The notes under the pieces: generated by a model
What the model saw: only the letters and a program-made list of their open reading frames with translations
What the model was told of the DNA's origin: nothing
The model's database searches: none
Part shown: positions 1-64,000 of the stretch, one piece after another
Position numbering within the stretch: position 1 is the first letter of the stretch
Layout: each line of letters starts with the position of its first letter
Made by a program: the position numbers and the translations under genes
DNA from: a bacterium
Lineage (GTDB): Bacteria; Auribacterota; Auribacteria; Auribacterales; Auribacteraceae
Assembly: GCA_018435605.1 (NCBI GenBank)
Contig: JAHDNF010000008.1
Location: 1,192-65,191 of the forward strand
Length of the DNA stretch: 64,000 nucleotides
Direction: 5' to 3'

Positions 1-3000
1 GAATGGGATAATGCAACCCAGACTTGGACATATATTATATATGATTATCCCTTGGAAGACGAGAGGTATGGGTATATAGATCATGACAACAATGGTACGG
101 TCAGCGCTGGTGATCAGCTTGAATCGCGTGCGAAGTTTGATGCTAATGAAAACCTTATTTCTAATACGGTTCTGTTTAGAAGTGGTGGCGCGTACTGGAA
201 TCAGGGAGAAATCCGCACGATAACTCACTATAATTATAATGGTACAATCTCGACCAAAATAAACAAGATGCCACAGGAAGGCTCCGCAGATGGCGATTAT
301 ACCACTTATAATTATAATCGGGATGGTAATCTGTATAGAATAGACCATTTTGATATCAGTGAGGGTAAACTGTTCGCTGATTATTTAATGAATGGTTTTG
401 TTACTATGACGGAGATATACGCAATTACAGTTACAGGTACACCTCCGATCAGAGATGGCAACGTGACTATCGGAGCGTTGTTGGAAGTCATATATAAGAA
501 TACTCAGACGCTACCGGACGGCAGGGTTCGTGTAACAGATCCGGATACAGGCCTGATACAGATATACAATTCACAAGGACAACTGGTAGAGTCTACGGAT
601 AACCAGAAAGTTGTGAATATATATTATTATGATAACGAAGGTAATTTTGTACGTGAAGATAACCTTGGTTACAAGATAGTGTGGTATGGTGATCCTTCCG
701 ATCCTAATACCGGTTACACCGTGTATTATAATCAATTGAACTCTATAACTACGTATGAGTTTACCGTACCGCTGGGACGTGGTAACGAATGGAGAATGAT
801 ACAGAACGAGTATTGGGCTGACGGATTGTTGATCCAGCGTGATTTTGAAACGCAGGATATCATATCGATTGTGAAATATGAGCGCGACTCTCAATCCGAT
901 CTGGTTACGGAAACGGTTATTTATCAGCACAGGCTGAAAACTGTTACTGAGATGAACTGGCCTCAGTCCGGTTGGCGCGCGGTACTTATACCGGGTGGAG
1001 CTGAGAATGATAATGACGCTGTGATGATTATCGACAATACAAATAAATTGCGCGGGTATATGGAAATACTCAAGAGTTCGAGTTATAAATCAACCGGCAA
1101 TATTATTCTCAGTGTAGTCTACGATTATGATACCAGCGGCAACCAAATCGGTTATGTCGATGCGAATAAGGATGGAATCTGGCAATCGAGCACTGAGACA
1201 ACAATGTACAGTTATACCGAAAAATGGAGCGTGGATGAAACCAAAGAGGTTACACGTATCTTTAAAGCCGGAGGCGATATTATAGAGATACGCGATGCGA
1301 CATTTAATGGTAAACTGCGTGCCAAAATAGTGCTTAACGGTACAGGATTCTCTTATGATTACAATAATCCTTTACATGTGGCAACCAGCAACTTGTATTT
1401 ATACAATAGCGACGGTTCGTGGGATATTTATGTAGAAAACACCAATAAAAATGGTATTTTCGACAACGACGGTTCGGAAACCGATACCGGTTACGACGGA
1501 GTTCCCAATGAACGAAGTCATAACGGCGCGATGATGCAAGTACTCGATAACGAAGGGAATATCATATCCAACACCTTCGGAAGCGGATACATGGTCGATT
1601 ATATGTATGACAATGAAGGGAACTATTTGGGAACGCGCGAAACAAGGTATTTCGGCAGTACATATTATTACGACAATGAAGGTAATCCGTATCCTGAAGG
1701 AATCATAGATTATCATGGCAACTATATACATATAGACCCGACATCAGGCTCATATATGAAACATTATAAAGAGTTTGAAACCGATGGAAGCTATTCGGGA
1801 ACATATAACCTATATAGCGGCGGATTGCTGGCTACTCAGATAAATAGCCAAGGCCAGATTACTTATAAGAAGTACACATCCGCAGGTACGACTATTGTAT
1901 TGGAAAACAACGGTGGTGTGGTGCATATAGCCAATCCGTCGAATCCTAGCGATATAGACGCACAGATTCTGGCTGGCGGCGAATATAAAGAGTGGCACGA
2001 TACCGGATATCCGTCTTTGATAGCAGGGTATAATTCCGGAGACGGATCGTTGGTTACCCGTCTTAATTCGTCGGGTTATTATCAGAGTCAGACATTCGTT
2101 GACGGCAGTTTCTATGATACCTCAGGTTCCATTGCCACATATCAATATTATGAGATGGATCACAATTATTTCTATGTGCTAGAGGGTTCAACCCAATACG
2201 TATTCTTTACTCAGGAGTACCCGAATATTGTTCAGAACGTAACAGCCGGCGTATCTTTGACTATTCAGAACAACGGTACTACGCCGACGAATGTTGTGGA
2301 CAATTCGAAAGTATACAAATGGACTGAAGACAGCGGTTCTACTACGGTATACAGATTCAACGGAATCAACCGTTATTTCAATAGTTCCGGAGTATTGCAG
2401 AAGACTGTCTGGTCTGATGCGACCGGTACGGTACAGCGTACTTTAAACTATGGTGCTAGTCTTGGCGGAGGCCTGTTTGAAATTAATTCCGTAGTAGACG
2501 GTAACGGATCAAGTTTAACACTCAACAGATCAGGCAGTACGATTACCGGTTTTGATATTACTGTAGGCACTAATACTACTATTGCTATAAATAGCGCCGG
2601 TAAGACTACTTCAGTCAGTACGTTAGGTCATATTCAGACTTACGACAGTAGCGGTAATGTCACATCAATTACAACTGCCGACGGTCTGGTTCAACTCAGT
2701 TCGAACGGTAAGGTCAATTCGGTAACCGATGTTGACGGAACTACTATGACGTATAACAGAGATGGCGGCGGCAACATTGTCAGTGTAATCGTGGAAGACG
2801 CTACACTGGGCATGAGGCGGTTCTATGAGGTCTTTTCGAGTAACCTGCGGTTATCGTCCGTAACGGAAAGTTCCGGAAGATTGAGCGAATATTATTACAA
2901 TACGTCGGGATCGATACGAACCTATTCCGATGCTACTCCGACTTCATATTCGGTAATCGTAACAGACGGCGATACGGTTTATCGATATGGATACAGGCCT

Positions 3001-3264
3001 GACGGCGGAATACCCGGTTTGTATCTGTATAATGTGACACATCCGGATTATATGTTGACTTATACACGTCATTCAACTTATCCGTACTACATACTAAGTC
3101 AACAGCTTGTCATTTACGGACCTGAAATATCTGGAACACAACATAATATAACTCTGGAATTTTTCGGGTCGAGTTGGAAGACCGGAGGAAACTATCTATA
3201 CGGCGATCTGTATTATATTACAGGAACACGTTTCGGTACGGAATACGCTGTTAAGAATCCTTGA
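1..3264 (+). CDS. YD-repeat (Rhs/teneurin-like) protein, 5'-truncated by the window edge
   Basis: The open frame continues upstream of the first ATG to position 1 with no stop. It has many degenerate YD-type repeats (YDNEGN, YDYDTSGNQIGY, TYDSSGNVTSITTADG, TYNRDGGGNIVSV) and is rich in Tyr/Gly/Asn/Thr. A rho-independent terminator follows. Confidence 0.6.
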   Translation, partial: EWDNATQTWTYIIYDYPLEDERYGYIDHDNNGTVSAGDQLESRAKFDANENLISNTVLFRSGGAYWNQGEIRTITHYNYNGTISTKINKMPQEGSADGDYTTYNYNRDGNLYRIDHFDISEGKLFADYLMNGFVTMTEIYAITVTGTPPIRDGNVTIGALLEVIYKNTQTLPDGRVRVTDPDTGLIQIYNSQGQLVESTDNQKVVNIYYYDNEGNFVREDNLGYKIVWYGDPSDPNTGYTVYYNQLNSITTYEFTVPLGRGNEWRMIQNEYWADGLLIQRDFETQDIISIVKYERDSQSDLVTETVIYQHRLKTVTEMNWPQSGWRAVLIPGGAENDNDAVMIIDNTNKLRGYMEILKSSSYKSTGNIILSVVYDYDTSGNQIGYVDANKDGIWQSSTETTMYSYTEKWSVDETKEVTRIFKAGGDIIEIRDATFNGKLRAKIVLNGTGFSYDYNNPLHVATSNLYLYNSDGSWDIYVENTNKNGIFDNDGSETDTGYDGVPNERSHNGAMMQVLDNEGNIISNTFGSGYMVDYMYDNEGNYLGTRETRYFGSTYYYDNEGNPYPEGIIDYHGNYIHIDPTSGSYMKHYKEFETDGSYSGTYNLYSGGLLATQINSQGQITYKKYTSAGTTIVLENNGGVVHIANPSNPSDIDAQILAGGEYKEWHDTGYPSLIAGYNSGDGSLVTRLNSSGYYQSQTFVDGSFYDTSGSIATYQYYEMDHNYFYVLEGSTQYVFFTQEYPNIVQNVTAGVSLTIQNNGTTPTNVVDNSKVYKWTEDSGSTTVYRFNGINRYFNSSGVLQKTVWSDATGTVQRTLNYGASLGGGLFEINSVVDGNGSSLTLNRSGSTITGFDITVGTNTTIAINSAGKTTSVSTLGHIQTYDSSGNVTSITTADGLVQLSSNGKVNSVTDVDGTTMTYNRDGGGNIVSVIVEDATLGMRRFYEVFSSNLRLSSVTESSGRLSEYYYNTSGSIRTYSDATPTSYSVIVTDGDTVYRYGYRPDGGIPGLYLYNVTHPDYMLTYTRHSTYPYYILSQQLVIYGPEISGTQHNITLEFFGSSWKTGGNYLYGDLYYITGTRFGTEYAVKNP

Positions 3265-3295
3265 TTTGATGTAAAGTAGACCGATCTTAAAACGG

Positions 3296-3337
3296 AAAAG
3301 CCGGCTTATGAGTCTATCATAAGCCGGCTTTTATTAT
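3296..3337. terminator. bidirectional rho-independent terminator between convergent genes
   Basis: aaaagccggcttatga-gtcta-tcataagccggctttt: perfect 13-bp GC-rich stem with T-run on the + strand and A-run on the - strand. Confidence 0.8.
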
Positions 3338-3439
3338 AAGGTTGAATACAAAGTTATAGCTAAAAATCCATCGTCATTCATGCGATCTTAAAGCGAACGA
3401 AATATCATTCAAAAATCATAAGACCGCTGTATATTAAAT

Positions 3440-4357
3440 TTAGAAAAACTCTTCAGGCAGAGATAAATCTTTTTTGCCGGTGAGCCAAGTATATGCTTCT
3501 AGGTACTTTTCCGCTGTTTTTCTTATAATGTTAACCGGTAATTTCGGAACAGGCGGGTTTTTATCCCAGTCTATCAGTTCCAGATAATCTCTTACAAATT
3601 GTTTGTCAAAACTTACCGGATTATTGCCTACGGTATAGTGTTCTACCGGCCAGAATCGCGATGAGTCGGGTGTAAGCACCTCGTCTATTAAGATTATTTT
3701 ATCGTCAATGACACCGAATTCGAACTTTGTGTCGGCGATGATAATGCCTTTAGTAAGAGCGTATTTTTGAGCTTTGGAATATATTTGTATACTTACATCT
3801 TGCAGGTATGCGAGGTTATCTTGCCCGATAATATCCGCGGCTTGTTTTGCTGTAATATTTTCATCATGGCCTTCTTCGGCTTTTGTAGCTGGCGTAAATA
3901 TGGGTTCCGGTAGTTTCGAGCCGTTATCCATTCCCGGGGGCAGTTTGATACCGCATACTGAATTGTTTTTTTTATATTCTTTATATCCTGATCCTGCCAG
4001 ATATCCCCGTACAACGCATTCAATTGGGAATACGCTTGCTTTTTTTACGAGTATGCTTCGTCCTTGGAGCATATTTTTAAATGTGTGCATTGCTTGAGGG
4101 AAGGAGTGGACATCTGTTGAAATTATATGGTTCGGAATAATATCCCGTACGAAATCGAACCAGAAATTGGATATTTGAGTTAAAATAACGCCTTTAAACG
4201 GTATAGGGTTTGGCAGAATATAATCAAAAGCCGATATTCGGTCGGTAGCTACCAGAATAAGATTATCGCCTGCTTTATAAATATCACGTACTTTGCCTTT
4301 TTTTACAAGCGGGCACTCTTTGACAGAGATTTCGTTATAAAGCATAGTTTTGAGCAT
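3440..4357 (-). CDS. purC: phosphoribosylaminoimidazole-succinocarboxamide synthase (SAICAR synthetase)
   Basis: Carries the PurC family motif (...GKVRDIY...LILVATDRISAFD...) and has the typical length of about 300 aa. Confidence 0.85.
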   Translation of the reverse strand: MLKTMLYNEISVKECPLVKKGKVRDIYKAGDNLILVATDRISAFDYILPNPIPFKGVILTQISNFWFDFVRDIIPNHIISTDVHSFPQAMHTFKNMLQGRSILVKKASVFPIECVVRGYLAGSGYKEYKKNNSVCGIKLPPGMDNGSKLPEPIFTPATKAEEGHDENITAKQAADIIGQDNLAYLQDVSIQIYSKAQKYALTKGIIIADTKFEFGVIDDKIILIDEVLTPDSSRFWPVEHYTVGNNPVSFDKQFVRDYLELIDWDKNPPVPKLPVNIIRKTAEKYLEAYTWLTGKKDLSLPEEFF

Positions 4358-4786
4358 GGCTCCTCCATGGTTACGGTTTTGGGCTTTTAGTTGCTATAGT
4401 ACACCTTGGTTACTAGTATCTAATCTCAAATATAAATCGGTATGTTGGATATTACATCTGCATGATATATTATTGAGGCTTTATATGCCAAGTATAATTT
4501 TGGGGTGCATAAATATATTGAAAAAATGATTTATAAGAGATATAGTTTAAAAAACATTTCATAAACTGCATTTGAAATATTAAGTAATTTTTTATTAAAA
4601 ATTGCCGTAAATCATTGTAAATTAACTTTGGTTTGAAAGATCCTATCCCATGGAATATGCGTTCCGTAAGGCCTTGAATTGCATCCTAATTTATCAAATA
4701 TTTGACGAAAAATATTGCTTGTGATAGTGTTATCGAAATGAAATATTATAGGTAATCTGAATCATGAACCGATCTGAGGAGGAAAC

Positions 4787-7783
4787 ATGAGTAAAGAATC
4801 TCTGAAACCTGTTGTGAAACGCATTACCGGGATAGCGTGCCTGTTATTATTATTTGTTATTACCGGTGTTTTTGTCGGTTGCGGAAGTCCTGAGTCAAAA
4901 CAGCAGAAATATATTAAAAAAGCTTTGATTTACGCAAATTTGGGTAAGTTTGAAAAGTCACAGAATGTGATGAAAGCGGCTCTTGAAAAATATCCGGATT
5001 CAGTCGAATTACATTTTAATTACGGAAATATTCTTGCGCGGCAGAAAAAGTTTGAGGCGGCTATTGAGCAGTTCAATACTACTCTTAAACTCGATCCGAA
5101 CCATTATCAGACATACTTGCAGTTGGCGCGTGTGTATGCTGATCAGGAAACTTATGACAAAGCGTTGGAATATGCTGATAAGTCGCTGGCTATAAAAAAT
5201 GATTATGCCGTTGCTTTTGAGTTTCGTGGAGCTGTTCACGAACGGCTGGGTCAAAATGAAGAGGCGCTTAAAGACTATGATAAGTATATCGCACTGAACC
5301 CAAGCAAGCCGGAAGGTTACTTAAGGAAGGCAAGCTTGTTTCTGATAATGAATGATCAAGAGAAAGCAAAAGAACAATGCCTGAAAATTACGAACGATAT
5401 AGAAAAAAGCAATGTACAGGCGATTTTAATTTTGAGTCTGATTTATGACATGGAAGGTAAGATAAATGAAGCTGTGGCGCTTATAGAAGGCGGACTGGCC
5501 GATAAACCGAATTCACTGCAGTTTTTAAATAGGTTAAGTGAATTGTATTTAAAGCAAGGCGATTATGAAAAAGCGATGTCTACTGCTCAAAAAGCGTTAG
5601 CTATTAATTCCAAGGCGGCTGGCGCACGCTATGTTAAAGGATCGGTACATTTTATTCGTCAGGAGTATGAAAAGGCGGCTATAGAATTTGAGAATTTCTT
5701 TGATCCGCCTCCTATTTACGGTGATTTGTTTTACAAACTCGGATTGTGTTATCTTGAAATGGATAAACCCCAGCAGGGTATAAATGAGCTTAAAAAAATG
5801 ATTGAGCGTTCTCCAAACTTTGTGCCTGCTTATTTCACGCTTGCATTTGCGTATTTGCGTGAAGGATGGGCGGACGATGCCATAAAGTTGTGTAAACAGG
5901 GATTGGAGTTGAGTCCGAATAATATAAAAGGGGTAGAGATTCTTGCAAAGGCAAGCATAGCCCAAAAAAACTTTAAGGAAGCGGAAAAATATTTTGATCA
6001 GCTGGTTCAACATCGTCCTGACAATGTCGCTGATATATTAAGTCTGGCATCGCTGAAAATCAACAAGGGCGATATAGATGTTGCGTACGATTTGTGCAAT
6101 CGTGTTCTTGAAATCAACGAGAAAAACGTGAATGCACACAGCCTCAAGGGATTTTGTTATTTACGTCAAGGTAAGATCGACGATGCAATCACTGAATTTA
6201 GAAAAGTGATTGAAATTGATCCTCTAAACATTGGCGGCCATTTGAATCTTGCCAAGATATATTCTTCTGTACAACGGTTTAATGAAGCGGAAGAAGAACT
6301 GCTGAATCTTATCGAACTGAAACCTGATTTCACTGAGGTATTTGCGGAACTGGGAAACCTTTATTTTGTTCAGGGCAAATATGACAAGTCAATAGAGTAT
6401 TACACCCGGATTTTGCAGAATAATCCTCAAGATTTAAAGACAAATATTGCTTTGGCAGGGGCATATTACGCTAAAGATGAATTTAATAAAGCGTTAGCTA
6501 TTTTAGAGCCGTTTCAGAGGAATCCCAAGTTTGATGACAATGTACAGTTACGTTCGTTTCTGGCGACATTGTATTACAAGTTAAATGATCCGGAAAAGGC
6601 GGAACGCGAGTATAAAAAAGTTCTTGCTGTCAACCCTCGTTTTCGTCCTGCTTATGATCTGGGACTCATTTATACGGATCAGGGTAAAACTGAAGAGTCT
6701 ATAGAGATTTACAAACAGGCTTTGAAAATTGATCCGAATTTGACGGATATGATGTTGTATCTAGCTATAGCTCAACAACACACAGGCGATTATGATAAAG
6801 CTGAAGAGACTTTGTCTAGGCTGATAAATATCGAACCGCAGAACTATTCTTTATATTTCATACATATAAATATTCTTGCCGCCAAGGGCGATACAGTAAA
6901 AGCTAAAGAAATACTCGATAAAATTCCCGAGTTGTCAGATGAAATCAGAAATGCATATAACGATGTCATCAAACTAAATCAGACCGATCCTATGCTCGGA
7001 AAAAAATTGACTTATATGCTAAACCAGATGAAGGTATACCGTACTCGCGGATGGACAGATCAGGCTGTCAGCATGGCAAACGAAGCTATTGATATTGTCC
7101 CCGCCAATATACTTCCTATGGCGTTTCTTGTTGAGGTCTATATGGCCGATGGGGATTTGCCGAAAGCACAAGAGATACTCGACAAGATGCTTGTAGTCAA
7201 TGAAAACTCCATTGTTGCCAATTTGCGATATTCACGTTTGCAGGCGATGAGGGGGGATATTAAGAAATCGATCGAATATATGGAGAAGGTCAACACTATT
7301 ACTCCCGATCAATCTTTTCTGCTACTTGATTTGGGTGTGTTGTATGAGCGGGATAATCAGATTGACAAAGCTGTCGAGTTGTATAACAAAGTAATCGAGC
7401 TACAGCCTAACTCTTTCCGCGCAATGAATAATTTGGCTTGGTTATTGACTGAACATAAGAAGGATTATGCAACGGCATTAAACTATGCGGAACAAGCGGC
7501 TGAGCTGGCTCCAAAGAATGGCGCTGTACTCGATACTTACGGATGGATTCTATACATGAAAGGTGATTACGAGAAAGCTATAAGTGTGCTTGAAAGAGCG
7601 GCCGCATATCTGCCCAGTAATCCGACGGTAGCCTATCATCTTGGCAAAGCATTCATTGCTGTAAACAACGAAGAAAAAGCGTTGTTTTCGCTTGAAAAAG
7701 CCATTGATATCAACATCGATTTTCCAGAAAAGGAAGAAACTCTAAAGTTGCTCGAGCAGTTGAAGATGACTCTATCTAAATAA
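4787..7783 (+). CDS. large TPR-repeat lipoprotein
   Basis: GAGGAGG Shine-Dalgarno before the ATG. Signal peptide with lipobox (LLLLFVITGVFVGC|G). More than 20 TPR-like 34-aa repeats (…AxxxYxxAL…P.N…) across 998 aa. Confidence 0.75.
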   Translation: MSKESLKPVVKRITGIACLLLLFVITGVFVGCGSPESKQQKYIKKALIYANLGKFEKSQNVMKAALEKYPDSVELHFNYGNILARQKKFEAAIEQFNTTLKLDPNHYQTYLQLARVYADQETYDKALEYADKSLAIKNDYAVAFEFRGAVHERLGQNEEALKDYDKYIALNPSKPEGYLRKASLFLIMNDQEKAKEQCLKITNDIEKSNVQAILILSLIYDMEGKINEAVALIEGGLADKPNSLQFLNRLSELYLKQGDYEKAMSTAQKALAINSKAAGARYVKGSVHFIRQEYEKAAIEFENFFDPPPIYGDLFYKLGLCYLEMDKPQQGINELKKMIERSPNFVPAYFTLAFAYLREGWADDAIKLCKQGLELSPNNIKGVEILAKASIAQKNFKEAEKYFDQLVQHRPDNVADILSLASLKINKGDIDVAYDLCNRVLEINEKNVNAHSLKGFCYLRQGKIDDAITEFRKVIEIDPLNIGGHLNLAKIYSSVQRFNEAEEELLNLIELKPDFTEVFAELGNLYFVQGKYDKSIEYYTRILQNNPQDLKTNIALAGAYYAKDEFNKALAILEPFQRNPKFDDNVQLRSFLATLYYKLNDPEKAEREYKKVLAVNPRFRPAYDLGLIYTDQGKTEESIEIYKQALKIDPNLTDMMLYLAIAQQHTGDYDKAEETLSRLINIEPQNYSLYFIHINILAAKGDTVKAKEILDKIPELSDEIRNAYNDVIKLNQTDPMLGKKLTYMLNQMKVYRTRGWTDQAVSMANEAIDIVPANILPMAFLVEVYMADGDLPKAQEILDKMLVVNENSIVANLRYSRLQAMRGDIKKSIEYMEKVNTITPDQSFLLLDLGVLYERDNQIDKAVELYNKVIELQPNSFRAMNNLAWLLTEHKKDYATALNYAEQAAELAPKNGAVLDTYGWILYMKGDYEKAISVLERAAAYLPSNPTVAYHLGKAFIAVNNEEKALFSLEKAIDINIDFPEKEETLKLLEQLKMTLSK

Positions 7784-7802
7784 TATAGTTTTTTGTGAAT
7801 CA

Positions 7803-7841
7803 CAAGCCGGACGGATCTTTTATCTGTCCGGCTTTTTTTTA
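7803..7841. terminator. bidirectional rho-independent terminator
   Basis: aagccggacggatc-ttttatc-tgtccggc followed by tttttttt; sits between convergent genes. Confidence 0.75.
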
Positions 7842-7984
7842 TATCAAACCGCCGTATTATGTCTTGATCAAATTAAACGGTTTTTCAAAATTTGGCCTTC
7901 CATTACCGATAAGAATCTATATTATTCAGTATACCTATAATTATCTTTTCCTGATTAGCTAGGTAATTGATATAAAATATTTAC

Positions 7985-10900
7985 TTATAAACTTGCGGCA
8001 AAGGCAGAACGTGCTTTGTTAATAATTTGTAAGCGATGTAGATGAGGTGCAAGTTGTTGGGGAGTGATCCCGGGAGCGACATATTCGAACTGAACATTAT
8101 AATCATTCATAAAGGAAGCGATTAGAGAATTTTCAATTTCAACCATTTCATCAAGCAAAATACGTTGCGAAGTATATTCGTAACCTGTAGTAGACATAAT
8201 ACGCACTACATGTGCCTGAAAGCGTATTAATTTCGCTAGGTTATCTATGGAAGCTCCTTTAACAACAGCTAAATATGCTCTATAAAACGCTTCGCTGGAT
8301 AAAAATAAGTTCGCACCGTAACCGCGTTTGATATTTTCACCTTCAATTTCCAGATGATCATTGAATCGCAGTAAGAACGGTACAGGTGAGTCCATAGTCC
8401 ATCCTTTGCTGGATATGAGCCATATGCCGACATAATTGAGGTCATCGATAGCATTGACATCTCTGGAATCCTTTTTGAAGTAGTCATATATCTTTTCTAC
8501 CATATCGTGACCCCAGTTGAAATCTTCTATATGATTTATATAAAAATTTGTGTCATCCGGGTCGAGGGCGCGCTGTATTACTTTTAAATTGTGTACACTG
8601 TATTCTGTTTTAAGATGTTCCATAATTTTACCGCCCAGATTTTCAAGTGTTAAAATGATTTGATACGCCCTATTGTCAGATTGTACATGCGGTATAGAAG
8701 ATAGTTGTCTCGGAGTAGTTGGCGGCTGTTCCTGATCGGCCAGAACTATTTTTTCCGCGAGATCGGGGTATAGTTTGGTCAATGAAGTATGTTGAGTCTT
8801 ATTCCAGATAAGAACTTTTTCCGATTTTGCGATATACGCCTTTATGTTTGGATCGGATAGCATTTCATTAGAAGTAGGTAATTTATCGTCCGGCATAATG
8901 ACAACTATGTATGTTTTGGACGGCGGTCTTGGGAATGAATGGATGCCAAAGTAAACGGATATGTCGATATCCGGCGACCATGGTGTGGTTGGAAATTTAA
9001 AGTCTATACTCCGAGATTGCAGTTCAGCACGGGCGGACTGAGTATCCAAGTCGAAGAAATAATCCAATCCGAAAATACCCCATCTAGCAAACGATTTAAT
9101 CAGAGGCTCCAAACTTTTAGGAGCCGGTTTATCAGAATTTACGCTTGTGGTTACTTCTTTATTAACTGAGGCGTGTAAATCATATTTACGTTGTACGTAG
9201 TAAAGTTTTTGCATTTGCGTAGTTTGACCTGATTTCTTAGTCATAACATAATCCAGCATGGTGGTATACGCTTTTTGCGCCGCCTCGAAATCGTTTTGGA
9301 GCGGCGGGGATGTAAGAAAATTCAAGTATGTTTCTACCCCTGCTCGGTCGGCAACCATGTTTACAAATGAATATTTGGTGGATTTTGTGTTTTGCCGAGT
9401 AAAGAGATTGATAGTTAAGTCTTTTACGAGGAATTCGTTATATCCAAGATAATGATATTCTGTCAGCCGTACTCCGGGCACTCCTCTTGCAAGCGGCATA
9501 TCTAATGCGCCAGAATTGGTTCCTGTGGCGAATGTACCGCGTCCAAGGATTGCGGCTTGCTCTGGTAATGTGAATGTTCTTTGAAATTTGTTGTGACGAA
9601 GTTGCCATGCGTTGGTGAAGTCAATCAAATCAGGGTCGTTATCGATCATAATTTGTAATTCTCTGGCTATTTTTACTAGATCGAAAGTCAAAGATTTTAT
9701 ACGATCAATATACGATGTTTTAGCCGGAATTCGTTCGATGCGAGCGAGTTCATCAAGCAATTGGTCTATGAAAGTTTGCGGCGAATTGCCGAAAAAGATT
9801 ATTTTAGGTGATTTTCCTGTTTTCTGGAATGTAAGAGTTTTTAAGAGATTGATAAAACGGATTGTATCATAAAGATTGCTGTTGCGAACCGCTTCTGTAA
9901 GTTGCATATCGAGACGTAAACTAAACGGAATAATGATATCTTCATCTGTGTTTATATCAAGTGATTGGTAAAATTCATCTGCCAGCCTTTCGTCAGTGTC
10001 GGAGACTGGAAAATCCACAGGTTGTTTCATATCAAAAAAAGATGAAGCGTAGACGTTAGTTGCTTCATTTGGTAATTCGGGATGATGTTTAGAAAAGTCG
10101 TAGCCCGCTACAAACAGTTCCAGAGGATATGATTTCAAGATATTTTTATCGTTATCTATAATGTTTTGAATAACCAATTCCCACAAGACGCGCGGAGGGT
10201 CTTTTTGGCGGAAATGGCTCATGATGTTCATCTGGTCATGTACCAAAGGGTTGATCGGATCAATCCAAATAACCTCGTCGATGACTCCTTCAAGTTGTTG
10301 CATAACAAAATTTCTATTGGTCGGTATATCGAATAAGACAATAGATAGATACTCATCAGGATTTTTTTTACGGATTCCACGGATGGCGTGCATCCAGCGA
10401 ATGGAAGAACCCACTCCATCCGCAAAAAATGGAAGAATCGCTATATTTTTGCGAGGTCGGTCGTTTAGCGATTCGAACCTATAGCAAGACTGCATTTTTG
10501 ATTTGGTTATGGAAACTATATTATCAGGGGCATTGATATCTTCAACTATGATATGACTGTTTGTTTCTGTAATAAAAAACCTTGCCTCAGCGTTTGACAC
10601 TGTTCTGCGAAAGAAAAATTCTCTGTGTTTTATGTCAAGAGTATGCGCGGCCAATCCCTTCCAAAACAGGTTTATATATCGTAAGTCATTACCGCTTGGT
10701 TCTGAATATGATACATTGTTGTCAAGCGCGTCGCGTTTAAGCAGTCTTCTAAATCGTTTAAGATTTTCCTCTGACATGGATGCGTATTCAACGGTATTCA
10801 ATCCGTAATATGATGTTGATGCGTAAGGAGGCCGGATACTTTGTTTCGAAATATCTTCAGGTATAAAAGCCAGCAGGTCTGGAGGGGAATCAAGTATAAT

Positions 10901-12793
10901 CATATAGCGTTTGGAGCGTTCATCGGGATCGTTGAACTGGCGTATTGAAGTTTGTATCAAAGCGAATGCCGATTTGAGTTTATCTTTCAATGGTGAATAG
11001 GTTAGACGAAACGCAAGATTGTCAATTATTTCTTGTGTCATTCCGTCGATTCCTGAAGACAGCTCAGCGGCCAGTATTTCTTCAGGTAGTGCGAACAGCG
11101 CGTCAATGTCGACATTTTCAAGATTAGAAATGACAGTTGCCCGTCCTTCGGCGATAGCGGTCTGTATTTGAGGAGGTACTAAGTTTTTTTCAAATGTTTT
11201 ATCTCGTAATTCGTTTGCCAGTGCAGTTTCAACCGGCGTACCGCGTGTAGCCTGAAAATCTAGAAATTGTTCGTTGCGGGAAATAAGGAATTGATGTGAT
11301 GCTTTATTCCTGAAGATATCTATATAATCGCATGTCGGTTCTGCGGCGCCGAAGTGAGGCGATACAACCGCGTATGAAATATTTTCTTCTTTAAAAAAAT
11401 TTATAAGCGAATCCCTGTGAAAACCACCGAGTATGACAACTGCAACAGAATGTTTAGACTCGGTTATATAAGTATGTAGTTGGCGGATAAAAAAATCATC
11501 CCGAGCTATAGCCAGCCGATAAAAACGATCGATTTTATCGAGTAGCTCTAAAGAAAATACCGGCGGTTTAGGAACATCGCATGGGATAAGATGATCGTCG
11601 GCTATAGACTGTAATATTGCAGGCCAAAGCATGGGCTGAAATGTGTCGATGTGATCTGTATAGTAGATATATTCGTTTCTTGTAAGCTGAAGTGTGAGTA
11701 GCCGTTTATAAGTGAAAATATTATCTGACAGCTGTTTTAAGGAACTCTGATCGGATGTGGTGATAAGGGTATCGTAGAGTTTTAGTTCCAGAAGTTGCAT
11801 TTCGTCGGCTATAGACAGCATATCTATTTCGTCCATAGCTGTGAATACATCGTAGAATTCTTTTATAGAAGGTTCATCAAAAAGGTTTCCCGATCGTTGC
11901 TGTATCTGTGTAATTAAATCGGCAACATTATCGAGCGATTCCAATATGACTTGTTTGTGTAAGTCGTTCCAATTCTCGTATAGATCGGGGTTGTCTTCTT
12001 TTATTTTTGTCAGATGCTCATTGATTGAGGTGCGCAGTTGGATTTCGTTGAGTTTCTTTAAATAGTCAATATATTGTACGAACAGCCCGATATTGGGATA
12101 ATCTTTTGTCATCAAGCCATTTGTAACGCATTTGTCATTAAGATACGGCAAAAAATCGTTTATGGTGATGTTTCCGCTGTGATACCTTCGACAGTGCATG
12201 TCGAATTCCAGTAATTGAGGCGAAAAGACATCTTTTTTTACGATATCGACTTTGTTGTTTAACTCATCAAGAAAAGGACTGAGTAGTTCGCTGACAGCGA
12301 GAGTGTCAAACAGTGCGTTGACGTTATCGAGATACAGCGATTGATTTTCAATTCCGGTAATGGTAAATGTATAATCTGCATTAATATCAAGAAACTCTTC
12401 GCCGGAAATAAATCCTTTTTTCAAATAATCTATAGATACATTTTCCCTAATTTCTTTTGTAGCTATCGGGCGTAAGTGACTCAGATTTAAGTTTCCGGAA
12501 CCGCCTTCCGTAAAAACCTGATTGACGCTGAAGTTGGTTATAAGATAATCCAGCAGATTGGCTATATTGCGCTGGGCTTCGTGGTTGTAATGGAAATCAT
12601 TGACAATTATAAACTTATGAGCGCTTTGCGTTTCGTGTTTAGATTGTACGGCCGCGTATTTATCGGGTATCAATGAGCTCAAAGTTCTGGAATTATCTGA
12701 TGCGTAAGAATCGAAATAAGATTCCATCAAAAGGAAAAAGAACAACCATGAGCAAGCAGTAAGTAAATATTTTTTAGGTATGTTGATTAGCAT
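7985..12793 (-). CDS. giant (1602 aa) N-terminally anchored/secreted multidomain protein with an internal GT-B (GT9 heptosyltransferase-like) domain; function unknown
   Basis: Single uninterrupted ORF. N-terminal hydrophobic segment (LLTACSWLFFFLLM). Internal region around aa 780-1110 carries the N-terminal GT9 motif (NIAILPFFADGVGSSIRWMHAIRGIRKKNPDEYLSIVL, compare IL.IRLS.LGD...P..RALK...P.A.I..L) and the C-terminal motif (GTNSGALDMPLARGVPGVRL, compare NDSG.MHLAAAL..P.V.LFGP). The rest has no recognisable similarity. Confidence 0.6.
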   Translation of the reverse strand: MLINIPKKYLLTACSWLFFFLLMESYFDSYASDNSRTLSSLIPDKYAAVQSKHETQSAHKFIIVNDFHYNHEAQRNIANLLDYLITNFSVNQVFTEGGSGNLNLSHLRPIATKEIRENVSIDYLKKGFISGEEFLDINADYTFTITGIENQSLYLDNVNALFDTLAVSELLSPFLDELNNKVDIVKKDVFSPQLLEFDMHCRRYHSGNITINDFLPYLNDKCVTNGLMTKDYPNIGLFVQYIDYLKKLNEIQLRTSINEHLTKIKEDNPDLYENWNDLHKQVILESLDNVADLITQIQQRSGNLFDEPSIKEFYDVFTAMDEIDMLSIADEMQLLELKLYDTLITTSDQSSLKQLSDNIFTYKRLLTLQLTRNEYIYYTDHIDTFQPMLWPAILQSIADDHLIPCDVPKPPVFSLELLDKIDRFYRLAIARDDFFIRQLHTYITESKHSVAVVILGGFHRDSLINFFKEENISYAVVSPHFGAAEPTCDYIDIFRNKASHQFLISRNEQFLDFQATRGTPVETALANELRDKTFEKNLVPPQIQTAIAEGRATVISNLENVDIDALFALPEEILAAELSSGIDGMTQEIIDNLAFRLTYSPLKDKLKSAFALIQTSIRQFNDPDERSKRYMIILDSPPDLLAFIPEDISKQSIRPPYASTSYYGLNTVEYASMSEENLKRFRRLLKRDALDNNVSYSEPSGNDLRYINLFWKGLAAHTLDIKHREFFFRRTVSNAEARFFITETNSHIIVEDINAPDNIVSITKSKMQSCYRFESLNDRPRKNIAILPFFADGVGSSIRWMHAIRGIRKKNPDEYLSIVLFDIPTNRNFVMQQLEGVIDEVIWIDPINPLVHDQMNIMSHFRQKDPPRVLWELVIQNIIDNDKNILKSYPLELFVAGYDFSKHHPELPNEATNVYASSFFDMKQPVDFPVSDTDERLADEFYQSLDINTDEDIIIPFSLRLDMQLTEAVRNSNLYDTIRFINLLKTLTFQKTGKSPKIIFFGNSPQTFIDQLLDELARIERIPAKTSYIDRIKSLTFDLVKIARELQIMIDNDPDLIDFTNAWQLRHNKFQRTFTLPEQAAILGRGTFATGTNSGALDMPLARGVPGVRLTEYHYLGYNEFLVKDLTINLFTRQNTKSTKYSFVNMVADRAGVETYLNFLTSPPLQNDFEAAQKAYTTMLDYVMTKKSGQTTQMQKLYYVQRKYDLHASVNKEVTTSVNSDKPAPKSLEPLIKSFARWGIFGLDYFFDLDTQSARAELQSRSIDFKFPTTPWSPDIDISVYFGIHSFPRPPSKTYIVVIMPDDKLPTSNEMLSDPNIKAYIAKSEKVLIWNKTQHTSLTKLYPDLAEKIVLADQEQPPTTPRQLSSIPHVQSDNRAYQIILTLENLGGKIMEHLKTEYSVHNLKVIQRALDPDDTNFYINHIEDFNWGHDMVEKIYDYFKKDSRDVNAIDDLNYVGIWLISSKGWTMDSPVPFLLRFNDHLEIEGENIKRGYGANLFLSSEAFYRAYLAVVKGASIDNLAKLIRFQAHVVRIMSTTGYEYTSQRILLDEMVEIENSLIASFMNDYNVQFEYVAPGITPQQLAPHLHRLQIINKARSAFAASL

Positions 12794-12930
12794 CGGCGTG
12801 TCCCGATAAAATATTATTGGTGTATAATGTTTTTTATTTAGTTATATTATACTATATTTTTTACAAAAAAGGAAAATAGATGGTATATAAATAAAGGTCT
12901 ATTTTTATTCGAGGTTTTAAGAAAAGAAAA

Positions 12931-13003
12931 AGCGAGCGAAGGGATTCGAACCCTCGACAGCCAGCTTGGGAAGCTGGAACTCTACCAACTGAGTTACGCT
13001 CGC
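12931..13003 (-). tRNA. tRNA-Gly (anticodon CCC)
   Basis: Reverse complement folds as a canonical cloverleaf: GCGAGCG acceptor stem, D-arm ACTC/GAGT, anticodon stem CCAGC/GCTGG with loop TTCCCAA, T-arm GAGGG-TTCGAAT-CCCTT, discriminator U. No encoded CCA. Confidence 0.85.
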
Positions 13004-13083
13004 TTTGCAAAAGATATATACAATATAGTATTTATATTAAGTTTATCCGTCAATAAAAATCAGCTGTAAATTACCGGTCTTAG

Positions 13084-14007
13084 CTAGCGATTTACAAATT
13101 CATGTAGCGACGATTTTCGAATCAAATCCTGCAAACGCTCTTCGATAGCATGTTCGGTCAGCCCGAATAGATTGTTCATGCTGAAATCTTGGACGTTGAA
13201 AGATGCCATAACTGTGCCGTATGCCATTGCTTTTTTCAATGTCATTGTGTCGGTTTTGCCGGATTTACAGATATATCCGAGCATTCCGCCGGCAAACGTG
13301 TCGCCTGCGCCTGTGGGGTCTACCACTGTTTCGAGAGGGTAGGCTGGAACTGTGAATATATCGTCGCCATGTACAAGCAATGCTCCGTGTTCACCTTTTT
13401 TTACCACAACAGACTTAGGACCGTATGATTGAATTGCTCTGGCGGCTTTTATGATGTTATCGGATTCCGTGAGCATTTTGGCTTCAGCATCGTTGAGCAC
13501 GATTAGATCGATTTTCCCGAGCAATTTAATCAATTGCGGTTTCTTGTAGTTGATCCATAGATTCATGGTATCGCAAGCGACAAATTTGGGAGATCGAGTA
13601 AGATTAAGTACATCAAGTTGTAATTCCGGATTAATATTCGCTAGAAAAACGTATGGAGTGTCTTTGTATGATTCGGGCAATTCGGGTTTGAAATTTTCAA
13701 AGACATTCAGTTCAGTTGATAATGTTTCCGCTTCGTTGAGATTTTGCATATAACTTCCTGCCCATCGGAATGTTTTTCCGGGTTGTCGTACAAGACCGGT
13801 TGTGTCGATATTTCTTTTTTTAAGCATATCGATATGTTTCTGTGGAAAATCTTCGCCGATAACTGCCACGAGTTTTACAGGAACGAAAAAACTGGCTGAG
13901 TAAGAAAAGTATGTCGCCGAGCCTCCGAGTGATTCATCTCGTTCTCCTGCTGGAGTTTGTACATGATCAAACGCGACAGATCCTACTACAAGCAGACTAT
14001 TATCCAT
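13084..14007 (-). CDS. PfkB/ribokinase-family sugar kinase (candidate heptose-7-phosphate kinase by context)
   Basis: N-terminal LLVVGSVAFDH and C-terminal PfkB signature DPTGAGDTFAGG. Overlaps thiE by 8 nt in the same operon as gmhA and hldE domain II. Confidence 0.7.
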   Translation of the reverse strand: MDNSLLVVGSVAFDHVQTPAGERDESLGGSATYFSYSASFFVPVKLVAVIGEDFPQKHIDMLKKRNIDTTGLVRQPGKTFRWAGSYMQNLNEAETLSTELNVFENFKPELPESYKDTPYVFLANINPELQLDVLNLTRSPKFVACDTMNLWINYKKPQLIKLLGKIDLIVLNDAEAKMLTESDNIIKAARAIQSYGPKSVVVKKGEHGALLVHGDDIFTVPAYPLETVVDPTGAGDTFAGGMLGYICKSGKTDTMTLKKAMAYGTVMASFNVQDFSMNNLFGLTEHAIEERLQDLIRKSSLHEFVNR

Positions 14008-14647
14008 TTATCTCACCTTTAAGTTGTTGTTTAAATTGGGTAACTTTTTCATATTTATCATTGGCTTGGAGTATGGCCGAAACAACGGCCACTCTGTTTA
14101 TGCCATATTCGGTAATTTTGTTTAAACGGGCAAGGGCAACACCGCCGACGGCGAATACCGGTATATCGATGGTATTTACGACTTGTGCCGCGACATCGAT
14201 TCCGATAGCGGTGTATTCGGGTTTAGTTCCTGTAGCGAATAAAGGGCCTATAGCTATGTAATCGGGATTGAGAATACGGGTATGTAGAGCCTGATCTGCA
14301 GAATGAGTGGATGCACCTATAATAATTTTTTTTCCATATTGATCAGCTATTGAACGCGCTACAGGGACAGGCAAGTCGTCTTGCCCCAGATGAACTCCGT
14401 CCGCGTCGGACGCGAGAGCCAGATCAAGCCGGTTGTTGACAATAAACGGTATCGAATAAGAAGCTGTTATTTCTTTGAGTTGACAACAGATATTTAAAGC
14501 GTGGGCATCGCTTAGTGAATAATCCCTAAATTGAATAATATCCACCCCCGCTTCACAGCATTCGCGAGCGATTTCGCACAGACACTCTGCACCGATGTAC
14601 ATGGTGTCCAAAATTAGATAGAGATGCCTATTTTTTAGTGAGAGCAT
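14000..14647 (-). CDS. thiE: thiamine-phosphate synthase
   Basis: ThiE motifs present: FIVNNRLDLAL...DGVHLGQDD...GASTHS...DYIAIGPLFATGTKP...VGGV. Confidence 0.8.
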   Translation of the reverse strand: MLSLKNRHLYLILDTMYIGAECLCEIARECCEAGVDIIQFRDYSLSDAHALNICCQLKEITASYSIPFIVNNRLDLALASDADGVHLGQDDLPVPVARSIADQYGKKIIIGASTHSADQALHTRILNPDYIAIGPLFATGTKPEYTAIGIDVAAQVVNTIDIPVFAVGGVALARLNKITEYGINRVAVVSAILQANDKYEKVTQFKQQLKGEING

Positions 14648-15053
14648 ATTTTATCATTTTCTCCAGTGTATATACTTCAAACCGCAATTCTTTAATATCG
14701 GCTACGGGACGCGGACATATCAACTTCAAAAATTCTTCGATTACCCGCATAGCTTCTTCAACCCTCCGGCAGTTGGCTTCAACCAGTGAATCTATGGACT
14801 GACGGTTTCCCTCCAGATGGGGAATATATTCTTTTCCGACGTCTTCACTGCTTTCCCTGCTGGCAGTGATGCCGGATATCTCTGAGCGGAGCTCTTTTTC
14901 CAATTCACAAAATGAATGGCGTATTGTTTTTATCTGAGCGTATATGGATTTATCGTCCAGAAGGAATCGGCCTATTTCTTCTATAACGCGAAGGCCTTCG
15001 CGTGTTCTGTTACAGTTGGCGTCTATGATTCGCTTGATTTTGTCATCTATCAT
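14628..15053 (-). CDS. ThiD2-family protein (the N-terminal accessory domain of some ThiE proteins, here a separate gene)
   Basis: Contains IIDANCNRTREGLRVIEEIGRF. A second similar motif (VEANCRRVEEAMRVIEEF) suggests an internal duplication. Overlaps thiE by 20 nt. Confidence 0.5.
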   Translation of the reverse strand: MIDDKIKRIIDANCNRTREGLRVIEEIGRFLLDDKSIYAQIKTIRHSFCELEKELRSEISGITASRESSEDVGKEYIPHLEGNRQSIDSLVEANCRRVEEAMRVIEEFLKLICPRPVADIKELRFEVYTLEKMIKYALTKK

Positions 15054-15543
15054 TAGCGCAGTATCTTTCTATGATTGTCTGTATTATATTTCTTGTAGCT
15101 TTGCCTTGAACCAGTTCGATTGTTTTAACAATTCCGCCCCAGCTTTCAACTTCGTTTCTGCCGACAATGGTATCGAGCGTATAGTCAGCCCCTTTGATGA
15201 GTATGTTAGGTCGTAATGTCGTTATAAGAGTATAAGGTGTTTCTTCGTCGAAAGGCACAACGTAATCGACCATTTCCAGAGCGGCAAGTATTTCGGCTCG
15301 TTCTACAAGAGGTACTATAGGACGTAGCGGGCCTTTGTTAAGCTGTACGGAATAATCCGTATTCAGACCGACTACTAAAATATCACCGTGCTGTTTACAT
15401 TGGCGTAAATAGCTGATATGGCCTACATGAATCAAATCAAAACAGCCGTTTGTAAATACGATAACAGCGCCATGTCTTTTTTTATCTTCAAGGATTGGAG
15501 CTAATTGGGAACAGTTGAATATTTTTCCGTTCATGACGCTCAT
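15043..15543 (-). CDS. hldC: D-glycero-beta-D-manno-heptose-1-phosphate adenylyltransferase (stand-alone HldE domain II / RfaE2)
   Basis: VFTNGCFDLIHVGHISYL ... ILIKGADY ... ATRNIIQ closely mirrors E. coli HldE residues 344-477 and the cytidylyltransferase HxGH motif. Confidence 0.8.
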   Translation of the reverse strand: MSVMNGKIFNCSQLAPILEDKKRHGAVIVFTNGCFDLIHVGHISYLRQCKQHGDILVVGLNTDYSVQLNKGPLRPIVPLVERAEILAALEMVDYVVPFDEETPYTLITTLRPNILIKGADYTLDTIVGRNEVESWGGIVKTIELVQGKATRNIIQTIIERYCANDR

Positions 15544-16130
15544 GTACCTGCCGGCTTGGAATGGCAGACGTGCATTTGTTCGACAAGATCGCAGATAAGA
15601 TGCTCTATCATTAGATGCATTTCCTGAATTATAGGGGTCGAATCAGAGGGTATTACGATTGCCATATCGGACAAAGCCAGCATATCTCCGCCTGTTTTGC
15701 CTGTAAGTGATATGGTAACACATTGTTTTTCCTTGGCGGCAATCAAAGCCTGTGTAATGTTGGGGGATGTGCCGCTTGTAGAAATAGCCAATAGAATATC
15801 GTTCGGATTGGCAAGGGCTTCAATCTGTTTGCTGAAAATTTTATCAAAAGAATAATCATTGCTGATTGATGTAATAACCGATGTGTCTGTTGTTAAAGAG
15901 ATAGCCGGCAGGGGAGACCGTTCTCTGCGGAAACGATTAACAAATTCCGCCGCGATATGCTGGGCATCCGAAGCGCTTCCGCCGTTACCGCAAATCATTA
16001 ATTTCCCGCCATGAGAAATTTGTTTATAAATTATTTTTGCAACATCTGATATAGAATCGGTTAATGTGCTTAAAACTATTTCGGTTACGCGCTGGTGTTC
16101 TTTTATGTAATTAGTAATTGAGGAGCGCAT
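15540..16130 (-). CDS. gmhA: phosphoheptose (sedoheptulose-7-phosphate) isomerase, SIS domain
   Basis: GGKLMICGNGGSASDAQHIAAEF and the rest of the SIS fold pattern; ATGA 4-nt overlap with hldC. Confidence 0.85.
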   Translation of the reverse strand: MRSSITNYIKEHQRVTEIVLSTLTDSISDVAKIIYKQISHGGKLMICGNGGSASDAQHIAAEFVNRFRRERSPLPAISLTTDTSVITSISNDYSFDKIFSKQIEALANPNDILLAISTSGTSPNITQALIAAKEKQCVTISLTGKTGGDMLALSDMAIVIPSDSTPIIQEMHLMIEHLICDLVEQMHVCHSKPAGT

Positions 16131-16140
16131 TTGTTATCCC

Positions 16141-16839
16141 TCAAAATTCTCTTTCGTCACGGTTGTAATCGGCTTCGGTATTCGATTCCTGAGTCTCTTG
16201 AATCGGCTGGGTTACAACTCGTACATCAGGCGGATTTAGGGTTTTGTGACGCCGTGTGGGTATATCTCGTTGTGCGAAAGAATCTTTAGCAAGAAACACG
16301 TTAACTCCGTTGACATTTTCTATACCCAGCATATTTTGTAATTGAATACGAACCTCTTTCTGTATTTCCTCGATAGCAAGTGGTAAATTATTGACTCCCG
16401 CCCATATTTTGATTTTAAGATTCACATTGACAGAATCTTTGCCTTTAAGGGTTATCGATGGATATACATCTTTGATTTCCCTGAAATTTTTTCCGACTTT
16501 GCGTATAAAATCTTCAACTGCGAAAATAGAAATCATAATTTCACCTTCGCCGGTATTGTAATGCAGAAAGGTTTCCTTTCGTCTGCCGGATATATTTATA
16601 AAGAAATAAAGTATGGGGATACCGACAAATACTATGCTGGCAAGCAAAACATTAAGTCGGTTATAAAAAAACAGTTCGATTTCTTCTTTTACGAATGATA
16701 TTGATAAAAAACGTTCAAAATAGAGATCGAGCAAAAGTAGGCCGAGTGCAAGAAACGTAAGCGCGAAAATCGAATGGAAAATGAACCTAATAAAATTTTT
16801 CATCATATCATTCCTTTTGCATGTTGTAGCTTTATGCAT
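16141..16839 (-). CDS. membrane protein, possibly an Asp23-associated membrane anchor (AmaP-like); true start may be the internal MMKNFIRF
   Basis: N-terminal TM helices; 8-nt overlap with the upstream Asp23-family gene. Confidence 0.45.
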   Translation of the reverse strand: MHKATTCKRNDMMKNFIRFIFHSIFALTFLALGLLLLDLYFERFLSISFVKEEIELFFYNRLNVLLASIVFVGIPILYFFINISGRRKETFLHYNTGEGEIMISIFAVEDFIRKVGKNFREIKDVYPSITLKGKDSVNVNLKIKIWAGVNNLPLAIEEIQKEVRIQLQNMLGIENVNGVNVFLAKDSFAQRDIPTRRHKTLNPPDVRVVTQPIQETQESNTEADYNRDEREF

Positions 16840-17275
16840 CGAGTATATCTTTTGAATCAGTGTTCGGCAGTTTGACTCCCTGAATAATTAGATTTATTGC
16901 AACAACCTTTTTACCTGCCATTTCTTCAACATGTTTGCGGACATTATGTTGAATCTGTATAGCCATCTCCGGTATTTTTACGCCGTATTCGACAAAAATG
17001 CTGACTTCGATAATGACATTTTCGCCCTTAGTCTGGACTTTAATGCCGCGGTCAAGACTGCGTTTTCCGAATTTTTCAGCTATATCGCCGACTAAACCGC
17101 CGCCTGCGGCTATTACGCCAGGAATTTCCTGTACTGCCATATAGGTTATAACAGCTATAACATCGTCGCTTATAACGGTGCAGTCGCCGATCTGATCCTG
17201 ATCGTCTAATAACTTGACATCATAACCGTCAAGATTCGTTTTGCCGTCTTTGGCTTGTTTCGTTTTGGTAGACAT
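16832..17275 (-). CDS. Asp23/Gls24-family alkaline shock protein
   Basis: Asp23-family pattern (ISDDVIAVITYMAVQEIPGV...GIKV...VIIEVSIFVEYGVKIPE). Its position after accB-accC matches B. subtilis yqhY. Confidence 0.75.
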   Translation of the reverse strand: MSTKTKQAKDGKTNLDGYDVKLLDDQDQIGDCTVISDDVIAVITYMAVQEIPGVIAAGGGLVGDIAEKFGKRSLDRGIKVQTKGENVIIEVSIFVEYGVKIPEMAIQIQHNVRKHVEEMAGKKVVAINLIIQGVKLPNTDSKDILDA

Positions 17276-17293
17276 GATATCTCTCCTCCTGCC

Positions 17294-18643
17294 TTATTCC
17301 CTGTGTTTTAACAGTTCTTCAATGTAATTCGTTGCAAATTTACCGCTTCGGAAATTTTTCTCGTTTATTATTTCCCGCTGAAAATGAATGTTGGTAAAAA
17401 TGCCTTCTACAGTAAATTCGCTTAGAGCTCTGTCCATTATGGTAAGGGCGTCTTCGCGAGTTTTGCCGTGGGTGATCAGTTTGGCGATCATCGAATCGTA
17501 ATATTGCGGGATTGAATACCCCGCGTAAACATGGCTGTCTACCCGTACACCCATGCCGCCTGGCGCATAATAACCGGTTATTTTACCCGGCGACGGCATG
17601 AAGCCCCTGTCTGGGTTTTCGGCATTGATACGGCATTCTACAGCATGGCCGTTCATTTTGATATCTTTTTGAGTAAATGAAAGTTGTTCTCCGGAGGCAA
17701 CTTTTATTTGCTCTTTAATTAAATCTATACCGGTAATAAGTTCTGTTACCGGATGTTCGACTTGTATACGGGTATTCATTTCCATAAAATAGAAGTTGCC
17801 GTGTTTATCATATAAGAACTCAATAGTACCGGCATTGGAATAGTTTACTTCCTTTGCCGCTTTGACTGCGGCATCGCCCATTTTTTGTCGTACGGCCTCG
17901 GGAAGTACAGGAGAAGGGGACTCTTCAATGAGTTTTTGATGTCTGCGCTGTACCGTACAATCGCGTTCAAATAGATGAACGGTATTGCCGAGTTGATCTG
18001 CAAGAATCTGTATCTCAATATGGCGGGGGTTTTCGATAAACTTTTCGAGGTAAACGTCTGCATTGCCGAACGCAGATTCCGCTTCCGAACGAGCGGCCAT
18101 GTAAGCGTTAGCAAGGCTGATATCGTTGTGAGCGACGCGCATACCGCGCCCGCCGCCGCCGGCAGACGCTTTAATAATTACCGGATAACCCATTTCACGG
18201 GCGATCTTTAAGGCATCATCAGCGGATTTTACCACGCCGTCACTGCCCGGTATAGTAGGAACGTTGGCGTTTTTTACCGTTGTTTTTGCGCGTGATTTGT
18301 CGCCCATCAATTTAATGGATTCGGAACTGGGACCTATGAATTGTATATTGCAACTTGCGCAGATTTCAGCGAAATGGGCGTTTTCTGCCAGAAACCCGTA
18401 GCCGGGATGAATAGCTTCGACATTGCCGATTTCTGCGGCGCTGATTATGCTCGGAATATGTAAATAACTTTGTGAACTCGGAGCGCGCCCGATACAGATA
18501 GCTGTATCAGCCATTTTAGCATGGAGGCTATCGGCATCTGCTTCGGAATAAACGGCGACTGTTTCTATATTCAATTCATGACAGGCACGAATAATTCTCA
18601 GCGCGATTTCTCCGCGGTTTGCGATCAATATTCTTTTCAACAT
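17294..18643 (-). CDS. accC: acetyl-CoA carboxylase biotin carboxylase subunit
   Basis: [19 protein letters not shown]..., ATP-grasp motifs, 449 aa. Confidence 0.9.
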
Positions 18644-18658
18644 CGGTATTCACCTTTA

Positions 18659-19147
18659 CTACTTTTTTATTTTGAATAGTTTTTGGCCGTATTCAACAGG
18701 AGCTCCGTTTTCGGCCATGACTTCAAGGATTTTTCCTTTCATTTCCGCTTTGATTTCATTGAATACCTTCATTGCTTCAACGATACATACTACGTCATCC
18801 GGTTTGACTTCCTGACCGGTTGTAACATAAGGCGGAGATTCCGGAGACGGCGCGAGGTAAAAAGTTCCAACCATTGGCGACACAATGTAATCGACCGACG
18901 GGTCGTTTTCAGGTGCTTTTGGTTGTGCTACAGGCTGAGCGACAGGTTGAGGCGTAGGAGGTAAGATCGGTTGCGGAGAATAGTATGCCTGCATAGGTGT
19001 TTCTGTAATTTGCCGGGTTACTATTTCTTTTTCTTTTCGAAGTATGATTTTGAAATCGTCTTTTTCAAGTTCAAAATCGGTGATGTCGTTAGCTTTCATT
19101 AATTTGATCACTTCCTTGATCTCTCTCAGATCCATTGCAACCTCCAT
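18659..19147 (-). CDS. accB: biotin carboxyl carrier protein
   Basis: Pro/Ala-rich linker and biotinyl-lysine motif EAMKVFNEI. Confidence 0.85.
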   Translation of the reverse strand: MEVAMDLREIKEVIKLMKANDITDFELEKDDFKIILRKEKEIVTRQITETPMQAYYSPQPILPPTPQPVAQPVAQPKAPENDPSVDYIVSPMVGTFYLAPSPESPPYVTTGQEVKPDDVVCIVEAMKVFNEIKAEMKGKILEVMAENGAPVEYGQKLFKIKK

Positions 19148-19251
19148 TTTTGCAGTATAGTAGCAGTGAGTTTCCGTTGAAATTGTGTCATTTTAAGAAT
19201 AATTGAGTGTTTTGTCAAATGAATTAACAGCGCGTTACCTGTCTTTGCTAA

Positions 19252-19686
19252 TCATTTAGACAGGCGATGCACCAACGCGCGTAATCCCAGTTCGTAGCTC
19301 ATTTTACCGAAACCGCATATCTGTCCGACGCACACCCGTGCGGGATATGATGTGTGCCTGAATGATTCACGGGCGTGAATATTTGATAGATGAACTTCCA
19401 CAGCAGGTACGCCCACACCAGCGATGGCGTCCATTATTGCAATGCTTGTATGTGTGTACGCCGCAGGATTAATTATTATGCCGTCAAATCCATCCCGTGA
19501 GGCATGTATTTCGTCTATCAAAGCCGATTCGCTGTTGGATTGTTTGAAGACGATTTCCGCATTGAGCGTTTGAGCTGTTTGGCGCAGGAACGTTTCTATA
19601 TCTTGCATGGTTTCCGAACCGTAAACGGTTTGCTCTCGAGTTCCCAAAAGGTTAAGGTTCGGGCCGTTAAGCACTAATATACGCAT
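19252..19686 (-). CDS. aroQ: type II 3-dehydroquinate dehydratase
   Basis: MRILVLNGPNLNLLGTRE...; 144 aa. Confidence 0.85.
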   Translation of the reverse strand: MRILVLNGPNLNLLGTREQTVYGSETMQDIETFLRQTAQTLNAEIVFKQSNSESALIDEIHASRDGFDGIIINPAAYTHTSIAIMDAIAGVGVPAVEVHLSNIHARESFRHTSYPARVCVGQICGFGKMSYELGLRALVHRLSK

Positions 19687-19689
19687 AGT

Positions 19690-21615
19690 TTACCTCATTG
19701 ATGTTAATTCATGGTATATTTTTTTATATTCCTGTTTTTGAGGATTATACTCTATGGCTTTTGAAAATTCAATGATTGCTTTATCGCGGGCGTCATTTTT
19801 TGAGGATTTAAGGTATGCAAGGCCTAACTGATAATGATACGACGCGCGATGCCAGTCTCTTTCCACGGCCTTTCTGAAAAATTCGATTGCCGTTTCGATG
19901 TCGTTTTCGTTAAGGAATATAGTGGCGGCTAGAAAATGGATTTTCGCGTTATCATTGTTTTTTTTCAAGGCTTTGTCCAGCAGTAACAGAGCATTATTTG
20001 CATCGCGTGTTTCTTTATAGACACAGCGAGCGGCATCGTAGTAAGCCTGCGCGTCTAAATATCCGGTGATAAATTTATGCGTGATGATTGTAAACAGGGC
20101 GCATACCAGCAATATGATTAACTTATTTTTATGCAAAGAGAGATTGAAGGTTTTATCGGTGTTATATGTGTCGCTCAAACCTACAAAGTAAAATGCCATG
20201 AACGATAATGCCGGTATCGAAAAGTCGAAATCAACTATATTGTGCATAGCAAATGCTAAAATGGCAAGCCCTGCGGCGGTCTGAGGAAAAGACAGGCCGT
20301 TTTTAAAGGTTTTTTTTATGAAAGCGCCTATCGCAAGAAGCCATATAGCCGTGTAACTAATAAATCCGACTAAACCTGTTTCTACCCATATCTGCAAGTA
20401 AGTATTGTGTGCGAACTGTGTTTCTTCCGCGTTAGTTATGCGGTATTTTGGATATACGATACCAAATGTGCCGAGTCCATATCCGAATAGCGGTTTATCT
20501 TTGATCATCTCGACAGAAGATTTCCAGTAATCGATACGCGCTGTCAGGGATTTCATTTTTGACGGGAGCAATGTTCTTTCTATCAATACAAATAACGCCA
20601 GAAGCGATAAAAGTATAATTGCTACGGTTCGTTTGCGCATAGAAAATTTATCTTTGCAAAAAAGTATAAAGTAGACTATAAGCGTTAGAATGCATGCTAT
20701 AATTCCGCCTTTTGAAGCTGTCAGTATCAGCGCCGCCACAATAGCCAAAGGAAACAATACGATACATCCGATAGCAATAGGAATAAAAAAGAACAACGAT
20801 TGTATATAAAACCACAGAAATAATACAACGGACGATACTATACATATCCAAGCGTAAATGCGCAAAAACGATTTTCTATAATGATACGCCATCTGTAATA
20901 TGAACGGTAAAAGCATGCAAAGATATCCAGCCAGCGAATTAGGATATACGAAGGTGGAAAAGATACGGTTGCTTACTATACGCTGATATAGCGCGTAGTT
21001 TTGCGGATTGTCGTATTTATAAAGCATTGCGCTTTCCCGTATACGGTCGATATTGATCATTTCGCGCATTTCATCCAGTCCGTAATAATATTGATATATG
21101 CCGTTGACCGAAACGAAAATCGCCGCGGATACAATAGCTACAATTATAGGAAGTAAAAGATCTTTATTCTTCATCTCGATCAAGTATTTTGCCGCGAGAT
21201 ATCCGGTGACGGAACCGCACAACAAAAAAAAGTTGACTTTACTGGCATGAGGATTGACGGACGTACTTATGGAAAACGCGCATGCCCCGATAAATAGAAT
21301 CAGCATTAGAGTTATTTTTGTTATGCGAAAATGAACTGAAGATCGCAACAGCGCATGGAACGATATGATCAGAAATAATAATAAACCCAATGTACAGACA
21401 GCCAGCGTAGGCCATGTGGAAAAAAAGATGTCTATCAGAGTCGGCACAAATAACCCCAATTCATCTATATACGGCGATCCTAGTTTGATAGGAACAACGA
21501 ACACTGTAAACGCCGAGCATATAATAAAAAGAAGAGTTGATATTCGATGAAAATCCAACCGAGTGTTATTTTCCATTGTTCTTTTTATCCGCTTGTTGTT
21601 TTCCGTAATATTCAA
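19690..21615 (-). CDS. O-antigen ligase (Wzy_C)-family polytopic membrane protein with C-terminal cytoplasmic TPR repeats
   Basis: About 10 TM helices. Wzy_C-like segment (FAHNTYLQIWVETGLVGF). C-terminal roughly 150 aa are TPR-like. The longest-ORF start overlaps the next gene by 50 nt, so the real start is probably internal. Confidence 0.65.
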   Translation of the reverse strand: MNITENNKRIKRTMENNTRLDFHRISTLLFIICSAFTVFVVPIKLGSPYIDELGLFVPTLIDIFFSTWPTLAVCTLGLLLFLIISFHALLRSSVHFRITKITLMLILFIGACAFSISTSVNPHASKVNFFLLCGSVTGYLAAKYLIEMKNKDLLLPIIVAIVSAAIFVSVNGIYQYYYGLDEMREMINIDRIRESAMLYKYDNPQNYALYQRIVSNRIFSTFVYPNSLAGYLCMLLPFILQMAYHYRKSFLRIYAWICIVSSVVLFLWFYIQSLFFFIPIAIGCIVLFPLAIVAALILTASKGGIIACILTLIVYFILFCKDKFSMRKRTVAIILLSLLALFVLIERTLLPSKMKSLTARIDYWKSSVEMIKDKPLFGYGLGTFGIVYPKYRITNAEETQFAHNTYLQIWVETGLVGFISYTAIWLLAIGAFIKKTFKNGLSFPQTAAGLAILAFAMHNIVDFDFSIPALSFMAFYFVGLSDTYNTDKTFNLSLHKNKLIILLVCALFTIITHKFITGYLDAQAYYDAARCVYKETRDANNALLLLDKALKKNNDNAKIHFLAATIFLNENDIETAIEFFRKAVERDWHRASYHYQLGLAYLKSSKNDARDKAIIEFSKAIEYNPQKQEYKKIYHELTSMR

Positions 21616-22684
21616 GAAACGATATGATAGATAGGATACACAATGTTTGAACCGCGGTCGTAAGTACGCCGAATTGCTTGAGGCCGGGAAGTAATATTGC
21701 GTTTATAGCGACACAAAAAGTAACCAGATACACAAACAACGCTGTACCTCGATGAGTCATGCCCAATCGCAGAAGGCGATGAGAAAAATGATTTTTATCG
21801 GGTTTAAATATGGATTCCCTGTTTTTTGTGCGAATGACAATCACCGACATGGTGTCATAAATAGGTAATCCGAGTATGATGACCGGCATAAGAACCGGAT
21901 AAAGCGTGGAGCTACCTTTTATATAATAGGTACCCATAATTGTTAATATTGATAATATAAATCCGATAAACAATGAACCGGCGTCCCCCATAAAGATACT
22001 GGCAGGCGGGAAGTTGTATCTCAAAAAACCTAAAAGAACTCCTATGAACGCCACAAGAAACAGCCCGATAAACAGTTGTCCGGCAATGAGAGAGGCAATC
22101 AAAAGGACAATGGAAGATGTCATTGCGACTCCCGCGGATAGTCCGTCCATGTTGTCCAGCAGGTTGAACGAATTTGTGATTCCCACTATCCAAAAAATAG
22201 TTATTACATAGCTGAATACTTCATTTTTGACAAATAATGTTATTTTGATATCGAAAAAATAGACGATACAAAACGCAATGGCGATTTCAAGATAAAATTT
22301 TAGTTTAGCTGGAAGGCCGAATTTGTCGTCAAAAAGTCCGACGATAAAAATGATAAAACCGCATACGAAAATTCCCAGCATAGACCAGCCTACTTTAATC
22401 ATACCGGGAACGTGTATGAATATCCGGCCGATATAAGGACTCAATTTTTCTGCGTGCATTCGGTAAAGCAAGATAATACCGAAATAATGAACAAGAACGG
22501 ATATCATCAAGGCAATGAATATACCCAGTCCGCCCAGCAAGGGAGTTTCTTTTTTGTGAATCCGCCTATCGGATGGTCTGTCGACCATATTCAGCTTGAA
22601 CGCCAGCGGTTTACAGTATTTGACAGCGATAAGGCTTAGTATGAACGATACAGCGAATAGATAAATATATGTCAGCGTCCACAT
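21566..22684 (-). CDS. undecaprenyl-phosphate sugar-1-phosphate transferase (WecA/MraY GT4 family)
   Basis: Polytopic; motifs DRPSDRRIHKKETPLLGG, NSFNLLDNMDGLSAG and FMGDAGSLFIGF. Confidence 0.8.
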   Translation of the reverse strand: MWTLTYIYLFAVSFILSLIAVKYCKPLAFKLNMVDRPSDRRIHKKETPLLGGLGIFIALMISVLVHYFGIILLYRMHAEKLSPYIGRIFIHVPGMIKVGWSMLGIFVCGFIIFIVGLFDDKFGLPAKLKFYLEIAIAFCIVYFFDIKITLFVKNEVFSYVITIFWIVGITNSFNLLDNMDGLSAGVAMTSSIVLLIASLIAGQLFIGLFLVAFIGVLLGFLRYNFPPASIFMGDAGSLFIGFILSILTIMGTYYIKGSSTLYPVLMPVIILGLPIYDTMSVIVIRTKNRESIFKPDKNHFSHRLLRLGMTHRGTALFVYLVTFCVAINAILLPGLKQFGVLTTAVQTLCILSIISFLEYYGKQQADKKNNGK

Positions 22685-23847
22685 GTGAGTAATTCCTGAT
22701 ATAGCGTATTAAGTTTCCGGCACATAGCTTTTGTGTCAAACAGCGGTACCACCAATTTAGTTCCGTTACTGCCGAGTTGTTTGCGCAATGTCGCATCAGA
22801 TAACAAATTGATTATTGCGGCGATGAATGCCTTTTTGTCGTCCGGTTGCACAAGGTATCCTGTCCGATCGTTTATAACTACTTCGTGTGCGCTGTCTATA
22901 TCTAAGGAAACAACAGGTATTCCAGCGGCCAGAGCTTGGGGTAGAGCCCGTGCCAGCCCTTCACGAAGAGATGTGTGTACCAGTATATCCATTACTGCGA
23001 TATAGTCTGGAATTGTATCAGGAGCTACCAGTCCGGTAAAGATAAAATGATCGGAAAGACCGTAATTAGCTATCGAATCGGTCAATTCTTTTCGTAAAAT
23101 ACCGTCGCCGACAAAAAGAAATTTGGTTTGCGGAAATTTATCTGTAATAGCTTTGGCGCAATCGACTACAAAATCATGTCCTTTCAAATGGAACAACCGA
23201 GCGATTTTGCCTACAACAAGTTCATTATCCTTAATGCCCAATTGCTTGCGTATATGTTCTCGTTTTAGCGGCGCGTTGGCAAAAGCAGTGATATTCATAC
23301 CGCTGTAAATTGTAATATATTGTTCCTTACGACCCACACCGGCAATCAAAGCCTTGTCGCGCATTGTGTCTGAAACGGTTACGATTTTAGAAGATACCTT
23401 GGCGCATATCTTTTCCAAAAACACATAGAGCACATTTTTCCATTTCTTTTCGTATGGATGAAATGGAAGTCCGTGTATTGTGTGTATTATCACAGGACAT
23501 TGCGCAAAATAAGCCGCCAGCCGTCCCAGAATACCCGCTTTCGAACTGTGAGTATGAATGATGTCATACTTATTTTTGCGGAAAAGAGATATCATTTGAA
23601 AAAAGGCTATTATGTCGTAAAAAGGATTGATGTTCCGGCGTAAAAAGGGGAGAACCGTAATAGGAACATTTTTGCATTTTGCTTCATCTTCAAGCGACCC
23701 TTCAGGGCCGAGTCCGGGACCGGTGATGAGTGTTACCTCGTAATCGGGGTGATCCATAAAGTAGAGAACGGTGGAAAGAGTATTTTCCTGAGCGCCGCCA
23801 ATTATAAGTCTGGTTATCAGATGAGCAAGTTTGATTTTCTCGGACAA
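22672..23847 (-). CDS. glycosyltransferase, group 1 (CAZy GT4, GT-B fold)
   Basis: C-terminal GT4 motif EGLARALPQALAAGIPVVSLD. Confidence 0.75.
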   Translation of the reverse strand: MSEKIKLAHLITRLIIGGAQENTLSTVLYFMDHPDYEVTLITGPGLGPEGSLEDEAKCKNVPITVLPFLRRNINPFYDIIAFFQMISLFRKNKYDIIHTHSSKAGILGRLAAYFAQCPVIIHTIHGLPFHPYEKKWKNVLYVFLEKICAKVSSKIVTVSDTMRDKALIAGVGRKEQYITIYSGMNITAFANAPLKREHIRKQLGIKDNELVVGKIARLFHLKGHDFVVDCAKAITDKFPQTKFLFVGDGILRKELTDSIANYGLSDHFIFTGLVAPDTIPDYIAVMDILVHTSLREGLARALPQALAAGIPVVSLDIDSAHEVVINDRTGYLVQPDDKKAFIAAIINLLSDATLRKQLGSNGTKLVVPLFDTKAMCRKLNTLYQELLTCGR

Positions 23848-23890
23848 AGAAATATCCTTTCTTGTAAAGATGATTTTATGTAATTTTTAG

Positions 23891-24751
23891 TTACGCGCCC
23901 ATAAGATGTTTTTCTATATATTCCCGCGCGGCATCCTGCCAATTTCTAAGGTTAGTATTACAAAGATGTTCATATTTCTGTGCAGACATTTGAGAAAACG
24001 CAGGACGTTTGGCAGGCAGGTTGAGCAAGTCAGACGTGATTCTTTCCACTATATACGATTGTTTGCCGACAGTGTCAAGCGCGAATCGGGCTAAATCAAA
24101 CCATGTGCATACCTGCTGGTTAGATACATGAAAAACACCTTTAGCGCGTTTCTCAATCAAGTTTAGAGTAGCGCGGGCAAGGTCAAGAGTATATGTCGGG
24201 CATCCGTGTTGATCGTCCACCACAGACAGCTTTGGTTTTTCTTCGGATAACTGAAGAATGCGTTGAATAAAATTTTTACCTCTAGGCCCGAATAACCATG
24301 AGGTGCGTATTATCAGATACTGATTTTCCGGAACAATATTTCGTATTTTTTCTTCGCCCTGCAATTTAGTCAAACCGTAGCGGTTGATAGGATTCGGAGT
24401 GTCATCTTCGAAATAAGGTTCATGCTTTTGCCCGTCGAAAATAAAATCGGTACTGAAATGTATAAAAAAAGCGCCGGTTTGACGGCATGCCTGCGCCAGA
24501 TATCCAACGCCACTCGCATTGACCGCGTAAGCCGTATCCTGTTCTGTTTCGGCTCCATCGACGTTTGTGTAAGCGCTACAGTTTAATATTGCGTCAGGTT
24601 TGATTCGGTCTATGGCGCAGTTAATCGAAGCTGGGTTGGTAATATCGATATCTTCAATATCCATACACGCGACGTCTCCGGGCAAATTAACCTCTCCCGT
24701 AGCGAAAACACTGCCCAGCATGCCGTTTTTACCGATAAGTAGCCAGCGCAT
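23891..24751 (-). CDS. rmlD: dTDP-4-dehydrorhamnose reductase (RmlD-family NAD(P)-dependent reductase)
   Basis: MRWLLIGKNGMLGS Rossmann N-terminus with RmlD-like body. I place the start at the internal ATG (TAATG overlap with the upstream gene) instead of the longest-ORF start at 24832. Confidence 0.7.
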   Translation of the reverse strand: MRWLLIGKNGMLGSVFATGEVNLPGDVACMDIEDIDITNPASINCAIDRIKPDAILNCSAYTNVDGAETEQDTAYAVNASGVGYLAQACRQTGAFFIHFSTDFIFDGQKHEPYFEDDTPNPINRYGLTKLQGEEKIRNIVPENQYLIIRTSWLFGPRGKNFIQRILQLSEEKPKLSVVDDQHGCPTYTLDLARATLNLIEKRAKGVFHVSNQQVCTWFDLARFALDTVGKQSYIVERITSDLLNLPAKRPAFSQMSAQKYEHLCNTNLRNWQDAAREYIEKHLMGA

Positions 24752-25479
24752 TATTTTTTGCTCGTTTTCTTTGCGTGAACAAGTTTGGTGGCATGGAATA
24801 AAGATTCGAATGTTCCGGCATCCGTCCACCATCCGTCGATGATTTCGTATGTCATCATGTTACTTTTGATGTAGGCGTTGTTTACGTCTGTAATTTCCAA
24901 TTCACCGCGATCAGATGGTTTTAATGTTTTTATTATATCGAACACCTGAGAATCGTACATATAAATGCCGATGACAGCATAGTTTGATTTTGGCTTTTTC
25001 GGTTTTTCTTCGATCGCAGTAATTTTTTTGCCGTCTATGACCGGTACTCCGAATCGATGCGGGTCGGATACTTCTTTGAGAAAAATTTTCGATCCTTTGG
25101 GTTGTTTTTCAAAATCACTCACAGCCTGTTTGATGCTTCCTTCGATAATATTATCGCCGAGCATCACTATAATTTTCTGGTTATCCGCGAAATGTTCGGC
25201 CAGTCCAAGTGCTTCGGCTATACCGCCTTCACCTTCCTGATAAGTATAGTTTATTGCTTTGAGTCCGAATTCCTTGCCGTTACCGAGCAGGCGCAGGAAA
25301 TCTCCGGCGCTGTTGCCGCCGGTAACGATAAGTATATCGTTTATACCTGCTTCGACAAGGGTACGAATCGGATAATAAATCATCGGTTCATCATAAACTG
25401 GAAGCAGATGTTTGTTGGTAATTTTTGTCAACGGCGCCAACCGCGAACCCAAACCGCCCGCTAAAATAATTCCTTTCAT
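24751..25479 (-). CDS. sugar-phosphate nucleotidyltransferase (RmlA-like, short form)
   Basis: MKGIILAGGLGSRLAPLT..K.LLPV; 242 aa, shorter than classical RmlA. Confidence 0.7.
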   Translation of the reverse strand: MKGIILAGGLGSRLAPLTKITNKHLLPVYDEPMIYYPIRTLVEAGINDILIVTGGNSAGDFLRLLGNGKEFGLKAINYTYQEGEGGIAEALGLAEHFADNQKIIVMLGDNIIEGSIKQAVSDFEKQPKGSKIFLKEVSDPHRFGVPVIDGKKITAIEEKPKKPKSNYAVIGIYMYDSQVFDIIKTLKPSDRGELEITDVNNAYIKSNMMTYEIIDGWWTDAGTFESLFHATKLVHAKKTSKK

Positions 25480-25516
25480 AAAAAACTCCTTTATAAATTA
25501 GGATTGACCTATTTTT

Positions 25517-26518
25517 TTATAATTGAAATCCTTTGATTTCCTGTTGAATTTCCTGTTCGGATAGTTTGTTTTTACCGGCGGTCATATAAAAATACCAGCC
25601 GGGAATACTCCAAATCATAAGAATCAATCTGCCCAGCAGAGCGATGGCAAGAGAACTTTCCTCGGTTGCTCCCACAAGGCTGAAGCAATAAACATATAAA
25701 CTTTCATTGACTCCTAAACCTGAAACCGATACCGGTAACGCCGCTATGGTTGCTATGATCGGTATGAATAAAAAATAATAATGAAGTTTTAACTCCATTC
25801 CGATCGACTGTCCCATGATAGCGATTGCTACGATGAAAATAGCCTGTAATCCCATGGACAGCAGTATGCCGTATACGATAGTCTTTTTGTGAGATTTATA
25901 TGTGTAAAAAGTATGATAAATCCTTTTTATCATATCACCGAATGGCAGTTTTTCAATCAAATGTTGCAATAAAGGTACTTTTTTCATTAAATTTTTACTA
26001 AGGAATAGAGGAGTGAAGATAATCATAGTCACGAATAGGCATAGGAGGAATATGGCAATATTTTGAAAAGCAGGATTTTTTAAGTTGAACATCAAAGCAA
26101 AAAGTCCAATAGTCAATAACCCGATGATACCTACAATACGATCTATAAATACTGTGGTGACAGCTTCCGGTTTATGAGTTTTTGTTTCTTTAGCTGTGTA
26201 ATATGCTTTGATTATATCACCGCCGGTGGACCCTGGCATTGCATTGTTGAAAAAAAGTCCGATAAAAAACAACTCTGTCAGCCGCATGTATGATACCCTA
26301 ACCTTATGCACAAGCAAAAGCAGGTTCCAGCGTATTATCGCCATTACGCATATAATCGCATATAGCAAAATAGCCGTTATCATTAATCCTATTTGCGCAT
26401 TCTTTAATTTATCCCACACGTCCATGATGTCTATTTTGACGAACAGGTAGGCTAGTAATACGACAGCTACGATGATACGTAAAATCAGCGACAGATGCTT
26501 TTTAGTTGTTTCCTTCAT
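25517..26518 (-). CDS. flippase-like membrane protein (LPG_synthase_TM / UPF0104 family)
   Basis: N-terminus LLAYLFVKIDIMDVWDKLKNA...IIRWNLLL, 8 TM helices, 333 aa. Confidence 0.6.
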   Translation of the reverse strand: MKETTKKHLSLILRIIVAVVLLAYLFVKIDIMDVWDKLKNAQIGLMITAILLYAIICVMAIIRWNLLLLVHKVRVSYMRLTELFFIGLFFNNAMPGSTGGDIIKAYYTAKETKTHKPEAVTTVFIDRIVGIIGLLTIGLFALMFNLKNPAFQNIAIFLLCLFVTMIIFTPLFLSKNLMKKVPLLQHLIEKLPFGDMIKRIYHTFYTYKSHKKTIVYGILLSMGLQAIFIVAIAIMGQSIGMELKLHYYFLFIPIIATIAALPVSVSGLGVNESLYVYCFSLVGATEESSLAIALLGRLILMIWSIPGWYFYMTAGKNKLSEQEIQQEIKGFQL

Positions 26519-27446
26519 CAGGTTTATCCTCTAAAAATGGTTTAATATATTGTAAACCGTATTTTAACTCGGATGGAGCAGTTGGGTGATGAATTTCGAG
26601 CACTTTAACGATATCCTGCCGTAAAAATGGCGCGATACGAGAAAAATCGAATGTACCGGTACCCGGAGCACGATGGTCGGAACTGCGTACTATATCATGG
26701 ATATGTATTCCGGCAATTCTGTTTTTGAATGACGCTATATATTCTTCGTGATAGAAAATATTTAGGTTTTCCATCATTTGAGCGTGTCCGACATCATGCC
26801 AGTAATACAAATTTCCTCCTTCAAATTGTGTAAATATATAAAAAATTTCTTCGAGATCAGGTATTTCGTGCGCATGGTAGCGGTTTTCTATACCTATTAA
26901 AATATTATTCTTTACAGCATAAGTATTTATTTGGTCAAGAGATTTTAATGTGTACTGCATATATTCCTGACGGTATCTTTCCCGTTCCCTGAACAATTTA
27001 GATTTTATCATAGCAAACCGCATTGTTTCTGTTTTGTCCCGTTCGAGCAAGCGGATGAGTTTTCCCGTCCGGTTTTTCAGCGGTATTTCACCGCAATGCA
27101 TTACTACGGCTTTAGCGCCGAACTTAACTGCGTAATCAATGGTGCGCAAAGTTGCGGTAACAGCTTTTTGACGCAGTTCAGGATTTTTGTCGGAGACAAG
27201 ATAAATATTTGGAGAAGCATGTTTGCGGCTGACATCATCCGGCAGGGGACAAAAATTATGAAGACTGCATACAGAAATATCCCCACGGTTAACGCAGGCC
27301 AGTATTTGTTCGACCATTTCCGTAGTGAGAGAAAAATCAAGTTCGATTGTATCGAATCCGTATGACTTGATTTCGTCTATCATTTTTTCAGCGTGTGGTT
27401 CACGCCATGATATCCAAGAAGTAGATAATGCCAATTTATTTTTCAT
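26502..27446 (-). CDS. sugar phosphate isomerase/epimerase (xylose-isomerase-like TIM barrel)
   Basis: Family pattern, for example YGFDTIELDF ... AKAVVMHCG ... IENRYH ... IHIHD. Confidence 0.6.
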   Translation of the reverse strand: MKNKLALSTSWISWREPHAEKMIDEIKSYGFDTIELDFSLTTEMVEQILACVNRGDISVCSLHNFCPLPDDVSRKHASPNIYLVSDKNPELRQKAVTATLRTIDYAVKFGAKAVVMHCGEIPLKNRTGKLIRLLERDKTETMRFAMIKSKLFRERERYRQEYMQYTLKSLDQINTYAVKNNILIGIENRYHAHEIPDLEEIFYIFTQFEGGNLYYWHDVGHAQMMENLNIFYHEEYIASFKNRIAGIHIHDIVRSSDHRAPGTGTFDFSRIAPFLRQDIVKVLEIHHPTAPSELKYGLQYIKPFLEDKPDEGNN

Positions 27447-27894
27447 ACAATACCGTATTCAGGTCGCAAGTTTCGTCAAAAATTTGAATTCCGTTGCGTT
27501 TTAACGCGGCGGCAGTTAATCCTGAAGCAAATATCAAGCCATCCTGACAATAGGTTTGGTGAACTCCGCACGAAGGGCTTTTACTTTTTAAAAGAGCTTT
27601 ACTTATGTTGAATTTTTCGGTTATTGCAACGCACTGCATTGCGCTGGTAATAAGACGGTCTGTCAAATCGTTATTTTCAGAGTCTATGACTCGCGCCTTG
27701 CCGTCAAGCACTGCAAATCCGGATTCCCCATGGATAGTTATCGTCCGGCGCGGTACAGGCAAGCCTGCCATAATTTCAGGGCATACCGGAAAAAGAAACC
27801 CTTGTTCAAAAAGGTTGCGAGCTTCTCGAACAAGGGCGTTTTTTGCATCATATCTACATGGACAGCCTATAAGGCAAGCGCTCACAAGGATCAT
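27436..27894 (-). CDS. DUF523/TudS-family protein (2-thiouracil desulfidase-like, [4Fe-4S] Cys ligands)
   Basis: MILVSACLIGCPCRYD ... VCPEIMAGLPVPR ... KSPSCG conserved cysteine pattern. Confidence 0.7.
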   Translation of the reverse strand: MILVSACLIGCPCRYDAKNALVREARNLFEQGFLFPVCPEIMAGLPVPRRTITIHGESGFAVLDGKARVIDSENNDLTDRLITSAMQCVAITEKFNISKALLKSKSPSCGVHQTYCQDGLIFASGLTAAALKRNGIQIFDETCDLNTVLYEK

Positions 27895-28085
27895 GACGCC
27901 ATACGAGCGACTTTTTCCATTTTTTTGCGAGCGTCTTTTTCTTTTCTTCGCCGTTTTTGGCTTGGTTTTTCGTAATGCCGGTGTTGTTTTATTTGTTTCA
28001 TTATACCTTCTTTATCGATTTTTTTCTTCAACCGGCGTAATGCTTTATCGACACTTTCATTTTTATTTACGACTACTTTAGGCAC
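27891..28085 (-). CDS. rpsU: 30S ribosomal protein S21
   Basis: MPKVVVNKNESVDKALRRLKKK..., basic, 64 aa. Confidence 0.85.
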   Translation of the reverse strand: MPKVVVNKNESVDKALRRLKKKIDKEGIMKQIKQHRHYEKPSQKRRRKEKDARKKMEKVARMAS

Positions 28086-28166
28086 CTAACATCCACCCCT
28101 TTCCATGTTGAATTTTGTAATACTATCGTTATTTTAAAAGTAAATGTCAAGAAAAATATCTAAAAA

Positions 28167-28868
28167 TTATTCGTTTTGAGCGCTGTGCGTATGATATCTA
28201 ATGCGCATCTGTTTTGCTTGTCCGCAACTCATTTTACCTTCAGGGCACGACGTTCTCACACATTCAGGGCCTGCATTTTCAAAGACAACTGGCGCGGCTT
28301 GCTGTACTAGGTCAAGCATCTTTTGTGCCAGATCTCTTATTTCCCATTGTGCCCGCGTACAGCACCGTAACTGAAAAAAATGCAGTAACTCACGAGCGTT
28401 CATGGTTACTACCATGTTCGACATACATGCGTTAGGCAGAATATAGCGGGCGTCTTCTTTGGGAATATTCAGATTATTGAGTTCGCTGTATGTTTTCCGA
28501 ATCATTTCGAGGCAGGAAGAGAACAGCTGGCGTGCCTGTTCGCTACCGGCTATAGATTCGGGCATTACAAAATCGGCATGTTCCATAGATACATAGCGCT
28601 GGCTTTGCTGTGAATACGATGCCAAGCGGTGTCGAACAAGCTGATGTGTTGCGGCGCGCGAAATTCCCTCAATACCGAATGTAAAACTTACATGTTCAAG
28701 CGCCGAGTCGTGTCCTAGCGATTTTAACATGCGAACAAATTTGTAAGCCGACTCGCGGGTGACCTGTCGTTCGATTTCCTCAAATGTTTTATCGGAATAA
28801 CAAATTTTTGCCGCTACAGTGATGGCCTCTTCAGGGCGGTCTGGAGCTTTCAGTAACCGTACATTCAC
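28167..28868 (-). CDS. thyX: FAD-dependent thymidylate synthase
   Basis: ThyX signature RHRLASYSQQSQRY. Confidence 0.85.
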   Translation of the reverse strand: MNVRLLKAPDRPEEAITVAAKICYSDKTFEEIERQVTRESAYKFVRMLKSLGHDSALEHVSFTFGIEGISRAATHQLVRHRLASYSQQSQRYVSMEHADFVMPESIAGSEQARQLFSSCLEMIRKTYSELNNLNIPKEDARYILPNACMSNMVVTMNARELLHFFQLRCCTRAQWEIRDLAQKMLDLVQQAAPVVFENAGPECVRTSCPEGKMSCGQAKQMRIRYHTHSAQNE

Positions 28869-29515
28869 TATACGAATCCACCTTCCTGTAATTTTTGCAT
28901 CAAAGATTGATCAGAATTGGAGTTGCCGATTTTTTTAATGCAATTATATACGTATTTTCCGATCATATCGGATTCCAGATTGACCGGGTCGTTGGGTTTC
29001 TTGCATTGCAGGGTCGTATTATATAATGTATGCGGTATGATGTGTACCGTAAAAAACGACTTTTTTTTCTCCACTATCGTTAAACTGATTCCGTCAACGG
29101 CCACCGAACCCTTACATATCAGCATATCCAGAAAAGACGATGACGCGCGTATTTGAAGTATCCGGTCTGTTTGTCTCTGTTCGTTGGATTCTATGTAACC
29201 TACTTCGTCGACATGCCCCTGTACCAGATGTCCTCCCAAGCGAGAACCGAGTGTCAACGCCCGTTCAACATTTACGGTATTTCCATTCTTCAAATTGCCA
29301 AGATATGTTTTATCGAGTGTTTCTTTTTGGACAGTGAAAGTTAGTGTATCGGATGTAAATTTGCCGACCGTCAGGCATACGCCGTTTACGGCAATACTTT
29401 CTCCCATATCGATTTTTGTATTATCGAACGGCGATATGATTGTGAGTATGGCATACCCACGTTCCGACTTTATTTCCTTTACGGTAGCTATATTTTCCAC
29501 TAATCCAGTAAACAT
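28868..29515 (-). CDS. ribE: riboflavin synthase alpha chain
   Basis: MFTGLVENIATV... two lumazine-binding repeats, 215 aa. Confidence 0.85.
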   Translation of the reverse strand: MFTGLVENIATVKEIKSERGYAILTIISPFDNTKIDMGESIAVNGVCLTVGKFTSDTLTFTVQKETLDKTYLGNLKNGNTVNVERALTLGSRLGGHLVQGHVDEVGYIESNEQRQTDRILQIRASSSFLDMLICKGSVAVDGISLTIVEKKKSFFTVHIIPHTLYNTTLQCKKPNDPVNLESDMIGKYVYNCIKKIGNSNSDQSLMQKLQEGGFV

Positions 29516-29523
29516 TGCTTATC

Positions 29524-30654
29524 TCATGTTGTTGGCCAGCGGGGATATCCGCACAAGACAATATCCTGTCCGCATTTTTTCCAATTGAATTTTTCGAATT
29601 GAACAGCATTTTCAATATCGGCAATTCCGTAACCGTGGAATGGTCCCGGAGCATTACGGCCTCCGATGATCTTTGGAGCTATGAAACAGTATACTTTATC
29701 TATGAGATGATTGTCAAAAAAATGTCCCACTGTTGTGCCGCCGCCTTCTATTAATACTGATACAATGTCCATATCGGCAAGTTTTTCTAAAATGGATTGA
29801 GTGGAAAATGTGTTTTTCATGAAAGGTAGCGTCAGCATTTTTATTCCTTGTATATCGGAGAAATGCCGGAATTTTTCGGATTGCATATTTTTATCGCAGG
29901 TTATAATGACGGTTCTATTTTTGTAGGGGTCGGAAACTACGGTACTGTCAGAAGGTATGATAAGTTCAGGGTCAATAATGATGCGGTACGGCTGAAACTT
30001 TTTGTTACGCCCGTGACGGATAGTTAACGCAGGGTTATCACGAACAACGGTAGTTGCTCCAACCATTATAGCGTCCACGCCGGAACGTATCCGCTGTACC
30101 ATGGTTCGGGAATCAGGGGAAGTAATCCATTTTGATTTGCCTGTATGGGTTGCTATTTTGCCGTCGAGCGAAGTGGCGACTTTGACTATTACAAAGGGGA
30201 TACGGCAAGTCGTAAAAACGCGAAAATCTTCTATCAATTCGTCACACTCATTTTCGAGAATACCTGTTTTGACCTTAATGTTATGACCGGTAAGAATATC
30301 AATGGCTTTACCCGCGTGTTTAGGGTTTGGGTCGATAGAGCCGATCACCACGGTTTTTATGCCGGCAGATACGATAGCATCTGTGCATGGAGGTGTTTTA
30401 CCATGTGTAGAACACGGTTCCAGAGTGATGTACAGGGTAGCGTTGCGTGACTTTTCACCGGCTTCCCTCAGAGCAAAAATTTCCGCATGGGGGCCGCCGG
30501 ATTGTTTATGATATCCTTTGCCGACAATGGTATTTCCTGAAACCACAACAGCGCCGACTTTAGGGTTCGGACTTACAGCACGGGTTGCCCGTTTAGCCAG
30601 TCTTATAGCTATTCTCATAAACTTTTCGTGGAGTCGCAACTCATGATCATTCAT
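29524..30654 (-). CDS. ribD: bifunctional diaminohydroxyphosphoribosylaminopyrimidine deaminase / 5-amino-6-(5-phosphoribosylamino)uracil reductase
   Basis: CMP/dCMP deaminase motif HAEIFAL...LEPCSTHGKTPPC plus a C-terminal RibD reductase domain. Confidence 0.9.
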   Translation of the reverse strand: MNDHELRLHEKFMRIAIRLAKRATRAVSPNPKVGAVVVSGNTIVGKGYHKQSGGPHAEIFALREAGEKSRNATLYITLEPCSTHGKTPPCTDAIVSAGIKTVVIGSIDPNPKHAGKAIDILTGHNIKVKTGILENECDELIEDFRVFTTCRIPFVIVKVATSLDGKIATHTGKSKWITSPDSRTMVQRIRSGVDAIMVGATTVVRDNPALTIRHGRNKKFQPYRIIIDPELIIPSDSTVVSDPYKNRTVIITCDKNMQSEKFRHFSDIQGIKMLTLPFMKNTFSTQSILEKLADMDIVSVLIEGGGTTVGHFFDNHLIDKVYCFIAPKIIGGRNAPGPFHGYGIADIENAVQFEKFNWKKCGQDIVLCGYPRWPTT

Positions 30655-30659
30655 AAAAA

Positions 30660-31568
30660 CTATGCCTCAAAAAGAGCATGGACAAATTCTTTACTGTCAA
30701 AAGGAAGTAAATCATCCATGCTTTCACCGATACCTATGAATTTTACAGGTATATTTAATTCGTGTTGAATGCGTACAACAATACCGCCTTTGGCTGTTCC
30801 GTCAAGTTTTGTCAATATGATTCCGGTCAGGTTTAATGCTTCGTGGAAGGTTTTTACCTGAGGCACGGCATTTTGTCCGGTAACTGCGTCTATGGTGATA
30901 AGAATTTCATGGGGCGCACTGGGTATACGTTTTTCGACAGTCCGCTTAATTTTCTTGAGTTCTTCCATAAGATTTTTATTGGTATGAAGCCGTCCTGCAG
31001 TATCAACCAGCAGATAATCGGCGCCTCGCGCTTTGGCAGATTCCACAGCGTCGAACGCCACGGCCGCCGCATCGGCACCGTGTTGATGTTTGACAAGATA
31101 GGTTCCTGTGCGTTGTGCCCACACCTCAAGTTGCTCGATAGCCGCGCCGCGAAATGTATCGCATGCGGCTAGAACGACTTTCTTCTTGTCCGCAAGCAGG
31201 CGGTTGGCGAGTTTGGCAACAGATGTAGTCTTGCCGGTTCCGTTTACGCCAACAACAAACACTACTGTCGGAAAACCGGCAGGGGCTTTCCGTATAGCTG
31301 TATCATGGGTATTGATCATAGAAATAAGTTCTTGCCGTAATGAATCGAAAACCATAGATGAGTTTTGTTTTTCTTTCCGCGACATCTGTTTTTCTACATT
31401 GGCAACAAGGGTTGTAACTGTATCCATTCCCATGTCGGTCTGTATGAGTAACTCTTCTACTTCTTCATATATATCGTCGGTCAAAGAAGCCTGAAAAATC
31501 GATTTGAAGGCTGACGATAAATTATCACGTGTTTTTTTCAATCCCGCCGTGATTTTACTTATAACCAT
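30660..31568 (-). CDS. ftsY: signal recognition particle receptor FtsY (NG domain only)
   Basis: GVNGTGKTTSVAKLANRL, DTAGR, TKLDGTAKGG SRP-GTPase motifs; 302 aa. Confidence 0.85.
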   Translation of the reverse strand: MVISKITAGLKKTRDNLSSAFKSIFQASLTDDIYEEVEELLIQTDMGMDTVTTLVANVEKQMSRKEKQNSSMVFDSLRQELISMINTHDTAIRKAPAGFPTVVFVVGVNGTGKTTSVAKLANRLLADKKKVVLAACDTFRGAAIEQLEVWAQRTGTYLVKHQHGADAAAVAFDAVESAKARGADYLLVDTAGRLHTNKNLMEELKKIKRTVEKRIPSAPHEILITIDAVTGQNAVPQVKTFHEALNLTGIILTKLDGTAKGGIVVRIQHELNIPVKFIGIGESMDDLLPFDSKEFVHALFEA

Positions 31569-31577
31569 AAAAACTCC

Positions 31578-32402
31578 TTATTGTTGCCAGAGAGCTTGTT
31601 GCATGTTTTCGAGCATAGAGTAGGGTATAGGTATTCCACCGAGTTCGCGCCGGTCATGGCTGGCTCCGTGGAAATCAGATCCTCCTGTTTCCAGTAAACC
31701 GTACTGTTTCGCTATGGCTTTATATTTTTTCATATCACTGATACTGTGTTCGGAATGGATAACTTCCAGTCCGTCGAGTCCATCTTTGACGAATCGTTCG
31801 ATCAGGTGGTCTTTGAGATATATTGCGGGGTGGGCGAGTACTGCAAGTCCGCCGATCTCATGGATAAGGGATATACAATCTTTAACGGAAAATTTGAATT
31901 TTTTTACATACGCCGGACAGTTTTCGCCTATGTATCTTGAAAAAGCCTCATAGGCAGATGACACAAAACCTTTTTCCAATAATTTTTTTGCGATATGCGG
32001 CCTGCCGGGCGATGTGGTTTTGAGTTCTTTTAACAAAGTGTCGGCGCACAAGTCTACACCCAACAATTTGAGTTTGTCTGCGATTTTGTATATGCGTATA
32101 CGACGGTGCTGTCGCATTGTTTCGAGGTATTCGAGAAATCGCCTGTTGGTCCCGTCGATGAAATAACCTAGCAGGTGTATATCTTTTCCTTCCTCTTCAC
32201 AACTCATTTCTACGCCTGGCACAATAGTTACGCCAAGTTTTTTAGCTTCATTGAGTGCGCAGTAGTATCCTTCTATGGAATCGTGGTCAGTGATGGATAT
32301 TGCCGCCAGATTTTTTTGAGAAGCAAGACGGACAATTTCAAGAGGATCAAGCAGACCGTCGGATTTAGTAGAATGAATATGTAAATCGATATATTTTTCC
32401 AT
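31578..32402 (-). CDS. PHP-domain phosphoesterase (TrpH/YciV-like)
   Basis: IDLHIHSTKSDG...ISITDHDS PHP motifs. Confidence 0.7.
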   Translation of the reverse strand: MEKYIDLHIHSTKSDGLLDPLEIVRLASQKNLAAISITDHDSIEGYYCALNEAKKLGVTIVPGVEMSCEEEGKDIHLLGYFIDGTNRRFLEYLETMRQHRRIRIYKIADKLKLLGVDLCADTLLKELKTTSPGRPHIAKKLLEKGFVSSAYEAFSRYIGENCPAYVKKFKFSVKDCISLIHEIGGLAVLAHPAIYLKDHLIERFVKDGLDGLEVIHSEHSISDMKKYKAIAKQYGLLETGGSDFHGASHDRRELGGIPIPYSMLENMQQALWQQ

Positions 32403-32467
32403 CTGTTATCCTGTGCGTTAATTCAAGTGTATTAGTCTTTGATCGTTGAAACATACGCCGGTTGATT

Positions 32468-32923
32468 TTATAGTTTTTTTGGCGATGAGTTTCCGAAATC
32501 CTCTTTGATTTTATCAAGAATACCATTAACAAATTTGCCGGAATCGGGTGTACTGTATTTTTTAGCAATATCCACAGCTTCGTCGATAGAAACGACGGGG
32601 GGGATGTCATCAAGGTAAAGAATTTCAAATACCGCTATTCGTAATATATTTTTATCGATGATTGCCAGACGGGAAAAATCCCAGTTTGCAGTGTTTTTTA
32701 TAATAATTTGGTCAATTTGCGACATTTTATCGAGAATACCTTCGATAAGCGTACGTGTGAATTCAATGAAATGCGTATCGCCGGATTTGACTTCATCAAT
32801 TCGGTGTATCTCCGGTATGTATGCCATAAAATCGGCAAGCGATTTTTTATCAAAATTTTTACAACATTCGCAAGAATATAGAAATTGAAGTGTGATTTCT
32901 CTGCTAAGACGTCTTTTGCCCAT
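32468..32923 (-). CDS. nusB: transcription antitermination factor NusB
   Basis: RRLSREITLQFLY... NusB family, 151 aa, between ribH and ribD as in many rib operons. Confidence 0.8.
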   Translation of the reverse strand: MGKRRLSREITLQFLYSCECCKNFDKKSLADFMAYIPEIHRIDEVKSGDTHFIEFTRTLIEGILDKMSQIDQIIIKNTANWDFSRLAIIDKNILRIAVFEILYLDDIPPVVSIDEAVDIAKKYSTPDSGKFVNGILDKIKEDFGNSSPKKL

Positions 32924-32931
32924 ATTTACAG

Positions 32932-33396
32932 TTATATTTCGATTGCGAACAGATTGACCATTTCAATGGCGCTCAATGCCGCATCCGCTCCTTTATTTCC
33001 GGATTTAGTGCCTGCACGTTCGATAGCCTGTTCAAGAGTATCTGCTGTGATCAACCCGTATGTTATTGGTATCATGTACTGAAGGGAAACATGAGCAATG
33101 CCCTTTGTTACTTCGCCGCTTATATATTCGAAATGCGGAGTATTGCCTCGGATCAGAGCGCCTAGACAGATAATTGCGTCGAATTTTTTTGTGCTGGCCA
33201 GTTTTTGTGTCATCACGGGAATTTCGAATGCACCCGGAACCCTGAAAACGGATATATCGTTGTCGTCGACATTGTGCCTGATTAGAGTGTCATAGGCGCC
33301 GTCAAGCAGTTTAGATGTTATAAAATCATTGAATCGGCTGATCACGATTCCATACTTCTTGTTTTGTGAAACTAAATCGCCGTGATATATATGCAT
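32932..33396 (-). CDS. ribH: 6,7-dimethyl-8-ribityllumazine synthase
   Basis: [21 protein letters not shown]...; 154 aa. Confidence 0.9.
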
Positions 33397-33417
33397 GTTT
33401 TCCTCCGGGTATTTATG

Positions 33418-34644
33418 TTATGAAAACATATGTCCGAGTTTTTCTTTTTTTGTCTGTAAGTACCGAATATTGTGTTTGGTAGGTTCGCTAGCCAGTTCCA
33501 CTCTTTCTACAATATTTATATTGTATCCTTGTAATCCGATGACTTTTTTCGGGTTATTTGTCAGAAGTATAATATTTTTCAATCCGAGATCTACCAGAAT
33601 TTGCGCTCCGATACCGTAATCGCGCAAATCTGGTTCAAAACCCAGATGTTCGTTGGCTTCGACAGTATCGAGTCCTTTATCCTGCAGGGCGTATGCTTTA
33701 AGCTTGTTTATCAGGCCGATTCCGCGGCCTTCCTGGCGCATATATAAGATAACTCCTTTACCTTCCTTTGCAATCCGTTCCATTGCTTGGTGAAGTTGGT
33801 CGCCGCAGTCGCAACGCAGAGATCCGAAAACATCGCCTGTAAGACATTCGGAATGCACTCTGACCATTGTGTTTTCGTCTGGGTTAAGTGTGCCCATTAC
33901 AAGCGCTATATGTTCGCTGTTGCTTACTTCGCAACGGTACGCCAGCATCTTGAAATTGCCGTATTGTGTAGGCAGTATAGTTTGAGCCACACATTGAACA
34001 AGTTTTTCAGTTCTTCGCCGGTATTCGATGATCTGGGCTATGGAGCACATTTTCAGTCCGAATTTTTTCTTGAATTTTATCAATTCAGGTAACCGCGCCA
34101 TAGTTCCGTCATCATTCATTATTTCACAAATCGCTCCGGCAGGATACAATCCTGCCAGTTTGGCAAGGTCAACCGCCGCTTCGGTGTGTCCGGCGCGCCG
34201 TAAAACCCCGCCTTCAACCGCTCTTAAAGGAAAAATATGTCCTGGAGTTACAAACGAACTTTGATTTGCGTATGGATTGACCAGCATTTGAATTGTTTTG
34301 GCTCTGTCATGAGCGGAAATACCGGTAGTAACACCGGTTTTTGCGTCAACCGATACGCTGAAAGCAGTTTTGTGCATATCGCGGTATCTAGGTACCATCG
34401 GGTCTAAACCGAGGAAATCTAACCTTTCGCTGAGCATAGGCACGCAAACCAATCCGCGTGCGTGAGTTACCATAAAATTGATATCGTCAGGTTTGACAAG
34501 CGATGCGGGCATGACTAAATCGCCTTCATTTTCGCGGTTGGTGTCGTCAGTGACTATGACCATTTTGCCGCAACTTATGTCTTCGAGCAATTCTTCTATC
34601 GGTTCGAACGTCTGGTCGTCGGATTTCTTTGGCAAATCATTCAT
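33418..34644 (-). CDS. ribBA: bifunctional 3,4-dihydroxy-2-butanone-4-phosphate synthase / GTP cyclohydrolase II
   Basis: DHBP synthase N-domain (RENEGDLV) plus GTP cyclohydrolase II C-domain ([15 protein letters not shown]). Confidence 0.9.
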
Positions 34645-35019
34645 GTCAAAACACTCTCCTTTTTAAAAAGGATTTATTATATGGTATAACGGCAAGATTA
34701 GTCAATCTCAAATAACGGGAAATAAGGGAAAATAAGTAAAGAAACCCCGTTTTTAAAAAAATCCGATTTCAAATACGCTCAATTGAATCGAAATTCATAA
34801 AATACTTGAAAAATATTATGATTGTCATAACATATTATTTTAGGTTATCGAGAAAAATGTAAACCCGCTGGTATTTTTGACGGCTTTAATAAAAACTGCC
34901 GGTTTTGCGACATAATAATATAGTTTTAAATTAACAGCTTAACTTTAACTGTCTCGTTCCGATAAAAATATCAGTTATATATCGTTTATTTCCAGCCGTT
35001 TCACTAATCAAGGCATATT

Positions 35020-36207
35020 ATGAATGTTTTAACTATAACCAGTATGTTTCCAAGCAAAGCACAGCCGTTTCACGCGGTGTTCGTTCGCAACCGCGTCACG
35101 CGAGTCGCCAAACTGTGCAATATGAAAATTATCGTTCCTATTCCCTATTTCCCTTTGACAGGATTCTTGAAACGATATGCCAACAGAAAATATATCCCGA
35201 AACAGGATATTATCGAAGGTATCGAAGTTTATTATCCGAGATTTATATCGGTTCCGAAATTTTTCAAACCGCTTGACGGATTTTTTCTATTTATATCATG
35301 CTGGCTGTTGTTGAAAACAACCTTGAAAAATTTTGATTTCGATATTATAGACTCCCATCTGGCATTTCCAGACGGATTTGCCGCCGTATTGCTCAAAAAA
35401 TGTTTTGCCAAACCGGCTACAATTACCCTTAGAGGGCATGATATAAACGATTTGCCGGAATATCCGATACGGTTCAGACAGGTCAAATACGCACTGCTCA
35501 AAGCCGACAGGGTATTCAGCGTGGCAAAAGCCCTCAAAGATGCCGCAGTAAATTTTGGTATTGACGCAGACAAAATAATGGTAAGTTCCAACGGAGTCGA
35601 TCAGTCCGTATTTCATCCGGCTGATATGATTTCTATGCGCAAAGAACTTAATTTGCCTGCAGATAAGAAAATCATAGTATCTGTAGGGCATCTTGTAGAA
35701 CGCAAAGGATTTCATATTCTTATCAAGGCGATTCGCAATATGATCGATTCAGGATTGAAAGACGTGTATCTGATAATCATCGGCGGTCCAGGTGAAGAGG
35801 GTGATTTTTCAGGGGAACTAAACCGTTTGATAGAAAAACTCGATCTTAAAGGTCATGTCACCATGCCCGGGCCTCAACTAAATAAGGATCTATACAAATG
35901 GTATAACTGCGCTGATATTTCGTGTCTTGCCAGTTCTAAAGAAGGATGGGCAAACGTTCTGCTCGAATCTTTGGCATGCGGAAAACCGGTTGTGGCTACC
36001 AATGTATGGGGTACGCCAGAGGTAATTTCTTCTGCGGAATACGGGGTTCTAACCGAACGCAATCCAGAAGCGTTGGCGACTGCGCTTACCTCAGCTCTTG
36101 ACAAACGCTGGAATACTGATGATATTATTGCATACGCGCGCAAACATACATGGGAAAATGTAGCATCAAATATAATTGAGCAATTTAAAACATTGATAAA
36201 AAAATAA
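35020..36207 (+). CDS. glycosyltransferase, group 1 (GT4)
   Basis: EGWANVLLESLACGKPVVATNVWGTPEVI GT4 C-terminal motif. Confidence 0.75.
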   Translation: MNVLTITSMFPSKAQPFHAVFVRNRVTRVAKLCNMKIIVPIPYFPLTGFLKRYANRKYIPKQDIIEGIEVYYPRFISVPKFFKPLDGFFLFISCWLLLKTTLKNFDFDIIDSHLAFPDGFAAVLLKKCFAKPATITLRGHDINDLPEYPIRFRQVKYALLKADRVFSVAKALKDAAVNFGIDADKIMVSSNGVDQSVFHPADMISMRKELNLPADKKIIVSVGHLVERKGFHILIKAIRNMIDSGLKDVYLIIIGGPGEEGDFSGELNRLIEKLDLKGHVTMPGPQLNKDLYKWYNCADISCLASSKEGWANVLLESLACGKPVVATNVWGTPEVISSAEYGVLTERNPEALATALTSALDKRWNTDDIIAYARKHTWENVASNIIEQFKTLIKK

Positions 36208-36224
36208 AGATACAGGAACCGGAT

Positions 36225-37358
36225 ATGCCCGAATCAGATATTCATATAATGCAGGTTTTACATACCCTTGAAGTCGGCGGAGCGGAAAAACTCGCATACG
36301 ATATTTCAAACAGTTTTGATAAATCATTTCAATTTTCGTTTTTTTGTCTGGATGCGCTGGGATATTTGAGCAATCTTATCAAACAGGAAGGCGGAAACGT
36401 CTATTGTTTCGGAAGAAAAGACGGGTGGGATTTCGGACTTATAAAAGAATTTGCCGAACTGCTGACCGCTAAAAAAGTCGATATTGTACACGCTCATCAG
36501 TATACGCCATACTTTTATGCTGTGCTCGCATCGTTTTTCAGTAAAAGGCATCCTAAAGTAATTTTTACGGAACACGGCAGGCATCAACCGGATAAAGTAC
36601 GCTGGAAACGAGTGGTCTTCAATAAAATATTCCAACATCTAACCGCCGCTTACACAGGTGTCGCTCGATTCAGTAAAGACTGTCTTGTAGAATTCGAGAA
36701 AATTCCGGAAAACAAAATTGATGTTATATACAATGGAATAGATCTTGAACGTTTTCCAAAGACATTTGACAAGGATAAAATACGAAAATCACTGGGATTT
36801 GAAGCGGACAAAACGCTGGTAGGTATAATCGCGCGACTTGATCCCATAAAAAACCACTCCGTTTTGATTGAGGCGATATCGTTATTGAAAAACCAGTTTC
36901 CGGACATACAGCTTATCGTCGTAGGCGAAGGACCGATGTTGCAGGAACTCAAAAATCTCGTTTCAACATTAGCTATCGACGACACCGTCATTTTTACCGG
37001 ATTGCGCAAGGATGTTCCGCGCATACTTATGGCGCTCGACATCTTCGTACTGCCATCTTCTACTGAAGCCATGTCGGTTACCCTGCTCGAAGCAATGAGT
37101 GCCTCTTTGCCGGTAGTGGCTACCGATGTCGGAGGAAATCAAGAAGTAGTGATACCCCACATAACAGGCGAGTTGGTACAGCCGAAAGACCCGCACCAAC
37201 TGGCAGACGCTATCGAATCTATAATCTCCGCTCCTCAAAAAGCGGAACAAATGGGCAAAGCCGGTCGGGAAAGAGTTGAAGATATGTTCACATTCGACCG
37301 TATGATAGAACAATACAAAAAACTTTACCTTAAAATTACTGGCAAACAAAAATTATGA
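36225..37358 (+). CDS. glycosyltransferase, group 1 (GT4)
   Basis: EAMSVTLLEAMSASLPVVATDVGGNQEVV. Confidence 0.75.
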   Translation: MPESDIHIMQVLHTLEVGGAEKLAYDISNSFDKSFQFSFFCLDALGYLSNLIKQEGGNVYCFGRKDGWDFGLIKEFAELLTAKKVDIVHAHQYTPYFYAVLASFFSKRHPKVIFTEHGRHQPDKVRWKRVVFNKIFQHLTAAYTGVARFSKDCLVEFEKIPENKIDVIYNGIDLERFPKTFDKDKIRKSLGFEADKTLVGIIARLDPIKNHSVLIEAISLLKNQFPDIQLIVVGEGPMLQELKNLVSTLAIDDTVIFTGLRKDVPRILMALDIFVLPSSTEAMSVTLLEAMSASLPVVATDVGGNQEVVIPHITGELVQPKDPHQLADAIESIISAPQKAEQMGKAGRERVEDMFTFDRMIEQYKKLYLKITGKQKL

Positions 37359-37936
37359 AAAATATTCTCAAAACGGTTCTCAATTTAATATCTATAATCT
37401 TAGTCATGCCTTGGTACTTGTGGTATCGCTTTGAAAAATTGTTTATTCATACCGATCATCCTTTTCAGGGAATGAGCCAGTTTTTCGCTTTATTTCCGGG
37501 ACTGCTCGGAAACTATTTGCGAAGAGCATTCTATTATCTTGCTCTGCCAAAATCTTCATTGGACTGCAATATCTGTTTCGGAACAATTTTATCAAGCGAA
37601 AACGCGCAAATAGGAAAACGAGTCTATATCGGCACAAACTGCACTATTGGCGATGTCAATATCGGAAACGATGTACTGCTCGGCAGTAACGTGGATATTA
37701 TGAACGGCTCTAAGCAACATTACATTGACAATATAGACATACCTATAAGAGAACAGGGAGGCGAATACCCAAAAGTCACTATCGGCGAAGATACATGGAT
37801 CGGCAACGGAGCAACGGTATTATGTAATGTCGGAAAAAAATGCGTCATCGGCGCAAGGACTTTGGTAATAAAACCTATCGACGATTTTTCCATCGCTGTA
37901 GGCGTACCCGCGCGTATCGTAAAGAAAAGGAAATAA
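37355..37936 (+). CDS. hexapeptide-repeat (LbH) O-acetyltransferase, WcaF-like, with N-terminal TM segment
   Basis: IGKRVYIGTNCTIGDVNIGNDVLLGSNV...IGNGATVL hexapeptide repeats; 4-nt overlap with the upstream GT. Confidence 0.7.
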   Translation: MKNILKTVLNLISIILVMPWYLWYRFEKLFIHTDHPFQGMSQFFALFPGLLGNYLRRAFYYLALPKSSLDCNICFGTILSSENAQIGKRVYIGTNCTIGDVNIGNDVLLGSNVDIMNGSKQHYIDNIDIPIREQGGEYPKVTIGEDTWIGNGATVLCNVGKKCVIGARTLVIKPIDDFSIAVGVPARIVKKRK

Positions 37937-37941
37937 ACTTT

Positions 37942-39834
37942 ATGTGCGGAATTACAGGTATTTTCCATATCGACGGCAAACCGGTCAACCGAAATGTTCT
38001 GGCTGAAATGAACAGCACAATGTCACATAGGGGTCCGGATGAAAGCGGTTTTTTTATCGACAACTTTTTCGGACTAGGCCATAGACGCCTTAGCATCATC
38101 GATTTGAGTACCGGCAAACAGCCTATGTGCAATGAGGATGAATCGATATGGATTGCGTTCAACGGTGAAATATTCAACTTTATGGAGCTGAAACATCAAC
38201 TCGAATCTAACGGTCATCGCTTCAAAACCAATTCCGATACCGAAGTAATTATTCATCTTTACGAACAATACGGCGATCGGTCGGTGGAAAAACTACAGGG
38301 CATGTTCGCCTTCGCATTATGGGATAAGAACCAGCAAAAGCTGTTCATCGCACGCGATCGTATCGGTATCAAACCATTATATTACTTTTTCGACGGCAGA
38401 GTTTTTTTATTCGGATCCGAAATTAAACCTATACTCGCTTACGGCAAAAATATTCCGCTCGATATGGATTATCAAGCAATACACGATTATCTGACATTCG
38501 GCTTTATCCCGGGTGAAAAAAGTATTTTCAAACATATCCGTAAACTCGAATCAGCCCATACGTTGAGCATAAGTAAAAGCCTTCCTGTCCCGAAGATAAC
38601 CGAATATTGGGATATTTCGTTTGCCGATAAAACAGACGTTACGGAACACCAATTGATAGAGCAAATTTTAGAACATCTCAAAAATACCGTTCAATCGCAT
38701 CTGATCAGTGACGTGCCGCTCGGATCGTTCCTGAGCGGCGGTATAGATTCCAGCGCTGTGGCGGCCATGATGGCAACCATAGTAAAAGATCCGATAAAGA
38801 CATGTTCTATCGGTTTTGATCACCAAAATTTTTCGGAATTGCCGTACGCTCGTGAAGTAGCTAAGTTATACAAAACCGATCATTCTGAGTATATCGTTAC
38901 TCCGGACGCCCTAAACATACTGGACACAATATTATATTATTATGACGAACCGTTTGCCGATACATCTGCCTTGCCGAGTTATTATCTATCAAAGATGACG
39001 CGAGAAAAGGTTACGGTAGCTTTATCCGGCGATGGTGGAGATGAGAATTTCGCCGGATACCGCAGGTACATATTCGATTTATTTGAAAACCGTGTCCGTG
39101 CAATTATGCCGAAATTCGTACGAAAACCGTTTTTTTCCATGCTTGGCGCAGTGTATCCGAAAGCGGACTGGCTACCGCAGGTTTTCAGGGCAAAAACCAC
39201 ATTTCAAAATTTAGCGCTTGATCCGTTCGACGCCTATTTCAGCAGTGTATCTGTATACCCTGAAATTTTTCTCAAAAAAATCTTAAATCGCGATTTTCTT
39301 GCATCGCTGGACGGCTATTCATCACAAGGAATAATGAAAAAATATTTTGAAAAGGCGGACAGCGATCATCCGCTCGACAAAATCATTTATACGGAAATCA
39401 AAACTCTTTTACCGGACGATTACCTAGTCAAAGTTGACAGAGCGAGTATGGCAAATTCTCTGGAGGTTCGCGTACCATTGCTAGATCACAAATTTATGGA
39501 GTTCGCCGCAACTATACCTGCGGAAAAAAAACTTAATGGATTTTCCACGAAATACATATTTAAAAAAGCTCTGGAAAAATTTTTACCGGATACCATATTA
39601 TACCGTAAAAAACAAGGTTTTGAAATGCCTATAGACGGATGGATACGCAAAGAACTCAAAAATCCGTTCCATGACGTTTTGTTTGCAGACAACTCATTTA
39701 TATCAAACATTATAGATAAAACATACCTCGAAAAGATATGGCAACAGCATCAAAGCGGGGTGAAGTTATACGGCAACAATCTGTGGCTTATCTTCATACT
39801 CGAATCTTGGCATAAAAAATATATATCGAAGTAA
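37942..39834 (+). CDS. asnB: asparagine synthase (glutamine-hydrolysing)-family amidotransferase
   Basis: N-terminal MCGITGIF with Cys2 nucleophile and SGGIDSS PP-loop. Start placed at the internal ATG (37942) rather than the longest-ORF start (37840), which overlaps the acetyltransferase. Confidence 0.85.
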   Translation: MCGITGIFHIDGKPVNRNVLAEMNSTMSHRGPDESGFFIDNFFGLGHRRLSIIDLSTGKQPMCNEDESIWIAFNGEIFNFMELKHQLESNGHRFKTNSDTEVIIHLYEQYGDRSVEKLQGMFAFALWDKNQQKLFIARDRIGIKPLYYFFDGRVFLFGSEIKPILAYGKNIPLDMDYQAIHDYLTFGFIPGEKSIFKHIRKLESAHTLSISKSLPVPKITEYWDISFADKTDVTEHQLIEQILEHLKNTVQSHLISDVPLGSFLSGGIDSSAVAAMMATIVKDPIKTCSIGFDHQNFSELPYAREVAKLYKTDHSEYIVTPDALNILDTILYYYDEPFADTSALPSYYLSKMTREKVTVALSGDGGDENFAGYRRYIFDLFENRVRAIMPKFVRKPFFSMLGAVYPKADWLPQVFRAKTTFQNLALDPFDAYFSSVSVYPEIFLKKILNRDFLASLDGYSSQGIMKKYFEKADSDHPLDKIIYTEIKTLLPDDYLVKVDRASMANSLEVRVPLLDHKFMEFAATIPAEKKLNGFSTKYIFKKALEKFLPDTILYRKKQGFEMPIDGWIRKELKNPFHDVLFADNSFISNIIDKTYLEKIWQQHQSGVKLYGNNLWLIFILESWHKKYISK

Positions 39835-41124
39835 TTATTCTGAAGAAGGTTGTGATTGTCCGTCCTTTGTCATTGCATCGCCTGTGCGTACTTCAGACTC
39901 AAGGCTCAAAATAGGCAACCCGTGAAATGTAAGCATGTCGGAAAAAATGCATCCTACCGTCTCGATAACTTTGCGAAACGGAGTGTTGCGCACATGCGCC
40001 CAACGCATATCCTCCAATCCTTGTTGCGGAGTTTTTATGTTGTACAGATACGGTAGCCGAAAACCGTCGTCTTTAGACCCGGCGGCATGCACCCTTAACC
40101 ATGCCTCACCTGTTGGCATCACATCTGTAATATAACTTAGGGTCACCTGCGCGTTATCGAATACCGTAGTAGTAAGTTTTCTACCGATATCCGTAGTGCC
40201 TATTGTCGCGTCCGGTACGGCTTCCATGGCGTTAAGCGTAGCCGCGAACAGATTTTCTCCGGCATTGAGCATGGCTTGTGGTATACCTAGAATAATATTT
40301 TTCACAAATCCATCGAGAAAAACTTTTTTGCCGGCGTATCCGATTTTTTGAATCGCGCTTTCAGGCGGATTCTCCGTTTCATTTTTTCCGAAATTCAACC
40401 CATCGAATACATTTTTCACAAAATTACCGAGCGTCTTTAATAATCCGGTTTTTTGTGCGGTTTGCATCCGGCCTTCCTTATCGATATACGTATATTTCGC
40501 TCCTTCACCTAGATTGTCAAAAGCGTATTTCAAATTCGCGGCGGCGTCCTGCAGATCTTTGCCTACACGGTTGCCAAAATCGGAATGATCATATTCCGGA
40601 TTATATTCCATAGACCCATCCGGCTTTAAAAAATAAAAATCGCCGCCGGGTATGTTGAACAGCTGATCTTGTTTATAGATTTGCATATCATTCAGGCCGC
40701 GAGCCTCTTGAGGAGTATAAGCCGGAGATCCCTCCTCGCCTTTTGGTATTCTTCGCGAATGCTGTGCCTGAATCTCGCGAAATTCTCTGATTGATTTCGC
40801 TCTGTATTGCGATGCGTTATATGGCGCAGGCCATGCGCGCTGATCTTGATCTTCTTGTATCTGCCCGGACTGACGGTCAGGCAAATGTTCGACAACTTCT
40901 GATCTTAGAGGAAAACGTTCACGAGCCTTTATTTGCGGCCATTCACTGCTTTCTTCCTTTACAGGCGTCTTCTCTTTAGACTTGGACTGCGTTTCGCGTA
41001 AAGTTTCTTCAAAACTCTTCTGCGGCGGTTTTGACACAGGTACTTTATTTTGCTGAATTTGATTCCACTGGTTAAGCCCTGAAATACCGTCTGTTTGTAT
41101 ACTGTTTACCTGTACATCACCCAT
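39835..41124 (-). CDS. hypothetical protein (429 aa), no recognisable domain, no signal peptide
   Basis: Good GGAGAA Shine-Dalgarno 6 nt before the ATG. Uninterrupted ORF. Stop codon directly abuts the asnB stop (tail-to-tail, 0-nt spacer). Confidence 0.55.
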   Translation of the reverse strand: MGDVQVNSIQTDGISGLNQWNQIQQNKVPVSKPPQKSFEETLRETQSKSKEKTPVKEESSEWPQIKARERFPLRSEVVEHLPDRQSGQIQEDQDQRAWPAPYNASQYRAKSIREFREIQAQHSRRIPKGEEGSPAYTPQEARGLNDMQIYKQDQLFNIPGGDFYFLKPDGSMEYNPEYDHSDFGNRVGKDLQDAAANLKYAFDNLGEGAKYTYIDKEGRMQTAQKTGLLKTLGNFVKNVFDGLNFGKNETENPPESAIQKIGYAGKKVFLDGFVKNIILGIPQAMLNAGENLFAATLNAMEAVPDATIGTTDIGRKLTTTVFDNAQVTLSYITDVMPTGEAWLRVHAAGSKDDGFRLPYLYNIKTPQQGLEDMRWAHVRNTPFRKVIETVGCIFSDMLTFHGLPILSLESEVRTGDAMTKDGQSQPSSE

Positions 41125-41335
41125 AATGTTCTCCGATCGCTTGCATACGTTTAAGTCATATACTTAACAAAGCATATTTCGTTCCAGACTTTTTTGCTAA
41201 ATTTATGCTAAAATGTGTTTGAATAACATTCAATGTCATCTATAATGCTGTTCTGGTATGATATGTGATTGGTTGAATATATCATTGCCCGACACAGTCA
41301 AAATAATATAAACGCAACTGCAAAGGAGTATTTCT

Positions 41336-42004
41336 GTGCGATTTTTTAAACATTGTTGTGTAGTTTTTTTCATATTTTTGTCAGTAGCTAAATGCGTTTC
41401 TTTCGCAGAAGAATATGCGGCACCCGAAATAAACGACGAAAATATTGCGGAAGTTTCCGAACCTGACAACGGCGATCTTCAACAAAGCGTTCAGTCCGGA
41501 TCAATACAGGAGCGTCACAGAGTTTACACCAAACGGCTTAATTATTATGAAGAACAAATCGAAGCGGATAATGCTGACATAGAGCTTATTCTAGAAGCCG
41601 CAAATTTGGCCTCATTCATGGCAAAACACGATAAATCGATCAAATTTTATAGAAAAGCCATTCGCGAACTGCATGAATCCGACGGATACCCTATAGAAAA
41701 AATTAGAGAAACTTACAAAATTCTCATCAACTTATATCTGAGAGAACAAAAAAGCGATATGGCTATCGCCACATTTAAACAAATGTGCGACAACGAACCG
41801 GATAATATAGACTTGAATCTTGAATTCGCTCAATTCTTACGGGATAACGGCTTCCCGCGCCGAGCGTTTCTTGAGTACCGGAAGCTACTGTCTATGCAAC
41901 CGGGTAACCTAAAGATTATAGACATGATAATGCAATTACATGCTCAGGGGCATATCAGTAAACAGGAACTGGAATCTATTATATCGCAAGAGGATAAACA
42001 ATAA
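41336..42004 (+). CDS. secreted TPR-like helical-repeat protein (hypothetical)
   Basis: Signal peptide MRFFKHCCVVFFIFLSVAKCVSFA|EE. The C-terminal part reads as helical repeats. Confidence 0.5.
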   Translation: MRFFKHCCVVFFIFLSVAKCVSFAEEYAAPEINDENIAEVSEPDNGDLQQSVQSGSIQERHRVYTKRLNYYEEQIEADNADIELILEAANLASFMAKHDKSIKFYRKAIRELHESDGYPIEKIRETYKILINLYLREQKSDMAIATFKQMCDNEPDNIDLNLEFAQFLRDNGFPRRAFLEYRKLLSMQPGNLKIIDMIMQLHAQGHISKQELESIISQEDKQ

Positions 42005-42145
42005 ATTTTTTTGCCGGTATTGAAATATTAAAATTTTCTTAGTAAAAAATGAAGAAAATATGTAATTTTTTCATAATTTGGTTGTTTAAGAAGGTGTAAC
42101 TTGTAAGTATTTTTGTACTCTAAAAATAAAACTGTGATGTGAACA

Positions 42146-43168
42146 ATGTTTAATTGCGCGACGGTAAAAAATTATTTATCCAGATACTATGATAATGAAT
42201 GCCCGAAGAACATTCATGACGAGATAGCAAAGTATCTGAATTCCTCTGAAAAATGCGGGGAGTGCCGGCAGTGCGTAAAAATATTGGATGATTACGAATA
42301 TGTACGCATGGCTCTGTCTCATCTGCCGGAATATAATCCGTCTAAAGAATATAAGAATACTTTTTCAGAGAAACTTGCCGCCTGCAAAAACGAACAAAAT
42401 TCTGTAGCGCGCCCTGTTTTCAAAAAAAAGAGAATTGCCTACGCTTATCTTTCTGCCGCGGCGATGATTGTTTTTTTTCTTGGAACGTTACTGTTTACTA
42501 CTCCGACTATTCAACCGGACAAATCCGTCCCTATAATTACTTATTTACAGGGAAAAGCATACATAGCTGACACATCTTCGGATACACCCCGTTTAGCTAT
42601 GGTTAAAAATATCATAAACAAGGGTGATACTATAGCAACAGGCCCTCATTCAAAAATAGATATCGAAATGAAAAATAAATTTAAAATAACCCTTAGGCAA
42701 AATTCCGTATTGAAGGTAGAAGAATTGACGGAAGAAGCTGATCGTCTTAGAATAATATGCAGGTTGGAGCGAGGCGGCATACTTGCCGATGTGACAAAAC
42801 ATGAAAATTCATCCGATTTTCAAATACTTACCGAACTGGTAGAAGTTGCTGTAAAGGGAACCCAATTCTCTGTAGAAACGGAAGGTCATGACGATAATAA
42901 AAAAGTTACGGTCGCCGTATTCGAGGGAGCTGTGGCAGTAAAACAAGCACAAGCCAAGCACAGCGAAAATTCTTATGCGGAACATCTAATCCGCGAGAAT
43001 TATAAAATGGTTTTCGCAAACGATGTTACAGCCATACCACAACAACTTAACGATGATGAAATCGAATCTTTCTGGGAAGTATACGAAATCGGAAACCGCT
43101 CTACAGATATAAACTATCAAGCCTCTTCGTCCGATAACAAAGATATATATCGGTCACAGTCTAAATAA
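42146..43168 (+). CDS. membrane anti-sigma factor-like protein: N-terminal zinc finger (zf-HC2-like), single TM, periplasmic FecR-like domain
   Basis: C..(x)..H...CGECRQC in the first 45 aa. TM helix IAYAYLSAAAMIVFFLGTLLF. FecR pattern GDTIATGPHSKIDIEM...ITLRQNSVLKV...VAVKGTQFSVE. Confidence 0.6.
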   Translation: MFNCATVKNYLSRYYDNECPKNIHDEIAKYLNSSEKCGECRQCVKILDDYEYVRMALSHLPEYNPSKEYKNTFSEKLAACKNEQNSVARPVFKKKRIAYAYLSAAAMIVFFLGTLLFTTPTIQPDKSVPIITYLQGKAYIADTSSDTPRLAMVKNIINKGDTIATGPHSKIDIEMKNKFKITLRQNSVLKVEELTEEADRLRIICRLERGGILADVTKHENSSDFQILTELVEVAVKGTQFSVETEGHDDNKKVTVAVFEGAVAVKQAQAKHSENSYAEHLIRENYKMVFANDVTAIPQQLNDDEIESFWEVYEIGNRSTDINYQASSSDNKDIYRSQSK

Positions 43169-43293
43169 TCTCTGTGATATAATCGTAAAACAACTATTGC
43201 TTGCATTCGGCTACCGTTTGCAGTATATATTTTTGCACACTCAGAGCTAGCGGACATTATATATTTTTGTAAATAGCGGAGAGATATAAATAA

Positions 43294-44211
43294 ATGCTCG
43301 ATATGTTTTTTTACCTGCACAGAAAAGAACTTGTTATTATTGGCGGGAGCACGCTTTTTATCGCCGTAACCTGTTTCCTGATTTACTGGATTGGCCGGCG
43401 CTGGCTTACGCGGTATAATGTTCAGAAAAATATCCGCAGAATAGAGTTTTACATGTCAGGCGGCGATAAATCATCCGATTTATGTTGTGAACTGGGAAAT
43501 AACTACATGTATATCAACGATTTTGAGAATGCCGAAAAATGGTTTCGCGAAGCGCTCGACGTCGACACCGACAATATGGAAGCATATCTGTCTCTAGCCG
43601 AACTGTATAAAAAATCGCAAGAATATGATAAACTCCGTGACATTTATTACCGTCTTTCAGAACTCAACCCATACGACTACGATATTTTACGCGAACTGGG
43701 CTGGGCATATTATTATTGTGAAGATTTTGAGAGCGCCATAAATACCTTCCTTTTGGTAAAACGCATGGCTCCGGGTGATATACACACACGTTATTCGCTC
43801 GGATTACTCTACCTTAACCAAAACGACAAAATAAAGGCTATTCAGGAATACCGTGAACTTAAGAAACTTGACGATCAAAAAGCCGATGAATTATTCGATT
43901 ACATATACCCTGAAGATCAGGGAATAACTATGGAAAGCGGCGGTCTCGGCGACGACGATGGCGAAGAGCACATCACTCTCAAACAATCTATGGAAGAAGA
44001 TGCCAGAATGCAAAACAATCAGCAAAAAGTACAGGAAACATCTGCTCAGCGACGGCGAGTTCGAACACCGGCGCAATCTCCTGTTTCCCGCATAACGCCT
44101 TCTCCCAAAACTCCTGCGCCGCGACGCAAGCAAACATCTTCACCAACTGTTACAAACAAACAATCCCAGCCATCGTCTAAAAAAGCTTCTAACAAAGAAG
44201 TTGAATCCTGA
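43294..44211 (+). CDS. membrane-anchored TPR protein with C-terminal basic, Pro/Ser/Thr/Gln-rich low-complexity tail
   Basis: N-terminal TM (LVIIGGSTLFIAVTCFLIYWI), about 4 TPRs, and a C-terminal roughly 90 aa that is low-complexity (RRRVRTPAQSPVSRITPSPKTPAPRRKQTSSP...). Confidence 0.5.
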   Translation: MLDMFFYLHRKELVIIGGSTLFIAVTCFLIYWIGRRWLTRYNVQKNIRRIEFYMSGGDKSSDLCCELGNNYMYINDFENAEKWFREALDVDTDNMEAYLSLAELYKKSQEYDKLRDIYYRLSELNPYDYDILRELGWAYYYCEDFESAINTFLLVKRMAPGDIHTRYSLGLLYLNQNDKIKAIQEYRELKKLDDQKADELFDYIYPEDQGITMESGGLGDDDGEEHITLKQSMEEDARMQNNQQKVQETSAQRRRVRTPAQSPVSRITPSPKTPAPRRKQTSSPTVTNKQSQPSSKKASNKEVES

Positions 44212-44258
44212 GCGAATCGCGTTATAATAGTTCACATCTATCTTATATAAGCTAATAC

Positions 44259-44921
44259 ATGGATAAGGTTATGGATTTTTACGTTCATGAAATTTTCAAA
44301 TCGATTCAAGGCGAATCCAGCTACGCGGGTTTCCTTTGCACTTTTGTAAGATTCGCCGGCTGTAATCTAAAGTGTGCTTACTGCGATACGGTAGAAACTC
44401 AAAACAGTGATATAGCTTTATCCATGTCTATGGAGGAAATACTTCAAAGTGTAAATAGGCTGTCATGCCATCTGGTTCTGCTTACCGGGGGCGAACCTCT
44501 TTTACAGAATCATATCATACCTTTATGTAACGAACTACAAAGACTAAATTATACTATTCTTATAGAAACTAACGGCACTATGGGTATAGAAGACTTCAGC
44601 GATAACATACGATTCATCATGGATGTCAAATGCCCCGGAAGCGCTATGGCAGGATCTTTCGCGGAAAAAAATTTATCATTTATAAAACCTGTCGACGAAC
44701 TTAAATTTGTGATAAGCGATCGCGACGATTACCTGTGGGCAAAACAATACCTTATTCAACATAATCTTACGAATCGTTGCGGACTGATCTTTTCTCCAGT
44801 ATGGGGCAAAATACCTTTATCAGATATCGCCGAATGGATAATTGAAGATAACTTGTCGCATGTACGATTACAAGTCCAGCTTCATAAATTGATATGGGGA
44901 CCTGAAGCCAAAGGAGTCTAA
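44259..44921 (+). CDS. queE: 7-carboxy-7-deazaguanine synthase (radical SAM)
   Basis: [29 protein letters not shown]. Confidence 0.85.
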
Positions 44922-44923
44922 AA

Positions 44924-45613
44924 ATGAAAAATGCGGTTGTCCTGCTAAGCGGAGGACTCGATTCGTATACTACTGCTAATGTTGCCAAATCAATGAACTA
45001 CACCATATATGCGCTGAGTTTCGATTACAGACAACGACATAACATCGAAATACAATCTGCCGCAAATATAGCGCGTCAGATCGGCGTAAAAAAACATATT
45101 ATAATTCCGCTCGACATTTTCTCAATTGCCGGTAAATCCGCCCTGACTGATTCCATAGCGGTTCCTGAAAACCGTTCCGAAGAAGATATGAGCAAAGATA
45201 TTCCGGTTACCTATGTGCCTGCAAGAAACACTGTTTTTTTATCCCATGCGCTCTGCTGGGCGGAAACTATTCCTGCGTACGATATTTTCATCGGGGTCAA
45301 CGCCGTGGACTACAGCGGATACCCAGATTGCCGTCCCGAATATATCGCCGCATTCGAAAAAATGGCAAACCTTGCGACAAAAGCAGGAGTCGAAGGGCAC
45401 CGCATAACCATCCATACTCCGTTGATCAATATGAAGAAAAACGAGATAATACGAAAAGGAATTGAGCTTGGATGTGATTATTCTCTGTCCATCAGCTGTT
45501 ATCAACCCGCGCTTAACGGTGCGTCATGCGGCATATGTGATAGTTGTCATATCAGAAAAAAAGGATTTAAAGAAGCGGGAATTCCAGATCCGACGCCCTA
45601 TATGGAGTCATAA
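44924..45613 (+). CDS. queC: 7-cyano-7-deazaguanine synthase
   Basis: [17 protein letters not shown]-loop and C-terminal Zn cysteines [10 protein letters not shown]. Confidence 0.85.
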
Positions 45614-46147
45614 TTATTTAGAACTAAAAATTTTCGCAAGCATATTATTAAAGACCGTATGCAAATCTTCATCTTCAGCTAAAATTACTATTCTTTTAAA
45701 CGCAGTCTTTCCCAGACAATAATCTATTATAGATCGAATCATGTTTTCCGCCACAGTATAAGGCGATATATGGGCGTGTTCCGTAATAAACGGTATAATG
45801 GCGACCGACAACACTCGTTTGCTTTCCGCTTGTTCTAAAGCTCCATTTGTGCAAGGTGTTATATATTCCTCCAGTATACGCCCGTCCTGACCTGAGCACG
45901 CTACATGAATAAGACACTCATACGGCAGGTTACCCGCCGAAGTGATCACCGAAGCGCCTAGCTCAACCGGCCCCATCTGCATGGCCTCTTTTTCTACAAC
46001 CGATCCTGCCTGTTTTTTTATGGCGTTAGTGATATCCGATCCCATCCAGAAGTAATTATTAGCGGGAAACACCAGAGCTTCACATAACGCCGTGTTAAAA
46101 TGTTCCTGCCGTATTTCAAGAACTGTTTTGCCCAATTTTACATGCAT
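45614..46147 (-). CDS. macro-domain protein (ADP-ribose / O-acetyl-ADP-ribose binding, YmdB-like)
   Basis: ALVFPANNYFWMGSDITNAIKKQAG resembles the macro-domain A.VNAAN..L.GGGGV..AI...AG motif; 177 aa. Confidence 0.6.
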   Translation of the reverse strand: MHVKLGKTVLEIRQEHFNTALCEALVFPANNYFWMGSDITNAIKKQAGSVVEKEAMQMGPVELGASVITSAGNLPYECLIHVACSGQDGRILEEYITPCTNGALEQAESKRVLSVAIIPFITEHAHISPYTVAENMIRSIIDYCLGKTAFKRIVILAEDEDLHTVFNNMLAKIFSSK

Positions 46148-46323
46148 TTTACACCTCTGCGTTATTAATGTTTTCTATTTCCGAATAATATTTTATTCAT
46201 ACCTATATCTTAAAGTAATCCGCCCTAGAAATATATGAAAAAATATTTTTTAGCGCTTACTCGAACTCAATTTTTATTATTTTATCATTTTTTTATGGCC
46301 ATGTTTGGCATTTTCTTCAATCT

Positions 46324-46332
46324 ATGTTATAA
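46324..46332 (+). promoter_or_regulatory. extended -10 element (TGtTATAAT) upstream of the lspA-like gene
   Basis: tgttataat lies 43 nt before the AAGGAG Shine-Dalgarno and the ATG at 46375. Confidence 0.3.
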
Positions 46333-46374
46333 TGAAATTAAGCGGACAACGTAACCACAATAAGGAGTTACTTT

Positions 46375-46947
46375 ATGAGATTATTGGCAGGTAAGTTTCG
46401 CTCAGGGATGATTGTTTTAGGAATTACTCTTTTAATCGATCAAGCAACCAAATTCTTCGTCAACACAATCAATCTAAGTGATCCTACAACAGCAAATTAC
46501 CACATTATAAGCATGTTCGAAAAAATTTACAACGAAGCCGGCGTCCATTTTTTTCTTATCAATGTCAGACACTACTTCGAAATTTCACAGCTTATATTGC
46601 GCGTTGTTATTTTGCCTCTTATCGGTATTTACATTGCTTATTACATAATAAAGCATCGTATTACATCTAAATGGGTACTTCTGGGTATAGGTATGCTTAC
46701 CGGAGCATTATTCGGTAATGCTTTCGATATAGTTTTCAGAGGCTATGTTATAGACTGGATCGGCTGTTCCTTCTTTATGAACAGCTTTGAGCTGAATTAT
46801 GCCATTAATCTGGCAGATATTTTTGCGGTTTGCTCGGCTCCTTTTATTCTTATTGGCATCAGGAAAAACACTCTTAGTCTTCCTGTTGTTTTCGATAAAG
46901 AAAGAGCCGTTCCGGTATCGATATTCGACGATTCCAATGCGGCATAA
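46375..46947 (+). CDS. lspA: lipoprotein signal peptidase II-like membrane protein (divergent)
   Basis: 4 TM helices. GALFGNAFDIVFRGYVIDWI resembles the LspA GGA.GN..DR...G.VVDF motif, and NYAINLADIFAVCSA resembles FNVADSAI. Confidence 0.5.
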   Translation: MRLLAGKFRSGMIVLGITLLIDQATKFFVNTINLSDPTTANYHIISMFEKIYNEAGVHFFLINVRHYFEISQLILRVVILPLIGIYIAYYIIKHRITSKWVLLGIGMLTGALFGNAFDIVFRGYVIDWIGCSFFMNSFELNYAINLADIFAVCSAPFILIGIRKNTLSLPVVFDKERAVPVSIFDDSNAA

Positions 46948-46973
46948 TTCGCTGTTAACAATATATCGATATA

Positions 46974-47010
46974 AAAAAACGCCCTTTCCATACGGATTGG
47001 GCGTTTTTGC
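46974..47010. terminator. bidirectional rho-independent terminator between lspA-like and the MCP gene
   Basis: aaaaaaacgccc-tttccatacggatt-gggcgttttt. Confidence 0.75.
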
Positions 47011-47099
47011 TTGGTGCCATTACTGACATATCCTGATTAAAACGACTCGAACGCATCGTTATACTATGTAAAAGTCATTAATAAGCTAGCCATTACCTA

Positions 47100-48977
47100 T
47101 CATACTTTCAAACCGCCGACAAGCTGTTTGAGCAGATCGGATTGATTGGATAATTCCGTTGAAGTACCCACAGTAGTTTTTGCGTTAGTCGCGTTTTGTT
47201 CGGCAATAGAGCTAACCTGATCTACAGCTTTATTTATCTGATCTGTACCCGCCGCCTGTTCGCTCATGGCAGTGCTAATTTCTTCGGATACACGCGACAA
47301 ATCCTGCATAGCTTTAGCAACTTCTTCTACTCCTTTAGCTTGCTCGTTCATTGATGTCAGTATTCCTTGAGTCAGTTGATTCAGCATTTCCATTGCCTTT
47401 GAAATTTCCGCAGTGCCTTTTTCCTGTTCTTTGGTCGACTGTCCGACTTCGTCTGCAAGCTGTGCAACTCCCTGAATCGACTCAGTCATCTGAGTCATAC
47501 TTGCATCGACACTTTCGATTAACTCAACGCCTTTCTGGGCATTTGAGTTTGCTTCTTTTATCAAATCGGTTATTTCTTTTGCGGCCTGAGCTGACTGTTC
47601 AGCAAGATTTCTTACTTCATCCGCCACCACGGCAAATCCTTTTCCGGCTTCACCTGCACGTGCCGCCTCAATAGCGGCATTCAATGCCAACAAGTTTGTC
47701 TGCGATGCTATACCGGTTATGACTGTTATGATATTATTGATTTGATTAGAACTCTCGGCGATTGCTTTCATTCCCACCACGCTATCCTTTACCGCACGAT
47801 TGACTTCCTGCGATTTCTGGTTCACATCTGTGGCAATGTTACTTACTTTGCCTGAATTTTGAGCTATAAGTTTAATTGATGCTACCAATTGTTCTACAGT
47901 TGATGTTGATTCATTCACGGCAGACGCCTGTGACTCGACATTTTTGTTAACCCCATGCACATTACGGGTTATCTCTTCGATTGAAGAGGTAATTTCAGCA
48001 ACAGCGCATGTCTGAGTATCCACGCTTTTTTGAACTTCACGTACATTATTATTGAGTTGCATAACTGCACTCGCTGTTTCTTGCGCAGTTGATGCCAGTT
48101 CTTCAGCGCCCTTAAAAATTTCCTGAGCCGCCAAGTTGGTTGTTTCCGACCCACCGGCAATATTCCTTGTAGCATCCATGATGTTTCTAATTACATCCCG
48201 CCATTTTCGTAAAAATCGATTGAATGTAGTTGCAAGGTCTCCAAGTTCATCATTTGCGGTCACGGTTATTTCTTTAGTAAGATCGCCTTCTGCATCTGCA
48301 AGTTCTCTCAAAATGCCGATAGTCTGCTTCAACGGCAACATAATACTTCGCAATACAAAAATGAATATACCAATTACCAGAGTGATACTTATCACGATAC
48401 ATGTAATATTAATGCTCATAGTACGACTGTAGGTAACTTGAGCATTTTCATATTCAGATTTTGCAACATCAAGTTGCACCTCTATTAGCTCCGACACCTT
48501 CTCGGAAATAGGATCGATCGCAGGATACAAATCATTAATAGTAAATTGAGTAAGTGCCTCATGATTTTTGTCCTTTATGATTGAATATAATTCAACAATT
48601 TTTTTATCTGCATGTTTAAGCAGAGGCTCAGCTTCTTTGACCAGTTTTTTTTCTTCTGCAACAAGAAACGTATTGATATAAGAATCCCACTGTTTATGAA
48701 TTCTATCATTGGCCAAATCAATACCTTTCAAACCTTCTTCCCATGAAATATTTCCGTTACGTATTTTATGTGATATATCAACAATATTCACAGCATACAT
48801 ATCGGCAACTTCTTTGAGACCGGCAAGTGGCACAACTCGGTCATTGTAGACAGTCAACAGCGACTCATTCGCCTTTTTCATGCCATATTGTCCTACAAAT
48901 GCAACCAGTATTAAAGAAACTGCCACAAGAACTCCTGTTCCATATAATCTGGCTTTAATTGTCAGGTTTTTAAACAT
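47100..48977 (-). CDS. methyl-accepting chemotaxis protein
   Basis: Two TM helices flanking a periplasmic sensor, a HAMP domain, and a highly conserved MCP signalling domain (…[17 protein letters not shown]… [30 protein letters not shown]…). Confidence 0.9.
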
Positions 48978-49238
48978 CTAACTACTCCTTTTTAAATTTA
49001 TTTTGCCACAAATTGTTATTCATCAAGCTAATATGATGAAATTAGGATATATTTGCATAATCGGAAAATAATTTTAGTTATTTAATTATTTCCATAATTT
49101 TGAAATATCTTTATTTCGCTCGACTCGCATGAGTATAAAATATTTTTGTTTTATAAATATGAAGAAGATTGTTATATTGCTTGGCGTTAAGATGAAAGTA
49201 TTTTTCTATTTACCTGCTAAAGATGTTAACAAATTCGC

Positions 49239-49268
49239 TTGACAAAAAAGAAACGCTCGCCTTATAGT
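49239..49268 (+). promoter_or_regulatory. sigma70-type promoter (TTGACA-18-TATAGT) for tRNA-Val/thrS
   Basis: Consensus -35 hexamer TTGACA with a TATAGT -10, 15 nt upstream of the tRNA 5' end. Confidence 0.5.
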
Positions 49269-49283
49269 GTACGAGATTATGGG

Positions 49284-49360
49284 GGGCGATTAGCTCAGCT
49301 GGTTAGAGTACTTGCTCGACACGCAAGGGGTCACTGGTTCAATTCCAGTATCGCCCACCA
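49284..49360 (+). tRNA. tRNA-Val (anticodon GAC), CCA encoded
   Basis: Cloverleaf: GGGCGAT acceptor stem, D-arm GCTC/GAGT, anticodon stem CTTGC/GCAAG with loop TCGACAC, T-arm ACTGG-TTCAATT-CCAGT, discriminator A, CCA. As read, position 33 is C rather than the usual U. Confidence 0.75.
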
Positions 49361-49436
49361 TTTTTTTATGGTGCAATAGCTTGTTAGCGTCATAATTAAA
49401 CTAAAAATACAATGCAGGAGATTAAATATATAGCTT

Positions 49437-51155
49437 ATGAATATAGAGTCCCTCAGACATAGCGCATCACACGTTATGGCTCAAGCTGTTATGGAACTTT
49501 TCCCCGGAACTAAACTTGCCATAGGACCTTCGATAGAAGATGGTTTTTATTACGACTTCGATATGGAACATAAACTTATTCCTGACGATCTTGAAAAAAT
49601 CGAACACCGTATGGCGCAAATTATTAAAGAAAATCATCCGTTTGAAAAACGAACCCTTTCTCGCGCAGAGGCTATAGAACATTTCAGAAATCTAGGGCAG
49701 GATTATAAAGTCGAGTTGATCACGGATCTTGATGCGGATGAAGTTTCGTTGTATCGGCATGGTTCATTTGAGGATCTTTGTAAAGGCCCGCATGTAGAAC
49801 ATACCGGTCAGATAAGGGCATTCAAGTTGCTGAGTATAGCCGGCGCCTACTGGCGTGGCGACGAGAAAAACAAAATGCTTCAGCGTATTTACGGGACAGC
49901 ATTTGAGTCGGAAAAAGACCTTAGAAAACATCTGAATTTTTTAGAAGAGGCAAAAAAGCGCGATCATAGGCGTATAGGTCAGGCGTTGGATTTGTTCAGT
50001 ATTCACGATGAAGCTGGTCCGGGTTTGATTTTCTGGCATCCGAAAGGCGCGTGTATTCGCAACGTAATAGAAACCTTCTGGCGTGAGGAACATATCAGGC
50101 GGGGGTACGAGCTGGTTTATATACCACATGTATCCAAGGTTGATTTATGGAAAACCAGCGGGCATTGGGATTACTACCGTGAAAACATGTATCCGCCGAT
50201 AAAAATCGACGAGCAGGAATATATTGTAAAGCCGATGAACTGCCCTGGTCATATATTGATGTATAAAACACATCTTAGAAGTTATCGCGAGTTCCCGCTA
50301 CGATGGGCGGAACTCGGTACTGTGTACAGATACGAACGGTCAGGCGTTTTACATGGTTTGATGCGTGTTCGTGGATTTACGCAGGACGATGCTCATATTT
50401 TTTGTTTGCCCGATCAAATTCAGGACGAGATCACACGGGTTATCGAATTGGCGCTGTACATGATGAAAACCTTTGGTTTCGAATATAAACTATATTTGAG
50501 CACCCGCCCTGAGAAGTATACCGGTACGGTTGAAGAGTGGGAACGCGCGACCGATGCTCTTGAGAATGCGTTAAAATCGCTTGGGCTACCGTATCAGGTT
50601 GATCCGGGCGAAGGTGTTTTCTATGGGCCTAAAATAGATATAAAAATGGTAGACGCGCTCAAACGCGAGTGGCAGGGACCCACGATACAAGTCGATTTCA
50701 ACAATCCTCATAGGTTTGCTATAAATTATATAGGAAGCGACGGCAAAGAACACTCCGCTGTAATGATTCATAGAACTGTTTTAGGCAGTATGGAGCGGTT
50801 TATGGGTGTTTTGATAGAACATTTTGCCGGAGCCTTTCCTGTGTGGCTGTCGCCAGTGCAGGTTCGCGTAATCAATGTCGGCGAAACGGAATTAAACTAT
50901 TGCAGGGAAGTGTACGATATATTAAAACAAAATAATATACGTTGCGATTGTGATTTTTCCGATGAAAAACTCGGACAGAAAATACGTAAAGCTCAGGTTG
51001 AGCAAATACCGTATATGATCGTTGCCGGCGCTAAAGAAGCCGAAAATAAAACGGTTTCTATTCGCCATAGACGCAAACAACAACTTATGGACACGTCGCT
51101 ACAGGATTTTGTAGTAAATATAAAACGTGAAATTCAAGAAAAAATAAATGAGTGA
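49437..51155 (+). CDS. thrS: threonyl-tRNA synthetase (lacks the N-terminal TGS/N1 domain)
   Basis: Starts at the editing (N2) domain (HSASHVMAQAVMELFPGTKLAIGPSIEDGFYYDFD), then the class II catalytic core and anticodon-binding domain. 572 aa versus roughly 640 aa for the full-length enzyme. Confidence 0.9.
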   Translation: MNIESLRHSASHVMAQAVMELFPGTKLAIGPSIEDGFYYDFDMEHKLIPDDLEKIEHRMAQIIKENHPFEKRTLSRAEAIEHFRNLGQDYKVELITDLDADEVSLYRHGSFEDLCKGPHVEHTGQIRAFKLLSIAGAYWRGDEKNKMLQRIYGTAFESEKDLRKHLNFLEEAKKRDHRRIGQALDLFSIHDEAGPGLIFWHPKGACIRNVIETFWREEHIRRGYELVYIPHVSKVDLWKTSGHWDYYRENMYPPIKIDEQEYIVKPMNCPGHILMYKTHLRSYREFPLRWAELGTVYRYERSGVLHGLMRVRGFTQDDAHIFCLPDQIQDEITRVIELALYMMKTFGFEYKLYLSTRPEKYTGTVEEWERATDALENALKSLGLPYQVDPGEGVFYGPKIDIKMVDALKREWQGPTIQVDFNNPHRFAINYIGSDGKEHSAVMIHRTVLGSMERFMGVLIEHFAGAFPVWLSPVQVRVINVGETELNYCREVYDILKQNNIRCDCDFSDEKLGQKIRKAQVEQIPYMIVAGAKEAENKTVSIRHRRKQQLMDTSLQDFVVNIKREIQEKINE

Positions 51156-51169
51156 GGAGGTGAGGTCGT

Positions 51170-51688
51170 ATTACTGAGAAACGTATTAGAATCAATGAAG
51201 AAATAAAAGTCCCGAAGGTAAGGGCTATAGATGCCAATGGAGATCAGATAGGAATTGTACCTGTACAGGATGCGATCGAGAGAGCATTAAAGCAACGTCT
51301 TGATTTGGTTGAGGTCGCCCCGCAGGCTGATCCTCCGGTATGTCGTATCATGGATTACGGCAAATATAGATACGAACAGACGAAAAAGGTCAAAGAGGCT
51401 AAGAAAAAGCAACATGCATTTAAGGTCAAAGAGATCAAGATGCGGCCGAATACTGATCAGCATGATTATGAAACCAAATTACGCCACGGTCAGGAATTTT
51501 TGCAGAAAGGCTGTAAACTGAAAGTGACCGTTGTCTTTCATGGTCGCGAAATGGCACATCGGGAACTGGGGTTTCAAATTTTAGACCGGTTTCTGCAGGA
51601 TATCGCGGAATTCGGTTCTGTTGAATTGAGGCCTAAAGATATAGGACGCACGATAGTTACAGTTATCGGGCCGACGAAATCCAAATAA
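51170..51688 (+). CDS. infC: translation initiation factor IF-3, AUU start codon
   Basis: Reading upstream of the ORF-track TTG start, the frame is open back to ATT at 51170, preceded by GAGGAGG at a 9-nt spacing. Translation (M)TEKRIRINEEIKVPKVRAIDANGDQIGIV...PPVCRIMDYGKY matches IF-3. Confidence 0.85.
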   Translation: MTEKRIRINEEIKVPKVRAIDANGDQIGIVPVQDAIERALKQRLDLVEVAPQADPPVCRIMDYGKYRYEQTKKVKEAKKKQHAFKVKEIKMRPNTDQHDYETKLRHGQEFLQKGCKLKVTVVFHGREMAHRELGFQILDRFLQDIAEFGSVELRPKDIGRTIVTVIGPTKSK

Positions 51689-51755
51689 TTCCTCGATTTA
51701 TTCTTATGTAAATACCGGATATTTTATTTGTTTTTACGATATTCGAGAAAAACTA

Positions 51756-51784
51756 TTGAAATACGTAAAACGATCTGGTAGTAT
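51756..51784 (+). promoter_or_regulatory. internal sigma70-type promoter TTGAAA-17-TAGTAT upstream of rpmI-rplT
   Basis: Lies in the 160-nt infC-rpmI spacer, followed by a roughly 65-nt leader. Confidence 0.45.
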
Positions 51785-51850
51785 ATACAGCATTTCAAAT
51801 CCTGTAGCAAAAATTTAATTGTCTTAACATAAAGGAATACGAGGTAATCC

Positions 51851-52048
51851 ATGCCAAAATTGAAAACAAATAAAGCGGCATCAAAACGGTTTAAGTTAAC
51901 TGCCAATGGCAAAGTGAAGAAAAATTCAGCTTTTGCTAGTCATATTTTGACTAAAAAAAGTTCCAAACGCAAACGTCAATTGCGTAATAGCGAAGTGCTT
52001 GCCGAAGTTGATGTGCCGAAAGTGAAAAAATTACTGCCATACGCATAA
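51851..52048 (+). CDS. rpmI: 50S ribosomal protein L35
   Basis: [24 protein letters not shown]. Confidence 0.9.
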
Positions 52049-52108
52049 TCAAATAGGTTATTGGTTGTTTTGTGATATAAAAACATTTTTGTTGGGGAGG
52101 TGATTTTA

Positions 52109-52462
52109 GTGACACGCGCAAGAAATAATCCTGCATCAAAAAGACGCAGAAAAAAAATATTGGATATGGCAAAAGGGTTCAGAGGAGCGCGAAAAAGCCA
52201 GATCAGGCTTGCTACTGAAGCTACAAATAGGGCTATGGCTTTTGCGTACAGGGGGCGGAAAGAGCGAAAACGCGATTTTCGGGCGCTATGGATTACCCGA
52301 ATAGCCGCCGCTTCGGAATTAAATGGCACCACGTACAGTAGGCTGATAAGTGGCTTGAAAAAAGCAAATGTTGCTCTTAATAGAAAGATACTAGCCGATT
52401 TAGCTGTTAGTGAACAGGCTGTGTTTTCGAATGTCGTCGTTTTGGCTCAACAAGCTGAATAA
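52109..52462 (+). CDS. rplT: 50S ribosomal protein L20 (GTG start)
   Basis: (M)TRARNNPASKRRRKKILDMAKGFRGARKS. GGGGAGG Shine-Dalgarno sits about 8 nt before the GTG, so the ORF-track start at 52100 has no spacer. Confidence 0.85.
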   Translation: MTRARNNPASKRRRKKILDMAKGFRGARKSQIRLATEATNRAMAFAYRGRKERKRDFRALWITRIAAASELNGTTYSRLISGLKKANVALNRKILADLAVSEQAVFSNVVVLAQQAE

Positions 52463-52474
52463 TGTGATGTTCCG

Positions 52475-53503
52475 ATGTTCGAAATCAAATCTCAAATCAG
52501 CAAGATAAAAGTCGATGCCGAAAGTTTGATTCGTTCTTGTGAAAACAAAAACGAAATCGAACAACTGCGCGTTCGTTTTCTTGGTAAAAAGGGTGTTGTA
52601 ACCGCGTTATATAAGAACCTGAAAGATATTACGCCTGAACAACGTCCTGAAGTCGGCGATTTAATAAACACCTTGAAAGACGAAGTTGCCCGTGAATTAG
52701 ATTGCAAACAATCTTTTTTTTTACGGGAATCATTGCGAAGTCGTCTTGTTGAAGAGGAACTGGACGTAACTCTGCCCGGAAAACCCGTAACCCTAGGTCG
52801 CATTCATCCTATTACAAAAGTTTTGCAGAGGGTTATAGATATTTTTCAAGCTCTCGGTTTTTCCGTGGCTGAAGGTCCTGAGATCGAAAAAGAGTATTAT
52901 AATTTCGATGCTTTAAATATCCCGTCACATCATCCTGCGCGTGACATGCAGGATACTTTTTTTATCGATGTCGGCACTCTCTTGCGCACGCATACATCTC
53001 CTGTACAGATTAGGGTTATGGAAAATCGAAAACCGCCGGTGCGTGTTATTGCGCCCGGCCGTGTGTATCGTAATGAAGCTATCAATGCTCGAAGTTACTG
53101 TTTGTTTCATCAGGTGGAAGGTTTTTATGTCGATAAGCATGTAACGTTTGCCGATCTGAAGGGGATTTTGGGTCATTTTTCAAGAGAAATGTTTGGGGCT
53201 AAAACCGCGATACGAATTCGTCCGAGTTATTTTCCTTTTACCGAGCCGAGTTTGGAGTGTGATGTTTCTTGTTTCTTATGTTCGGCAAAAGGATGCAGGG
53301 TATGTAAATATACCGGATGGCTGGAAATACTCGGTGCGGGTATGATTCATCCTGCGGTACTTAAGGCAGGCGGTTTTGATCCTGACGAAGTGCAGGGCTA
53401 CGCTTTCGGAATGGGAATAGAGCGTACGGCTTTATTGCTGTATGGTATCAATGATATTAGATTGTTTTTTGAAAACGATATGCGGTTTTTGTCGCAATTT
53501 TAA
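52475..53503 (+). CDS. pheS: phenylalanyl-tRNA synthetase alpha subunit
   Basis: Class II motifs ...FPFTEPS...GAGMIHP... Confidence 0.9.
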   Translation: MFEIKSQISKIKVDAESLIRSCENKNEIEQLRVRFLGKKGVVTALYKNLKDITPEQRPEVGDLINTLKDEVARELDCKQSFFLRESLRSRLVEEELDVTLPGKPVTLGRIHPITKVLQRVIDIFQALGFSVAEGPEIEKEYYNFDALNIPSHHPARDMQDTFFIDVGTLLRTHTSPVQIRVMENRKPPVRVIAPGRVYRNEAINARSYCLFHQVEGFYVDKHVTFADLKGILGHFSREMFGAKTAIRIRPSYFPFTEPSLECDVSCFLCSAKGCRVCKYTGWLEILGAGMIHPAVLKAGGFDPDEVQGYAFGMGIERTALLLYGINDIRLFFENDMRFLSQF

Positions 53504-53517
53504 CTCAGAGTTTTATT

Positions 53518-55917
53518 ATGAAAATAAGTTATTCATGGTTACAAGAGTTTGTTGATGTTCCATATACGCCTGAAGTATTGGCCGACAAACTGACACTGCT
53601 CGGACTTGAGGTGGCGTCTTTAACGCCTATCGGGAAAAACCTGTCCAATGTTGTTGTCGGCGAGGTCATAGACCTGAAACCGCATCCGCAGGCTGATAAA
53701 TTGAAGGTATGTACTGTTGCCGCTGGTGCAAAGAAGTACAATGTTGTATGCGGAGCTCCGAATGTAGCAGTGGGACAGCGGGTTCCGTTAGCGCTTGAAG
53801 GATGTGTTTTGCCGGACGGAATGGAAATAAAGAAAACGGAAATCCGTGGTGTTGGGTCGCAAGGGATGATTTGTTCACAAAAAGAACTGGGGCTCGGCGA
53901 CGATGCCGCCGGCATTATGGTACTTGGCGAATCCTTTGAACCGGGAACCGATTTTAATTCGGCTAAAGGTATTACCGATTGTATATTTGAAATAGAACTC
54001 ACGCCGAATCGTCCGGATTGTTTAAGTATGACAGGTATTGCCCGCGAAGTGTCCATACTTACCGGCAATGTGTTGCGTTATCCTGTATATTCCAAACCTG
54101 AAGTTCTTGAAAAACAAGACGATAACATATCCATTACAATAAAAGACCCTTCTTTGTGTGAAAATTATTCTGCATATATCATTCGTGGTATTAATGTTAG
54201 TCCATCGCCTTTTTGGCTGGCCAATAAGATAGAAAAACTAGGCATGCGTTCGATCAATACCGTTGTCGATGTAACCAATTTCGTATTGCTTGAAATGGGA
54301 CATCCTCTTCATGCTTTTGATTTGAATAAATTGAAAGGCCCTCAGATAATTGTCCGGCGTGCGTTACAGTGTGAAAAAATTATTACTCTTGATAGTAAAG
54401 AGCGAATACTTGACAAATCCATGCTTGTCATAGCCGACTCAGACGACCCTGTAGCTGTGGCCGGTGTAATGGGAGGCGCATCTTCTGAAGTATCCGTTGA
54501 AACAACAGATATTTTACTGGAAGGGGCGTATTTTAATCCGGTTTCGATTAGAAAAACAGCAAAATCTCTGGGATTATCAACAGAGGCATCGCATCGTTTT
54601 GAGCGGGGAACTGATCGTGTCGGATTTCAAAAAGCGTTACAGCGTGCGGCGTATCTTATTGCGGAATTGTGCGGCGCGTCCTCAATATCTCCGCTAATTG
54701 AAAATAATGCTCTCCCCGCTGAAGAAAAATTTATTGTTTGTAACACAAAAAAAATCAGCTCTTTGATCGGTGTTGAACTATCTCACGACGAAATAGTTGC
54801 TTTTATAGAAAAATTGGGTATTGATATAGTTCAGCGTAATCATGAAAATTTAAAGCTCTCTATACCGTCTTATCGGGTAGACATTGCCATTGAGGAAGAT
54901 ATAGTAGAGGAAATCGCGCGTTTATACGGTTATGACAAAATACCTATGGCACGGCCGGGCAGTACATATGTGGAATGCGAGGTTAATAAAAAATTGATTT
55001 ATTCGAGGTTTACCCGCGATGTCCTTGTAGGGGCGGGTTTCTATGAAACATTGACTTGTTCGCTGGTATCCGAATCGGTAAACAAACGTATTCCATGTTG
55101 GCTTAGCGAACCCAACATGCCGCCGGTTTGTGTCCAAAATCCTATCAGCGAAATGCAAAAAGCCCTGCAGGCCAGTTTGATACCTAATCTGCTAGATGTA
55201 GTTGCCGTGAATGTCAAACATAAAGCTGAAGCGGTTAAACTGTTTGAGCTTGGAAATATTTTTGTTCCTGTATCGCCGATGCAGGCACATGAAAAATATA
55301 TGCTCTGTATAGCTGTAGCTGGTAACATAGAACCGGCTTCATGGCACGGCTCGGCAGAATTGTGGGATTTTTACAAGTTCAAAGGATTTCTGGTTGGATA
55401 TTTGGATATACTCGACATAAAATCGTATATGGTAGATCGTGTTACGCTGGAGTACCTGCATCAGGGAAGAAGCGCTAAACTATATGATGGTGACACGTTT
55501 ATAGGTATTTTCGGTCAGATACATCCTTCAGTCGCTATCGATCTGGGTGTTCCTGAAAACACGTTTATAGCCGAACTCGATGCACAGTTTTTGATAGATA
55601 AAATGAATTTGCGCGGAGCGTATTCGCCGTTGCCTAAATATCCGGCTGTTGAACGTGATCTTGCTATTGTGGTGGATCGCCAGATAAATTTTCAGCAAAT
55701 AGCAGAGACTTTGGCTATGTTTGAACCGCCACTTATGGAAGATTGGAAACTGGTTTCATTATATGAGGGCGATCCTATTCCCGAAGGGAAAAAGAGTTTG
55801 AGTTTGCGTATGCGCTATAGATCCGCTGATTCCACACTTAAAGATGAAGAAGCCGATTCGGTTCATAATGATTACGCGGCACAAGTAGTAAGAAAACTCG
55901 GATGTGAATTACGTTAA
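53518..55917 (+). CDS. pheT: phenylalanyl-tRNA synthetase beta subunit
   Basis: 799 aa. N-terminal tRNA-binding domain and B3/B4, B5 and FDX-ACB domains; immediately after pheS. Confidence 0.9.
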   Translation: MKISYSWLQEFVDVPYTPEVLADKLTLLGLEVASLTPIGKNLSNVVVGEVIDLKPHPQADKLKVCTVAAGAKKYNVVCGAPNVAVGQRVPLALEGCVLPDGMEIKKTEIRGVGSQGMICSQKELGLGDDAAGIMVLGESFEPGTDFNSAKGITDCIFEIELTPNRPDCLSMTGIAREVSILTGNVLRYPVYSKPEVLEKQDDNISITIKDPSLCENYSAYIIRGINVSPSPFWLANKIEKLGMRSINTVVDVTNFVLLEMGHPLHAFDLNKLKGPQIIVRRALQCEKIITLDSKERILDKSMLVIADSDDPVAVAGVMGGASSEVSVETTDILLEGAYFNPVSIRKTAKSLGLSTEASHRFERGTDRVGFQKALQRAAYLIAELCGASSISPLIENNALPAEEKFIVCNTKKISSLIGVELSHDEIVAFIEKLGIDIVQRNHENLKLSIPSYRVDIAIEEDIVEEIARLYGYDKIPMARPGSTYVECEVNKKLIYSRFTRDVLVGAGFYETLTCSLVSESVNKRIPCWLSEPNMPPVCVQNPISEMQKALQASLIPNLLDVVAVNVKHKAEAVKLFELGNIFVPVSPMQAHEKYMLCIAVAGNIEPASWHGSAELWDFYKFKGFLVGYLDILDIKSYMVDRVTLEYLHQGRSAKLYDGDTFIGIFGQIHPSVAIDLGVPENTFIAELDAQFLIDKMNLRGAYSPLPKYPAVERDLAIVVDRQINFQQIAETLAMFEPPLMEDWKLVSLYEGDPIPEGKKSLSLRMRYRSADSTLKDEEADSVHNDYAAQVVRKLGCELR

Positions 55918-56037
55918 TTATTTTCTTTTATATATGACAAAACTCTGATAAAATCTAAACATAGTCGAATTTAAACTTTATTAACTTAAACTTAATCTTA
56001 AAAAATTGAAAGAATAATAAATTAAGGAAATTGTGCC

Positions 56038-56331
56038 TTGAGTACGGATACTAGAAAGTTTATCATCAAAATTTTAGATAAGGAGTATCCCATAGAGAGT
56101 AATTTATCGCAGGAGCGCTTACTCGAGGTTTCCAAATATCTTGATGAAAAATTTTCGGAATTACAAAAAGTCGCTCCTATGGTACCAGTTGGCAGGTTAG
56201 CAATTTTGGCGTGTTTAAATATCGCAAATGAATTATATGATACAAAGACAGCATTCAGGAAAAAATTGGATGATTATGACGCAAATATTTCAGCGGTAAT
56301 CGCTGTTATTGACGAGGTCATTTCCGATTAA
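56038..56331 (+). CDS. zapA: cell division protein ZapA (TTG start)
   Basis: IKILDKEYPIESNLSQERLLEVSKYLDEKFSEL; 97 aa. Confidence 0.75.
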   Translation: MSTDTRKFIIKILDKEYPIESNLSQERLLEVSKYLDEKFSELQKVAPMVPVGRLAILACLNIANELYDTKTAFRKKLDDYDANISAVIAVIDEVISD

Positions 56332-56345
56332 TGATTATAACTTCA

Positions 56346-56532
56346 CGCAACCCTGCCATGTCCGACTAGAGGACAATCATTTTTTGCACCAACACTAATA
56401 GACCGGGAATTCTGATCGTTCGGTGGATTACAAGCCTCTCTAGAGGGGATGTGTGAAGCTGGAGTAAGAGTACCCACTTGTACATACAAGCGTGTCAAAG
56501 ATGTTGTCCCGACGGCATTGCGGCAGGGTTGC
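56346..56532 (+). ncRNA. ssrS: 6S RNA (SsrS)-like structured RNA
   Basis: About 187 nt whose ends form an 11-bp closing helix (gcaaccctgcc ... ggcagggttgc), extended by a GGACAA/TTGTCC pairing around internal bulges. Internal palindromes are present. The position immediately after zapA and before ygfA reproduces the E. coli zapA-ssrS-ygfA arrangement. Confidence 0.55.
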
Positions 56533-56548
56533 TTCTGGTAAATGGATA

Positions 56549-57871
56549 ATGGATCTTTTTGAATATACCGCTATAAAAAATGAAGATAAGGCCGAATTTC
56601 ATCCGTTGGCTTTCCGTATGAGACCGCAAACATTGGATGAGTATGCCGGTCAACAGCATATTCTCGGTGAGGGTAAGTTACTGCGGCGACTTCTAAAAAC
56701 CGACCGGATCGGATCGTTGATTTTCTACGGACCGCCTGGAACAGGTAAGACAACTCTCGCTTTGCTTATATCGAAAACCACAGGAAGCCGCTTTGTATCA
56801 GTCAACGCGGTAACATCTAACGTGCAGGAACTGCGCGCCGTTATAGACTCCGCTAAAAAAACTTTTCTACTCAACCGTCAACGAACAATTTTGTTTGTCG
56901 ATGAAATCCACAGGTTTAACAAATCGCAACAGGATGTATTATTGCCTCATATCGAGGAAAATACCGTGGGGTTCATAGCTACTACAACGCAGAACCCGTG
57001 TCTGGCATTGACATCGCCTCTTGTATCGCGAAGTCATGTGTTTCAATTCGAGATGTTGACGCATGAAGATATAGTATCGTTGCTAAAGCGTGCTATCGGC
57101 GATGACCGGCGCGGTCTTGGATCTATACCTGTACGGGTCGGTGAAGATGTTTTGGATGAAATAGCGAGGAATTCCGACGGTGATGCGCGCAAAGCGCTTA
57201 ATATGCTGGAAGTCATAGTATTGACTGCTCCGCATAATGTATCTGAGAACCATAATATAACACTAGAGGAAGTTAAAGAAACTATTCAACACAAATTTGT
57301 CCGGTATGATGAAGACGATCATTACGACACTATTTCGGCGTTTATAAAAAGTATGCGGGGGTCCGACCCTGACGCGGCTCTCTACTGGCTGGCTAAAATG
57401 TTGGAAGCCGGCGAGGAACCGCGGTTTATAGCGCGCCGGATTGTGATTTGTGCCGCTGAGGACGTCGGTACTGCGGACCCGCAGGCATTGACTGTGGCAG
57501 TGTCCGCATTTAACGCATTGGAGTTCGTCGGTATGCCGGAATCGAAATTTTTTCTCGCTGAGGCTACTGTATATATAGCGACTGCACCTAAAAGCAATGC
57601 GGTGACGGTCGCCATAAACGAAGCTCAAGCGGCAGTACGCAACAAAAGACTCGAACGTGTGCCGGATCATCTGCGCGATGCACACTATAAAGGAGCAAGT
57701 AAACTTGGCGCAGGTGACGGATATCAGTACCCACACGATTTTCCGGGCCATTTTGTGGCACAAAAGTACAGGGAAGGTGTTCAGAAGTTTTACTCGCCGA
57801 CAAGGCATGGATACGAACAGATTATTCAAGATAGGATTGCGGAATGGAACCGAATCAGAAACAATTCCTAA
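56549..57871 (+). CDS. rarA: replication-associated recombination protein A (RarA/MgsA AAA+ ATPase)
   Basis: Start at MDLFEY.. (56549), downstream of the 6S-like element. Motifs AFRMRPQTLDEYAGQQHILGEG, Walker A GPPGTGKTT, Walker B ILFVDEIHRFNK. Confidence 0.85.
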   Translation: MDLFEYTAIKNEDKAEFHPLAFRMRPQTLDEYAGQQHILGEGKLLRRLLKTDRIGSLIFYGPPGTGKTTLALLISKTTGSRFVSVNAVTSNVQELRAVIDSAKKTFLLNRQRTILFVDEIHRFNKSQQDVLLPHIEENTVGFIATTTQNPCLALTSPLVSRSHVFQFEMLTHEDIVSLLKRAIGDDRRGLGSIPVRVGEDVLDEIARNSDGDARKALNMLEVIVLTAPHNVSENHNITLEEVKETIQHKFVRYDEDDHYDTISAFIKSMRGSDPDAALYWLAKMLEAGEEPRFIARRIVICAAEDVGTADPQALTVAVSAFNALEFVGMPESKFFLAEATVYIATAPKSNAVTVAINEAQAAVRNKRLERVPDHLRDAHYKGASKLGAGDGYQYPHDFPGHFVAQKYREGVQKFYSPTRHGYEQIIQDRIAEWNRIRNNS

Positions 57872-58452
57872 GAAAACAAATGAAGCATCTGTTCGAGCAG
57901 TCGGCTACGTCTGAGGAAAGGGCACGTATAAGCGATATAATATCGTATAACATTATGGAACAATCTTTTTTTTGTACGGCATTATGCATTATGGTTTATT
58001 GTCCTTTGTCTGACGAGGTGGACATTATGCCGGTTATAAAAAAAATAATTGCCGATGGTAAAAAACTTATTGTACCTAAAACTGATGTGGAAAACCATAC
58101 GATTATACCGTGTTTGGTAGTCAACCCGGAAAAAGATTTGTCTTCCGGATATTCAGGAATACTTGAACCGAAGGCCGTAAGGCCGGTTTCGTATGGTCAG
58201 ATTGATGTAATTTTGGTGCCCGGCAGGGTGTTTGACAGATCGGGTTGCCGGATTGGTAGAGGCGTGGGATGTTATGATCGTTTTCTGCGTAACATACCAG
58301 GCGCATTGAAAGTCGGTGTGGCATTTGATTTTCAGCTTGTAGACAGAATTGAACCGGCTGAACATGACATTTGTATGGATATGTTGATCACAGAAAAAAC
58401 AATTTTGAAAAATGAAAATTTTGAAAAAACAACCATTCACAAGAAAAACTAA
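57844..58452 (+). CDS. ygfA: 5-formyltetrahydrofolate cyclo-ligase
   Basis: VILVPGRVFDRSGCRIGRGVGCYDRFL signature; overlaps rarA by 28 nt. Confidence 0.8.
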   Translation: MEPNQKQFLRKQMKHLFEQSATSEERARISDIISYNIMEQSFFCTALCIMVYCPLSDEVDIMPVIKKIIADGKKLIVPKTDVENHTIIPCLVVNPEKDLSSGYSGILEPKAVRPVSYGQIDVILVPGRVFDRSGCRIGRGVGCYDRFLRNIPGALKVGVAFDFQLVDRIEPAEHDICMDMLITEKTILKNENFEKTTIHKKN

Positions 58453-58469
58453 GAGGAGTTGTATAGAAA

Positions 58470-60023
58470 ATGGGGCAGAACGGATTGATTATACTCGTAA
58501 CTATACTCGCGGGAGCGGCAGGTTTTTTTGCACGTAAGTATCTTTCTGAAAAGAAAATAAAAACAGCTGAGGCTCAGGCACAGCAAATTATTGCGGAAGC
58601 GGATAAAGAAGCTAAATCCCGCAAGAGGGAAATGGAAATTGAGCTTAAGGACAAGTATCTTCGTTCTAAGGCGGAATTCGAAAAAGAAACTAAAAACAGG
58701 CGTCAGGAGCTTTTGCATCTGGAAAAACGTGTGATGCAGAAAGAAGAATACCTCGACCGTAAAGTTGATGTCCTTGAGCGTAAAGAATTGGATGTCAACG
58801 CACGTGAAAAGAAGCTCGGAGAGAAAGAAAATCGGATTAAAGAACTTGAGAATGAGTATCAAAAAGTTTTGGAAGAAGAACGTAAAAAACTGCAGTCTAT
58901 TTCTGGATTAAGCAGAGACGAAGCGAAAAAATTATTGCTTGATAGTCTGGAATCCGAATTGACTCAGGAAGCGGCCTCTAAAATACGGCGGTTTGAGGGG
59001 GAAACAAAAGCGAAAGCCGACAAAATGGCTCGTAATATAATAAGCGCTTCAATACAGAGATGTTGTGTAGATCATGTGGCTGATATTACCGTTTCTTCTG
59101 TGGCGTTGCCAAGTGATGAAATGAAAGGGCGTATTATCGGTCGAGAGGGACGCAATATCCGAGCTCTTGAAGCCGCAACCGGTATAGACATAATTATCGA
59201 CGATACTCCGGAAGCAGTTATTTTGTCGGGTTTTGACATGGTACGGCGTGAGATAGCTAAACGCACCCTTGAAAAATTGATTGAGGATGGGCGTATCCAT
59301 CCGGGACGTATTGAGGAATTGGTGGAAAAAGTTAAAAAAGAGATGGACGAGCAAATACGCGAAATAGGCGAACAGGCGGCATTTGATGTCGGTATACATG
59401 GACTCGATCCTGAATTAATTTATTATATCGGCAGGCTGAAATATCGTACCAGCTATGGACAGAACGTATTACAGCATTCTATCGAAGTCGCTAATATCAT
59501 GGGTATTATGGCAAGCGAACTTGGACTTGATGTGCAGATAGCAAAACGGGTCGGGTTGTTACACGATATCGGCAAAGCTATGACACATGAGGTCGAAGGT
59601 CCTCATGCCGAAATCGGCGCCGATCTTGCAAAAAAATTTGGTGAACCTGCTGTAGTGATAAATTCAATCGGCGCGCATCATGGAGATATAGAGGCTACAA
59701 CTATTTATGGTATATTGGCATCTTCAGCTGATGCCATATCCGCCGCACGTCCCGGGGCTCGCGCGGAAACATTGCAGGCATATATCAAACGTCTTGAGCA
59801 GTTGGAAACACTTGCGGCTGAGTTTGGCGGTGTTGATAAAGCGTATGCTATTCAGGCTGGACGGGAAATACGTGTGATTGTAAGCCCTGATCAGTTAAAT
59901 GACGACGATTCGATTGTTCTTGCACGAAACGTTGCCAATAAGATACAGGATGAGCTGGAATATCCCGGTCAGATAAAGGTTACTGTCATTCGTGAAACTC
60001 GATGCGTTGAATACGCAAAGTAA
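58470..60023 (+). CDS. rny: ribonuclease Y
   Basis: N-terminal TM helix, coiled coil, KH domain ([15 protein letters not shown]) and HD domain (LLHDIGKA). Confidence 0.9.
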
Positions 60024-60034
60024 AGCGCGGTATA

Positions 60035-60811
60035 TTGATGAAATTATTGTTTATCGGTGACATTGTAGGACGTCCGGGACGCGATGCCGTATGTGAAAGA
60101 GTGCCGGAGATTATAAAAGAATTTTCTATAGATTGTTGTATAGCAAATGCCGAGAACGCCGCAGGTGGTTCTGGAATAACTCCGAAAGTGGCTGATCATC
60201 TACTGTCAAGCGGTGTAGACCTGTTGACTTCCGGAGATCATATCTGGAGAAACAGCGAGATATTTCAACTGATTGACCGAACTGACAAGGTTATCAGGCC
60301 TGCTAATTTTTTAACGACAGTTCCCGGTCGAGGCAGTACGGTTATCAAGTTGCGTTCCGGTGTGCAGATAGGTGTGATTAATTTGCTTGGAAGGGTTTTT
60401 ATGAATCCTATCGAAAATCCGTTTCAAGCGGTGATGCGGGAAATCGAATCAATTAAGAAGCAAACTTCGGTTATTCTTGTGGATGTGCATGCTGAAGCGA
60501 CATCGGAAAAAATTGCTATGGGATGGTATCTTGACGGCGTGGTATCTGCTGTTGTGGGCACTCATACCCATGTACCTACAGCGGATAATAAGGTGTTGCC
60601 TAACGGAACGGCATATATTACCGATGTCGGGATGGTCGGCGCGCGTTATTCCGTGCTTGGACGCGATGTTCATGCGGTACTAAAACATTTTACAACCGGA
60701 CTGCCTGCTAGATTTACAGTTGCAGAAGGTGATATCGTCTTGCACAGTGTAATAATCGATATAGACGAACATACTGGGAAAGCTCGTGACATTATACGAT
60801 TGGAGAGGTAA
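60035..60811 (+). CDS. YmdB-like metallophosphoesterase (TIGR00282 family)
   Basis: MKLLFIGDIVGRPGR..., GDH, HAEATSEK motifs; directly after rny as in Firmicutes. Confidence 0.8.
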   Translation: MMKLLFIGDIVGRPGRDAVCERVPEIIKEFSIDCCIANAENAAGGSGITPKVADHLLSSGVDLLTSGDHIWRNSEIFQLIDRTDKVIRPANFLTTVPGRGSTVIKLRSGVQIGVINLLGRVFMNPIENPFQAVMREIESIKKQTSVILVDVHAEATSEKIAMGWYLDGVVSAVVGTHTHVPTADNKVLPNGTAYITDVGMVGARYSVLGRDVHAVLKHFTTGLPARFTVAEGDIVLHSVIIDIDEHTGKARDIIRLER

Positions 60812-60813
60812 TT

Positions 60814-62094
60814 ATGCATGAAAATCTCGCATCGCAAATTCTTGACGACCTGAACGGCCAATCGGCTACACCGGATCACACTCTAGGGCGGATATATACG
60901 GTTTCGGAATTGACCTGCCGGATAAAAGAAGTACTGGAATCTGAGTTTCCGCCCATGTGGCTGGAAGCGGAAATATCCAATTTTAGAAAACCTGCATCAG
61001 GACATTTTTATTTTACTCTTAAAGATGCGCAAAGTCAGATTTCCGCTATAATGTATCGTTCAAGCGCCCAACGTGTCGTATTTAAATTGGAAGACGGTAT
61101 GAAAGTCATGGTATACGGCAGGGTAAGTGTTTATGAAAAAGGCGGAAATTATCAGATTATAGCGACAATTATCGAGCCGCGCGGAGTTGGCGCGTTACAG
61201 CTTGCATTTGAGCAGTTGAAAAAGAAATTGATGGAAGAAGGATTGTTTGACAAAAAATACAAAAAAACTATACCGATGCTTCCATCTCGGATAGGTGTAG
61301 TTACATCACCGACAGGGGCGGCGATACGTGATATTTTGAATGTAATAAACCGCCGTTTTTCGAATATTCAGCTTCTTATCGCGCCATGCCGCGTACAGGG
61401 CGACGAAGCTCCGGCTGAAATAGCGCAAGCCATAGATGAACTGAACCGTCTGAATTGTGTCGATGTGATACTGGTTACCCGAGGCGGGGGAAGTATAGAA
61501 GATCTCTGGGCGTTCAATAGCGAACTTGTAGCCAGAAGTATATTTCGATCTAATATTCCCATTATTTCGGCGGTAGGCCATGAAATCGACTGGACTATAG
61601 CCGATTATGTAGCCGATTTGAGAGTACCCACACCGTCAGCGGCGGCTGAACTTGTGGTAGGTAGTAAAGAAGAGTTTATCAGTCGTATAGCTAATTTCGA
61701 AAAACGTCTTTATTCCGGTATGCAACATTATATGAATATTCTGAAGAACAGAGTGTTGCGTCTGTCTCAAAGCAGGGTGTTTATCGAACCGCAGAATCGC
61801 ATACGGCAGTACCAGCAACAAGTTGATGAATGCGAATTGCGTATAAATCAATCGTTAAGCTCCGTAATGTCGCGAAGGAAACATCAGCTTGTCGTATTGT
61901 CTGAGAAACTCCATGCGTTCAGTCCGTCGTCGGTTATGTTGCGAGGTTTTTCAATAACTACAAAATACGGGGTTGAAGGAAGCATAAAATCGGTCAGACA
62001 AGTCGATCCCGGAGATAGATTGAAAACATATTTTTCCGACGGTGAAATATCTTCTACTGTAGACAGAGTATATTTCAAAGGGGAAAATAAATAA
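60814..62094 (+). CDS. xseA: exodeoxyribonuclease VII large subunit
   Basis: OB-fold N-terminus and TRGGGSIEDLWAFN motif. Confidence 0.9.
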   Translation: MHENLASQILDDLNGQSATPDHTLGRIYTVSELTCRIKEVLESEFPPMWLEAEISNFRKPASGHFYFTLKDAQSQISAIMYRSSAQRVVFKLEDGMKVMVYGRVSVYEKGGNYQIIATIIEPRGVGALQLAFEQLKKKLMEEGLFDKKYKKTIPMLPSRIGVVTSPTGAAIRDILNVINRRFSNIQLLIAPCRVQGDEAPAEIAQAIDELNRLNCVDVILVTRGGGSIEDLWAFNSELVARSIFRSNIPIISAVGHEIDWTIADYVADLRVPTPSAAAELVVGSKEEFISRIANFEKRLYSGMQHYMNILKNRVLRLSQSRVFIEPQNRIRQYQQQVDECELRINQSLSSVMSRRKHQLVVLSEKLHAFSPSSVMLRGFSITTKYGVEGSIKSVRQVDPGDRLKTYFSDGEISSTVDRVYFKGENK

Positions 62095-62142
62095 CTGGAA
62101 AAATTTCATTTTATATAGTATAACATATATATTATATTCAGA

Positions 62143-62682
62143 ATGTGTGAGGAGATTATGAAAGAAAAAAAGTTCGAGCAAGCTATAACTGAACTTGAAT
62201 CAATTGTAGATATTATGGAAACAGGCGAATTATCGCTTGACGAATCCCTGCAGAAATATGAAGAAGGGATAAAACTGGCTAATTTCTGTAAATCTAAACT
62301 CGAATTCGCTGAAAAGAAAATAGAAATTATTCGAAAGAAGGCTGACGGATCAACTACCATAGAAGATTTTGATAAAGAAGAAACCGAAGGAGAAGTATCC
62401 GAGGTTTTACAGGAAAAAAATAAGGTTTTTACCGATAACTCCATTCCAGTTTCTGTGAATGTCGTTAATGCTGAAGATACGCTTAAAGAAGATATAACTG
62501 AATCTGATACGAACAATGAGAAGGTAAATGCTGTGCATCGAGAACAGGACAGATTCGAGAAACTTGAAAAAATCAATGAAGATTATGATGAAGAATCTGA
62601 AGATTCGGATGACGAAGATCAACCGGAAAGTCCGACGTTGCGCGATTCGGGTGCTGAAGAGGATGAGAAACTGTTGTTCTAA
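62143..62682 (+). CDS. xseB: exodeoxyribonuclease VII small subunit with roughly 100-aa acidic C-terminal extension
   Basis: N-terminal roughly 75 aa are the canonical XseB (FEQAITELESIVDIMETGELSLDESLQKYEEGIKLANFCKSKLEFAEKKIEII). The remainder is Glu/Asp-rich low complexity. Confidence 0.75.
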   Translation: MCEEIMKEKKFEQAITELESIVDIMETGELSLDESLQKYEEGIKLANFCKSKLEFAEKKIEIIRKKADGSTTIEDFDKEETEGEVSEVLQEKNKVFTDNSIPVSVNVVNAEDTLKEDITESDTNNEKVNAVHREQDRFEKLEKINEDYDEESEDSDDEDQPESPTLRDSGAEEDEKLLF

Positions 62683-62699
62683 GTACAAAGGGATGGCGT

Positions 62700-64000
62700 A
62701 TGACTAAAAAATACTTGTTTGATATAAATTCACCACAGGACGTTAAAAAGATTCCTCAGGATCAACTTCCGATTTTATGTCAGGAAATTCGTGATCTGAT
62801 AATAAAAGTGGTGTCCATGCGCGGCGGGCACCTTGCGTCAAGTCTAGGAGCGGTTGAAATTATAACAGCTTTGCATTATCTGTTCGATGCTCCACACGAT
62901 AAAATTATCTGGGATGTCGGACATCAGGCTTATGCCCATAAAATACTTACCGGCCGTAGAGAACAGTTTTGTTCGCTGAGAACTTACAAAGGAATCAGCG
63001 GTTTTCCGAATCAGTTTGAGAGTATTTACGATACGTTTATTGTAGGTCATGCAAATACTGCGATTTCGGTTGGACTGGGTATGTTGACTGCCATGAATAT
63101 GCGCCGGATAAACGGAAAAGTAATTTCTGTTATCGGTGACGCGACTTTGACCGGCGGAATGGCTTATGAAGCGTTAAACAACGCAGGGCATATGAAGAAA
63201 AATTTTCTTGTTATCTTAAATGACAATGAAATGGCGATTTCAAAAAATGTTGGCGGTATGTCTAAATATCTCAACAAGATAATTACCGCGCCTATTTACA
63301 ATCGTCTGAAAAAAGATATAAGCCTTCTGTTAGAAAAAATCCCTACTATCGGTCATAATGTGATTAAAACTTCTCAGAAATTGGAAGAGAGCATAAAAAA
63401 CCTTATCGTACCTGGAATCATATTTGAGGAACTAGGATTTCGTTATTTCGGACCTGTGGATGGGAATGATATTTTTGAGTTGATAAAGATAATAAAAAGC
63501 ATAAAAGATAATTCTGAACCTACTATTTTGCATGTAATTACAAAAAAGGGTAAGGGTTATAAACCGGCTGAGGAAAATCCGGAATCGTTTCATGGAGCCG
63601 TGCCTTTTATAATTGAGACAGGAGAGCCGGCGAAAAAAACAAGTGTGACGCGATATACCGATGTATTCGGCGACGCGCTGGTAGATATTGCTAAAGAAAA
63701 CACAAAAGTCGTTGCCATAACCGCGGCGATGTGTTCCGGAACAGGCTTGAAACAATTCGAAGAAAAATTTCCGGATAGGTTTTTTGACGTTGGAATAGCC
63801 GAGCAACACGCAGTCACTTTTGCCGGAGGCATGGCTAAGGAAGGAATGCGTCCTATTGTCGCTATTTATTCTACATTTTTACAGCGTTCATACGATCAGG
63901 TTATGCATGATGTGTGTTTACAGAATGTTCCTGTTTGTTTTGCGATTGACAGGGGAGGATTGGTCGGCACGGATGGACCGACTCATCATGGCGTGTTTGA
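62700..64000 (+). CDS. dxs: 1-deoxy-D-xylulose-5-phosphate synthase, 3'-truncated by the window edge
   Basis: MTKKYLFDINSPQDVK...GGHLASSLGAVEIITALH...GHQAYAHKILTGRR... TPP-binding GDG motif; the frame is open to the window end. Confidence 0.9.
   Translation, partial: MTKKYLFDINSPQDVKKIPQDQLPILCQEIRDLIIKVVSMRGGHLASSLGAVEIITALHYLFDAPHDKIIWDVGHQAYAHKILTGRREQFCSLRTYKGISGFPNQFESIYDTFIVGHANTAISVGLGMLTAMNMRRINGKVISVIGDATLTGGMAYEALNNAGHMKKNFLVILNDNEMAISKNVGGMSKYLNKIITAPIYNRLKKDISLLLEKIPTIGHNVIKTSQKLEESIKNLIVPGIIFEELGFRYFGPVDGNDIFELIKIIKSIKDNSEPTILHVITKKGKGYKPAEENPESFHGAVPFIIETGEPAKKTSVTRYTDVFGDALVDIAKENTKVVAITAAMCSGTGLKQFEEKFPDRFFDVGIAEQHAVTFAGGMAKEGMRPIVAIYSTFLQRSYDQVMHDVCLQNVPVCFAIDRGGLVGTDGPTHHGVF

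What the first reader, a model, noticed from the sequence alone, without database searches (positions are those of the whole stretch)
7985..12793. 1602-aa anchored giant protein with an internal GT9-like (heptosyltransferase-like) glycosyltransferase domain, next to ADP-heptose biosynthesis genes
The window's largest ORF has an N-terminal hydrophobic anchor or signal and roughly 1250 residues with no similarity I can recognise. Around aa 780-1110 (about nt 9460-10450) it carries both hallmark motifs of GT9 heptosyltransferases. The N-terminal motif is KNIAILPFFADGVGSSIRWMHAIRGIRKKNPDEYLSIVL, and the C-terminal motif is GTNSGALDMPLARGVPGVRL in NDSG.MHLAAAL..P.V.L-like spacing, with the usual His replaced by Asp. 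It is transcribed just downstream of tRNA-Gly and the gmhA-hldC-thiD2-thiE-pfkB operon, and converges on a 998-aa TPR lipoprotein. A GT9 domain embedded in a protein of this size is not a described LPS-core enzyme layout. It could be a novel protein- or polysaccharide-heptosylating machine, by analogy to the separate BAHT autotransporter heptosyltransferases, or a scaffold with a degenerate GT-B fold.
Basis: partly seen in the sequence, partly recalled or inferred. Interest (0 to 1): 0.78.

Follow-up and report, generated by a model that had tools for sequence, protein, structure and literature searches.

The report
Exported protein with divergent GT9-like domain
The window's largest gene, from an uncultured Auribacterota bacterium, encodes a probably secreted 1602-residue protein that joins a hydrolase-like head to a very divergent sugar-transferase-like domain; that domain is real, but nothing ties it to the heptose genes next door.

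Summary
The internal domain (aa ~745-1165) is a GT-B fold, and its nearest solved relatives are GT9 heptosyltransferases (Foldseek E 2.6e-11 to 2e-6). A weak profile-profile match to GT9 is specific to that family. No Pfam, NCBIfam or PDB sequence model detects the domain. The GT9 catalytic Asp is Ser in this protein, and both heptose-contacting residues (WaaC D261 and H266) are replaced in every family member. The gmhA-hldC adjacency appears only in a close relative. It is absent from the 42-46% identical orthologues as far as their flanks are held, and from the Omnitrophota and stand-alone homologues.

The N-terminal "unrecognisable" part is a signal peptide followed by a module with the TIKI/TraB/erythromycin-esterase/ChaN fold. 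That module keeps a His-Glu-His constellation and carries a 295-residue helical insert. The same head sits on other large exported proteins with different payloads.

My best reading is an exported two-enzyme-like modular protein, restricted to Auribacterota and Omnitrophota, and not an ADP-heptose machine. Its substrate, and whether the domain is catalytically active, remain unknown. Interest is moderate.

The parts
7985..12793 (-). Whole ORF, 1602 aa. It is identical to a hypothetical protein of a Candidatus Auribacterota MAG.
   Evidence: P0001, 100% identity. Full-length orthologues at 42-60% identity: P0002-5, P0009-10, L008, L010, L017.
12701..12793 (-). Probable Sec signal peptide, aa 1-31: KK n-region, hydrophobic LLTACSWLFFFLLM, and SYA|SD as the likely cleavage site.
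   Evidence: The same n-h-c layout occurs in all orthologues and in the distant homologues P0006-8, P0014 and P0025. No SignalP-type predictor was available.
11294..12682 (-). N-terminal module, aa 38-500: a small alpha/beta core of the TIKI/TraB/erythromycin-esterase/ChaN fold.
12590..12601 (-). NDFH motif, aa 65-68 (D66, H68). It corresponds to the GExH / GTxH motif of the TIKI superfamily.
   Evidence: H68 is conserved in every sequence that covers it. D66 is Asp in all but P0007, which has Ser. Motif definition from PMC6254334.
12500..12511 (-). TEGG motif, aa 95-98. E96 lies 28 residues after H68, the same spacing as RRSP H3902-E3930 and Bcr135 H85-E113.
11417..11428 (-). GGFH motif, aa 456-459 (H459 invariant), the GxxH motif of TIKI/TraB proteins.
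   Evidence: Invariant G419, G420 and H422 of alignment A6. This is the only stretch that hhalign aligns with E. coli TraB-family YbaP (GALH), and it does so in register.
11459..12343 (-). All-helical insertion of about 295 aa (aa 151-445) inside the TIKI-like core. It is the least conserved part of the protein.
   Evidence: Secondary structure of the model. Mean pairwise identity among the orthologues is 31%.
10562..11293 (-). Linker region, aa 501-744, fold unknown. Part of it (about aa 542-725) is shared with a partial 905-aa protein labelled Thermoproteota archaeon (P0018).
   Evidence: No hhalign similarity to the other parts of the protein.
9299..10561 (-). GT9-like GT-B domain, aa 745-1165: two Rossmann-like halves preceded by a small beta unit.
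   Evidence: AF2 model pLDDT 80.5, pTM 0.78. Foldseek against PDB: 3tov (GT9) E 2.6e-11, WaaF 1psw 2.1e-9, WaaC 2h1h 2.4e-6, TibC 1.3e-4. hhalign against E. coli WaaC/F/U/Q: 38-51% probability, E 1.5-3.4e-4.
10334..10450 (-). First-Rossmann motif, aa 782-820. GVGSS (aa 793-797) occupies the place of the GT9 'G-D' motif, with S796 at the position of WaaC Asp13.
   Evidence: The Omnitrophota and stand-alone homologues have GVGD, GLGD or GIGD here.
9875..9922 (-). SLRLD...VRNSN, aa 958-973. It holds the family-invariant R960 and R970; R970 aligns with WaaC Lys192, the pyrophosphate and heptose ligand.
   Evidence: Invariant R216 and R226 of alignment A3. hhalign register. Role of Lys192 from bioRxiv 10.1101/2021.06.16.448588.
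9629..9778 (-). Two-helix insertion, aa 1006-1055, in the second Rossmann half. It is absent from the stand-alone homologues and expanded to a roughly 150-aa coiled-coil-like stretch in P0013.
9464..9523 (-). Donor-site-like motif GTNSGALDMPLARGVPGVRL, aa 1091-1110. N1093 aligns with WaaC D261 and D1098 with WaaC H266. It lies in the most conserved stretch of the protein.
   Evidence: hhalign register. G, N, G, D, G, P and R are invariant across all 13 family members. Residues 1056-1130 show 78% mean pairwise identity and 61% invariant columns among 7 orthologues.
7988..9298 (-). C-terminal region, aa 1166-1602, no recognisable fold or family. Its first ~180 residues align at about 25% identity with the Omnitrophota homologues.
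   Evidence: No hit in Pfam, NCBIfam or the PDB sequence search. In the exhaustive profile search, only orthologues cover it. tblastn extends to aa 1342 in L015/L016.
7804..7834 (.). Stem-loop with a 13-bp stem and T-runs, between the convergent giant ORF and the TPR gene. It is a probable bidirectional terminator.

Best explanation
The gene encodes a modular protein that is most likely exported through Sec, and its architecture is shown. After a cleavable signal peptide comes a head module with the TIKI/TraB/erythromycin-esterase/ChaN fold. This head keeps the superfamily's catalytic-type constellation (D66-x-H68, E96, H459) and carries a 295-residue helical insertion. Then follow a roughly 240-residue linker, a highly divergent GT-B domain whose nearest known relatives are GT9 heptosyltransferases, and a 437-residue orphan tail. 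The same head is found on other large signal-peptide proteins of Auribacterota and Omnitrophota with different downstream parts. These include a methyltransferase plus GNAT, sigma-70-like regions, and parts of unknown type. The head therefore looks like a constant module, and the GT9-like domain like one of several payloads.

The mechanism is inferred. The head acts as a hydrolase (esterase or peptidase, possibly processing the protein itself or a surface or target substrate). The GT-B domain binds a phosphorylated sugar ligand through the invariant R960, R970, N1093-S-G and D1098, and either transfers or merely binds a sugar on an extracytoplasmic or foreign-cell target. It is not a canonical ADP-heptose:LPS heptosyltransferase. 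It is also not functionally coupled to the neighbouring gmhA-hldC genes; that adjacency is synteny shared only with a close relative.
Confidence: 0.55

Rival explanations
1. The embedded GT9 domain is an active heptosyltransferase that uses ADP-heptose supplied by the adjacent gmhA-hldC genes to heptosylate a protein or polysaccharide, as a BAHT-like or new heptosylating machine.
For: GT9 structures are the best fold matches, and TibC is also hit. The profile match is GT9-specific. gmhA and hldC lie 2.2-3.3 kb upstream on the same strand, and this arrangement is kept in L008. A basic residue (R970) is retained at the Lys192 position.
Against: Asp13, described as strictly conserved in heptosyltransferase I homologues, is Ser796 here. 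The heptose ligands D261 and H266 are Asn and Asp in all 13 members. No heptose genes lie near the orthologues at 42-46% identity or near any distant homologue. The pfkB gene in the operon is a generic sugar kinase, not the heptose kinase. The predicted signal peptide puts the domain away from ADP-heptose. There is no autotransporter neighbour. The domain has only one Cys (C770), so it cannot carry the Cys-based iron site I recall for TibC.
Confidence: 0.1
2. The GT9-like domain is a pseudo-enzyme. It would be a non-catalytic GT-B module used as a ligand-binding or structural unit within an exported envelope or surface protein.
For: The catalytic-base Asp is lost in all Auribacterota orthologues, which have GVGSS where the outgroups have GVGD. 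Among the best fold matches are subunits of the chloroplast NDH complex (9grx_1, 7wff_a). I believe these are the non-enzymatic PnsB1 subunit, but that identification is from memory and unverified. An extracytoplasmic location lacks nucleotide-sugar donors.
Against: The donor-site-like motif is the most conserved stretch of the whole protein. It retains invariant Arg, Asn and Asp residues suited to binding a sugar phosphate. An invariant Asp (D792) sits three residues before the lost one and might substitute for it. Homologues with an intact G-D motif also carry signal peptides (P0014, P0025), so export and a complete catalytic motif coexist in this family.
Confidence: 0.25
3. The N-terminal hydrophobic stretch is an uncleaved membrane anchor and the bulk of the protein faces the cytoplasm. 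There the GT-B domain would be an active transferase, using an unknown nucleotide sugar to build an envelope glycan or glycolipid.
For: This removes the donor-supply problem. In Omnitrophota, many long multi-enzyme proteins are predicted to be membrane-anchored with cytoplasmic domains. The stand-alone homologues P0015-17 and P0019 have no signal peptide and are presumably cytoplasmic.
Against: The positive charges (K7, K8) precede the hydrophobic stretch, which by the positive-inside rule puts the C-terminal bulk outside. The h-region is short (about 13-16 residues, no 19-aa window above KD 1.6 in the window protein). It is followed by small-residue AxA-like sites in the orthologues, and P0006-8 and P0025 have classical signal peptides.
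Confidence: 0.1

Closest known systems
GT9 LPS heptosyltransferases (WaaC/HepI, WaaF/HepII; PDB 2gt1/2h1h, 1psw; Veillonella GT9 3tov; Pfam PF01075)
   Same: The fold is the same two-Rossmann GT-B fold, and these are the best structural matches. The motif layout agrees: strand-loop-helix 'G-x' at the start, a basic residue at the Lys192 position, and the loop G-x-(D/N)-(S/T)-G-x-x-(H/D)...P in the second half.
   Different: Not detected by PF01075 or any NCBIfam model. Asp13 is Ser, D261 is Asn and H266 is Asp. The domain has extra helical insertions. It is embedded at aa 745-1165 of a 1602-aa signal-peptide protein, whereas these enzymes are roughly 320-350-aa cytoplasmic proteins. No LPS-core gene context is conserved.
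BAHT autotransporter heptosyltransferases (TibC, Aah; PDB 4rap)
   Same: They are GT9-related GT-B enzymes that act on proteins rather than on LPS. TibC appears among the fold matches at E 1.3e-4.
   Different: TibC matches far more weakly than the LPS-type GT9 structures. There is no adjacent autotransporter substrate gene. The domain has a single Cys, so it cannot carry the Cys-based iron site I recall for TibC (from memory, not tested further). The ADP-heptose-contacting residues are not conserved.
TIKI/TraB/GumN/ChaN/erythromycin-esterase superfamily (EreC 6xcq, Bcr135/136 2rad/2qgm, ChaN 2g5g, RRSP 5w6l, PMT 2ebf, HopBA1 5t09)
   Different: No Pfam model for TraB, Ere or ChaN hits it. The first acidic residue is Asp rather than Glu. 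A 295-residue helical insertion splits the core. Catalytic activity is untested.
Long signal-peptide or membrane-anchored multi-enzyme proteins of Omnitrophota (bioRxiv 10.64898/2026.06.07.730766, and West-Roberts et al. 2023 as cited there)
   Same: The nearest non-orthologous relatives (P0013, P0014, P0025, P0028) come from Omnitrophota MAGs. The design principle is the same: a signal peptide followed by normally cytoplasmic enzyme domains such as methyltransferase, GNAT and glycosyltransferase.
   Different: This protein is far smaller (1.6 kaa, against 10 kaa or more). It has no TM helices beyond the N-terminus. The TIKI-like head and the GT9-like payload were not among the terms I found in that paper.

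Membership tests
GT9 (CAZy) / Pfam PF01075 Glyco_transf_9 | Match to the family sequence model at its curated threshold | tested here: not met
   The full protein has no Pfam or NCBIfam hit at E<=10. None of the 13 domain homologues hits PF01075 at E<=10. A PDB sequence-profile search with A3 finds nothing at E<=10.
GT9 (CAZy) / Pfam PF01075 Glyco_transf_9 | GT-B two-Rossmann fold with GT9 structures as nearest neighbours | tested here: met
   Foldseek: 3tov E 2.6e-11, 1psw 2.1e-9, 2h1h 2.4e-6. The next families (GT4 WaaG, UDP-GlcNAc 2-epimerases) are at 1.6e-5 or worse. TM-scores are only 0.39-0.56, as expected with insertions and an open or closed domain angle.
GT9 (CAZy) / Pfam PF01075 Glyco_transf_9 | Profile-profile sequence similarity to bona fide GT9 enzymes | tested here: inconclusive
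   hhalign of A3 against E. coli WaaC/F/U/Q gives probability 38-51% and E 1.5-3.4e-4, confidently aligned in the C-terminal half only. Controls are 0.1-8%. The GT9 profile was thin, with only 4 sequences.
GT9 (CAZy) / Pfam PF01075 Glyco_transf_9 | Catalytic base Asp in the N-terminal G-D motif (WaaC Asp13, reported as strictly conserved) | tested here: not met
   The window protein and all its orthologues have GVGSS, with S796 at that position. The Omnitrophota and stand-alone homologues have GVGD, GLGD or GIGD. Role of Asp13. This part of the hhalign alignment has low confidence, so the register rests on motif and topology.
GT9 (CAZy) / Pfam PF01075 Glyco_transf_9 | ADP-heptose-binding residues (WaaC Lys192, Asp261, His266) | tested here: not met
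   The Lys192 position is Arg970 (conservative). The Asp261 position is Asn1093 and the His266 position is Asp1098, both invariant in all 13 members.
GT9 (CAZy) / Pfam PF01075 Glyco_transf_9 | Genomic association with ADP-heptose synthesis or LPS-core genes | tested here: not met
   The association is present only in the window and in L008. It was not found in L001, L003 (upstream), L009, L010, L015/L016, L017, or beside the stand-alone homologues in L005, L006 and L011. Several of these contigs are short, so their flanks are partial.
GT9 (CAZy) / Pfam PF01075 Glyco_transf_9 | Heptosyl transfer from ADP-heptose (enzymatic activity) | not testable with these tools
   This needs a biochemical assay.
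BAHT (TibC/Aah) protein heptosyltransferases | Adjacent autotransporter substrate gene, and a closer relationship to TibC than to LPS-type GT9 | tested here: not met
   The neighbours are tRNA-Gly, pfkB and a TPR lipoprotein. TibC scores E 1.3e-4, against 2.6e-11 for 3tov.
TIKI/TraB/Ere/ChaN superfamily (N-terminal module) | Characteristic alpha/beta core fold | tested here: met
TIKI/TraB/Ere/ChaN superfamily (N-terminal module) | 2His/2Glu catalytic motif (GExH ... E ... GxxH) | tested here: inconclusive
   H68, E96 and H459 are conserved in every sequence covering them. The first acidic residue is Asp66, or Ser in P0007. The spacing matches RRSP and Bcr135.
TIKI/TraB/Ere/ChaN superfamily (N-terminal module) | Match to the Pfam TraB, Erythro_esteras or Cofac_haem_bdg models, or profile similarity to a member | tested here: not met
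   No Pfam hit at E<=10. hhalign against E. coli YbaP gives 0.4% probability, with only GGFH/GALH aligned.

The most novel reading that the evidence does not exclude
Auribacterota and Omnitrophota may share an undescribed family of Sec-exported modular proteins. A constant TIKI-like hydrolase head would be fused to interchangeable enzyme payloads: the GT9-like GT-B domain here, methyltransferase plus GNAT, sigma-70-like regions, and others. That would make them polymorphic effectors delivered to the cell surface or into other cells. In this reading the GT9-like payload is an active glycosyltransferase of a new GT-B family. It would use the target cell's nucleotide sugars to modify a foreign macromolecule, and the head would process or activate the protein.
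Probability: 0.15. Interest if true: 0.75.

Novelty: new variant of a known kind. Interest (0 to 1): 0.45.

Why it matters
If the domain is active, it defines a new GT-B family branching near GT9. That family is invisible to current sequence models. It has only 11 relatives, orthologues and fragments included, among 1.84 billion representative proteins, and it is placed in an exported protein where nucleotide-sugar donors are not expected. It would join the few GT-B enzymes proposed to act outside the producer's cytoplasm. The shared TIKI-like head on different payloads gives a concrete handle on how the little-known Auribacterota and Omnitrophota build their large secreted multi-enzyme proteins. 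For genome annotation the practical lesson is negative: proximity to gmhA-hldC here is not evidence of heptose chemistry.

Tried and rejected
Sequence libraries:
- Pfam, NCBIfam and PADLOC scans of the full protein gave nothing, even at E<=10. A Pfam scan of the 13 GT-like domain homologues and scans of the distant giants also gave nothing for these modules; only P0008's methyltransferase and GNAT domains were hit.
- PDB sequence searches with the protein, with the domain profiles and with the C-terminus gave only noise.

Wider homologue searches:
- The search for homologous proteins with the domain alignments returned only 3 hits and 1 hit. The tool scores only a capped set of word-sharing candidates, which probably explains this.
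- With the orthologue alignment, it found only 3 genome loci and 1 metagenome locus.

Fold and profile tests:
- hhalign of the N-module against E. coli TraB-family YbaP was not significant.
- Internal duplication was rejected: the C-terminus and the linker show no similarity to the GT-like domain, the N-module, GT9 or GT4.

Context tests:
- A genomic-island origin at the tRNA-Gly was rejected, because GC content is uniform at 0.37-0.44 across the region.
- No canonical GT9 gene elsewhere in the window by tblastn with WaaC, WaaF, WaaQ and WaaU.
- No conserved partner gene across lineages.
- The contexts of the stand-alone homologues are uninformative. They hold an EamA transporter, His_Phos_1, a small methyltransferase, GT2 and an NTP-transferase, all at some distance.

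Literature: searches for PnsB1 as a GT9-like protein found nothing usable. The Auribacterota paper mentions neither heptose nor large proteins.
Full report
**1. The observation**

The ORF at 7985-12793 on the minus strand is real. It is 1602 aa, starts at the first possible ATG, and is the longest ORF in the window. It is identical to a hypothetical protein of a Candidatus Auribacterota MAG. Full-length orthologues at 42-60% identity exist in other Auribacterota assemblies, so it is a conserved gene and not an artefact.

The surroundings are also as described:
- tRNA-Gly(CCC) at 12930-13004.
- Upstream on the same strand, pfkB, thiE, thiD2, hldC (TIGR02199, above its cut-off) and gmhA (just below its cut-off).
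- A convergent 998-aa TPR protein with a lipobox-like FVGC. It is separated from the ORF by a stem-loop with a 13-bp stem at 7804-7834.

**2. Is the GT9-like domain real?**

Sequence libraries do not see it. The protein has no Pfam, NCBIfam, PADLOC or PDB sequence hit even at E<=10. None of 13 homologous domains hits Pfam PF01075.

An exhaustive profile search of 1.84 billion representative proteins with aa 560-1602 found only 11 relatives. Some are orthologues or fragments of them. Two are large Omnitrophota proteins (P0013, P0014). Three are stand-alone proteins of 413-555 aa (P0015-17) that match just this domain.

With the 13-sequence alignment (A3), AlphaFold2 gave a confident model (pLDDT 80.5, pTM 0.78). 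Foldseek against the PDB put GT9 structures first:

| Structure | E-value |
|---|---|
| Veillonella GT9, 3tov | 2.6e-11 |
| WaaF, 1psw | 2.1e-9 |
| WaaC, 2h1h | 2.4e-6 |
| GT4 WaaG | 1.6e-5 |
| UDP-GlcNAc 2-epimerases | 2e-5 and weaker |
| TibC, 4rap | 1.3e-4 |

Two chains from chloroplast NDH supercomplex entries also ranked high.

A profile-profile comparison with E. coli WaaC/F/U/Q gave 38-51% probability (E 1.5-3.4e-4). The C-terminal Rossmann half aligned in register. Controls scored far lower: GT4 0.1%, GT30 0.3%, GT9 against GT4 0.6%, GT9 against GT30 8%, and the other parts of this protein below 4%.

**3. Is it a heptosyltransferase?**

Three independent lines say probably not.

*Catalytic and donor residues.* In heptosyltransferase I, Asp13 is the catalytic base and is described as strictly conserved. 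The heptose hydroxyls bind Lys192, Asp261 and His266 (bioRxiv 10.1101/2021.06.16.448588). Here the G-D motif reads GVGSS, with Ser796, in all Auribacterota orthologues. The Omnitrophota and stand-alone homologues keep GVGD, GLGD or GIGD. The Lys192 position is Arg970. The Asp261 position is Asn1093 and the His266 position is Asp1098, and both are invariant in all 13 members.

*Gene neighbourhood.* gmhA and hldC are adjacent only in the window and in the syntenic 61%-identical relative L008. In L003 the upstream side holds a transposase and an integrase. L001 and L017 (42-43% identity) carry 10 kb of flank on both sides and contain no heptose genes. The partial flanks held for L009 and L010 show none either. 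The Omnitrophota loci and the stand-alone homologues have none. No gene is a conserved neighbour across lineages.

*Location.* The N-terminus has lysines, a short hydrophobic stretch and small residues (SYA|SD). That layout recurs in every orthologue. It becomes a textbook signal peptide in P0006-8 and P0025. No other hydrophobic segment exists, so the domain most likely lies outside the cytoplasm, away from ADP-heptose.

In addition, the pfkB gene in the upstream operon is a generic sugar kinase and not the heptose kinase. A tRNA gene and a 136-nt AT-rich spacer separate the operon from the ORF.

**4. What the rest of the protein is**

Residues 38-500 are shared with other large signal-peptide proteins:
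- P0006 (1978 aa).
- P0007 (2108 aa).
- P0008 (2631 aa), which also carries methyltransferase and GNAT domains.
- P0014 and P0025.
- A 2196-aa protein with sigma-70-like Pfam hits, next to the P0004 orthologue in L001.

The AF2 model of this module is confident (pLDDT 90.4). It has a small alpha/beta core split by a 295-residue all-helical insertion. Foldseek found nothing significant, because the helices dominate.

The superfamily's catalytic 2His/2Glu motif (PMC6254334) has counterparts here. These are D66-x-H68 after the first core strand, E96 exactly 28 residues later (the same spacing as in RRSP and Bcr135), and GGFH459. H68, E96 and H459 are conserved in all sequences that cover them. 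A profile comparison with E. coli TraB-family YbaP was not significant. The only stretch it aligned was GGFH with GALH, in register.

I could not access model coordinates, so the spatial clustering of these residues is inferred.

The linker (aa 501-744) and the C-terminal 437 residues remain unassigned.

**5. Conservation pattern**

Among seven orthologues, the two enzyme-like cores are the best conserved parts:

| Region | Mean pairwise identity |
|---|---|
| TIKI-like core | 50-55% |
| Helical insert (aa 151-445) | 31% |
| GT-like domain | 54-78% |
| C-terminal tail (aa 1211-1602) | 39% |

The maximum lies in aa 1056-1130, the stretch around the donor-site-like motif, with 78% identity and 61% invariant columns. 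This argues that the site is functional, either for binding or for catalysis. It does not look like a decaying relic.

**6. How it most likely works**

*Shown.* The architecture is signal peptide, TIKI/Ere-fold head, linker, GT9-like GT-B domain and orphan tail. The family is restricted to Auribacterota and Omnitrophota. The head recurs with other payloads. There is no conserved partner gene and no conserved heptose context.

*Inferred.* The protein is exported. The head is a hydrolase (esterase or peptidase, possibly self-processing). The GT-B domain binds a phosphorylated sugar ligand through R960, R970, N1093 and D1098, and either transfers or only binds a sugar on an extracytoplasmic or foreign-cell target.

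The donor-supply problem for an exported Leloir-type enzyme is the main weakness. It can be resolved in three ways:
- action inside another cell, as an effector;
- a non-catalytic binding role, as a pseudo-enzyme;
- a cytoplasm-facing topology, which the N-terminal charge distribution disfavours.

A recent preprint on Omnitrophota reports the same paradox on a larger scale. There, signal-peptide proteins carry methyltransferase, GNAT and glycosyltransferase domains on the outer face, and they are read as possible extracellular effectors (bioRxiv 10.64898/2026.06.07.730766).

**7. Comparison and novelty**

The domain works like, and is distantly related to, GT9 enzymes. It fails the family's sequence model, its catalytic Asp, its heptose-binding residues and its genomic context, so I do not file it as a GT9 member or as a BAHT. 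The head has the TIKI-superfamily fold and motif layout but matches none of that superfamily's sequence models.

I found no description of the combination of a TIKI-like head and a GT9-like payload in an exported protein. One Omnitrophota homologue is simply labelled 'glycosyltransferase' by NCBI.

I rate it a new variant of known kinds. Interest is moderate (0.45): there is a real structural surprise and a tidy modular family, but no substrate, no phenotype, and the attractive heptose story is not supported.

Noticed in passing
L001 16300-22890 (-): Two genes downstream of the 42%-identical orthologue P0004 lies a 2196-aa protein. It has a classical signal peptide, the same TIKI-like N-module (local hmmsearch E 3.5e-82) and precomputed Pfam hits to sigma-70 regions 2, 3 and 4. 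That is an odd payload for an exported protein.
   Followed up: partly
L015 1-7917 (Omnitrophota MAG contig DAORGS010000067.1): Two large proteins lie in tandem. P0028 has the N-module plus the GT9-like domain. The gene before it, cut by the contig end, belongs to the 90% cluster of P0013/P0025, which have the same architecture. P0028 is named 'glycosyltransferase' by NCBI (HNV86990.1), although no Pfam or NCBIfam model hits it here.
   Followed up: partly
P0008 / P0021 (2631 aa, Logan assemblies): A signal-peptide protein with the same N-module carries a SAM-methyltransferase domain (PF08241, aa ~1414-1523) and a GNAT domain (PF00583, aa ~2197-2262). Enzymes that depend on cytoplasmic cofactors therefore sit behind an export signal here too.
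   Followed up: partly
P0018 (905 aa, partial, labelled Thermoproteota archaeon, MFC1755574.1): It shares only the linker region of the ORF (about aa 542-725, hmmsearch domain E 2.9e-16). This part may therefore be an independent mobile domain of unknown function.
   Followed up: no
window 13084-16130 (-): thiD2 and thiE (thiamine salvage and synthesis) are nested between hldC-gmhA and a generic pfkB sugar kinase, in a tightly packed and partly overlapping gene string that is conserved in L008. The heptose-type and thiamine genes make an unusual mixture, and the pfkB product is not the heptose-7-phosphate kinase by NCBIfam score.
   Followed up: partly
window 7804-7834: A stem-loop with a 13-bp stem (7 G-C pairs) and T-runs lies between the convergent giant ORF and the TPR gene. 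It looks like a bidirectional intrinsic terminator.
   Followed up: no
window 52-3264 (+): A 1070-aa ORF has no Pfam hit and only a weak YD-repeat NCBIfam match (aa 862-880). It is 70% identical in L008.
   Followed up: no
window 4787-7783 (+): The 998-aa TPR lipoprotein scores above the cut-off for the XrtA/PEP-CTERM system TPR protein PrsT (TIGR02917, 409 bits against 312). This hints at a PEP-CTERM or exopolysaccharide system in this genome. It is conserved next to the giant gene only in the close relatives L003 and L008.
   Followed up: partly
L003 621-5358: In the 60%-identical orthologue's contig, the upstream side holds a phage-type integrase, a GNAT gene and a Transposase_mut gene in place of the tRNA and gmhA operon. 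The region upstream of the giant gene is therefore a rearrangement point.
   Followed up: no
P0015, P0016, P0017/P0030, P0019 (stand-alone homologues, 413-555 aa): After the GT9-like domain these proteins carry a C-terminal extension of 120-140 aa, with a conserved K-G-(V/I)-(F/I)-P...G-Y-G...Y-L...T-G pattern. By eye it resembles the end of a GT4-type Rossmann domain, and it is absent from the giant protein.
   Followed up: no

What the first reader, a model, noticed from the sequence alone, without database searches (positions are those of the whole stretch)
13084..16130. One translationally coupled operon mixes ADP-heptose genes (gmhA, stand-alone hldE domain II, PfkB kinase) with thiD2-thiE
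Five minus-strand genes overlap each other by 4, 11, 20 and 8 nt, so they are almost certainly co-translated. The bifunctional HldE is split: domain II (adenylyltransferase) is a separate gene. The only candidate for the kinase half is a PfkB kinase separated from it by a ThiD2-family gene and thiE. No TPP riboswitch precedes thiE because hldC overlaps its upstream neighbour. The GmhB phosphatase is not in the operon. Either heptose and thiamin-phosphate synthesis are co-regulated here, or this ThiE/ThiD2 pair and the PfkB kinase act in an uncharacterised sugar-nucleotide pathway.
Basis: partly seen in the sequence, partly recalled or inferred. Interest (0 to 1): 0.6.

Follow-up and report, generated by a model that had tools for sequence, protein, structure and literature searches.

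The report
Packed housekeeping operon, not a new pathway
Five overlapping genes in an uncultured Auribacterota bacterium really do sit head to tail, but they are probably three unrelated modules (two ADP-heptose steps, two thiamin steps, a probable adenosine/nucleoside kinase) packed into a much longer housekeeping gene array.

Summary
Five minus-strand ORFs (gmhA, hldC, thiD2, thiE, a 307-aa PfkB kinase) overlap by 4, 11, 20 and 8 nt.

- **Larger array.** The five genes are the tail of a 26-gene co-directional array. A third of same-strand junctions in the window overlap, so overlap does not show a shared pathway.
- **Thiamin pair.** ThiD2+ThiE is a known pair (HMP-P kinase plus thiamin-phosphate synthase). 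Here it is a conserved split of the common fusion.
- **Stand-alone HldC.** It is common, and usually has no hldA beside it.
- **The PfkB kinase.** It is an orthologue (50-57% identity across many phyla) of the Chlorobium "nucleoside kinase" 3KD6. It shows no specific similarity to HldA/HldE domain I. Elsewhere it sits beside metK-ahcY, MTA phosphorylase or a homocysteine methyltransferase. It is therefore most likely an adenosine/nucleoside kinase, not the missing heptose kinase.

One mildly interesting feature remains. Related lineages keep gmhA-hldC followed by a variable slot (thiD2-thiE, thiC, thiD2-thiC or PFK), often followed by this kinase. No TPP riboswitch was found wherever this was scanned. 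I could not test whether hldA or gmhB lie elsewhere in the genome.

Verdict: largely ordinary, low interest.

The parts
19190..19218 (-). Best sigma-70-like promoter match (TTGACA-17-TAAAAT, 11/12) in the 104-nt aroQ|accB gap. It is the candidate start of the transcription unit that ends with the PfkB gene.
   Evidence: The consensus scan found no more sites than in shuffled sequence, so this is only a lead.
18659..19147 (-). accB (biotin carboxyl carrier protein), first gene of the tightly packed run
   Evidence: Biotin_lipoyl domain in the public gene calls. Conserved position in L001-L005, L031 and L161.
17294..18643 (-). accC (biotin carboxylase)
   Evidence: Pfam domains. 77-92% identity in L001-L005.
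16832..17275 (-). Asp23-family protein
   Evidence: PF03780, 95.6 bits.
16141..16839 (-). AmaP-like membrane anchor. It overlaps asp23 by 8 nt and ends 10 nt before gmhA.
   Evidence: NF033218, 67.4 bits, above cut-off 55. Junction distances.
15540..16130 (-). gmhA-like sedoheptulose-7-phosphate isomerase (first step of ADP-heptose synthesis)
   Evidence: PF13580 104.9 bits. TIGR00441 204.1 bits, just under the cut-off of 209.45. The closest solved structures are phosphoheptose isomerases, up to 182 bits.
15043..15543 (-). hldC, stand-alone D-glycero-beta-D-manno-heptose-1-phosphate adenylyltransferase (HldE domain II type)
   Evidence: TIGR02199 187.5 bits, above cut-off 181.5. Closest structure 5x9q, 112 bits. 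HxGH motif 'HVGH' at residues 39-42 is invariant.
14628..15053 (-). thiD2, a small stand-alone HMP-phosphate kinase (HMP-P to HMP-PP)
   Evidence: PF17792 128.9 bits. Matches the N-terminal part (positions 11-137) of the fused ThiE model NF002727. Function as reported in PMC12345177, citing Thamm 2017.
14000..14647 (-). thiE, thiamin-phosphate synthase. Its start lies 20 nt inside the end of thiD2.
   Evidence: TIGR00693 180.4 bits, above cut-off 145.1. NF002727 positions 146-346. The overlapping start is conserved in L001-L005.
13084..14007 (-). PfkB-family kinase, orthologue of the Chlorobium tepidum 'nucleoside kinase' 3KD6. Probably an adenosine/nucleoside kinase.
   Evidence: PF00294. 3kd6 at 326 bits. 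AF2 model pLDDT 94.5 and Foldseek TM 0.93 to 3kd6. SAM-cycle neighbours of orthologues.
12930..13004 (-). tRNA-Gly(CCC), directly downstream. The pfkB-tRNA-Gly adjacency is conserved in relatives and marks the end of the array.
   Evidence: A tRNA follows pfkB in L001, L002, L004, L005, L028 and L031.

Best explanation
The five genes are the distal end of a long, lineage-conserved, tightly packed housekeeping array in a Candidatus Auribacterota genome. The array runs ribBA...rmlA-rmlD-GTs-Wzy-aroQ-accB-accC-asp23-amaP-gmhA-hldC-thiD2-thiE-pfkB-tRNA-Gly.

The last nine protein genes have junctions of 18 nt or less. They are probably transcribed together from a promoter upstream of accB and translated with coupling.

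Within this run lie three biochemically independent modules:
1. gmhA + hldC, the first and last steps of ADP-heptose synthesis. The kinase (HldA) and phosphatase (GmhB) are presumably encoded elsewhere, as is usual for stand-alone hldC.
2. thiD2 + thiE, which convert HMP-P to HMP-PP and then to thiamin phosphate. They form a conserved two-gene split of the widespread ThiD2-ThiE fusion and are expressed without a TPP riboswitch.
3. A PfkB kinase of a widely distributed orthologous family, most likely phosphorylating adenosine or a related nucleoside (SAM-cycle or purine salvage).

Shown: gene identities, overlaps, synteny, and the absence of a riboswitch. Inferred: a single transcript, the kinase's substrate, and the location of hldA and gmhB.
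For: The array and general compaction:
- 26 co-directional genes of unrelated function.
- 14 of 42 same-strand junctions overlap and 28 of 42 have gaps of 20 nt or less.
- The best promoter-like site lies in the aroQ|accB gap.

Synteny:
- aroQ-accB-accC-asp23-amaP-gmhA-hldC-thiD2-thiE-pfkB is kept in L001-L005, down to about 50-66% protein identity (no asp23 match in L005).
- Overlapping junctions are conserved.

ThiD2:
- Reported as an HMP-P kinase (PMC12345177 and PMC5874261, citing Thamm 2017).
- 84 of the top 150 representatives are stand-alone and 34 are the size of a ThiD2-ThiE fusion.

The PfkB kinase:
- 326 bits to 3kd6.
- Foldseek top hit 'Nucleoside kinase from Chlorobium tepidum in complex with AMP', TM 0.93-0.95, followed by nucleoside kinases and ribokinases; no HldA in the top 50.
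- Orthologues at 50-57% identity in at least 539 species-level genomes.
- All 72 invariant alignment columns are shared by Auribacterota and the other phyla.
- Neighbours elsewhere are metK (TIGR01034)-ahcY (TIGR00936) in about 30 Poribacteria loci, an MTA-phosphorylase-type gene immediately upstream in three other loci (same cluster as L013's TIGR01694 MTAP), and homocysteine S-methyltransferase in L006.

Stand-alone hldC:
- 48 of 66 metagenome loci are stand-alone, and only 7 of those have an HldA-like gene in the available flank.
- Its neighbours are diverse.
Against: - In related lineages gmhA-hldC is again followed, one or two genes later, by the same kinase even when the intervening gene differs: thiC in L031/L028, PFK in L084. 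Thiamin pyrimidine-branch genes recur right after hldC: thiD2-thiE, thiC, and thiD2-thiC in L161. This persistence could mean a functional link rather than inherited order.
- No HldA, GmhB, HldD or heptosyltransferase was found in any of the roughly ten related loci, so the 'elsewhere in the genome' assumption is untested.
- The adenosine-kinase assignment rests on context and on a structural-genomics title, not on an assay. No curated NCBIfam model claims this family.
- Co-transcription is not demonstrated.
Confidence: 0.7

Rival explanations
1. The PfkB kinase is a non-orthologous replacement for HldA. In this reading gmhA, the PfkB kinase and hldC (plus a GmhB elsewhere) make ADP-heptose, and the thiamin genes are passengers inserted between them.
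For: - gmhA-hldC and this kinase stay within two genes of each other in three arrangements: window/L001-L005, L031/L028 and L084. In L084 the upstream context and the intervening gene both differ.
- No canonical HldA appears in the window or in any related locus.
Against: - TIGR02198 scores 41.7 bits against a cut-off of 345, and covers only the C-terminal ATP-binding part.
- BLASTP against a canonical HldE domain I gives E=0.11. Thirteen domain-I queries give no tblastn hit.
- The closest structures are nucleoside kinases and ribokinases.
- 73 of 80 orthologue loci, from other phyla, have no gmhA or hldC within 8 kb, and many have SAM-cycle neighbours instead.
- All invariant residues are shared with those orthologues.
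- L161 has gmhA-hldC-thiD2-thiC but no such kinase in its 12 kb.
- Stand-alone hldC usually lacks an adjacent hldA anyway.
Confidence: 0.08
2. The PfkB kinase serves thiamin synthesis in this lineage. It could be an HMP kinase that restores the salvage activity the monofunctional ThiD2 lacks. It could instead be an aminoimidazole-riboside kinase feeding AIR to ThiC.
For: - In the Auribacterota loci recovered here the kinase gene lies directly downstream of a thiamin gene: thiE in the window and L001-L005, thiC in L031/L028.
- There is a weak Phos_pyr_kin match, 23.7 bits against a cut-off of 27. One orthologue (P0011) is named HMP/HMP-P kinase by a source.
- From my own knowledge: Salmonella STM4066 is a PfkB-family AIRs kinase. 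Its structure 1tyy appears among the weak PDB hits.
Against: - Orthologues in other phyla are not next to thiamin genes.
- In L084 the kinase follows PFK, with no thiamin gene present.
- In L161 thiD2-thiC occur without it.
- TIGR00097 HMP-P kinase scores 17.5 bits against a cut-off of 205.
Confidence: 0.07
3. Heptose and thiamin-phosphate synthesis are deliberately co-regulated as one functional unit, for example by linking the TPP supply for transketolase with sedoheptulose-7-P use.
For: - Thiamin pyrimidine-branch genes directly follow hldC in three differently composed loci.
- No TPP riboswitch was found in the window or in L001-L005, L028 and L031, so the thiamin genes depend on upstream promoters.
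Against: - The same array also carries accBC, asp23/amaP, aroQ, rml, rib, thyX and ftsY genes.
- Outside this lineage the neighbours of stand-alone hldC are diverse and none recurs as a thiamin gene; thiE-like matches lie about 5 kb from hldC in L126 and L144.
- No biochemical link between the two pathways is known.
Confidence: 0.05
4. The thiD2/thiE split is a sequencing or assembly frameshift, or a programmed frameshift, in a single fused thiD2-thiE gene. The junction in the window carries an A6 run.
For: - Both halves match the fused model NF002727, at positions 11-137 and 146-346.
- Removing one A from the A6 run would fuse the two frames.
Against: - The split is present in all six genomes, with thiE always in the +1 frame and overlaps of 14-32 nt.
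- The junction sequences differ, and the A-run is absent in L004 and L005, so there is no conserved slippery site.
- Stand-alone ThiD2 is the commonest form of the family.
Confidence: 0.02

Closest known systems
ADP-L-glycero-beta-D-manno-heptose pathway with separate HldA and HldC genes instead of bifunctional HldE (as in Burkholderia; HldC structure 5x9q)
   Same: A GmhA-like isomerase and a stand-alone HldC that passes the TIGR02199 cut-off. The closest solved relatives are bona fide GmhA and HldC.
   Different: No HldA, GmhB, HldD or heptosyltransferase lies in the cluster or anywhere in the 64-kb window. gmhA-hldC are embedded among acetyl-CoA carboxylase, Asp23 and thiamin genes.
ThiD2-ThiE fusion proteins and stand-alone ThiD2 (Thamm et al. 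2017, Biochem J, doi 10.1042/BCJ20170437; NCBIfam NF002727)
   Same: The ThiD2 domain (PF17792) lies immediately before ThiE. The reported function is a strictly monofunctional HMP-P kinase feeding ThiE.
   Different: Here there are two overlapping genes rather than one fused gene, and thiE starts 14-32 nt inside thiD2 in six genomes. There is no TPP riboswitch. No thiC or thiazole genes lie in the window.
PDB 3KD6, 'Nucleoside kinase from Chlorobium tepidum in complex with AMP' (PfkB family, structural genomics)
   Same: 326 bits by sequence. Foldseek TM 0.93-0.95 and rmsd 1.2 Å over about 297 aligned columns. Same length, with the conserved GG and DPTGAGD motifs.
   Different: As far as I could find, no biochemical characterisation of any member exists. 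The only paper in the library that mentions 3KD6 is a pocket-prediction study. The substrate is therefore inferred.
HldA / HldE domain I (D-glycero-beta-D-manno-heptose-7-phosphate kinase, TIGR02198)
   Same: Same PfkB/ribokinase superfamily fold and the same ATP-site motifs.
   Different: 41.7 bits against a cut-off of 345. BLASTP E=0.11 against a canonical domain I. No tblastn hit from 13 domain-I queries. No HldA in the top 50 structural matches.
Mixed-function 'uber-operons' / compact co-directional gene arrays in small or streamlined bacterial genomes
   Same: Many unrelated housekeeping genes on one strand with minimal or negative spacers, and an order conserved within the lineage.
   Different: Nothing specific. 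This is a description rather than a defined family.

Membership tests
GmhA (sedoheptulose-7-phosphate isomerase) | Score at or above the curated equivalog cut-off (TIGR00441, 209.45 bits) | tested here: inconclusive
   204.1 bits, about 5 bits under the cut-off. NF010546 scores 219.2 against 276. DiaA scores 149.6 against 352.
GmhA (sedoheptulose-7-phosphate isomerase) | Closest characterised or solved relatives are phosphoheptose isomerases rather than other SIS proteins | tested here: met
   The top 11 PDB hits are phosphoheptose isomerases (182-144 bits). DiaA comes only after them.
HldC / HldE domain II (heptose-1-P adenylyltransferase) | Score at or above the TIGR02199 cut-off (181.5 bits), and an HxGH nucleotidyltransferase motif | tested here: met
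   187.5 bits. 'HVGH' at residues 39-42, with H39, G41 and H42 invariant in 25 homologues. Best PDB hit 5x9q.
ThiD2 (monofunctional HMP-P kinase, PF17792) | Pfam gathering score (23.5 bits) over the full ~124-residue domain | tested here: met
   128.9 bits, profile positions 1-123 of 124.
ThiD2 (monofunctional HMP-P kinase, PF17792) | Phosphorylates HMP-P but not HMP | not testable with these tools
   The activity is known only from the literature on other members (PMC12345177, citing Thamm 2017).
ThiE (thiamin-phosphate synthase) | Score at or above the TIGR00693 cut-off (145.1 bits) | tested here: met
   180.4 bits. PF02581 182.8 bits.
HldA / HldE domain I (heptose-7-P kinase), considered for the 307-aa kinase | Score at or above the TIGR02198 cut-off (345 bits), or clear full-length similarity to canonical domain I | tested here: not met
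   41.7 bits, over residues 172-274 only. BLASTP E=0.11. No tblastn hit at E≤1e-5 from 13 canonical domain-I queries.
PfkB/ribokinase superfamily (for the 307-aa kinase) | PF00294 gathering score, the N-terminal GG dipeptide and the C-terminal DxxGAGD anion-hole/catalytic Asp motif | tested here: met
   101.3 bits. G28-G29 and D230-P-T-G-A-G-D236 are invariant.
Adenosine/nucleoside kinase (for the 307-aa kinase) | Demonstrated nucleoside phosphorylation, or membership of a curated nucleoside-kinase model | tested here: inconclusive
   No curated model reaches its cut-off; the best is NF041164 nucleoside kinase, 70.1 bits against 450. Support comes from the 3KD6 title and from metK-ahcY, MTAP and homocysteine-methyltransferase neighbours.
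TPP-riboswitch-controlled thiamin operon | An RF00059 match upstream of the thiamin genes | tested here: not met
   No TPP riboswitch at the gathering threshold in the window or in L001-L005, L028 and L031.
Single operon (one transcript) | Co-directional genes with no room for internal promoters or terminators | tested here: met
   Junctions from accB to pfkB are -20 to +18 nt. No minus-strand terminator-like site lies inside the run.
Single operon (one transcript) | One continuous RNA | not testable with these tools
   No transcript data are available.

The most novel reading that the evidence does not exclude
In Auribacterota and neighbouring uncultured lineages, a nucleoside-kinase-like PfkB enzyme has been recruited as the heptose-7-phosphate kinase. 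This would make gmhA-hldC...pfkB a non-canonical ADP-heptose module (non-orthologous displacement of HldA), kept together across lineages while the genes between them (thiD2-thiE, thiC, PFK) come and go.
Probability: 0.08. Interest if true: 0.5.

Novelty: new member of a known kind. Interest (0 to 1): 0.2.

Why it matters
As it stands this matters little. It is a tidy example that overlapping, translationally coupled genes in a compact genome need not share a pathway.

Three small points may be useful:
- It corrects a tempting mis-annotation: the PfkB kinase is neither HldA nor an HMP kinase.
- It gives context-based support for calling the widespread, uncharacterised 3KD6-type PfkB family an adenosine/nucleoside kinase tied to the SAM cycle.
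- It shows that ThiD2 and ThiE exist as a conserved pair of overlapping genes, without a riboswitch, in Auribacterota.

If the minority reading were true (the kinase replacing HldA), it would reveal a new route to ADP-heptose, a molecule of interest for LPS biosynthesis and innate immunity.

Tried and rejected
- **Programmed or artefactual frameshift joining thiD2 and thiE.** Rejected. The split, the +1 frame offset and the overlap are conserved in six genomes with different junction sequences and no conserved slippery motif.
- **TPP riboswitch.** None found in the window or in seven related loci.
- **Other heptose genes.** tblastn with 13 HldE domain-I queries plus GmhB, HldD and GT9 sequences taken from metagenome LPS clusters gave nothing in the window or in the related loci. 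The short rmlA-like gene is not HddC: 39 bits against a cut-off of 300.
- **thiC.** Absent from the window and from L001-L005.
- **General link between stand-alone hldC and this kinase family or thiamin genes.** Not seen in 80 metagenome hldC loci, apart from L161.
- **Solved structure for ThiD2.** None found.
- **Literature.** Thamm 2017 itself is not held. The Auribacterota genome paper (PMC9324843) says nothing on thiamin, heptose or LPS. The only paper mentioning 3KD6 is a pocket-prediction study. A search for adenosine kinase plus ahcY gene clusters gave nothing relevant to bacteria of this kind.
- **hldA, gmhB and thiC elsewhere in the same genome.** Not testable.


Full report
**1. Observation**

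The window holds five consecutive minus-strand ORFs at exactly the reported coordinates:
- 15540-16130 (196 aa)
- 15043-15543 (166 aa)
- 14628-15053 (141 aa)
- 14000-14647 (215 aa)
- 13084-14007 (307 aa)

With the upstream-most ATG starts they overlap by 4, 11, 20 and 8 nt.
- SIS_2/GmhA-like: TIGR00441 at 204.1 bits, just under its cut-off of 209.45.
- Stand-alone HldE domain II: TIGR02199 at 187.5 bits, above 181.5.
- ThiD2: PF17792 at 128.9 bits.
- ThiE: TIGR00693 at 180.4 bits, above 145.1.
- A PfkB-family kinase.

The closest solved structures to the first two are genuine phosphoheptose isomerases and the Burkholderia HldC (5x9q).

**2. Source and the start-codon caveat**

The window comes from a 453.6-kb contig of a Candidatus Auribacterota MAG. 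The public gene calls there start hldC at M4 and ThiE at M16, which removes two of the four overlaps.

The long ThiE is nevertheless the better model. Its N-terminus (NKxLYLILDTSY) is conserved in five related genomes. In two of them the only available start codon lies 14 or 20 nt inside thiD2.

**3. Surroundings**

The five genes are the tail of a 26-gene co-directional array running from 34644 down to 12930:

ribBA-ribH-nusB-PHP phosphatase-ftsY-ribD-ribE-thyX-2-thiouracil desulfurase-like-TIM-barrel protein-LPG_synthase_TM-rmlA-like-rmlD-GT1-WecA-like-Wzy/TPR-aroQ-accB-accC-asp23-amaP-gmhA-hldC-thiD2-thiE-pfkB-tRNA-Gly

- Across the whole window, 14 of 42 same-strand junctions overlap and 28 of 42 have spacers of 20 nt or less. 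These include junctions between plainly unrelated genes.
- A run of four overlaps is therefore not strong evidence for a shared pathway. It reflects how this genome is packed.
- From accB to pfkB no spacer exceeds 18 nt.
- The best sigma-70-like match in the region lies in the 104-nt aroQ|accB gap. That scan is not enriched over shuffles, so this is only a lead.
- No TPP riboswitch, and no other riboswitch, reaches the Rfam gathering score in the window.

**4. Conservation**

The order aroQ-accB-accC-asp23-amaP-gmhA-hldC-thiD2-thiE-pfkB is kept in five further genomes (L001-L005; no asp23 match in L005) down to about 50-66% protein identity. A tRNA follows pfkB in L001, L002, L004 and L005, and also in L028 and L031. 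More distant lineages show variants of the same theme:

| Locus | Arrangement |
|---|---|
| L031/L028 | gmhA-hldC-thiC-pfkB-tRNA |
| L161 | accB-accC-asp23-amaP-PFK-gmhA-hldC-thiD2-thiC-... (no pfkB in 12 kb) |
| L084 (62% GC) | LPG_synthase_TM-rmlA-...-PFK-gmhA-hldC-PFK-pfkB-HIT |

So gmhA-hldC is followed by a variable slot, often holding thiamin pyrimidine-branch genes, and frequently by the same kinase. No TPP riboswitch was found in L001-L005, L028 or L031. This is the only mildly unusual feature. Other unrelated neighbours (LPG_synthase_TM-rmlA, accBC-asp23-amaP) are equally syntenic. Inherited gene order is therefore the simplest explanation.

**5. The thiamin pair**

ThiD2 (PF17792) is reported to be a strictly monofunctional HMP-phosphate kinase (PMC12345177 and the reference list of PMC5874261, citing Thamm et al. 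2017). From my recollection of that paper's abstract, it occurs stand-alone or fused to ThiE; the paper itself is not held.

- The two ORFs here match the N- and C-terminal parts of the fused model NF002727.
- A search of 1.84 billion representatives found 2,391 ThiD2 relatives. Of the best 150, 84 are stand-alone and 34 are the size of a ThiD2-ThiE fusion.
- The split is real, not a frameshift error or recoding. It is present in all six genomes with thiE in the +1 frame, but the junction sequences differ and share no slippery motif.
- ThiD2+ThiE is thus an ordinary, self-contained step pair: HMP-P to HMP-PP to thiamin phosphate.

**6. The kinase**

Sequence and structure:
- No curated NCBIfam model claims it. 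The best is an archaeal nucleoside kinase at 70 bits, then ribokinase at 66 bits. rfaE_dom_I scores 41.7 bits against a cut-off of 345, and only over the ATP-binding C-terminus.
- Its best PDB relative, by a wide margin, is 3kd6 at 326 bits.
- An AlphaFold model (pLDDT 94.5) superposes on 3kd6 at TM 0.93-0.95. The entry is titled 'Nucleoside Kinase from Chlorobium tepidum in Complex with AMP'. The next matches are nucleoside kinases, ribokinases and adenosine kinases, and no HldA appears in the top 50.
- A canonical HldE domain I gives BLASTP E=0.11. Thirteen such domains give no tblastn hit in the window or in related loci.

Distribution and context:
- Orthologues at 50-57% identity occur in at least 539 species-level genomes: Poribacteria, Elusimicrobiota, Abditibacteriota, Actinomycetota, Desulfuromonadales and others.
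- All 72 invariant alignment columns are shared by the Auribacterota proteins and the other phyla.
- In about 30 Poribacteria loci the gene follows metK (TIGR01034) and ahcY (TIGR00936).
- In three loci from other phyla an MTA-phosphorylase-type gene lies immediately upstream on the same strand; its cluster mate in L013 passes TIGR01694 (MTAP).
- In L006 a homocysteine S-methyltransferase precedes it.
- S-adenosylhomocysteine hydrolase releases adenosine, which must be removed (established biochemistry). An adenosine/nucleoside kinase is therefore the best-supported function.
- 73 of the 80 orthologue loci, all outside the Auribacterota group, have no gmhA or hldC nearby.

**7. The heptose genes**

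- Stand-alone HldC is common. All 120 closest homologues are 156-223 aa.
- In 66 metagenome loci, 48 are stand-alone and only 7 of those have an HldA-like gene within the available flank. Their neighbours are diverse: Lon, Mfd, RelA/SpoT and others.
- The absence of hldA and gmhB next to gmhA-hldC is therefore normal.
- No GmhB, HldD or GT9 gene lies in the 64 kb.
- I could not test whether they exist elsewhere in the genome.

**8. Verdict**

The most likely picture (about 0.7) is a compact, probably co-transcribed housekeeping array. In it, two ADP-heptose steps, two thiamin steps and a probable adenosine/nucleoside kinase lie head to tail without sharing a pathway.

Minority readings, none excluded, are these:
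- The kinase replaces HldA (about 0.08).
- The kinase serves thiamin precursor salvage (about 0.07).
- Heptose and thiamin synthesis are deliberately co-regulated (about 0.05).

Every gene belongs to a known family. The arrangement is a lineage-specific curiosity, and interest is low (0.2).

Noticed in passing
window 56347-56530 (+): 6S RNA (RF00013), 51.4 bits, above the gathering score. It lies just upstream of, and slightly overlaps, the called start of the MgsA-like AAA+ gene at 56492.
   Followed up: no
window 28868-34644 (-): The riboflavin genes ribBA, ribH, ribD and ribE are interleaved with nusB, a PHP-domain phosphatase and ftsY. No FMN riboswitch was found at the Rfam gathering score, which parallels the riboswitch-less thiamin genes.
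   Followed up: partly
window 7985-12793 (-), 52-3264 (+), 39835-41124 (-): Three large ORFs (1602, 1070 and 429 aa) have no Pfam match. The 1602-aa protein has a hydrophobic N-terminus and is conserved at 61% identity at the same position (after pfkB) in L001.
   Followed up: no
window 14000-14647 (-); L081 10933-11535: The public gene call for ThiE on the source contig (200 aa) starts at an internal Met and cuts off the conserved N-terminus. The 215-aa version that overlaps thiD2 fits the orthologues.
   Followed up: yes
L031 3833-5113, L028 420-1697, L161 6813-8123: In related lineages thiC (PF01964 629 bits; TIGR00190 613 bits) occupies the slot after hldC or after thiD2. No TPP riboswitch was found in L031 or L028; L161 was not scanned.
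   Followed up: partly
L161 4337-5368; L084 4118-5437 and 6512-7822; Abditibacteria loci (e.g. L077): Phosphofructokinase genes (PF00365; the L161 copy matches TIGR02483, the 'mixed' PFK type) flank gmhA-hldC in two lineages. In Abditibacteria they precede the PfkB orthologue. I could not tell whether this reflects sedoheptulose-7-P metabolism.
   Followed up: no
Search of protein representatives result (P0249, P0254, P0267 and others): 25 of the top 150 ThiD2 representatives are 420 aa or longer, with ThiD2 in the middle (about positions 200-400). These multi-domain architectures were not examined.
   Followed up: no
window 51305-51688 (+): The infC ORF as listed matches TIGR00168 only from model position 45. 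The real start is probably upstream at a non-canonical start codon.
   Followed up: no
L084 8940-9440; L161 10984-11478: A HIT-family gene recurs a few genes downstream of gmhA-hldC in both distant lineages. Its best match is an ATP adenylyltransferase model, below the cut-off.
   Followed up: no

Follow-up and report, generated by a model that had tools for sequence, protein, structure and literature searches.

In the uncultured phylum Candidatus Auribacterota, a conserved gene block specifies an anti-sigma-type membrane sensor together with two repeat-protein neighbours. The block was analysed within a 64-kb stretch of DNA (the window) from a MAG of this phylum. The best explanation, which has about an even chance of being correct, is that the sensor (gene 3) belongs to the class-I (ZAS-derived) anti-sigma factors, spans the membrane once, and has a cognate ECF sigma gene that has become unlinked across the phylum.

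Gene content and conservation of the block

A sequence-only reading had placed four genes between a polysaccharide locus and queE-queC. The ORF check of the window confirmed that the four are real, and their location was also confirmed:

39835..41124, minus strand, gene 1, 429 aa (ORF)
41336..42004, plus strand, gene 2, 222 aa (ORF)
42146..43168, plus strand, gene 3, 340 aa (ORF)
43294..44211, plus strand, gene 4, 305 aa (ORF)
44201-44228, promoter-like TTGAAT-16-TATAAT, ahead of queE-queC (sequence motif)
44259..45613, plus strand, queE (radical SAM) and queC (Pfam; gene order identical in all seven loci)

Co-conservation across relatives was evident: genes 2, 3 and 4 occur together, their order unchanged, in seven loci, over which the identity of gene 3 falls to ~30%. 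Gene 3 sits between a secreted TPR gene (gene 2) and a TM-TPR gene (gene 4) in each. Among the four proteins, conservation is highest for gene 4, at 48-52% identity to distant orthologues. Gene 1 is the constant neighbour at one end, queE-queC-macro-lspA at the other; any functional tie of queE and queC, which always lie downstream, to the block would be conjectural. Upstream of the block, the window encodes two GT4 glycosyltransferases, a hexapeptide transferase and an AsnB-type amidotransferase. The earlier suggestion of a tie to this glycan locus is unsupported, since the glycan genes vary as neighbours across loci: four other genes separate AsnB from gene 1 in L002, the neighbours in L003 differ from those in the window, and efp plus five to six further genes intervene in L007, L012 and L017.

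Architecture of gene 3

Sequence features support the view of gene 3 as a single-pass protein of anti-sigma type whose FecR domain is periplasmic. The predicted layout is an N-terminal cytoplasmic Cys-rich helical domain, a TM helix, the FecR domain and a conserved C-terminal tail:

42146..42385, plus strand, ASD-like cytoplasmic domain, residues 1-80 (orthologue matches)
42254..42274, plus strand, C37-x2-C40-x2-C43 cluster with a 3-6 residue insertion (alignments; N-termini of 12 representatives)
42434..42502, plus strand, TM helix, residues ~97-119 (hydropathy; preceded by KKKR; N-in)
42626..42934, plus strand, FecR domain PF04773, residues 161-263 (E = 2.4e-15, 57.2 bits vs cutoff 24)
42857..42862, plus strand, G238-T239 in KGTQFSV (invariant in 6/6 aligned orthologues)

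Over six compared orthologues, the flank charge of the TM helix ranges from +2 to +5 N-terminally and from -2 to +1 C-terminally. A member of the 90%-identity cluster of gene 3 is named "FecR family protein" by NCBI (MDX9702457.1). The AF2 model is unusable (pLDDT 41.8), and the anti-sigma fold is a prediction from sequence.

The sequence-only reading had also assigned an N-terminal zinc finger. The FecR domain and single TM helix stand, but the zf-HC2 profile (Pfam) does not match the N-terminus of the window protein even at E ≤ 0.1. The C37-x2-C40-x2-C43 cluster takes the place of the H-x3-C-x2-C motif of the orthologues; C37 is found only in the window's sub-clade, and the canonical His position is occupied by Y32. 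The zinc-finger assignment holds via the orthologues only. These match zf-HC2 at 21-36 bits, above or near the Pfam cutoff (L012, 36 bits; P0135, 29 bits; P0128, 24 bits), and give RsrA-type anti-sigma matches at E ~2e-7. The canonical motif is present in 6/8 family representatives outside the sub-clade, and the remaining two lack the N-terminal segment. All six aligned orthologues share C4, C19, C40 and C43. C19, the Cys of DxEC, is invariant in and specific to Auribacterota and is missing in most sigma-coupled relatives. The N-terminal domain is 58-68% identical within the sub-clade, indicating that it is still constrained. The zinc site of this sub-clade has probably switched from a Cys-His-Cys-Cys to an all-Cys set.

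Gene 3 combines features of several known systems. Like ZAS proteins (RsrA, ChrR, RslA, RsiW), it has a short helical domain with Cys ligands at its cytoplasmic N-terminus, its orthologues match zf-HC2 and the RsrA model, and it is single-pass and N-in, as are RsiW and RslA. In contrast to them, the His of H-x3-C-x2-C is missing from the window protein, the insertion brings a third Cys, and the gene is not co-encoded with a sigma gene; binding of sigma and of zinc is predicted. Gene 3 shares with FecR, FoxR and PupR the overall order of N-terminal domain, TM helix and periplasmic region, the PF04773 domain and a Gly-Thr dipeptide. KGTQFSV aligns with LGTEFTV of FecR, such that G238-T239 is the counterpart of Gly181-Thr182, the self-cleavage site of E. 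coli FecR (PMC12036975). However, its N-terminal domain is of the ZAS type rather than the FecR type, KKKR instead of a twin-arginine precedes the TM helix, a FecR_C/DUF4974-type C-terminal domain was not detected by profile search, and a FecI-like sigma and a TonB-dependent transducer are absent nearby in the window.

[quoted passage not shown] LIC12756 is encoded beside its own sigma factor, whereas gene 3 is not. Gene 3 matches NF047528, the NCBIfam LIMLP_03685 anti-sigma family, weakly (42 bits); membership was rejected, as the cutoff is 200 bits.

Uncoupling from a sigma gene

A search for sigma-70-family ORFs across the 64-kb window, run with a positive control, found none; no sigma gene lies within 40 kb upstream or 20 kb downstream of the block. 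None was found within 7-10 kb in the seven orthologous Auribacterota loci either. The observation that no ECF sigma gene adjoins gene 3 therefore extends beyond the window, and the case of a sigma gene kept beside gene 3 in relatives and lost locally was not encountered in these loci.

The nearest full-length relatives of gene 3 outside the orthologous group are zf-HC2-TM-FecR(-PEGA)-TPR fusions of ~480 aa (P0139, P0144 and about 20 others), the next-best full-length matches (E 1e-22 to 1e-13, aligned over positions 3-320). The order of zf-HC2, TM and FecR and the GT motif are common to both. Unlike gene 3, the fusions carry a C-terminal periplasmic TPR of the YbgF/CpoB/BamD-like type, and the fusion gene and an ECF sigma gene overlap at the 3' end of the latter (2/2 contexts examined), whereas gene 3 is flanked by separate TPR genes. 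The presence of a sigma gene in this outgroup and its absence from the orthologous loci indicate that uncoupling is lineage-wide and not a local loss. Judged by these sequence relationships, the gene 3 family descends from ordinary sigma-coupled anti-sigma factors.

The flanking repeat proteins

Gene 2 starts with GTG, with AAGGAG 8 nt upstream. Its description as a secreted TPR-like protein was upheld by a hydrophobic signal-like N-terminal segment and a TPR_14 match (29 bits vs cutoff 23.5). Orthologues at all seven loci have a hydrophobic N-terminus followed by A-x-A-like sites. A signal-peptide-like N-terminus joined to a TPR-like domain suggests a periplasmic TPR protein. With hhalign, gene 2 showed no specific similarity to the C-terminal TPR of the fused relatives (probability 7%), versus 89.5% for the canonical TPR of gene 4; the split of the TPR is thus a proposal from architecture.

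Gene 4 has the following features:

43330-43395, plus strand, N-terminal TM, residues ~13-34
43477-43881, plus strand, TPR domain, residues ~62-196 (TPR_8, TPR_2 and TPR_1 above cutoff)
43906-44208, plus strand, acidic then basic P/S/T-rich tail, residues ~205-305

The N-terminal flank of the TM carries a charge of 0 or -1 and the C-terminal flank one of +4 to +6 (six orthologues compared), a bias indicating that the TPR domain is probably cytoplasmic. The TM-TPR protein with a basic tail proposed earlier is present in the window, but the tail is not conserved: it is absent in L007 and L017, and distant orthologues, at 212-213 aa, lack it. LapB/YciM has an N-terminal membrane anchor, then cytoplasmic TPR repeats and a C-terminal rubredoxin-type domain. 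Gene 4 resembles it in architecture only, with an anchor and a cytoplasmic TPR domain by charge-derived topology, and has the variable basic tail where the rubredoxin-type domain would be. Matches to LapB are weak (37 bits, far below the LapB cutoffs of 363-670 bits).

It is possible, although unlikely, that the sigma factor has been lost, that gene 3 controls none, and that its cytoplasmic Cys-rich domain binds a different protein, with gene 4, the membrane-tethered cytoplasmic TPR protein, as the most plausible candidate. The three proteins would then constitute an envelope module whose output does not involve sigma or whose role is structural, like Leptospira FecR-domain lipoproteins. The lack of a sigma gene over the distances searched, the remodelled zinc motif of the window's sub-clade and the lineage-specific C19 are consistent with such repurposing, as are the conservation of gene 4, always after gene 3, and the best NCBIfam matches of the periplasmic part, Lsa33 and LipL45, which are non-anti-sigma FecR-domain proteins. 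However, most orthologues retain the canonical anti-sigma zinc motif, contact between gene 3 and gene 4 is purely conjectural, and sigma binding persists in known ASD groups that contain both zinc and non-zinc members (PMC7406223).

Gene 1 and the upstream regions

Gene 1 had been called an orphan, which is wrong: more than 245 homologues occur across phyla, the cut-off of E ≤ 0.01 giving 245. Its C-terminal ~250 aa, over which homologues in other phyla are 40-50% identical, is the conserved domain of a widespread family without a name. The domain and the conserved upstream regions are as follows:

39925..40686, minus strand, gene 1 conserved domain, residues ~147-400 (24 invariant columns, 120 sequences)
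41168..41187, minus strand, sigma-54-type -24/-12 promoter motif upstream of gene 1, CTGGAACGAAATATGCTTTG
42050..42100, plus strand, AT-rich block upstream of gene 3, TGAAGAAAATATGTAATTTTTTCAT ... TTGTTTAAGAAGGTGTAAC
43201..43229, plus strand, sigma-70-type promoter-like motif upstream of gene 4, TTGCAT-N17-TATATA

Motifs of the domain include YKxDQLLxNPGGD, RVGKDL, VPDATIGN, FDNGQV and VRNTPFRKxIET. The AF2 model (pLDDT >90 over residues ~145-400) is mostly helical, with one 50-residue helix; the N-terminal ~145 aa are Q/E/S/P-rich and of low model confidence. LysM is fused N-terminally in 26/120 homologues. Gene 1 has no sequence match in Pfam, NCBIfam, PADLOC or PDB, its domain has no Foldseek match in PDB or BFVD at E ≤ 0.001, and no hydrophobic segment was found. 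The NCBI entry is hypothetical protein MDX9702455.1.

CTGGAACGAAATATGCTTTG corresponds to GG-N10-GC with TGCTT. It is the sole invariant block of the gene 1/gene 2 intergenic region (five loci aligned), was recovered in a sixth locus (L017) by pattern match, and lies 44-68 nt upstream of the gene 1 ATG in all six. GGN9TGCTT is not enriched in the window (8 matches vs 6.3 expected), and its one intergenic, correctly oriented match is that upstream of gene 1. Genes 2, 3 and 4 each have their own conserved upstream block, with gaps of 125-141 nt. The AT-rich block upstream of gene 3, conserved in six aligned loci and present in the seventh (L017) by inspection, holds an imperfect inverted repeat, of a kind common in this DNA; its RNA hairpin is weak (-2.5 kcal/mol), and it has no match in Rfam. 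The gene 4 motif is kept as TTG[CA]A[TC]-N16-18-TA-rich in the six loci in which the region was examined.

Such separate upstream blocks would also be expected if the four genes were no functional unit and the region were slowly rearranging housekeeping DNA (efp, queE, queC, macro, lspA, fusA), with gene 3 acting alone or with an unlinked sigma factor and the TPR genes and gene 1 as bystanders. This is improbable. In its favour, the housekeeping neighbours are just as syntenic, gene 1 has its own sigma-54-type motif and homologues elsewhere in unrelated contexts (bactofilin/MreB, mla operon, CheR), and the sigma-coupled outgroup loci lack a gene 1 homologue and list no gene 2- or gene 4-like neighbour. 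However, the gene 2-3-4 order outlasts rearrangements that alter both flanks: the rib cluster of the window clade lies on the opposite side of the GT-to-lspA segment compared with L002 and L004, and insertions between AsnB and gene 1 are also seen. Moreover, FecR and TPR are joined in a single polypeptide in the fused relatives. Gene 1 itself may be a separately regulated neighbour, probably sigma-54-dependent, from an unrelated widespread family.

A model for signalling by gene 3

An anti-sigma factor with an unlinked sigma partner is favoured by the FecR match, the TM helix and N-in topology, the zf-HC2 and RsrA-type matches and canonical motif of the orthologues, and the constraint on the N-terminal domain. 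It is further favoured by the fused relatives, whose gene overlaps an ECF sigma gene in both contexts examined, the invariant G238-T239 aligned with the FecR cleavage site, and the gene order shared by seven loci. Orphan class-I anti-sigma domains have already been postulated for ECFs without a neighbouring one (PMC7406223), and the function of a spirochaete FecR-like anti-sigma factor without a TonB transducer (PMC13118517) points the same way. Counted against it are the failure of the window protein to match zf-HC2, its missing His ligand, the unusable AF2 model of gene 3, the low hhalign probability between gene 2 and the fused TPR, and the separate upstream blocks of genes 2, 3 and 4.

In this model, the N-terminal domain of gene 3 would still sequester, in trans, a putative ECF sigma factor whose gene lies at another genomic site. 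The periplasmic FecR domain and the secreted gene 2 protein, which may replace the periplasmic TPR found at the C-terminus of the fused relatives, would sense an envelope cue. The signal would trigger a FecR/RsiW-like proteolytic cascade, with self-cleavage at G238/T239 followed by site-1 cleavage and then site-2 intramembrane cleavage, releasing the sigma factor. Gene 4 may serve as an adaptor on the cytoplasmic side. The block modifies a well-known signalling scheme across the lineage, rather than representing a novel kind of system.

Conservation of the four-gene block

All four open reading frames (ORFs) of the block proposed in the sequence-only reading were located, at exactly these coordinates:

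39835-41124, minus strand: gene 1, ORF of 429 aa
41336-42004, plus strand: gene 2, ORF of 222 aa, GTG start
42146-43168, plus strand: gene 3, ORF of 340 aa
43294-44211, plus strand: gene 4, ORF of 305 aa

As that reading had it, the block lies between a polysaccharide locus (two GT4 genes, a hexapeptide transferase and an AsnB-type amidotransferase, upstream) and queE and queC (downstream), beyond which come a macro-domain gene and then lspA. Both a Logan contig and a MAG contig in NCBI encode the identical gene 3 protein, and a 69%-identical relative is on a Candidatus Auribacterota MAG contig. Under Candidatus Auribacterota bacterium, NCBI lists gene 1 as "hypothetical protein RBU23_05345" and labels a member of the 90%-identity cluster of gene 3 "FecR family protein".

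The four genes are co-conserved in relatives. Seven orthologous Auribacterota loci share the order gene 1 (minus strand), TPR gene, ZAS-FecR gene (ZAS, zinc-binding class-I anti-sigma factor), TM-TPR gene, queE, queC, macro (minus strand) and lspA. The loci are window/L001, L002/L005, L003, L004, L006/L007 (Ca. Auribacter fodinae), L012/L015 and L017, with L004 and L017 cut by contig ends. Identity to the distant orthologues is highest for gene 4 (48-52%), followed by gene 1 (44-45%), gene 3 (30-32%) and gene 2 (27-30%). PADLOC returned zero matches for any of them. In L012, a 42-aa ORF (5766-5894, minus strand) is called between the ZAS-FecR and TM-TPR genes, in one lineage only; no counterpart of it was seen in the 125-nt gap between genes 3 and 4 of the window.

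The suggested tie of the block to the glycan locus was not borne out. Adjacency is not kept across relatives: four additional genes separate AsnB from gene 1 in L002, the neighbors differ in L003, and efp plus several more genes intervene in L007, L012 and L017. No evidence of a functional tie was found. Adjacency to queE-queC is constant, queE has a promoter-like site of its own, and this adjacency is treated as synteny. In the window (28167-46947 compared) the thyX-ribE-ribD-ftsY-PHP-nusB-ribH-ribBA cluster is on the minus strand, upstream of the GT4-to-lspA segment; L002 and L004 have it on the plus strand, after lspA. An inversion, in one lineage, of the ~12 kb from GT4 to lspA (35.0-47.0 kb) would be consistent with this difference.

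Domains and zinc site of gene 3

Gene 3 encodes one TM helix and, on its periplasmic side, a FecR domain (PF04773; residues 161-263, E = 2.4e-15, 57.2 bits; cutoff 24). The single hydrophobic segment spans residues ~97-119 with KKKR ahead of it, and the flank charges in the six orthologues compared indicate an N-in topology. The FecR domain and the TM helix of the proposed architecture therefore stand. The N-terminal zinc finger drew no profile match in the window protein; zf-HC2 (PF13490) matched neither whole gene 3 (E <= 1) nor residues 1-95 alone (E <= 0.1). The zf-HC2 assignment holds in distant Auribacterota orthologues, those of L012 (36.0 bits, E = 7e-9), P0135 (29.2 bits) and P0128 (24.4 bits) exceeding the cutoff of 22.2 bits and that of L007 falling under it at 21.4 bits. 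The RsrA-type anti-sigma model is also matched by distant orthologues (E ~2e-7).

The N-termini of the distant orthologues carry C-x~25-H-x3-C-x2-C (e.g. QHLSQCSKC), and all six full-length Auribacterota representatives from outside the sub-clade of the window (P0001-P0004) have the canonical H-x3-C-x2-C. Gene 3 keeps C4 and has Y32 at the His position, so the signature is incomplete; in the sub-clade this position is Y/H/Y/F. An insertion of 3-6 residues in the sub-clade creates C37-x2-C40-x2-C43. An extra Cys in D-x-E-C (C19) is common to all Auribacterota members, where sigma-coupled relatives mostly have Leu. The metal site of the sub-clade may have switched to an all-Cys set, judging from these residues. 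The N-terminal domain is 58-68% identical within the sub-clade, near the whole-protein value, indicating that it is still constrained. An AF2 model of gene 3 from four sequences drew four N-terminal helices at a pLDDT of 41.8, too poor for use.

A word-seeded search of a 5.8-billion-sequence collection recovered only four full-length relatives, and an exhaustive HMMER search gave nine cluster representatives at E <= 1e-30, all of 314-340 aa. Scans of genome and metagenome collections with the gene 3 profile recovered the same lineage alone. Curated NCBIfam cutoffs were missed for LIMLP_03685 (42.5 vs 200 bits), Lsa33 (53.1 vs 420 bits) and LipL45 (41.6 vs 350 bits).

E. coli FecR cleaves itself at Gly181-Thr182 (PMC12036975). 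G238-T239 of gene 3 (KGTQFSV) aligns with these residues, is invariant in six aligned orthologues and represents a putative self-cleavage site. A weak PDB match to 4m0n/4m0h ("putative anti-sigma factor", E ~0.1) spans the Gly-Thr motif. The 4m0n and 4m0h chains differ at the position aligned with Gly-Thr (GASF vs GGSF), as if a FecR-like periplasmic domain had been engineered at its self-cleavage site. Unlike FecR-type regulators, gene 3 lacks both a FecR-type N-terminal domain and a C-terminal transducer-binding domain, FecR being its sole Pfam family, and has no twin-arginine. Neither the FecI-like sigma gene nor the TonB-dependent transducer gene that adjoins FecR-type regulators is among the window genes or in the orthologous loci. 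The FecR sequence in the alignment agrees with the published length and with the published positions of G181 and R79-R80.

Absence of a linked sigma factor and ancestry of gene 3

Gene adjacency is the usual basis on which ECF sigma/anti-sigma pairs are discovered and classified. No Sigma70 domain turned up when the genes called in the window were scanned with Pfam, and a six-frame search with an ECF HMM derived from RpoE, FecI and SigW sequences found no sigma factor in the window or any Auribacterota locus. The same HMM scored two outgroup sigma genes, those at L016:4231-5004 and L018:4427-5011, as a positive control, at ~1e-32. The absence of an adjacent ECF sigma gene, first read from the sequence, was upheld by the lack of any sigma-70-family ORF in the window or the seven orthologous loci. 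An adjacent sigma gene in relatives, with loss here only, was not found in those loci either. Sigma unlinking characterizes the Auribacterota clade as a whole and is not peculiar to the window genome.

The next-best full-length relatives of gene 3 are ~470-630 aa and align over profile positions 3-320 (E 1e-22 to 1e-13). They combine zf-HC2 and FecR (with or without PEGA) with C-terminal TPR. In both contexts examined, an ECF sigma gene whose product contains Sigma70_r2 and r4_2 (TIGR02937 at 89-100 bits) overlaps, at its 3' end, the gene for the fused relative. Because fused relatives overlap ECF sigma genes, the gene 3 family is concluded to descend from ordinary sigma-coupled anti-sigma factors.

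TPR neighbors of gene 3

Gene 2 was correctly read as secreted and TPR-like; it has a signal-peptide-like N-terminus and matches TPR_14 at 29 bits, just over the 23.5 cutoff. The description of gene 4 as a TM-TPR protein with a basic Pro/Ser-rich tail is accurate for the window, where an N-terminal TM is followed by TPR repeats (TPR_8 51.5, TPR_2 51.2 and TPR_1 40.4 bits, all over cutoff) and a low-complexity tail; the tail does not extend to the family, being missing from orthologues of 212-213 aa. In the six orthologues compared, the flank charges of the gene 4 TM are 0 or -1 on the N side and +4 to +6 on the C side. By the positive-inside rule, the TPR domain and tail would face the cytoplasm.

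The fused relatives carry a YbgF/CpoB/BamD-like TPR module after the periplasmic FecR domain, whereas Auribacterota gene 3 lacks TPR and the secreted TPR protein of gene 2 is always encoded just upstream. This arrangement suggests that the fused TPR module was split off into a separate gene 2 in Auribacterota. An hhalign comparison of gene 2 with the fused C-terminus gave a probability of 7%, with no specific similarity; gene 4 gave 89.5%, probably due to its canonical repeats.

TPR modules recur on envelope proteins of the window genome. One is an O-antigen-ligase-like (Wzy_C) membrane protein with TPR repeats fused at its C-terminus (19690-21615, minus strand); it lies at one end of a second glycan cluster, which includes a WecA-type transferase, GT1, RmlD and RmlA. 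Separately, a 998-aa protein consisting nearly entirely of TPR repeats (4787-7783) lies between two very large ORFs (52-3264, plus strand, 1070 aa; 7985-12793, minus strand, 1602 aa) that have no Pfam match at E <= 1e-4. The gene 2 orthologue of L017 (6217-6882, plus strand) starts MKSYVFILMLIGCS, which is lipobox-like (L-I-G-C). Gene 2 of the window has no lipobox, and lspA, encoding signal peptidase II, is a constant neighbor of the block.

We give about an even chance to gene 3 encoding a ZAS-derived FecR-domain anti-sigma factor with TPR partners on both sides of the membrane. It would act on an ECF sigma factor encoded elsewhere in the genome, the secreted TPR partner acting on the periplasmic side and the membrane-tethered TPR partner on the cytoplasmic side, and activation would proceed via FecR/RsiW-like proteolysis. 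What the sequence comparisons establish is the architecture, its conservation, the missing sigma gene and the ancestry; binding to a sigma factor, contacts with the TPR proteins, cleavage and the metal site are inferred. Alternatively, the sensor may have been repurposed for a non-sigma output, which we consider rather unlikely.

The gene 1 family

Gene 1 was called an orphan in the sequence-only reading, a description overturned by 245 homologues at E <= 0.01. Homologues from Scalinduaceae, Brocadiaceae, other Planctomycetes and Pseudomonadota are 40-50% identical over the C-terminal ~250 residues, and none is annotated as anything other than hypothetical or "LysM domain-containing". An N-terminal LysM occurs in 26 of 120 homologues, with no other Pfam domain, and 114 of the 120 lack an N-terminal hydrophobic segment; gene 1 itself has no hydrophobic segment. 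The family alignment has 24 invariant columns. Gene 1 contains the invariant motif set and matches the family HMM over the full domain at 1e-137, and there is one copy per locus. No Pfam, NCBIfam or PADLOC family matches gene 1. AF2 predicts a fold of mostly helices, one of them 50 residues long (pLDDT >90 over ~145-400); this fold has no match at E <= 0.001 in PDB or BFVD, and a search of PDB sequences with the gene 1 profile found nothing.

Beyond Auribacterota the gene contexts of the homologues are unrelated: bactofilin/mreB in Scalindua, and elsewhere after mlaEFDCA or beside cheR. The family was not found in the sigma-coupled outgroup loci. It is unlikely that the block is mere synteny of unrelated genes. 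In Candidatus Scalindua (RBMW01000004.1; L008:8001-9571), a bactofilin gene begins 51 nt beyond the gene for a 355-aa homologue, with mreB upstream on the opposite strand, past a gene for a 261-aa protein, and many TPR genes around. This context hints that the gene 1 family may function in the cytoskeleton or the cell wall. The window itself contains no bactofilin.

Regulatory motifs and RNAs

When the gene 1/gene 2 intergenic region was aligned from five loci, a single block was invariant: (T/A)GGAAY-N5-RTGCTTW, read on the strand of gene 1. A pattern search found it upstream of gene 1 in a sixth locus, L017, and the motif-to-ATG distance is 44-68 nt in all six. It contains GG-N10-GC, which we take to be the -24/-12 geometry of sigma-54 promoters. 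With T before GC and this distance, it is a candidate sigma-54 promoter of gene 1. Matches to a relaxed sigma-54 pattern are not enriched in the window (8 vs 6.3 expected), the gene 1 copy being the only intergenic, correctly oriented one. Neither rpoN nor an enhancer-binding protein gene was found within the window. The alternative of GGAAC serving as an ECF -35 box is disfavored: at 16-17 nt there is no conserved -10 of CGT or TCTRA type, whereas TGCTT is invariant at sigma-54 spacing.

A conserved sigma-70-like TTGCAT-N17-TATATA precedes gene 4. A conserved AT-rich block with an inverted repeat precedes gene 3; AT-rich repeats of this kind are common. In the Ca. Auribacter fodinae lineage, TGGTCTG[G/T]ACTTTGC[T/A]T is upstream of the ZAS-FecR gene (L007:7018-7171, minus strand; L017:6883-7000, plus strand). 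This motif, absent from the window clade, fits sigma-54 -24/-12 spacing and might just as well be a sigma-70 -35 box. The intervals separating genes 2, 3, 4 and queE showed no intrinsic terminator. Rfam gave no family match at E <= 1 over 41100-44300, and thus no preQ1 riboswitch or other known RNA. Elsewhere in the window a 6S RNA (56347-56530, plus strand; RF00013, 51.4 bits vs gathering score 46.4) extends at its 3' end ~40 nt into the listed MgsA/RarA ORF (GTG at 56492), indicating that the true MgsA/RarA start is probably further downstream.

It is improbable that the ZAS-FecR protein has been rewired to a non-sigma-70 output in which an envelope signal sensed by FecR and the secreted TPR protein would pass through the Cys-rich domain and TM-TPR protein to a sigma-54-dependent, divergent gene 1. 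Such rewiring, if true, would be a new envelope-to-sigma-54 circuit and the first functional handle on the gene 1 family.

Significance

The gene 1 family, with its confidently predicted but unmatched fold and its LysM fusions, is the most interesting by-product of the analysis. It is widespread in Auribacterota, anammox Planctomycetes and Pseudomonadota, and merits a Pfam entry and functional work. For gene 3, the favored role remains that of an anti-sigma factor acting on a distant ECF sigma factor. The Auribacterota possess, phylum-wide, an anti-sigma-derived sensor unlinked from any sigma gene, an example of the adjacency rule failing. With its TPR module apparently split into separate genes and its zinc site apparently remodelled, the gene 3 clade provides a concrete test case for "orphan" class-I anti-sigma domains.
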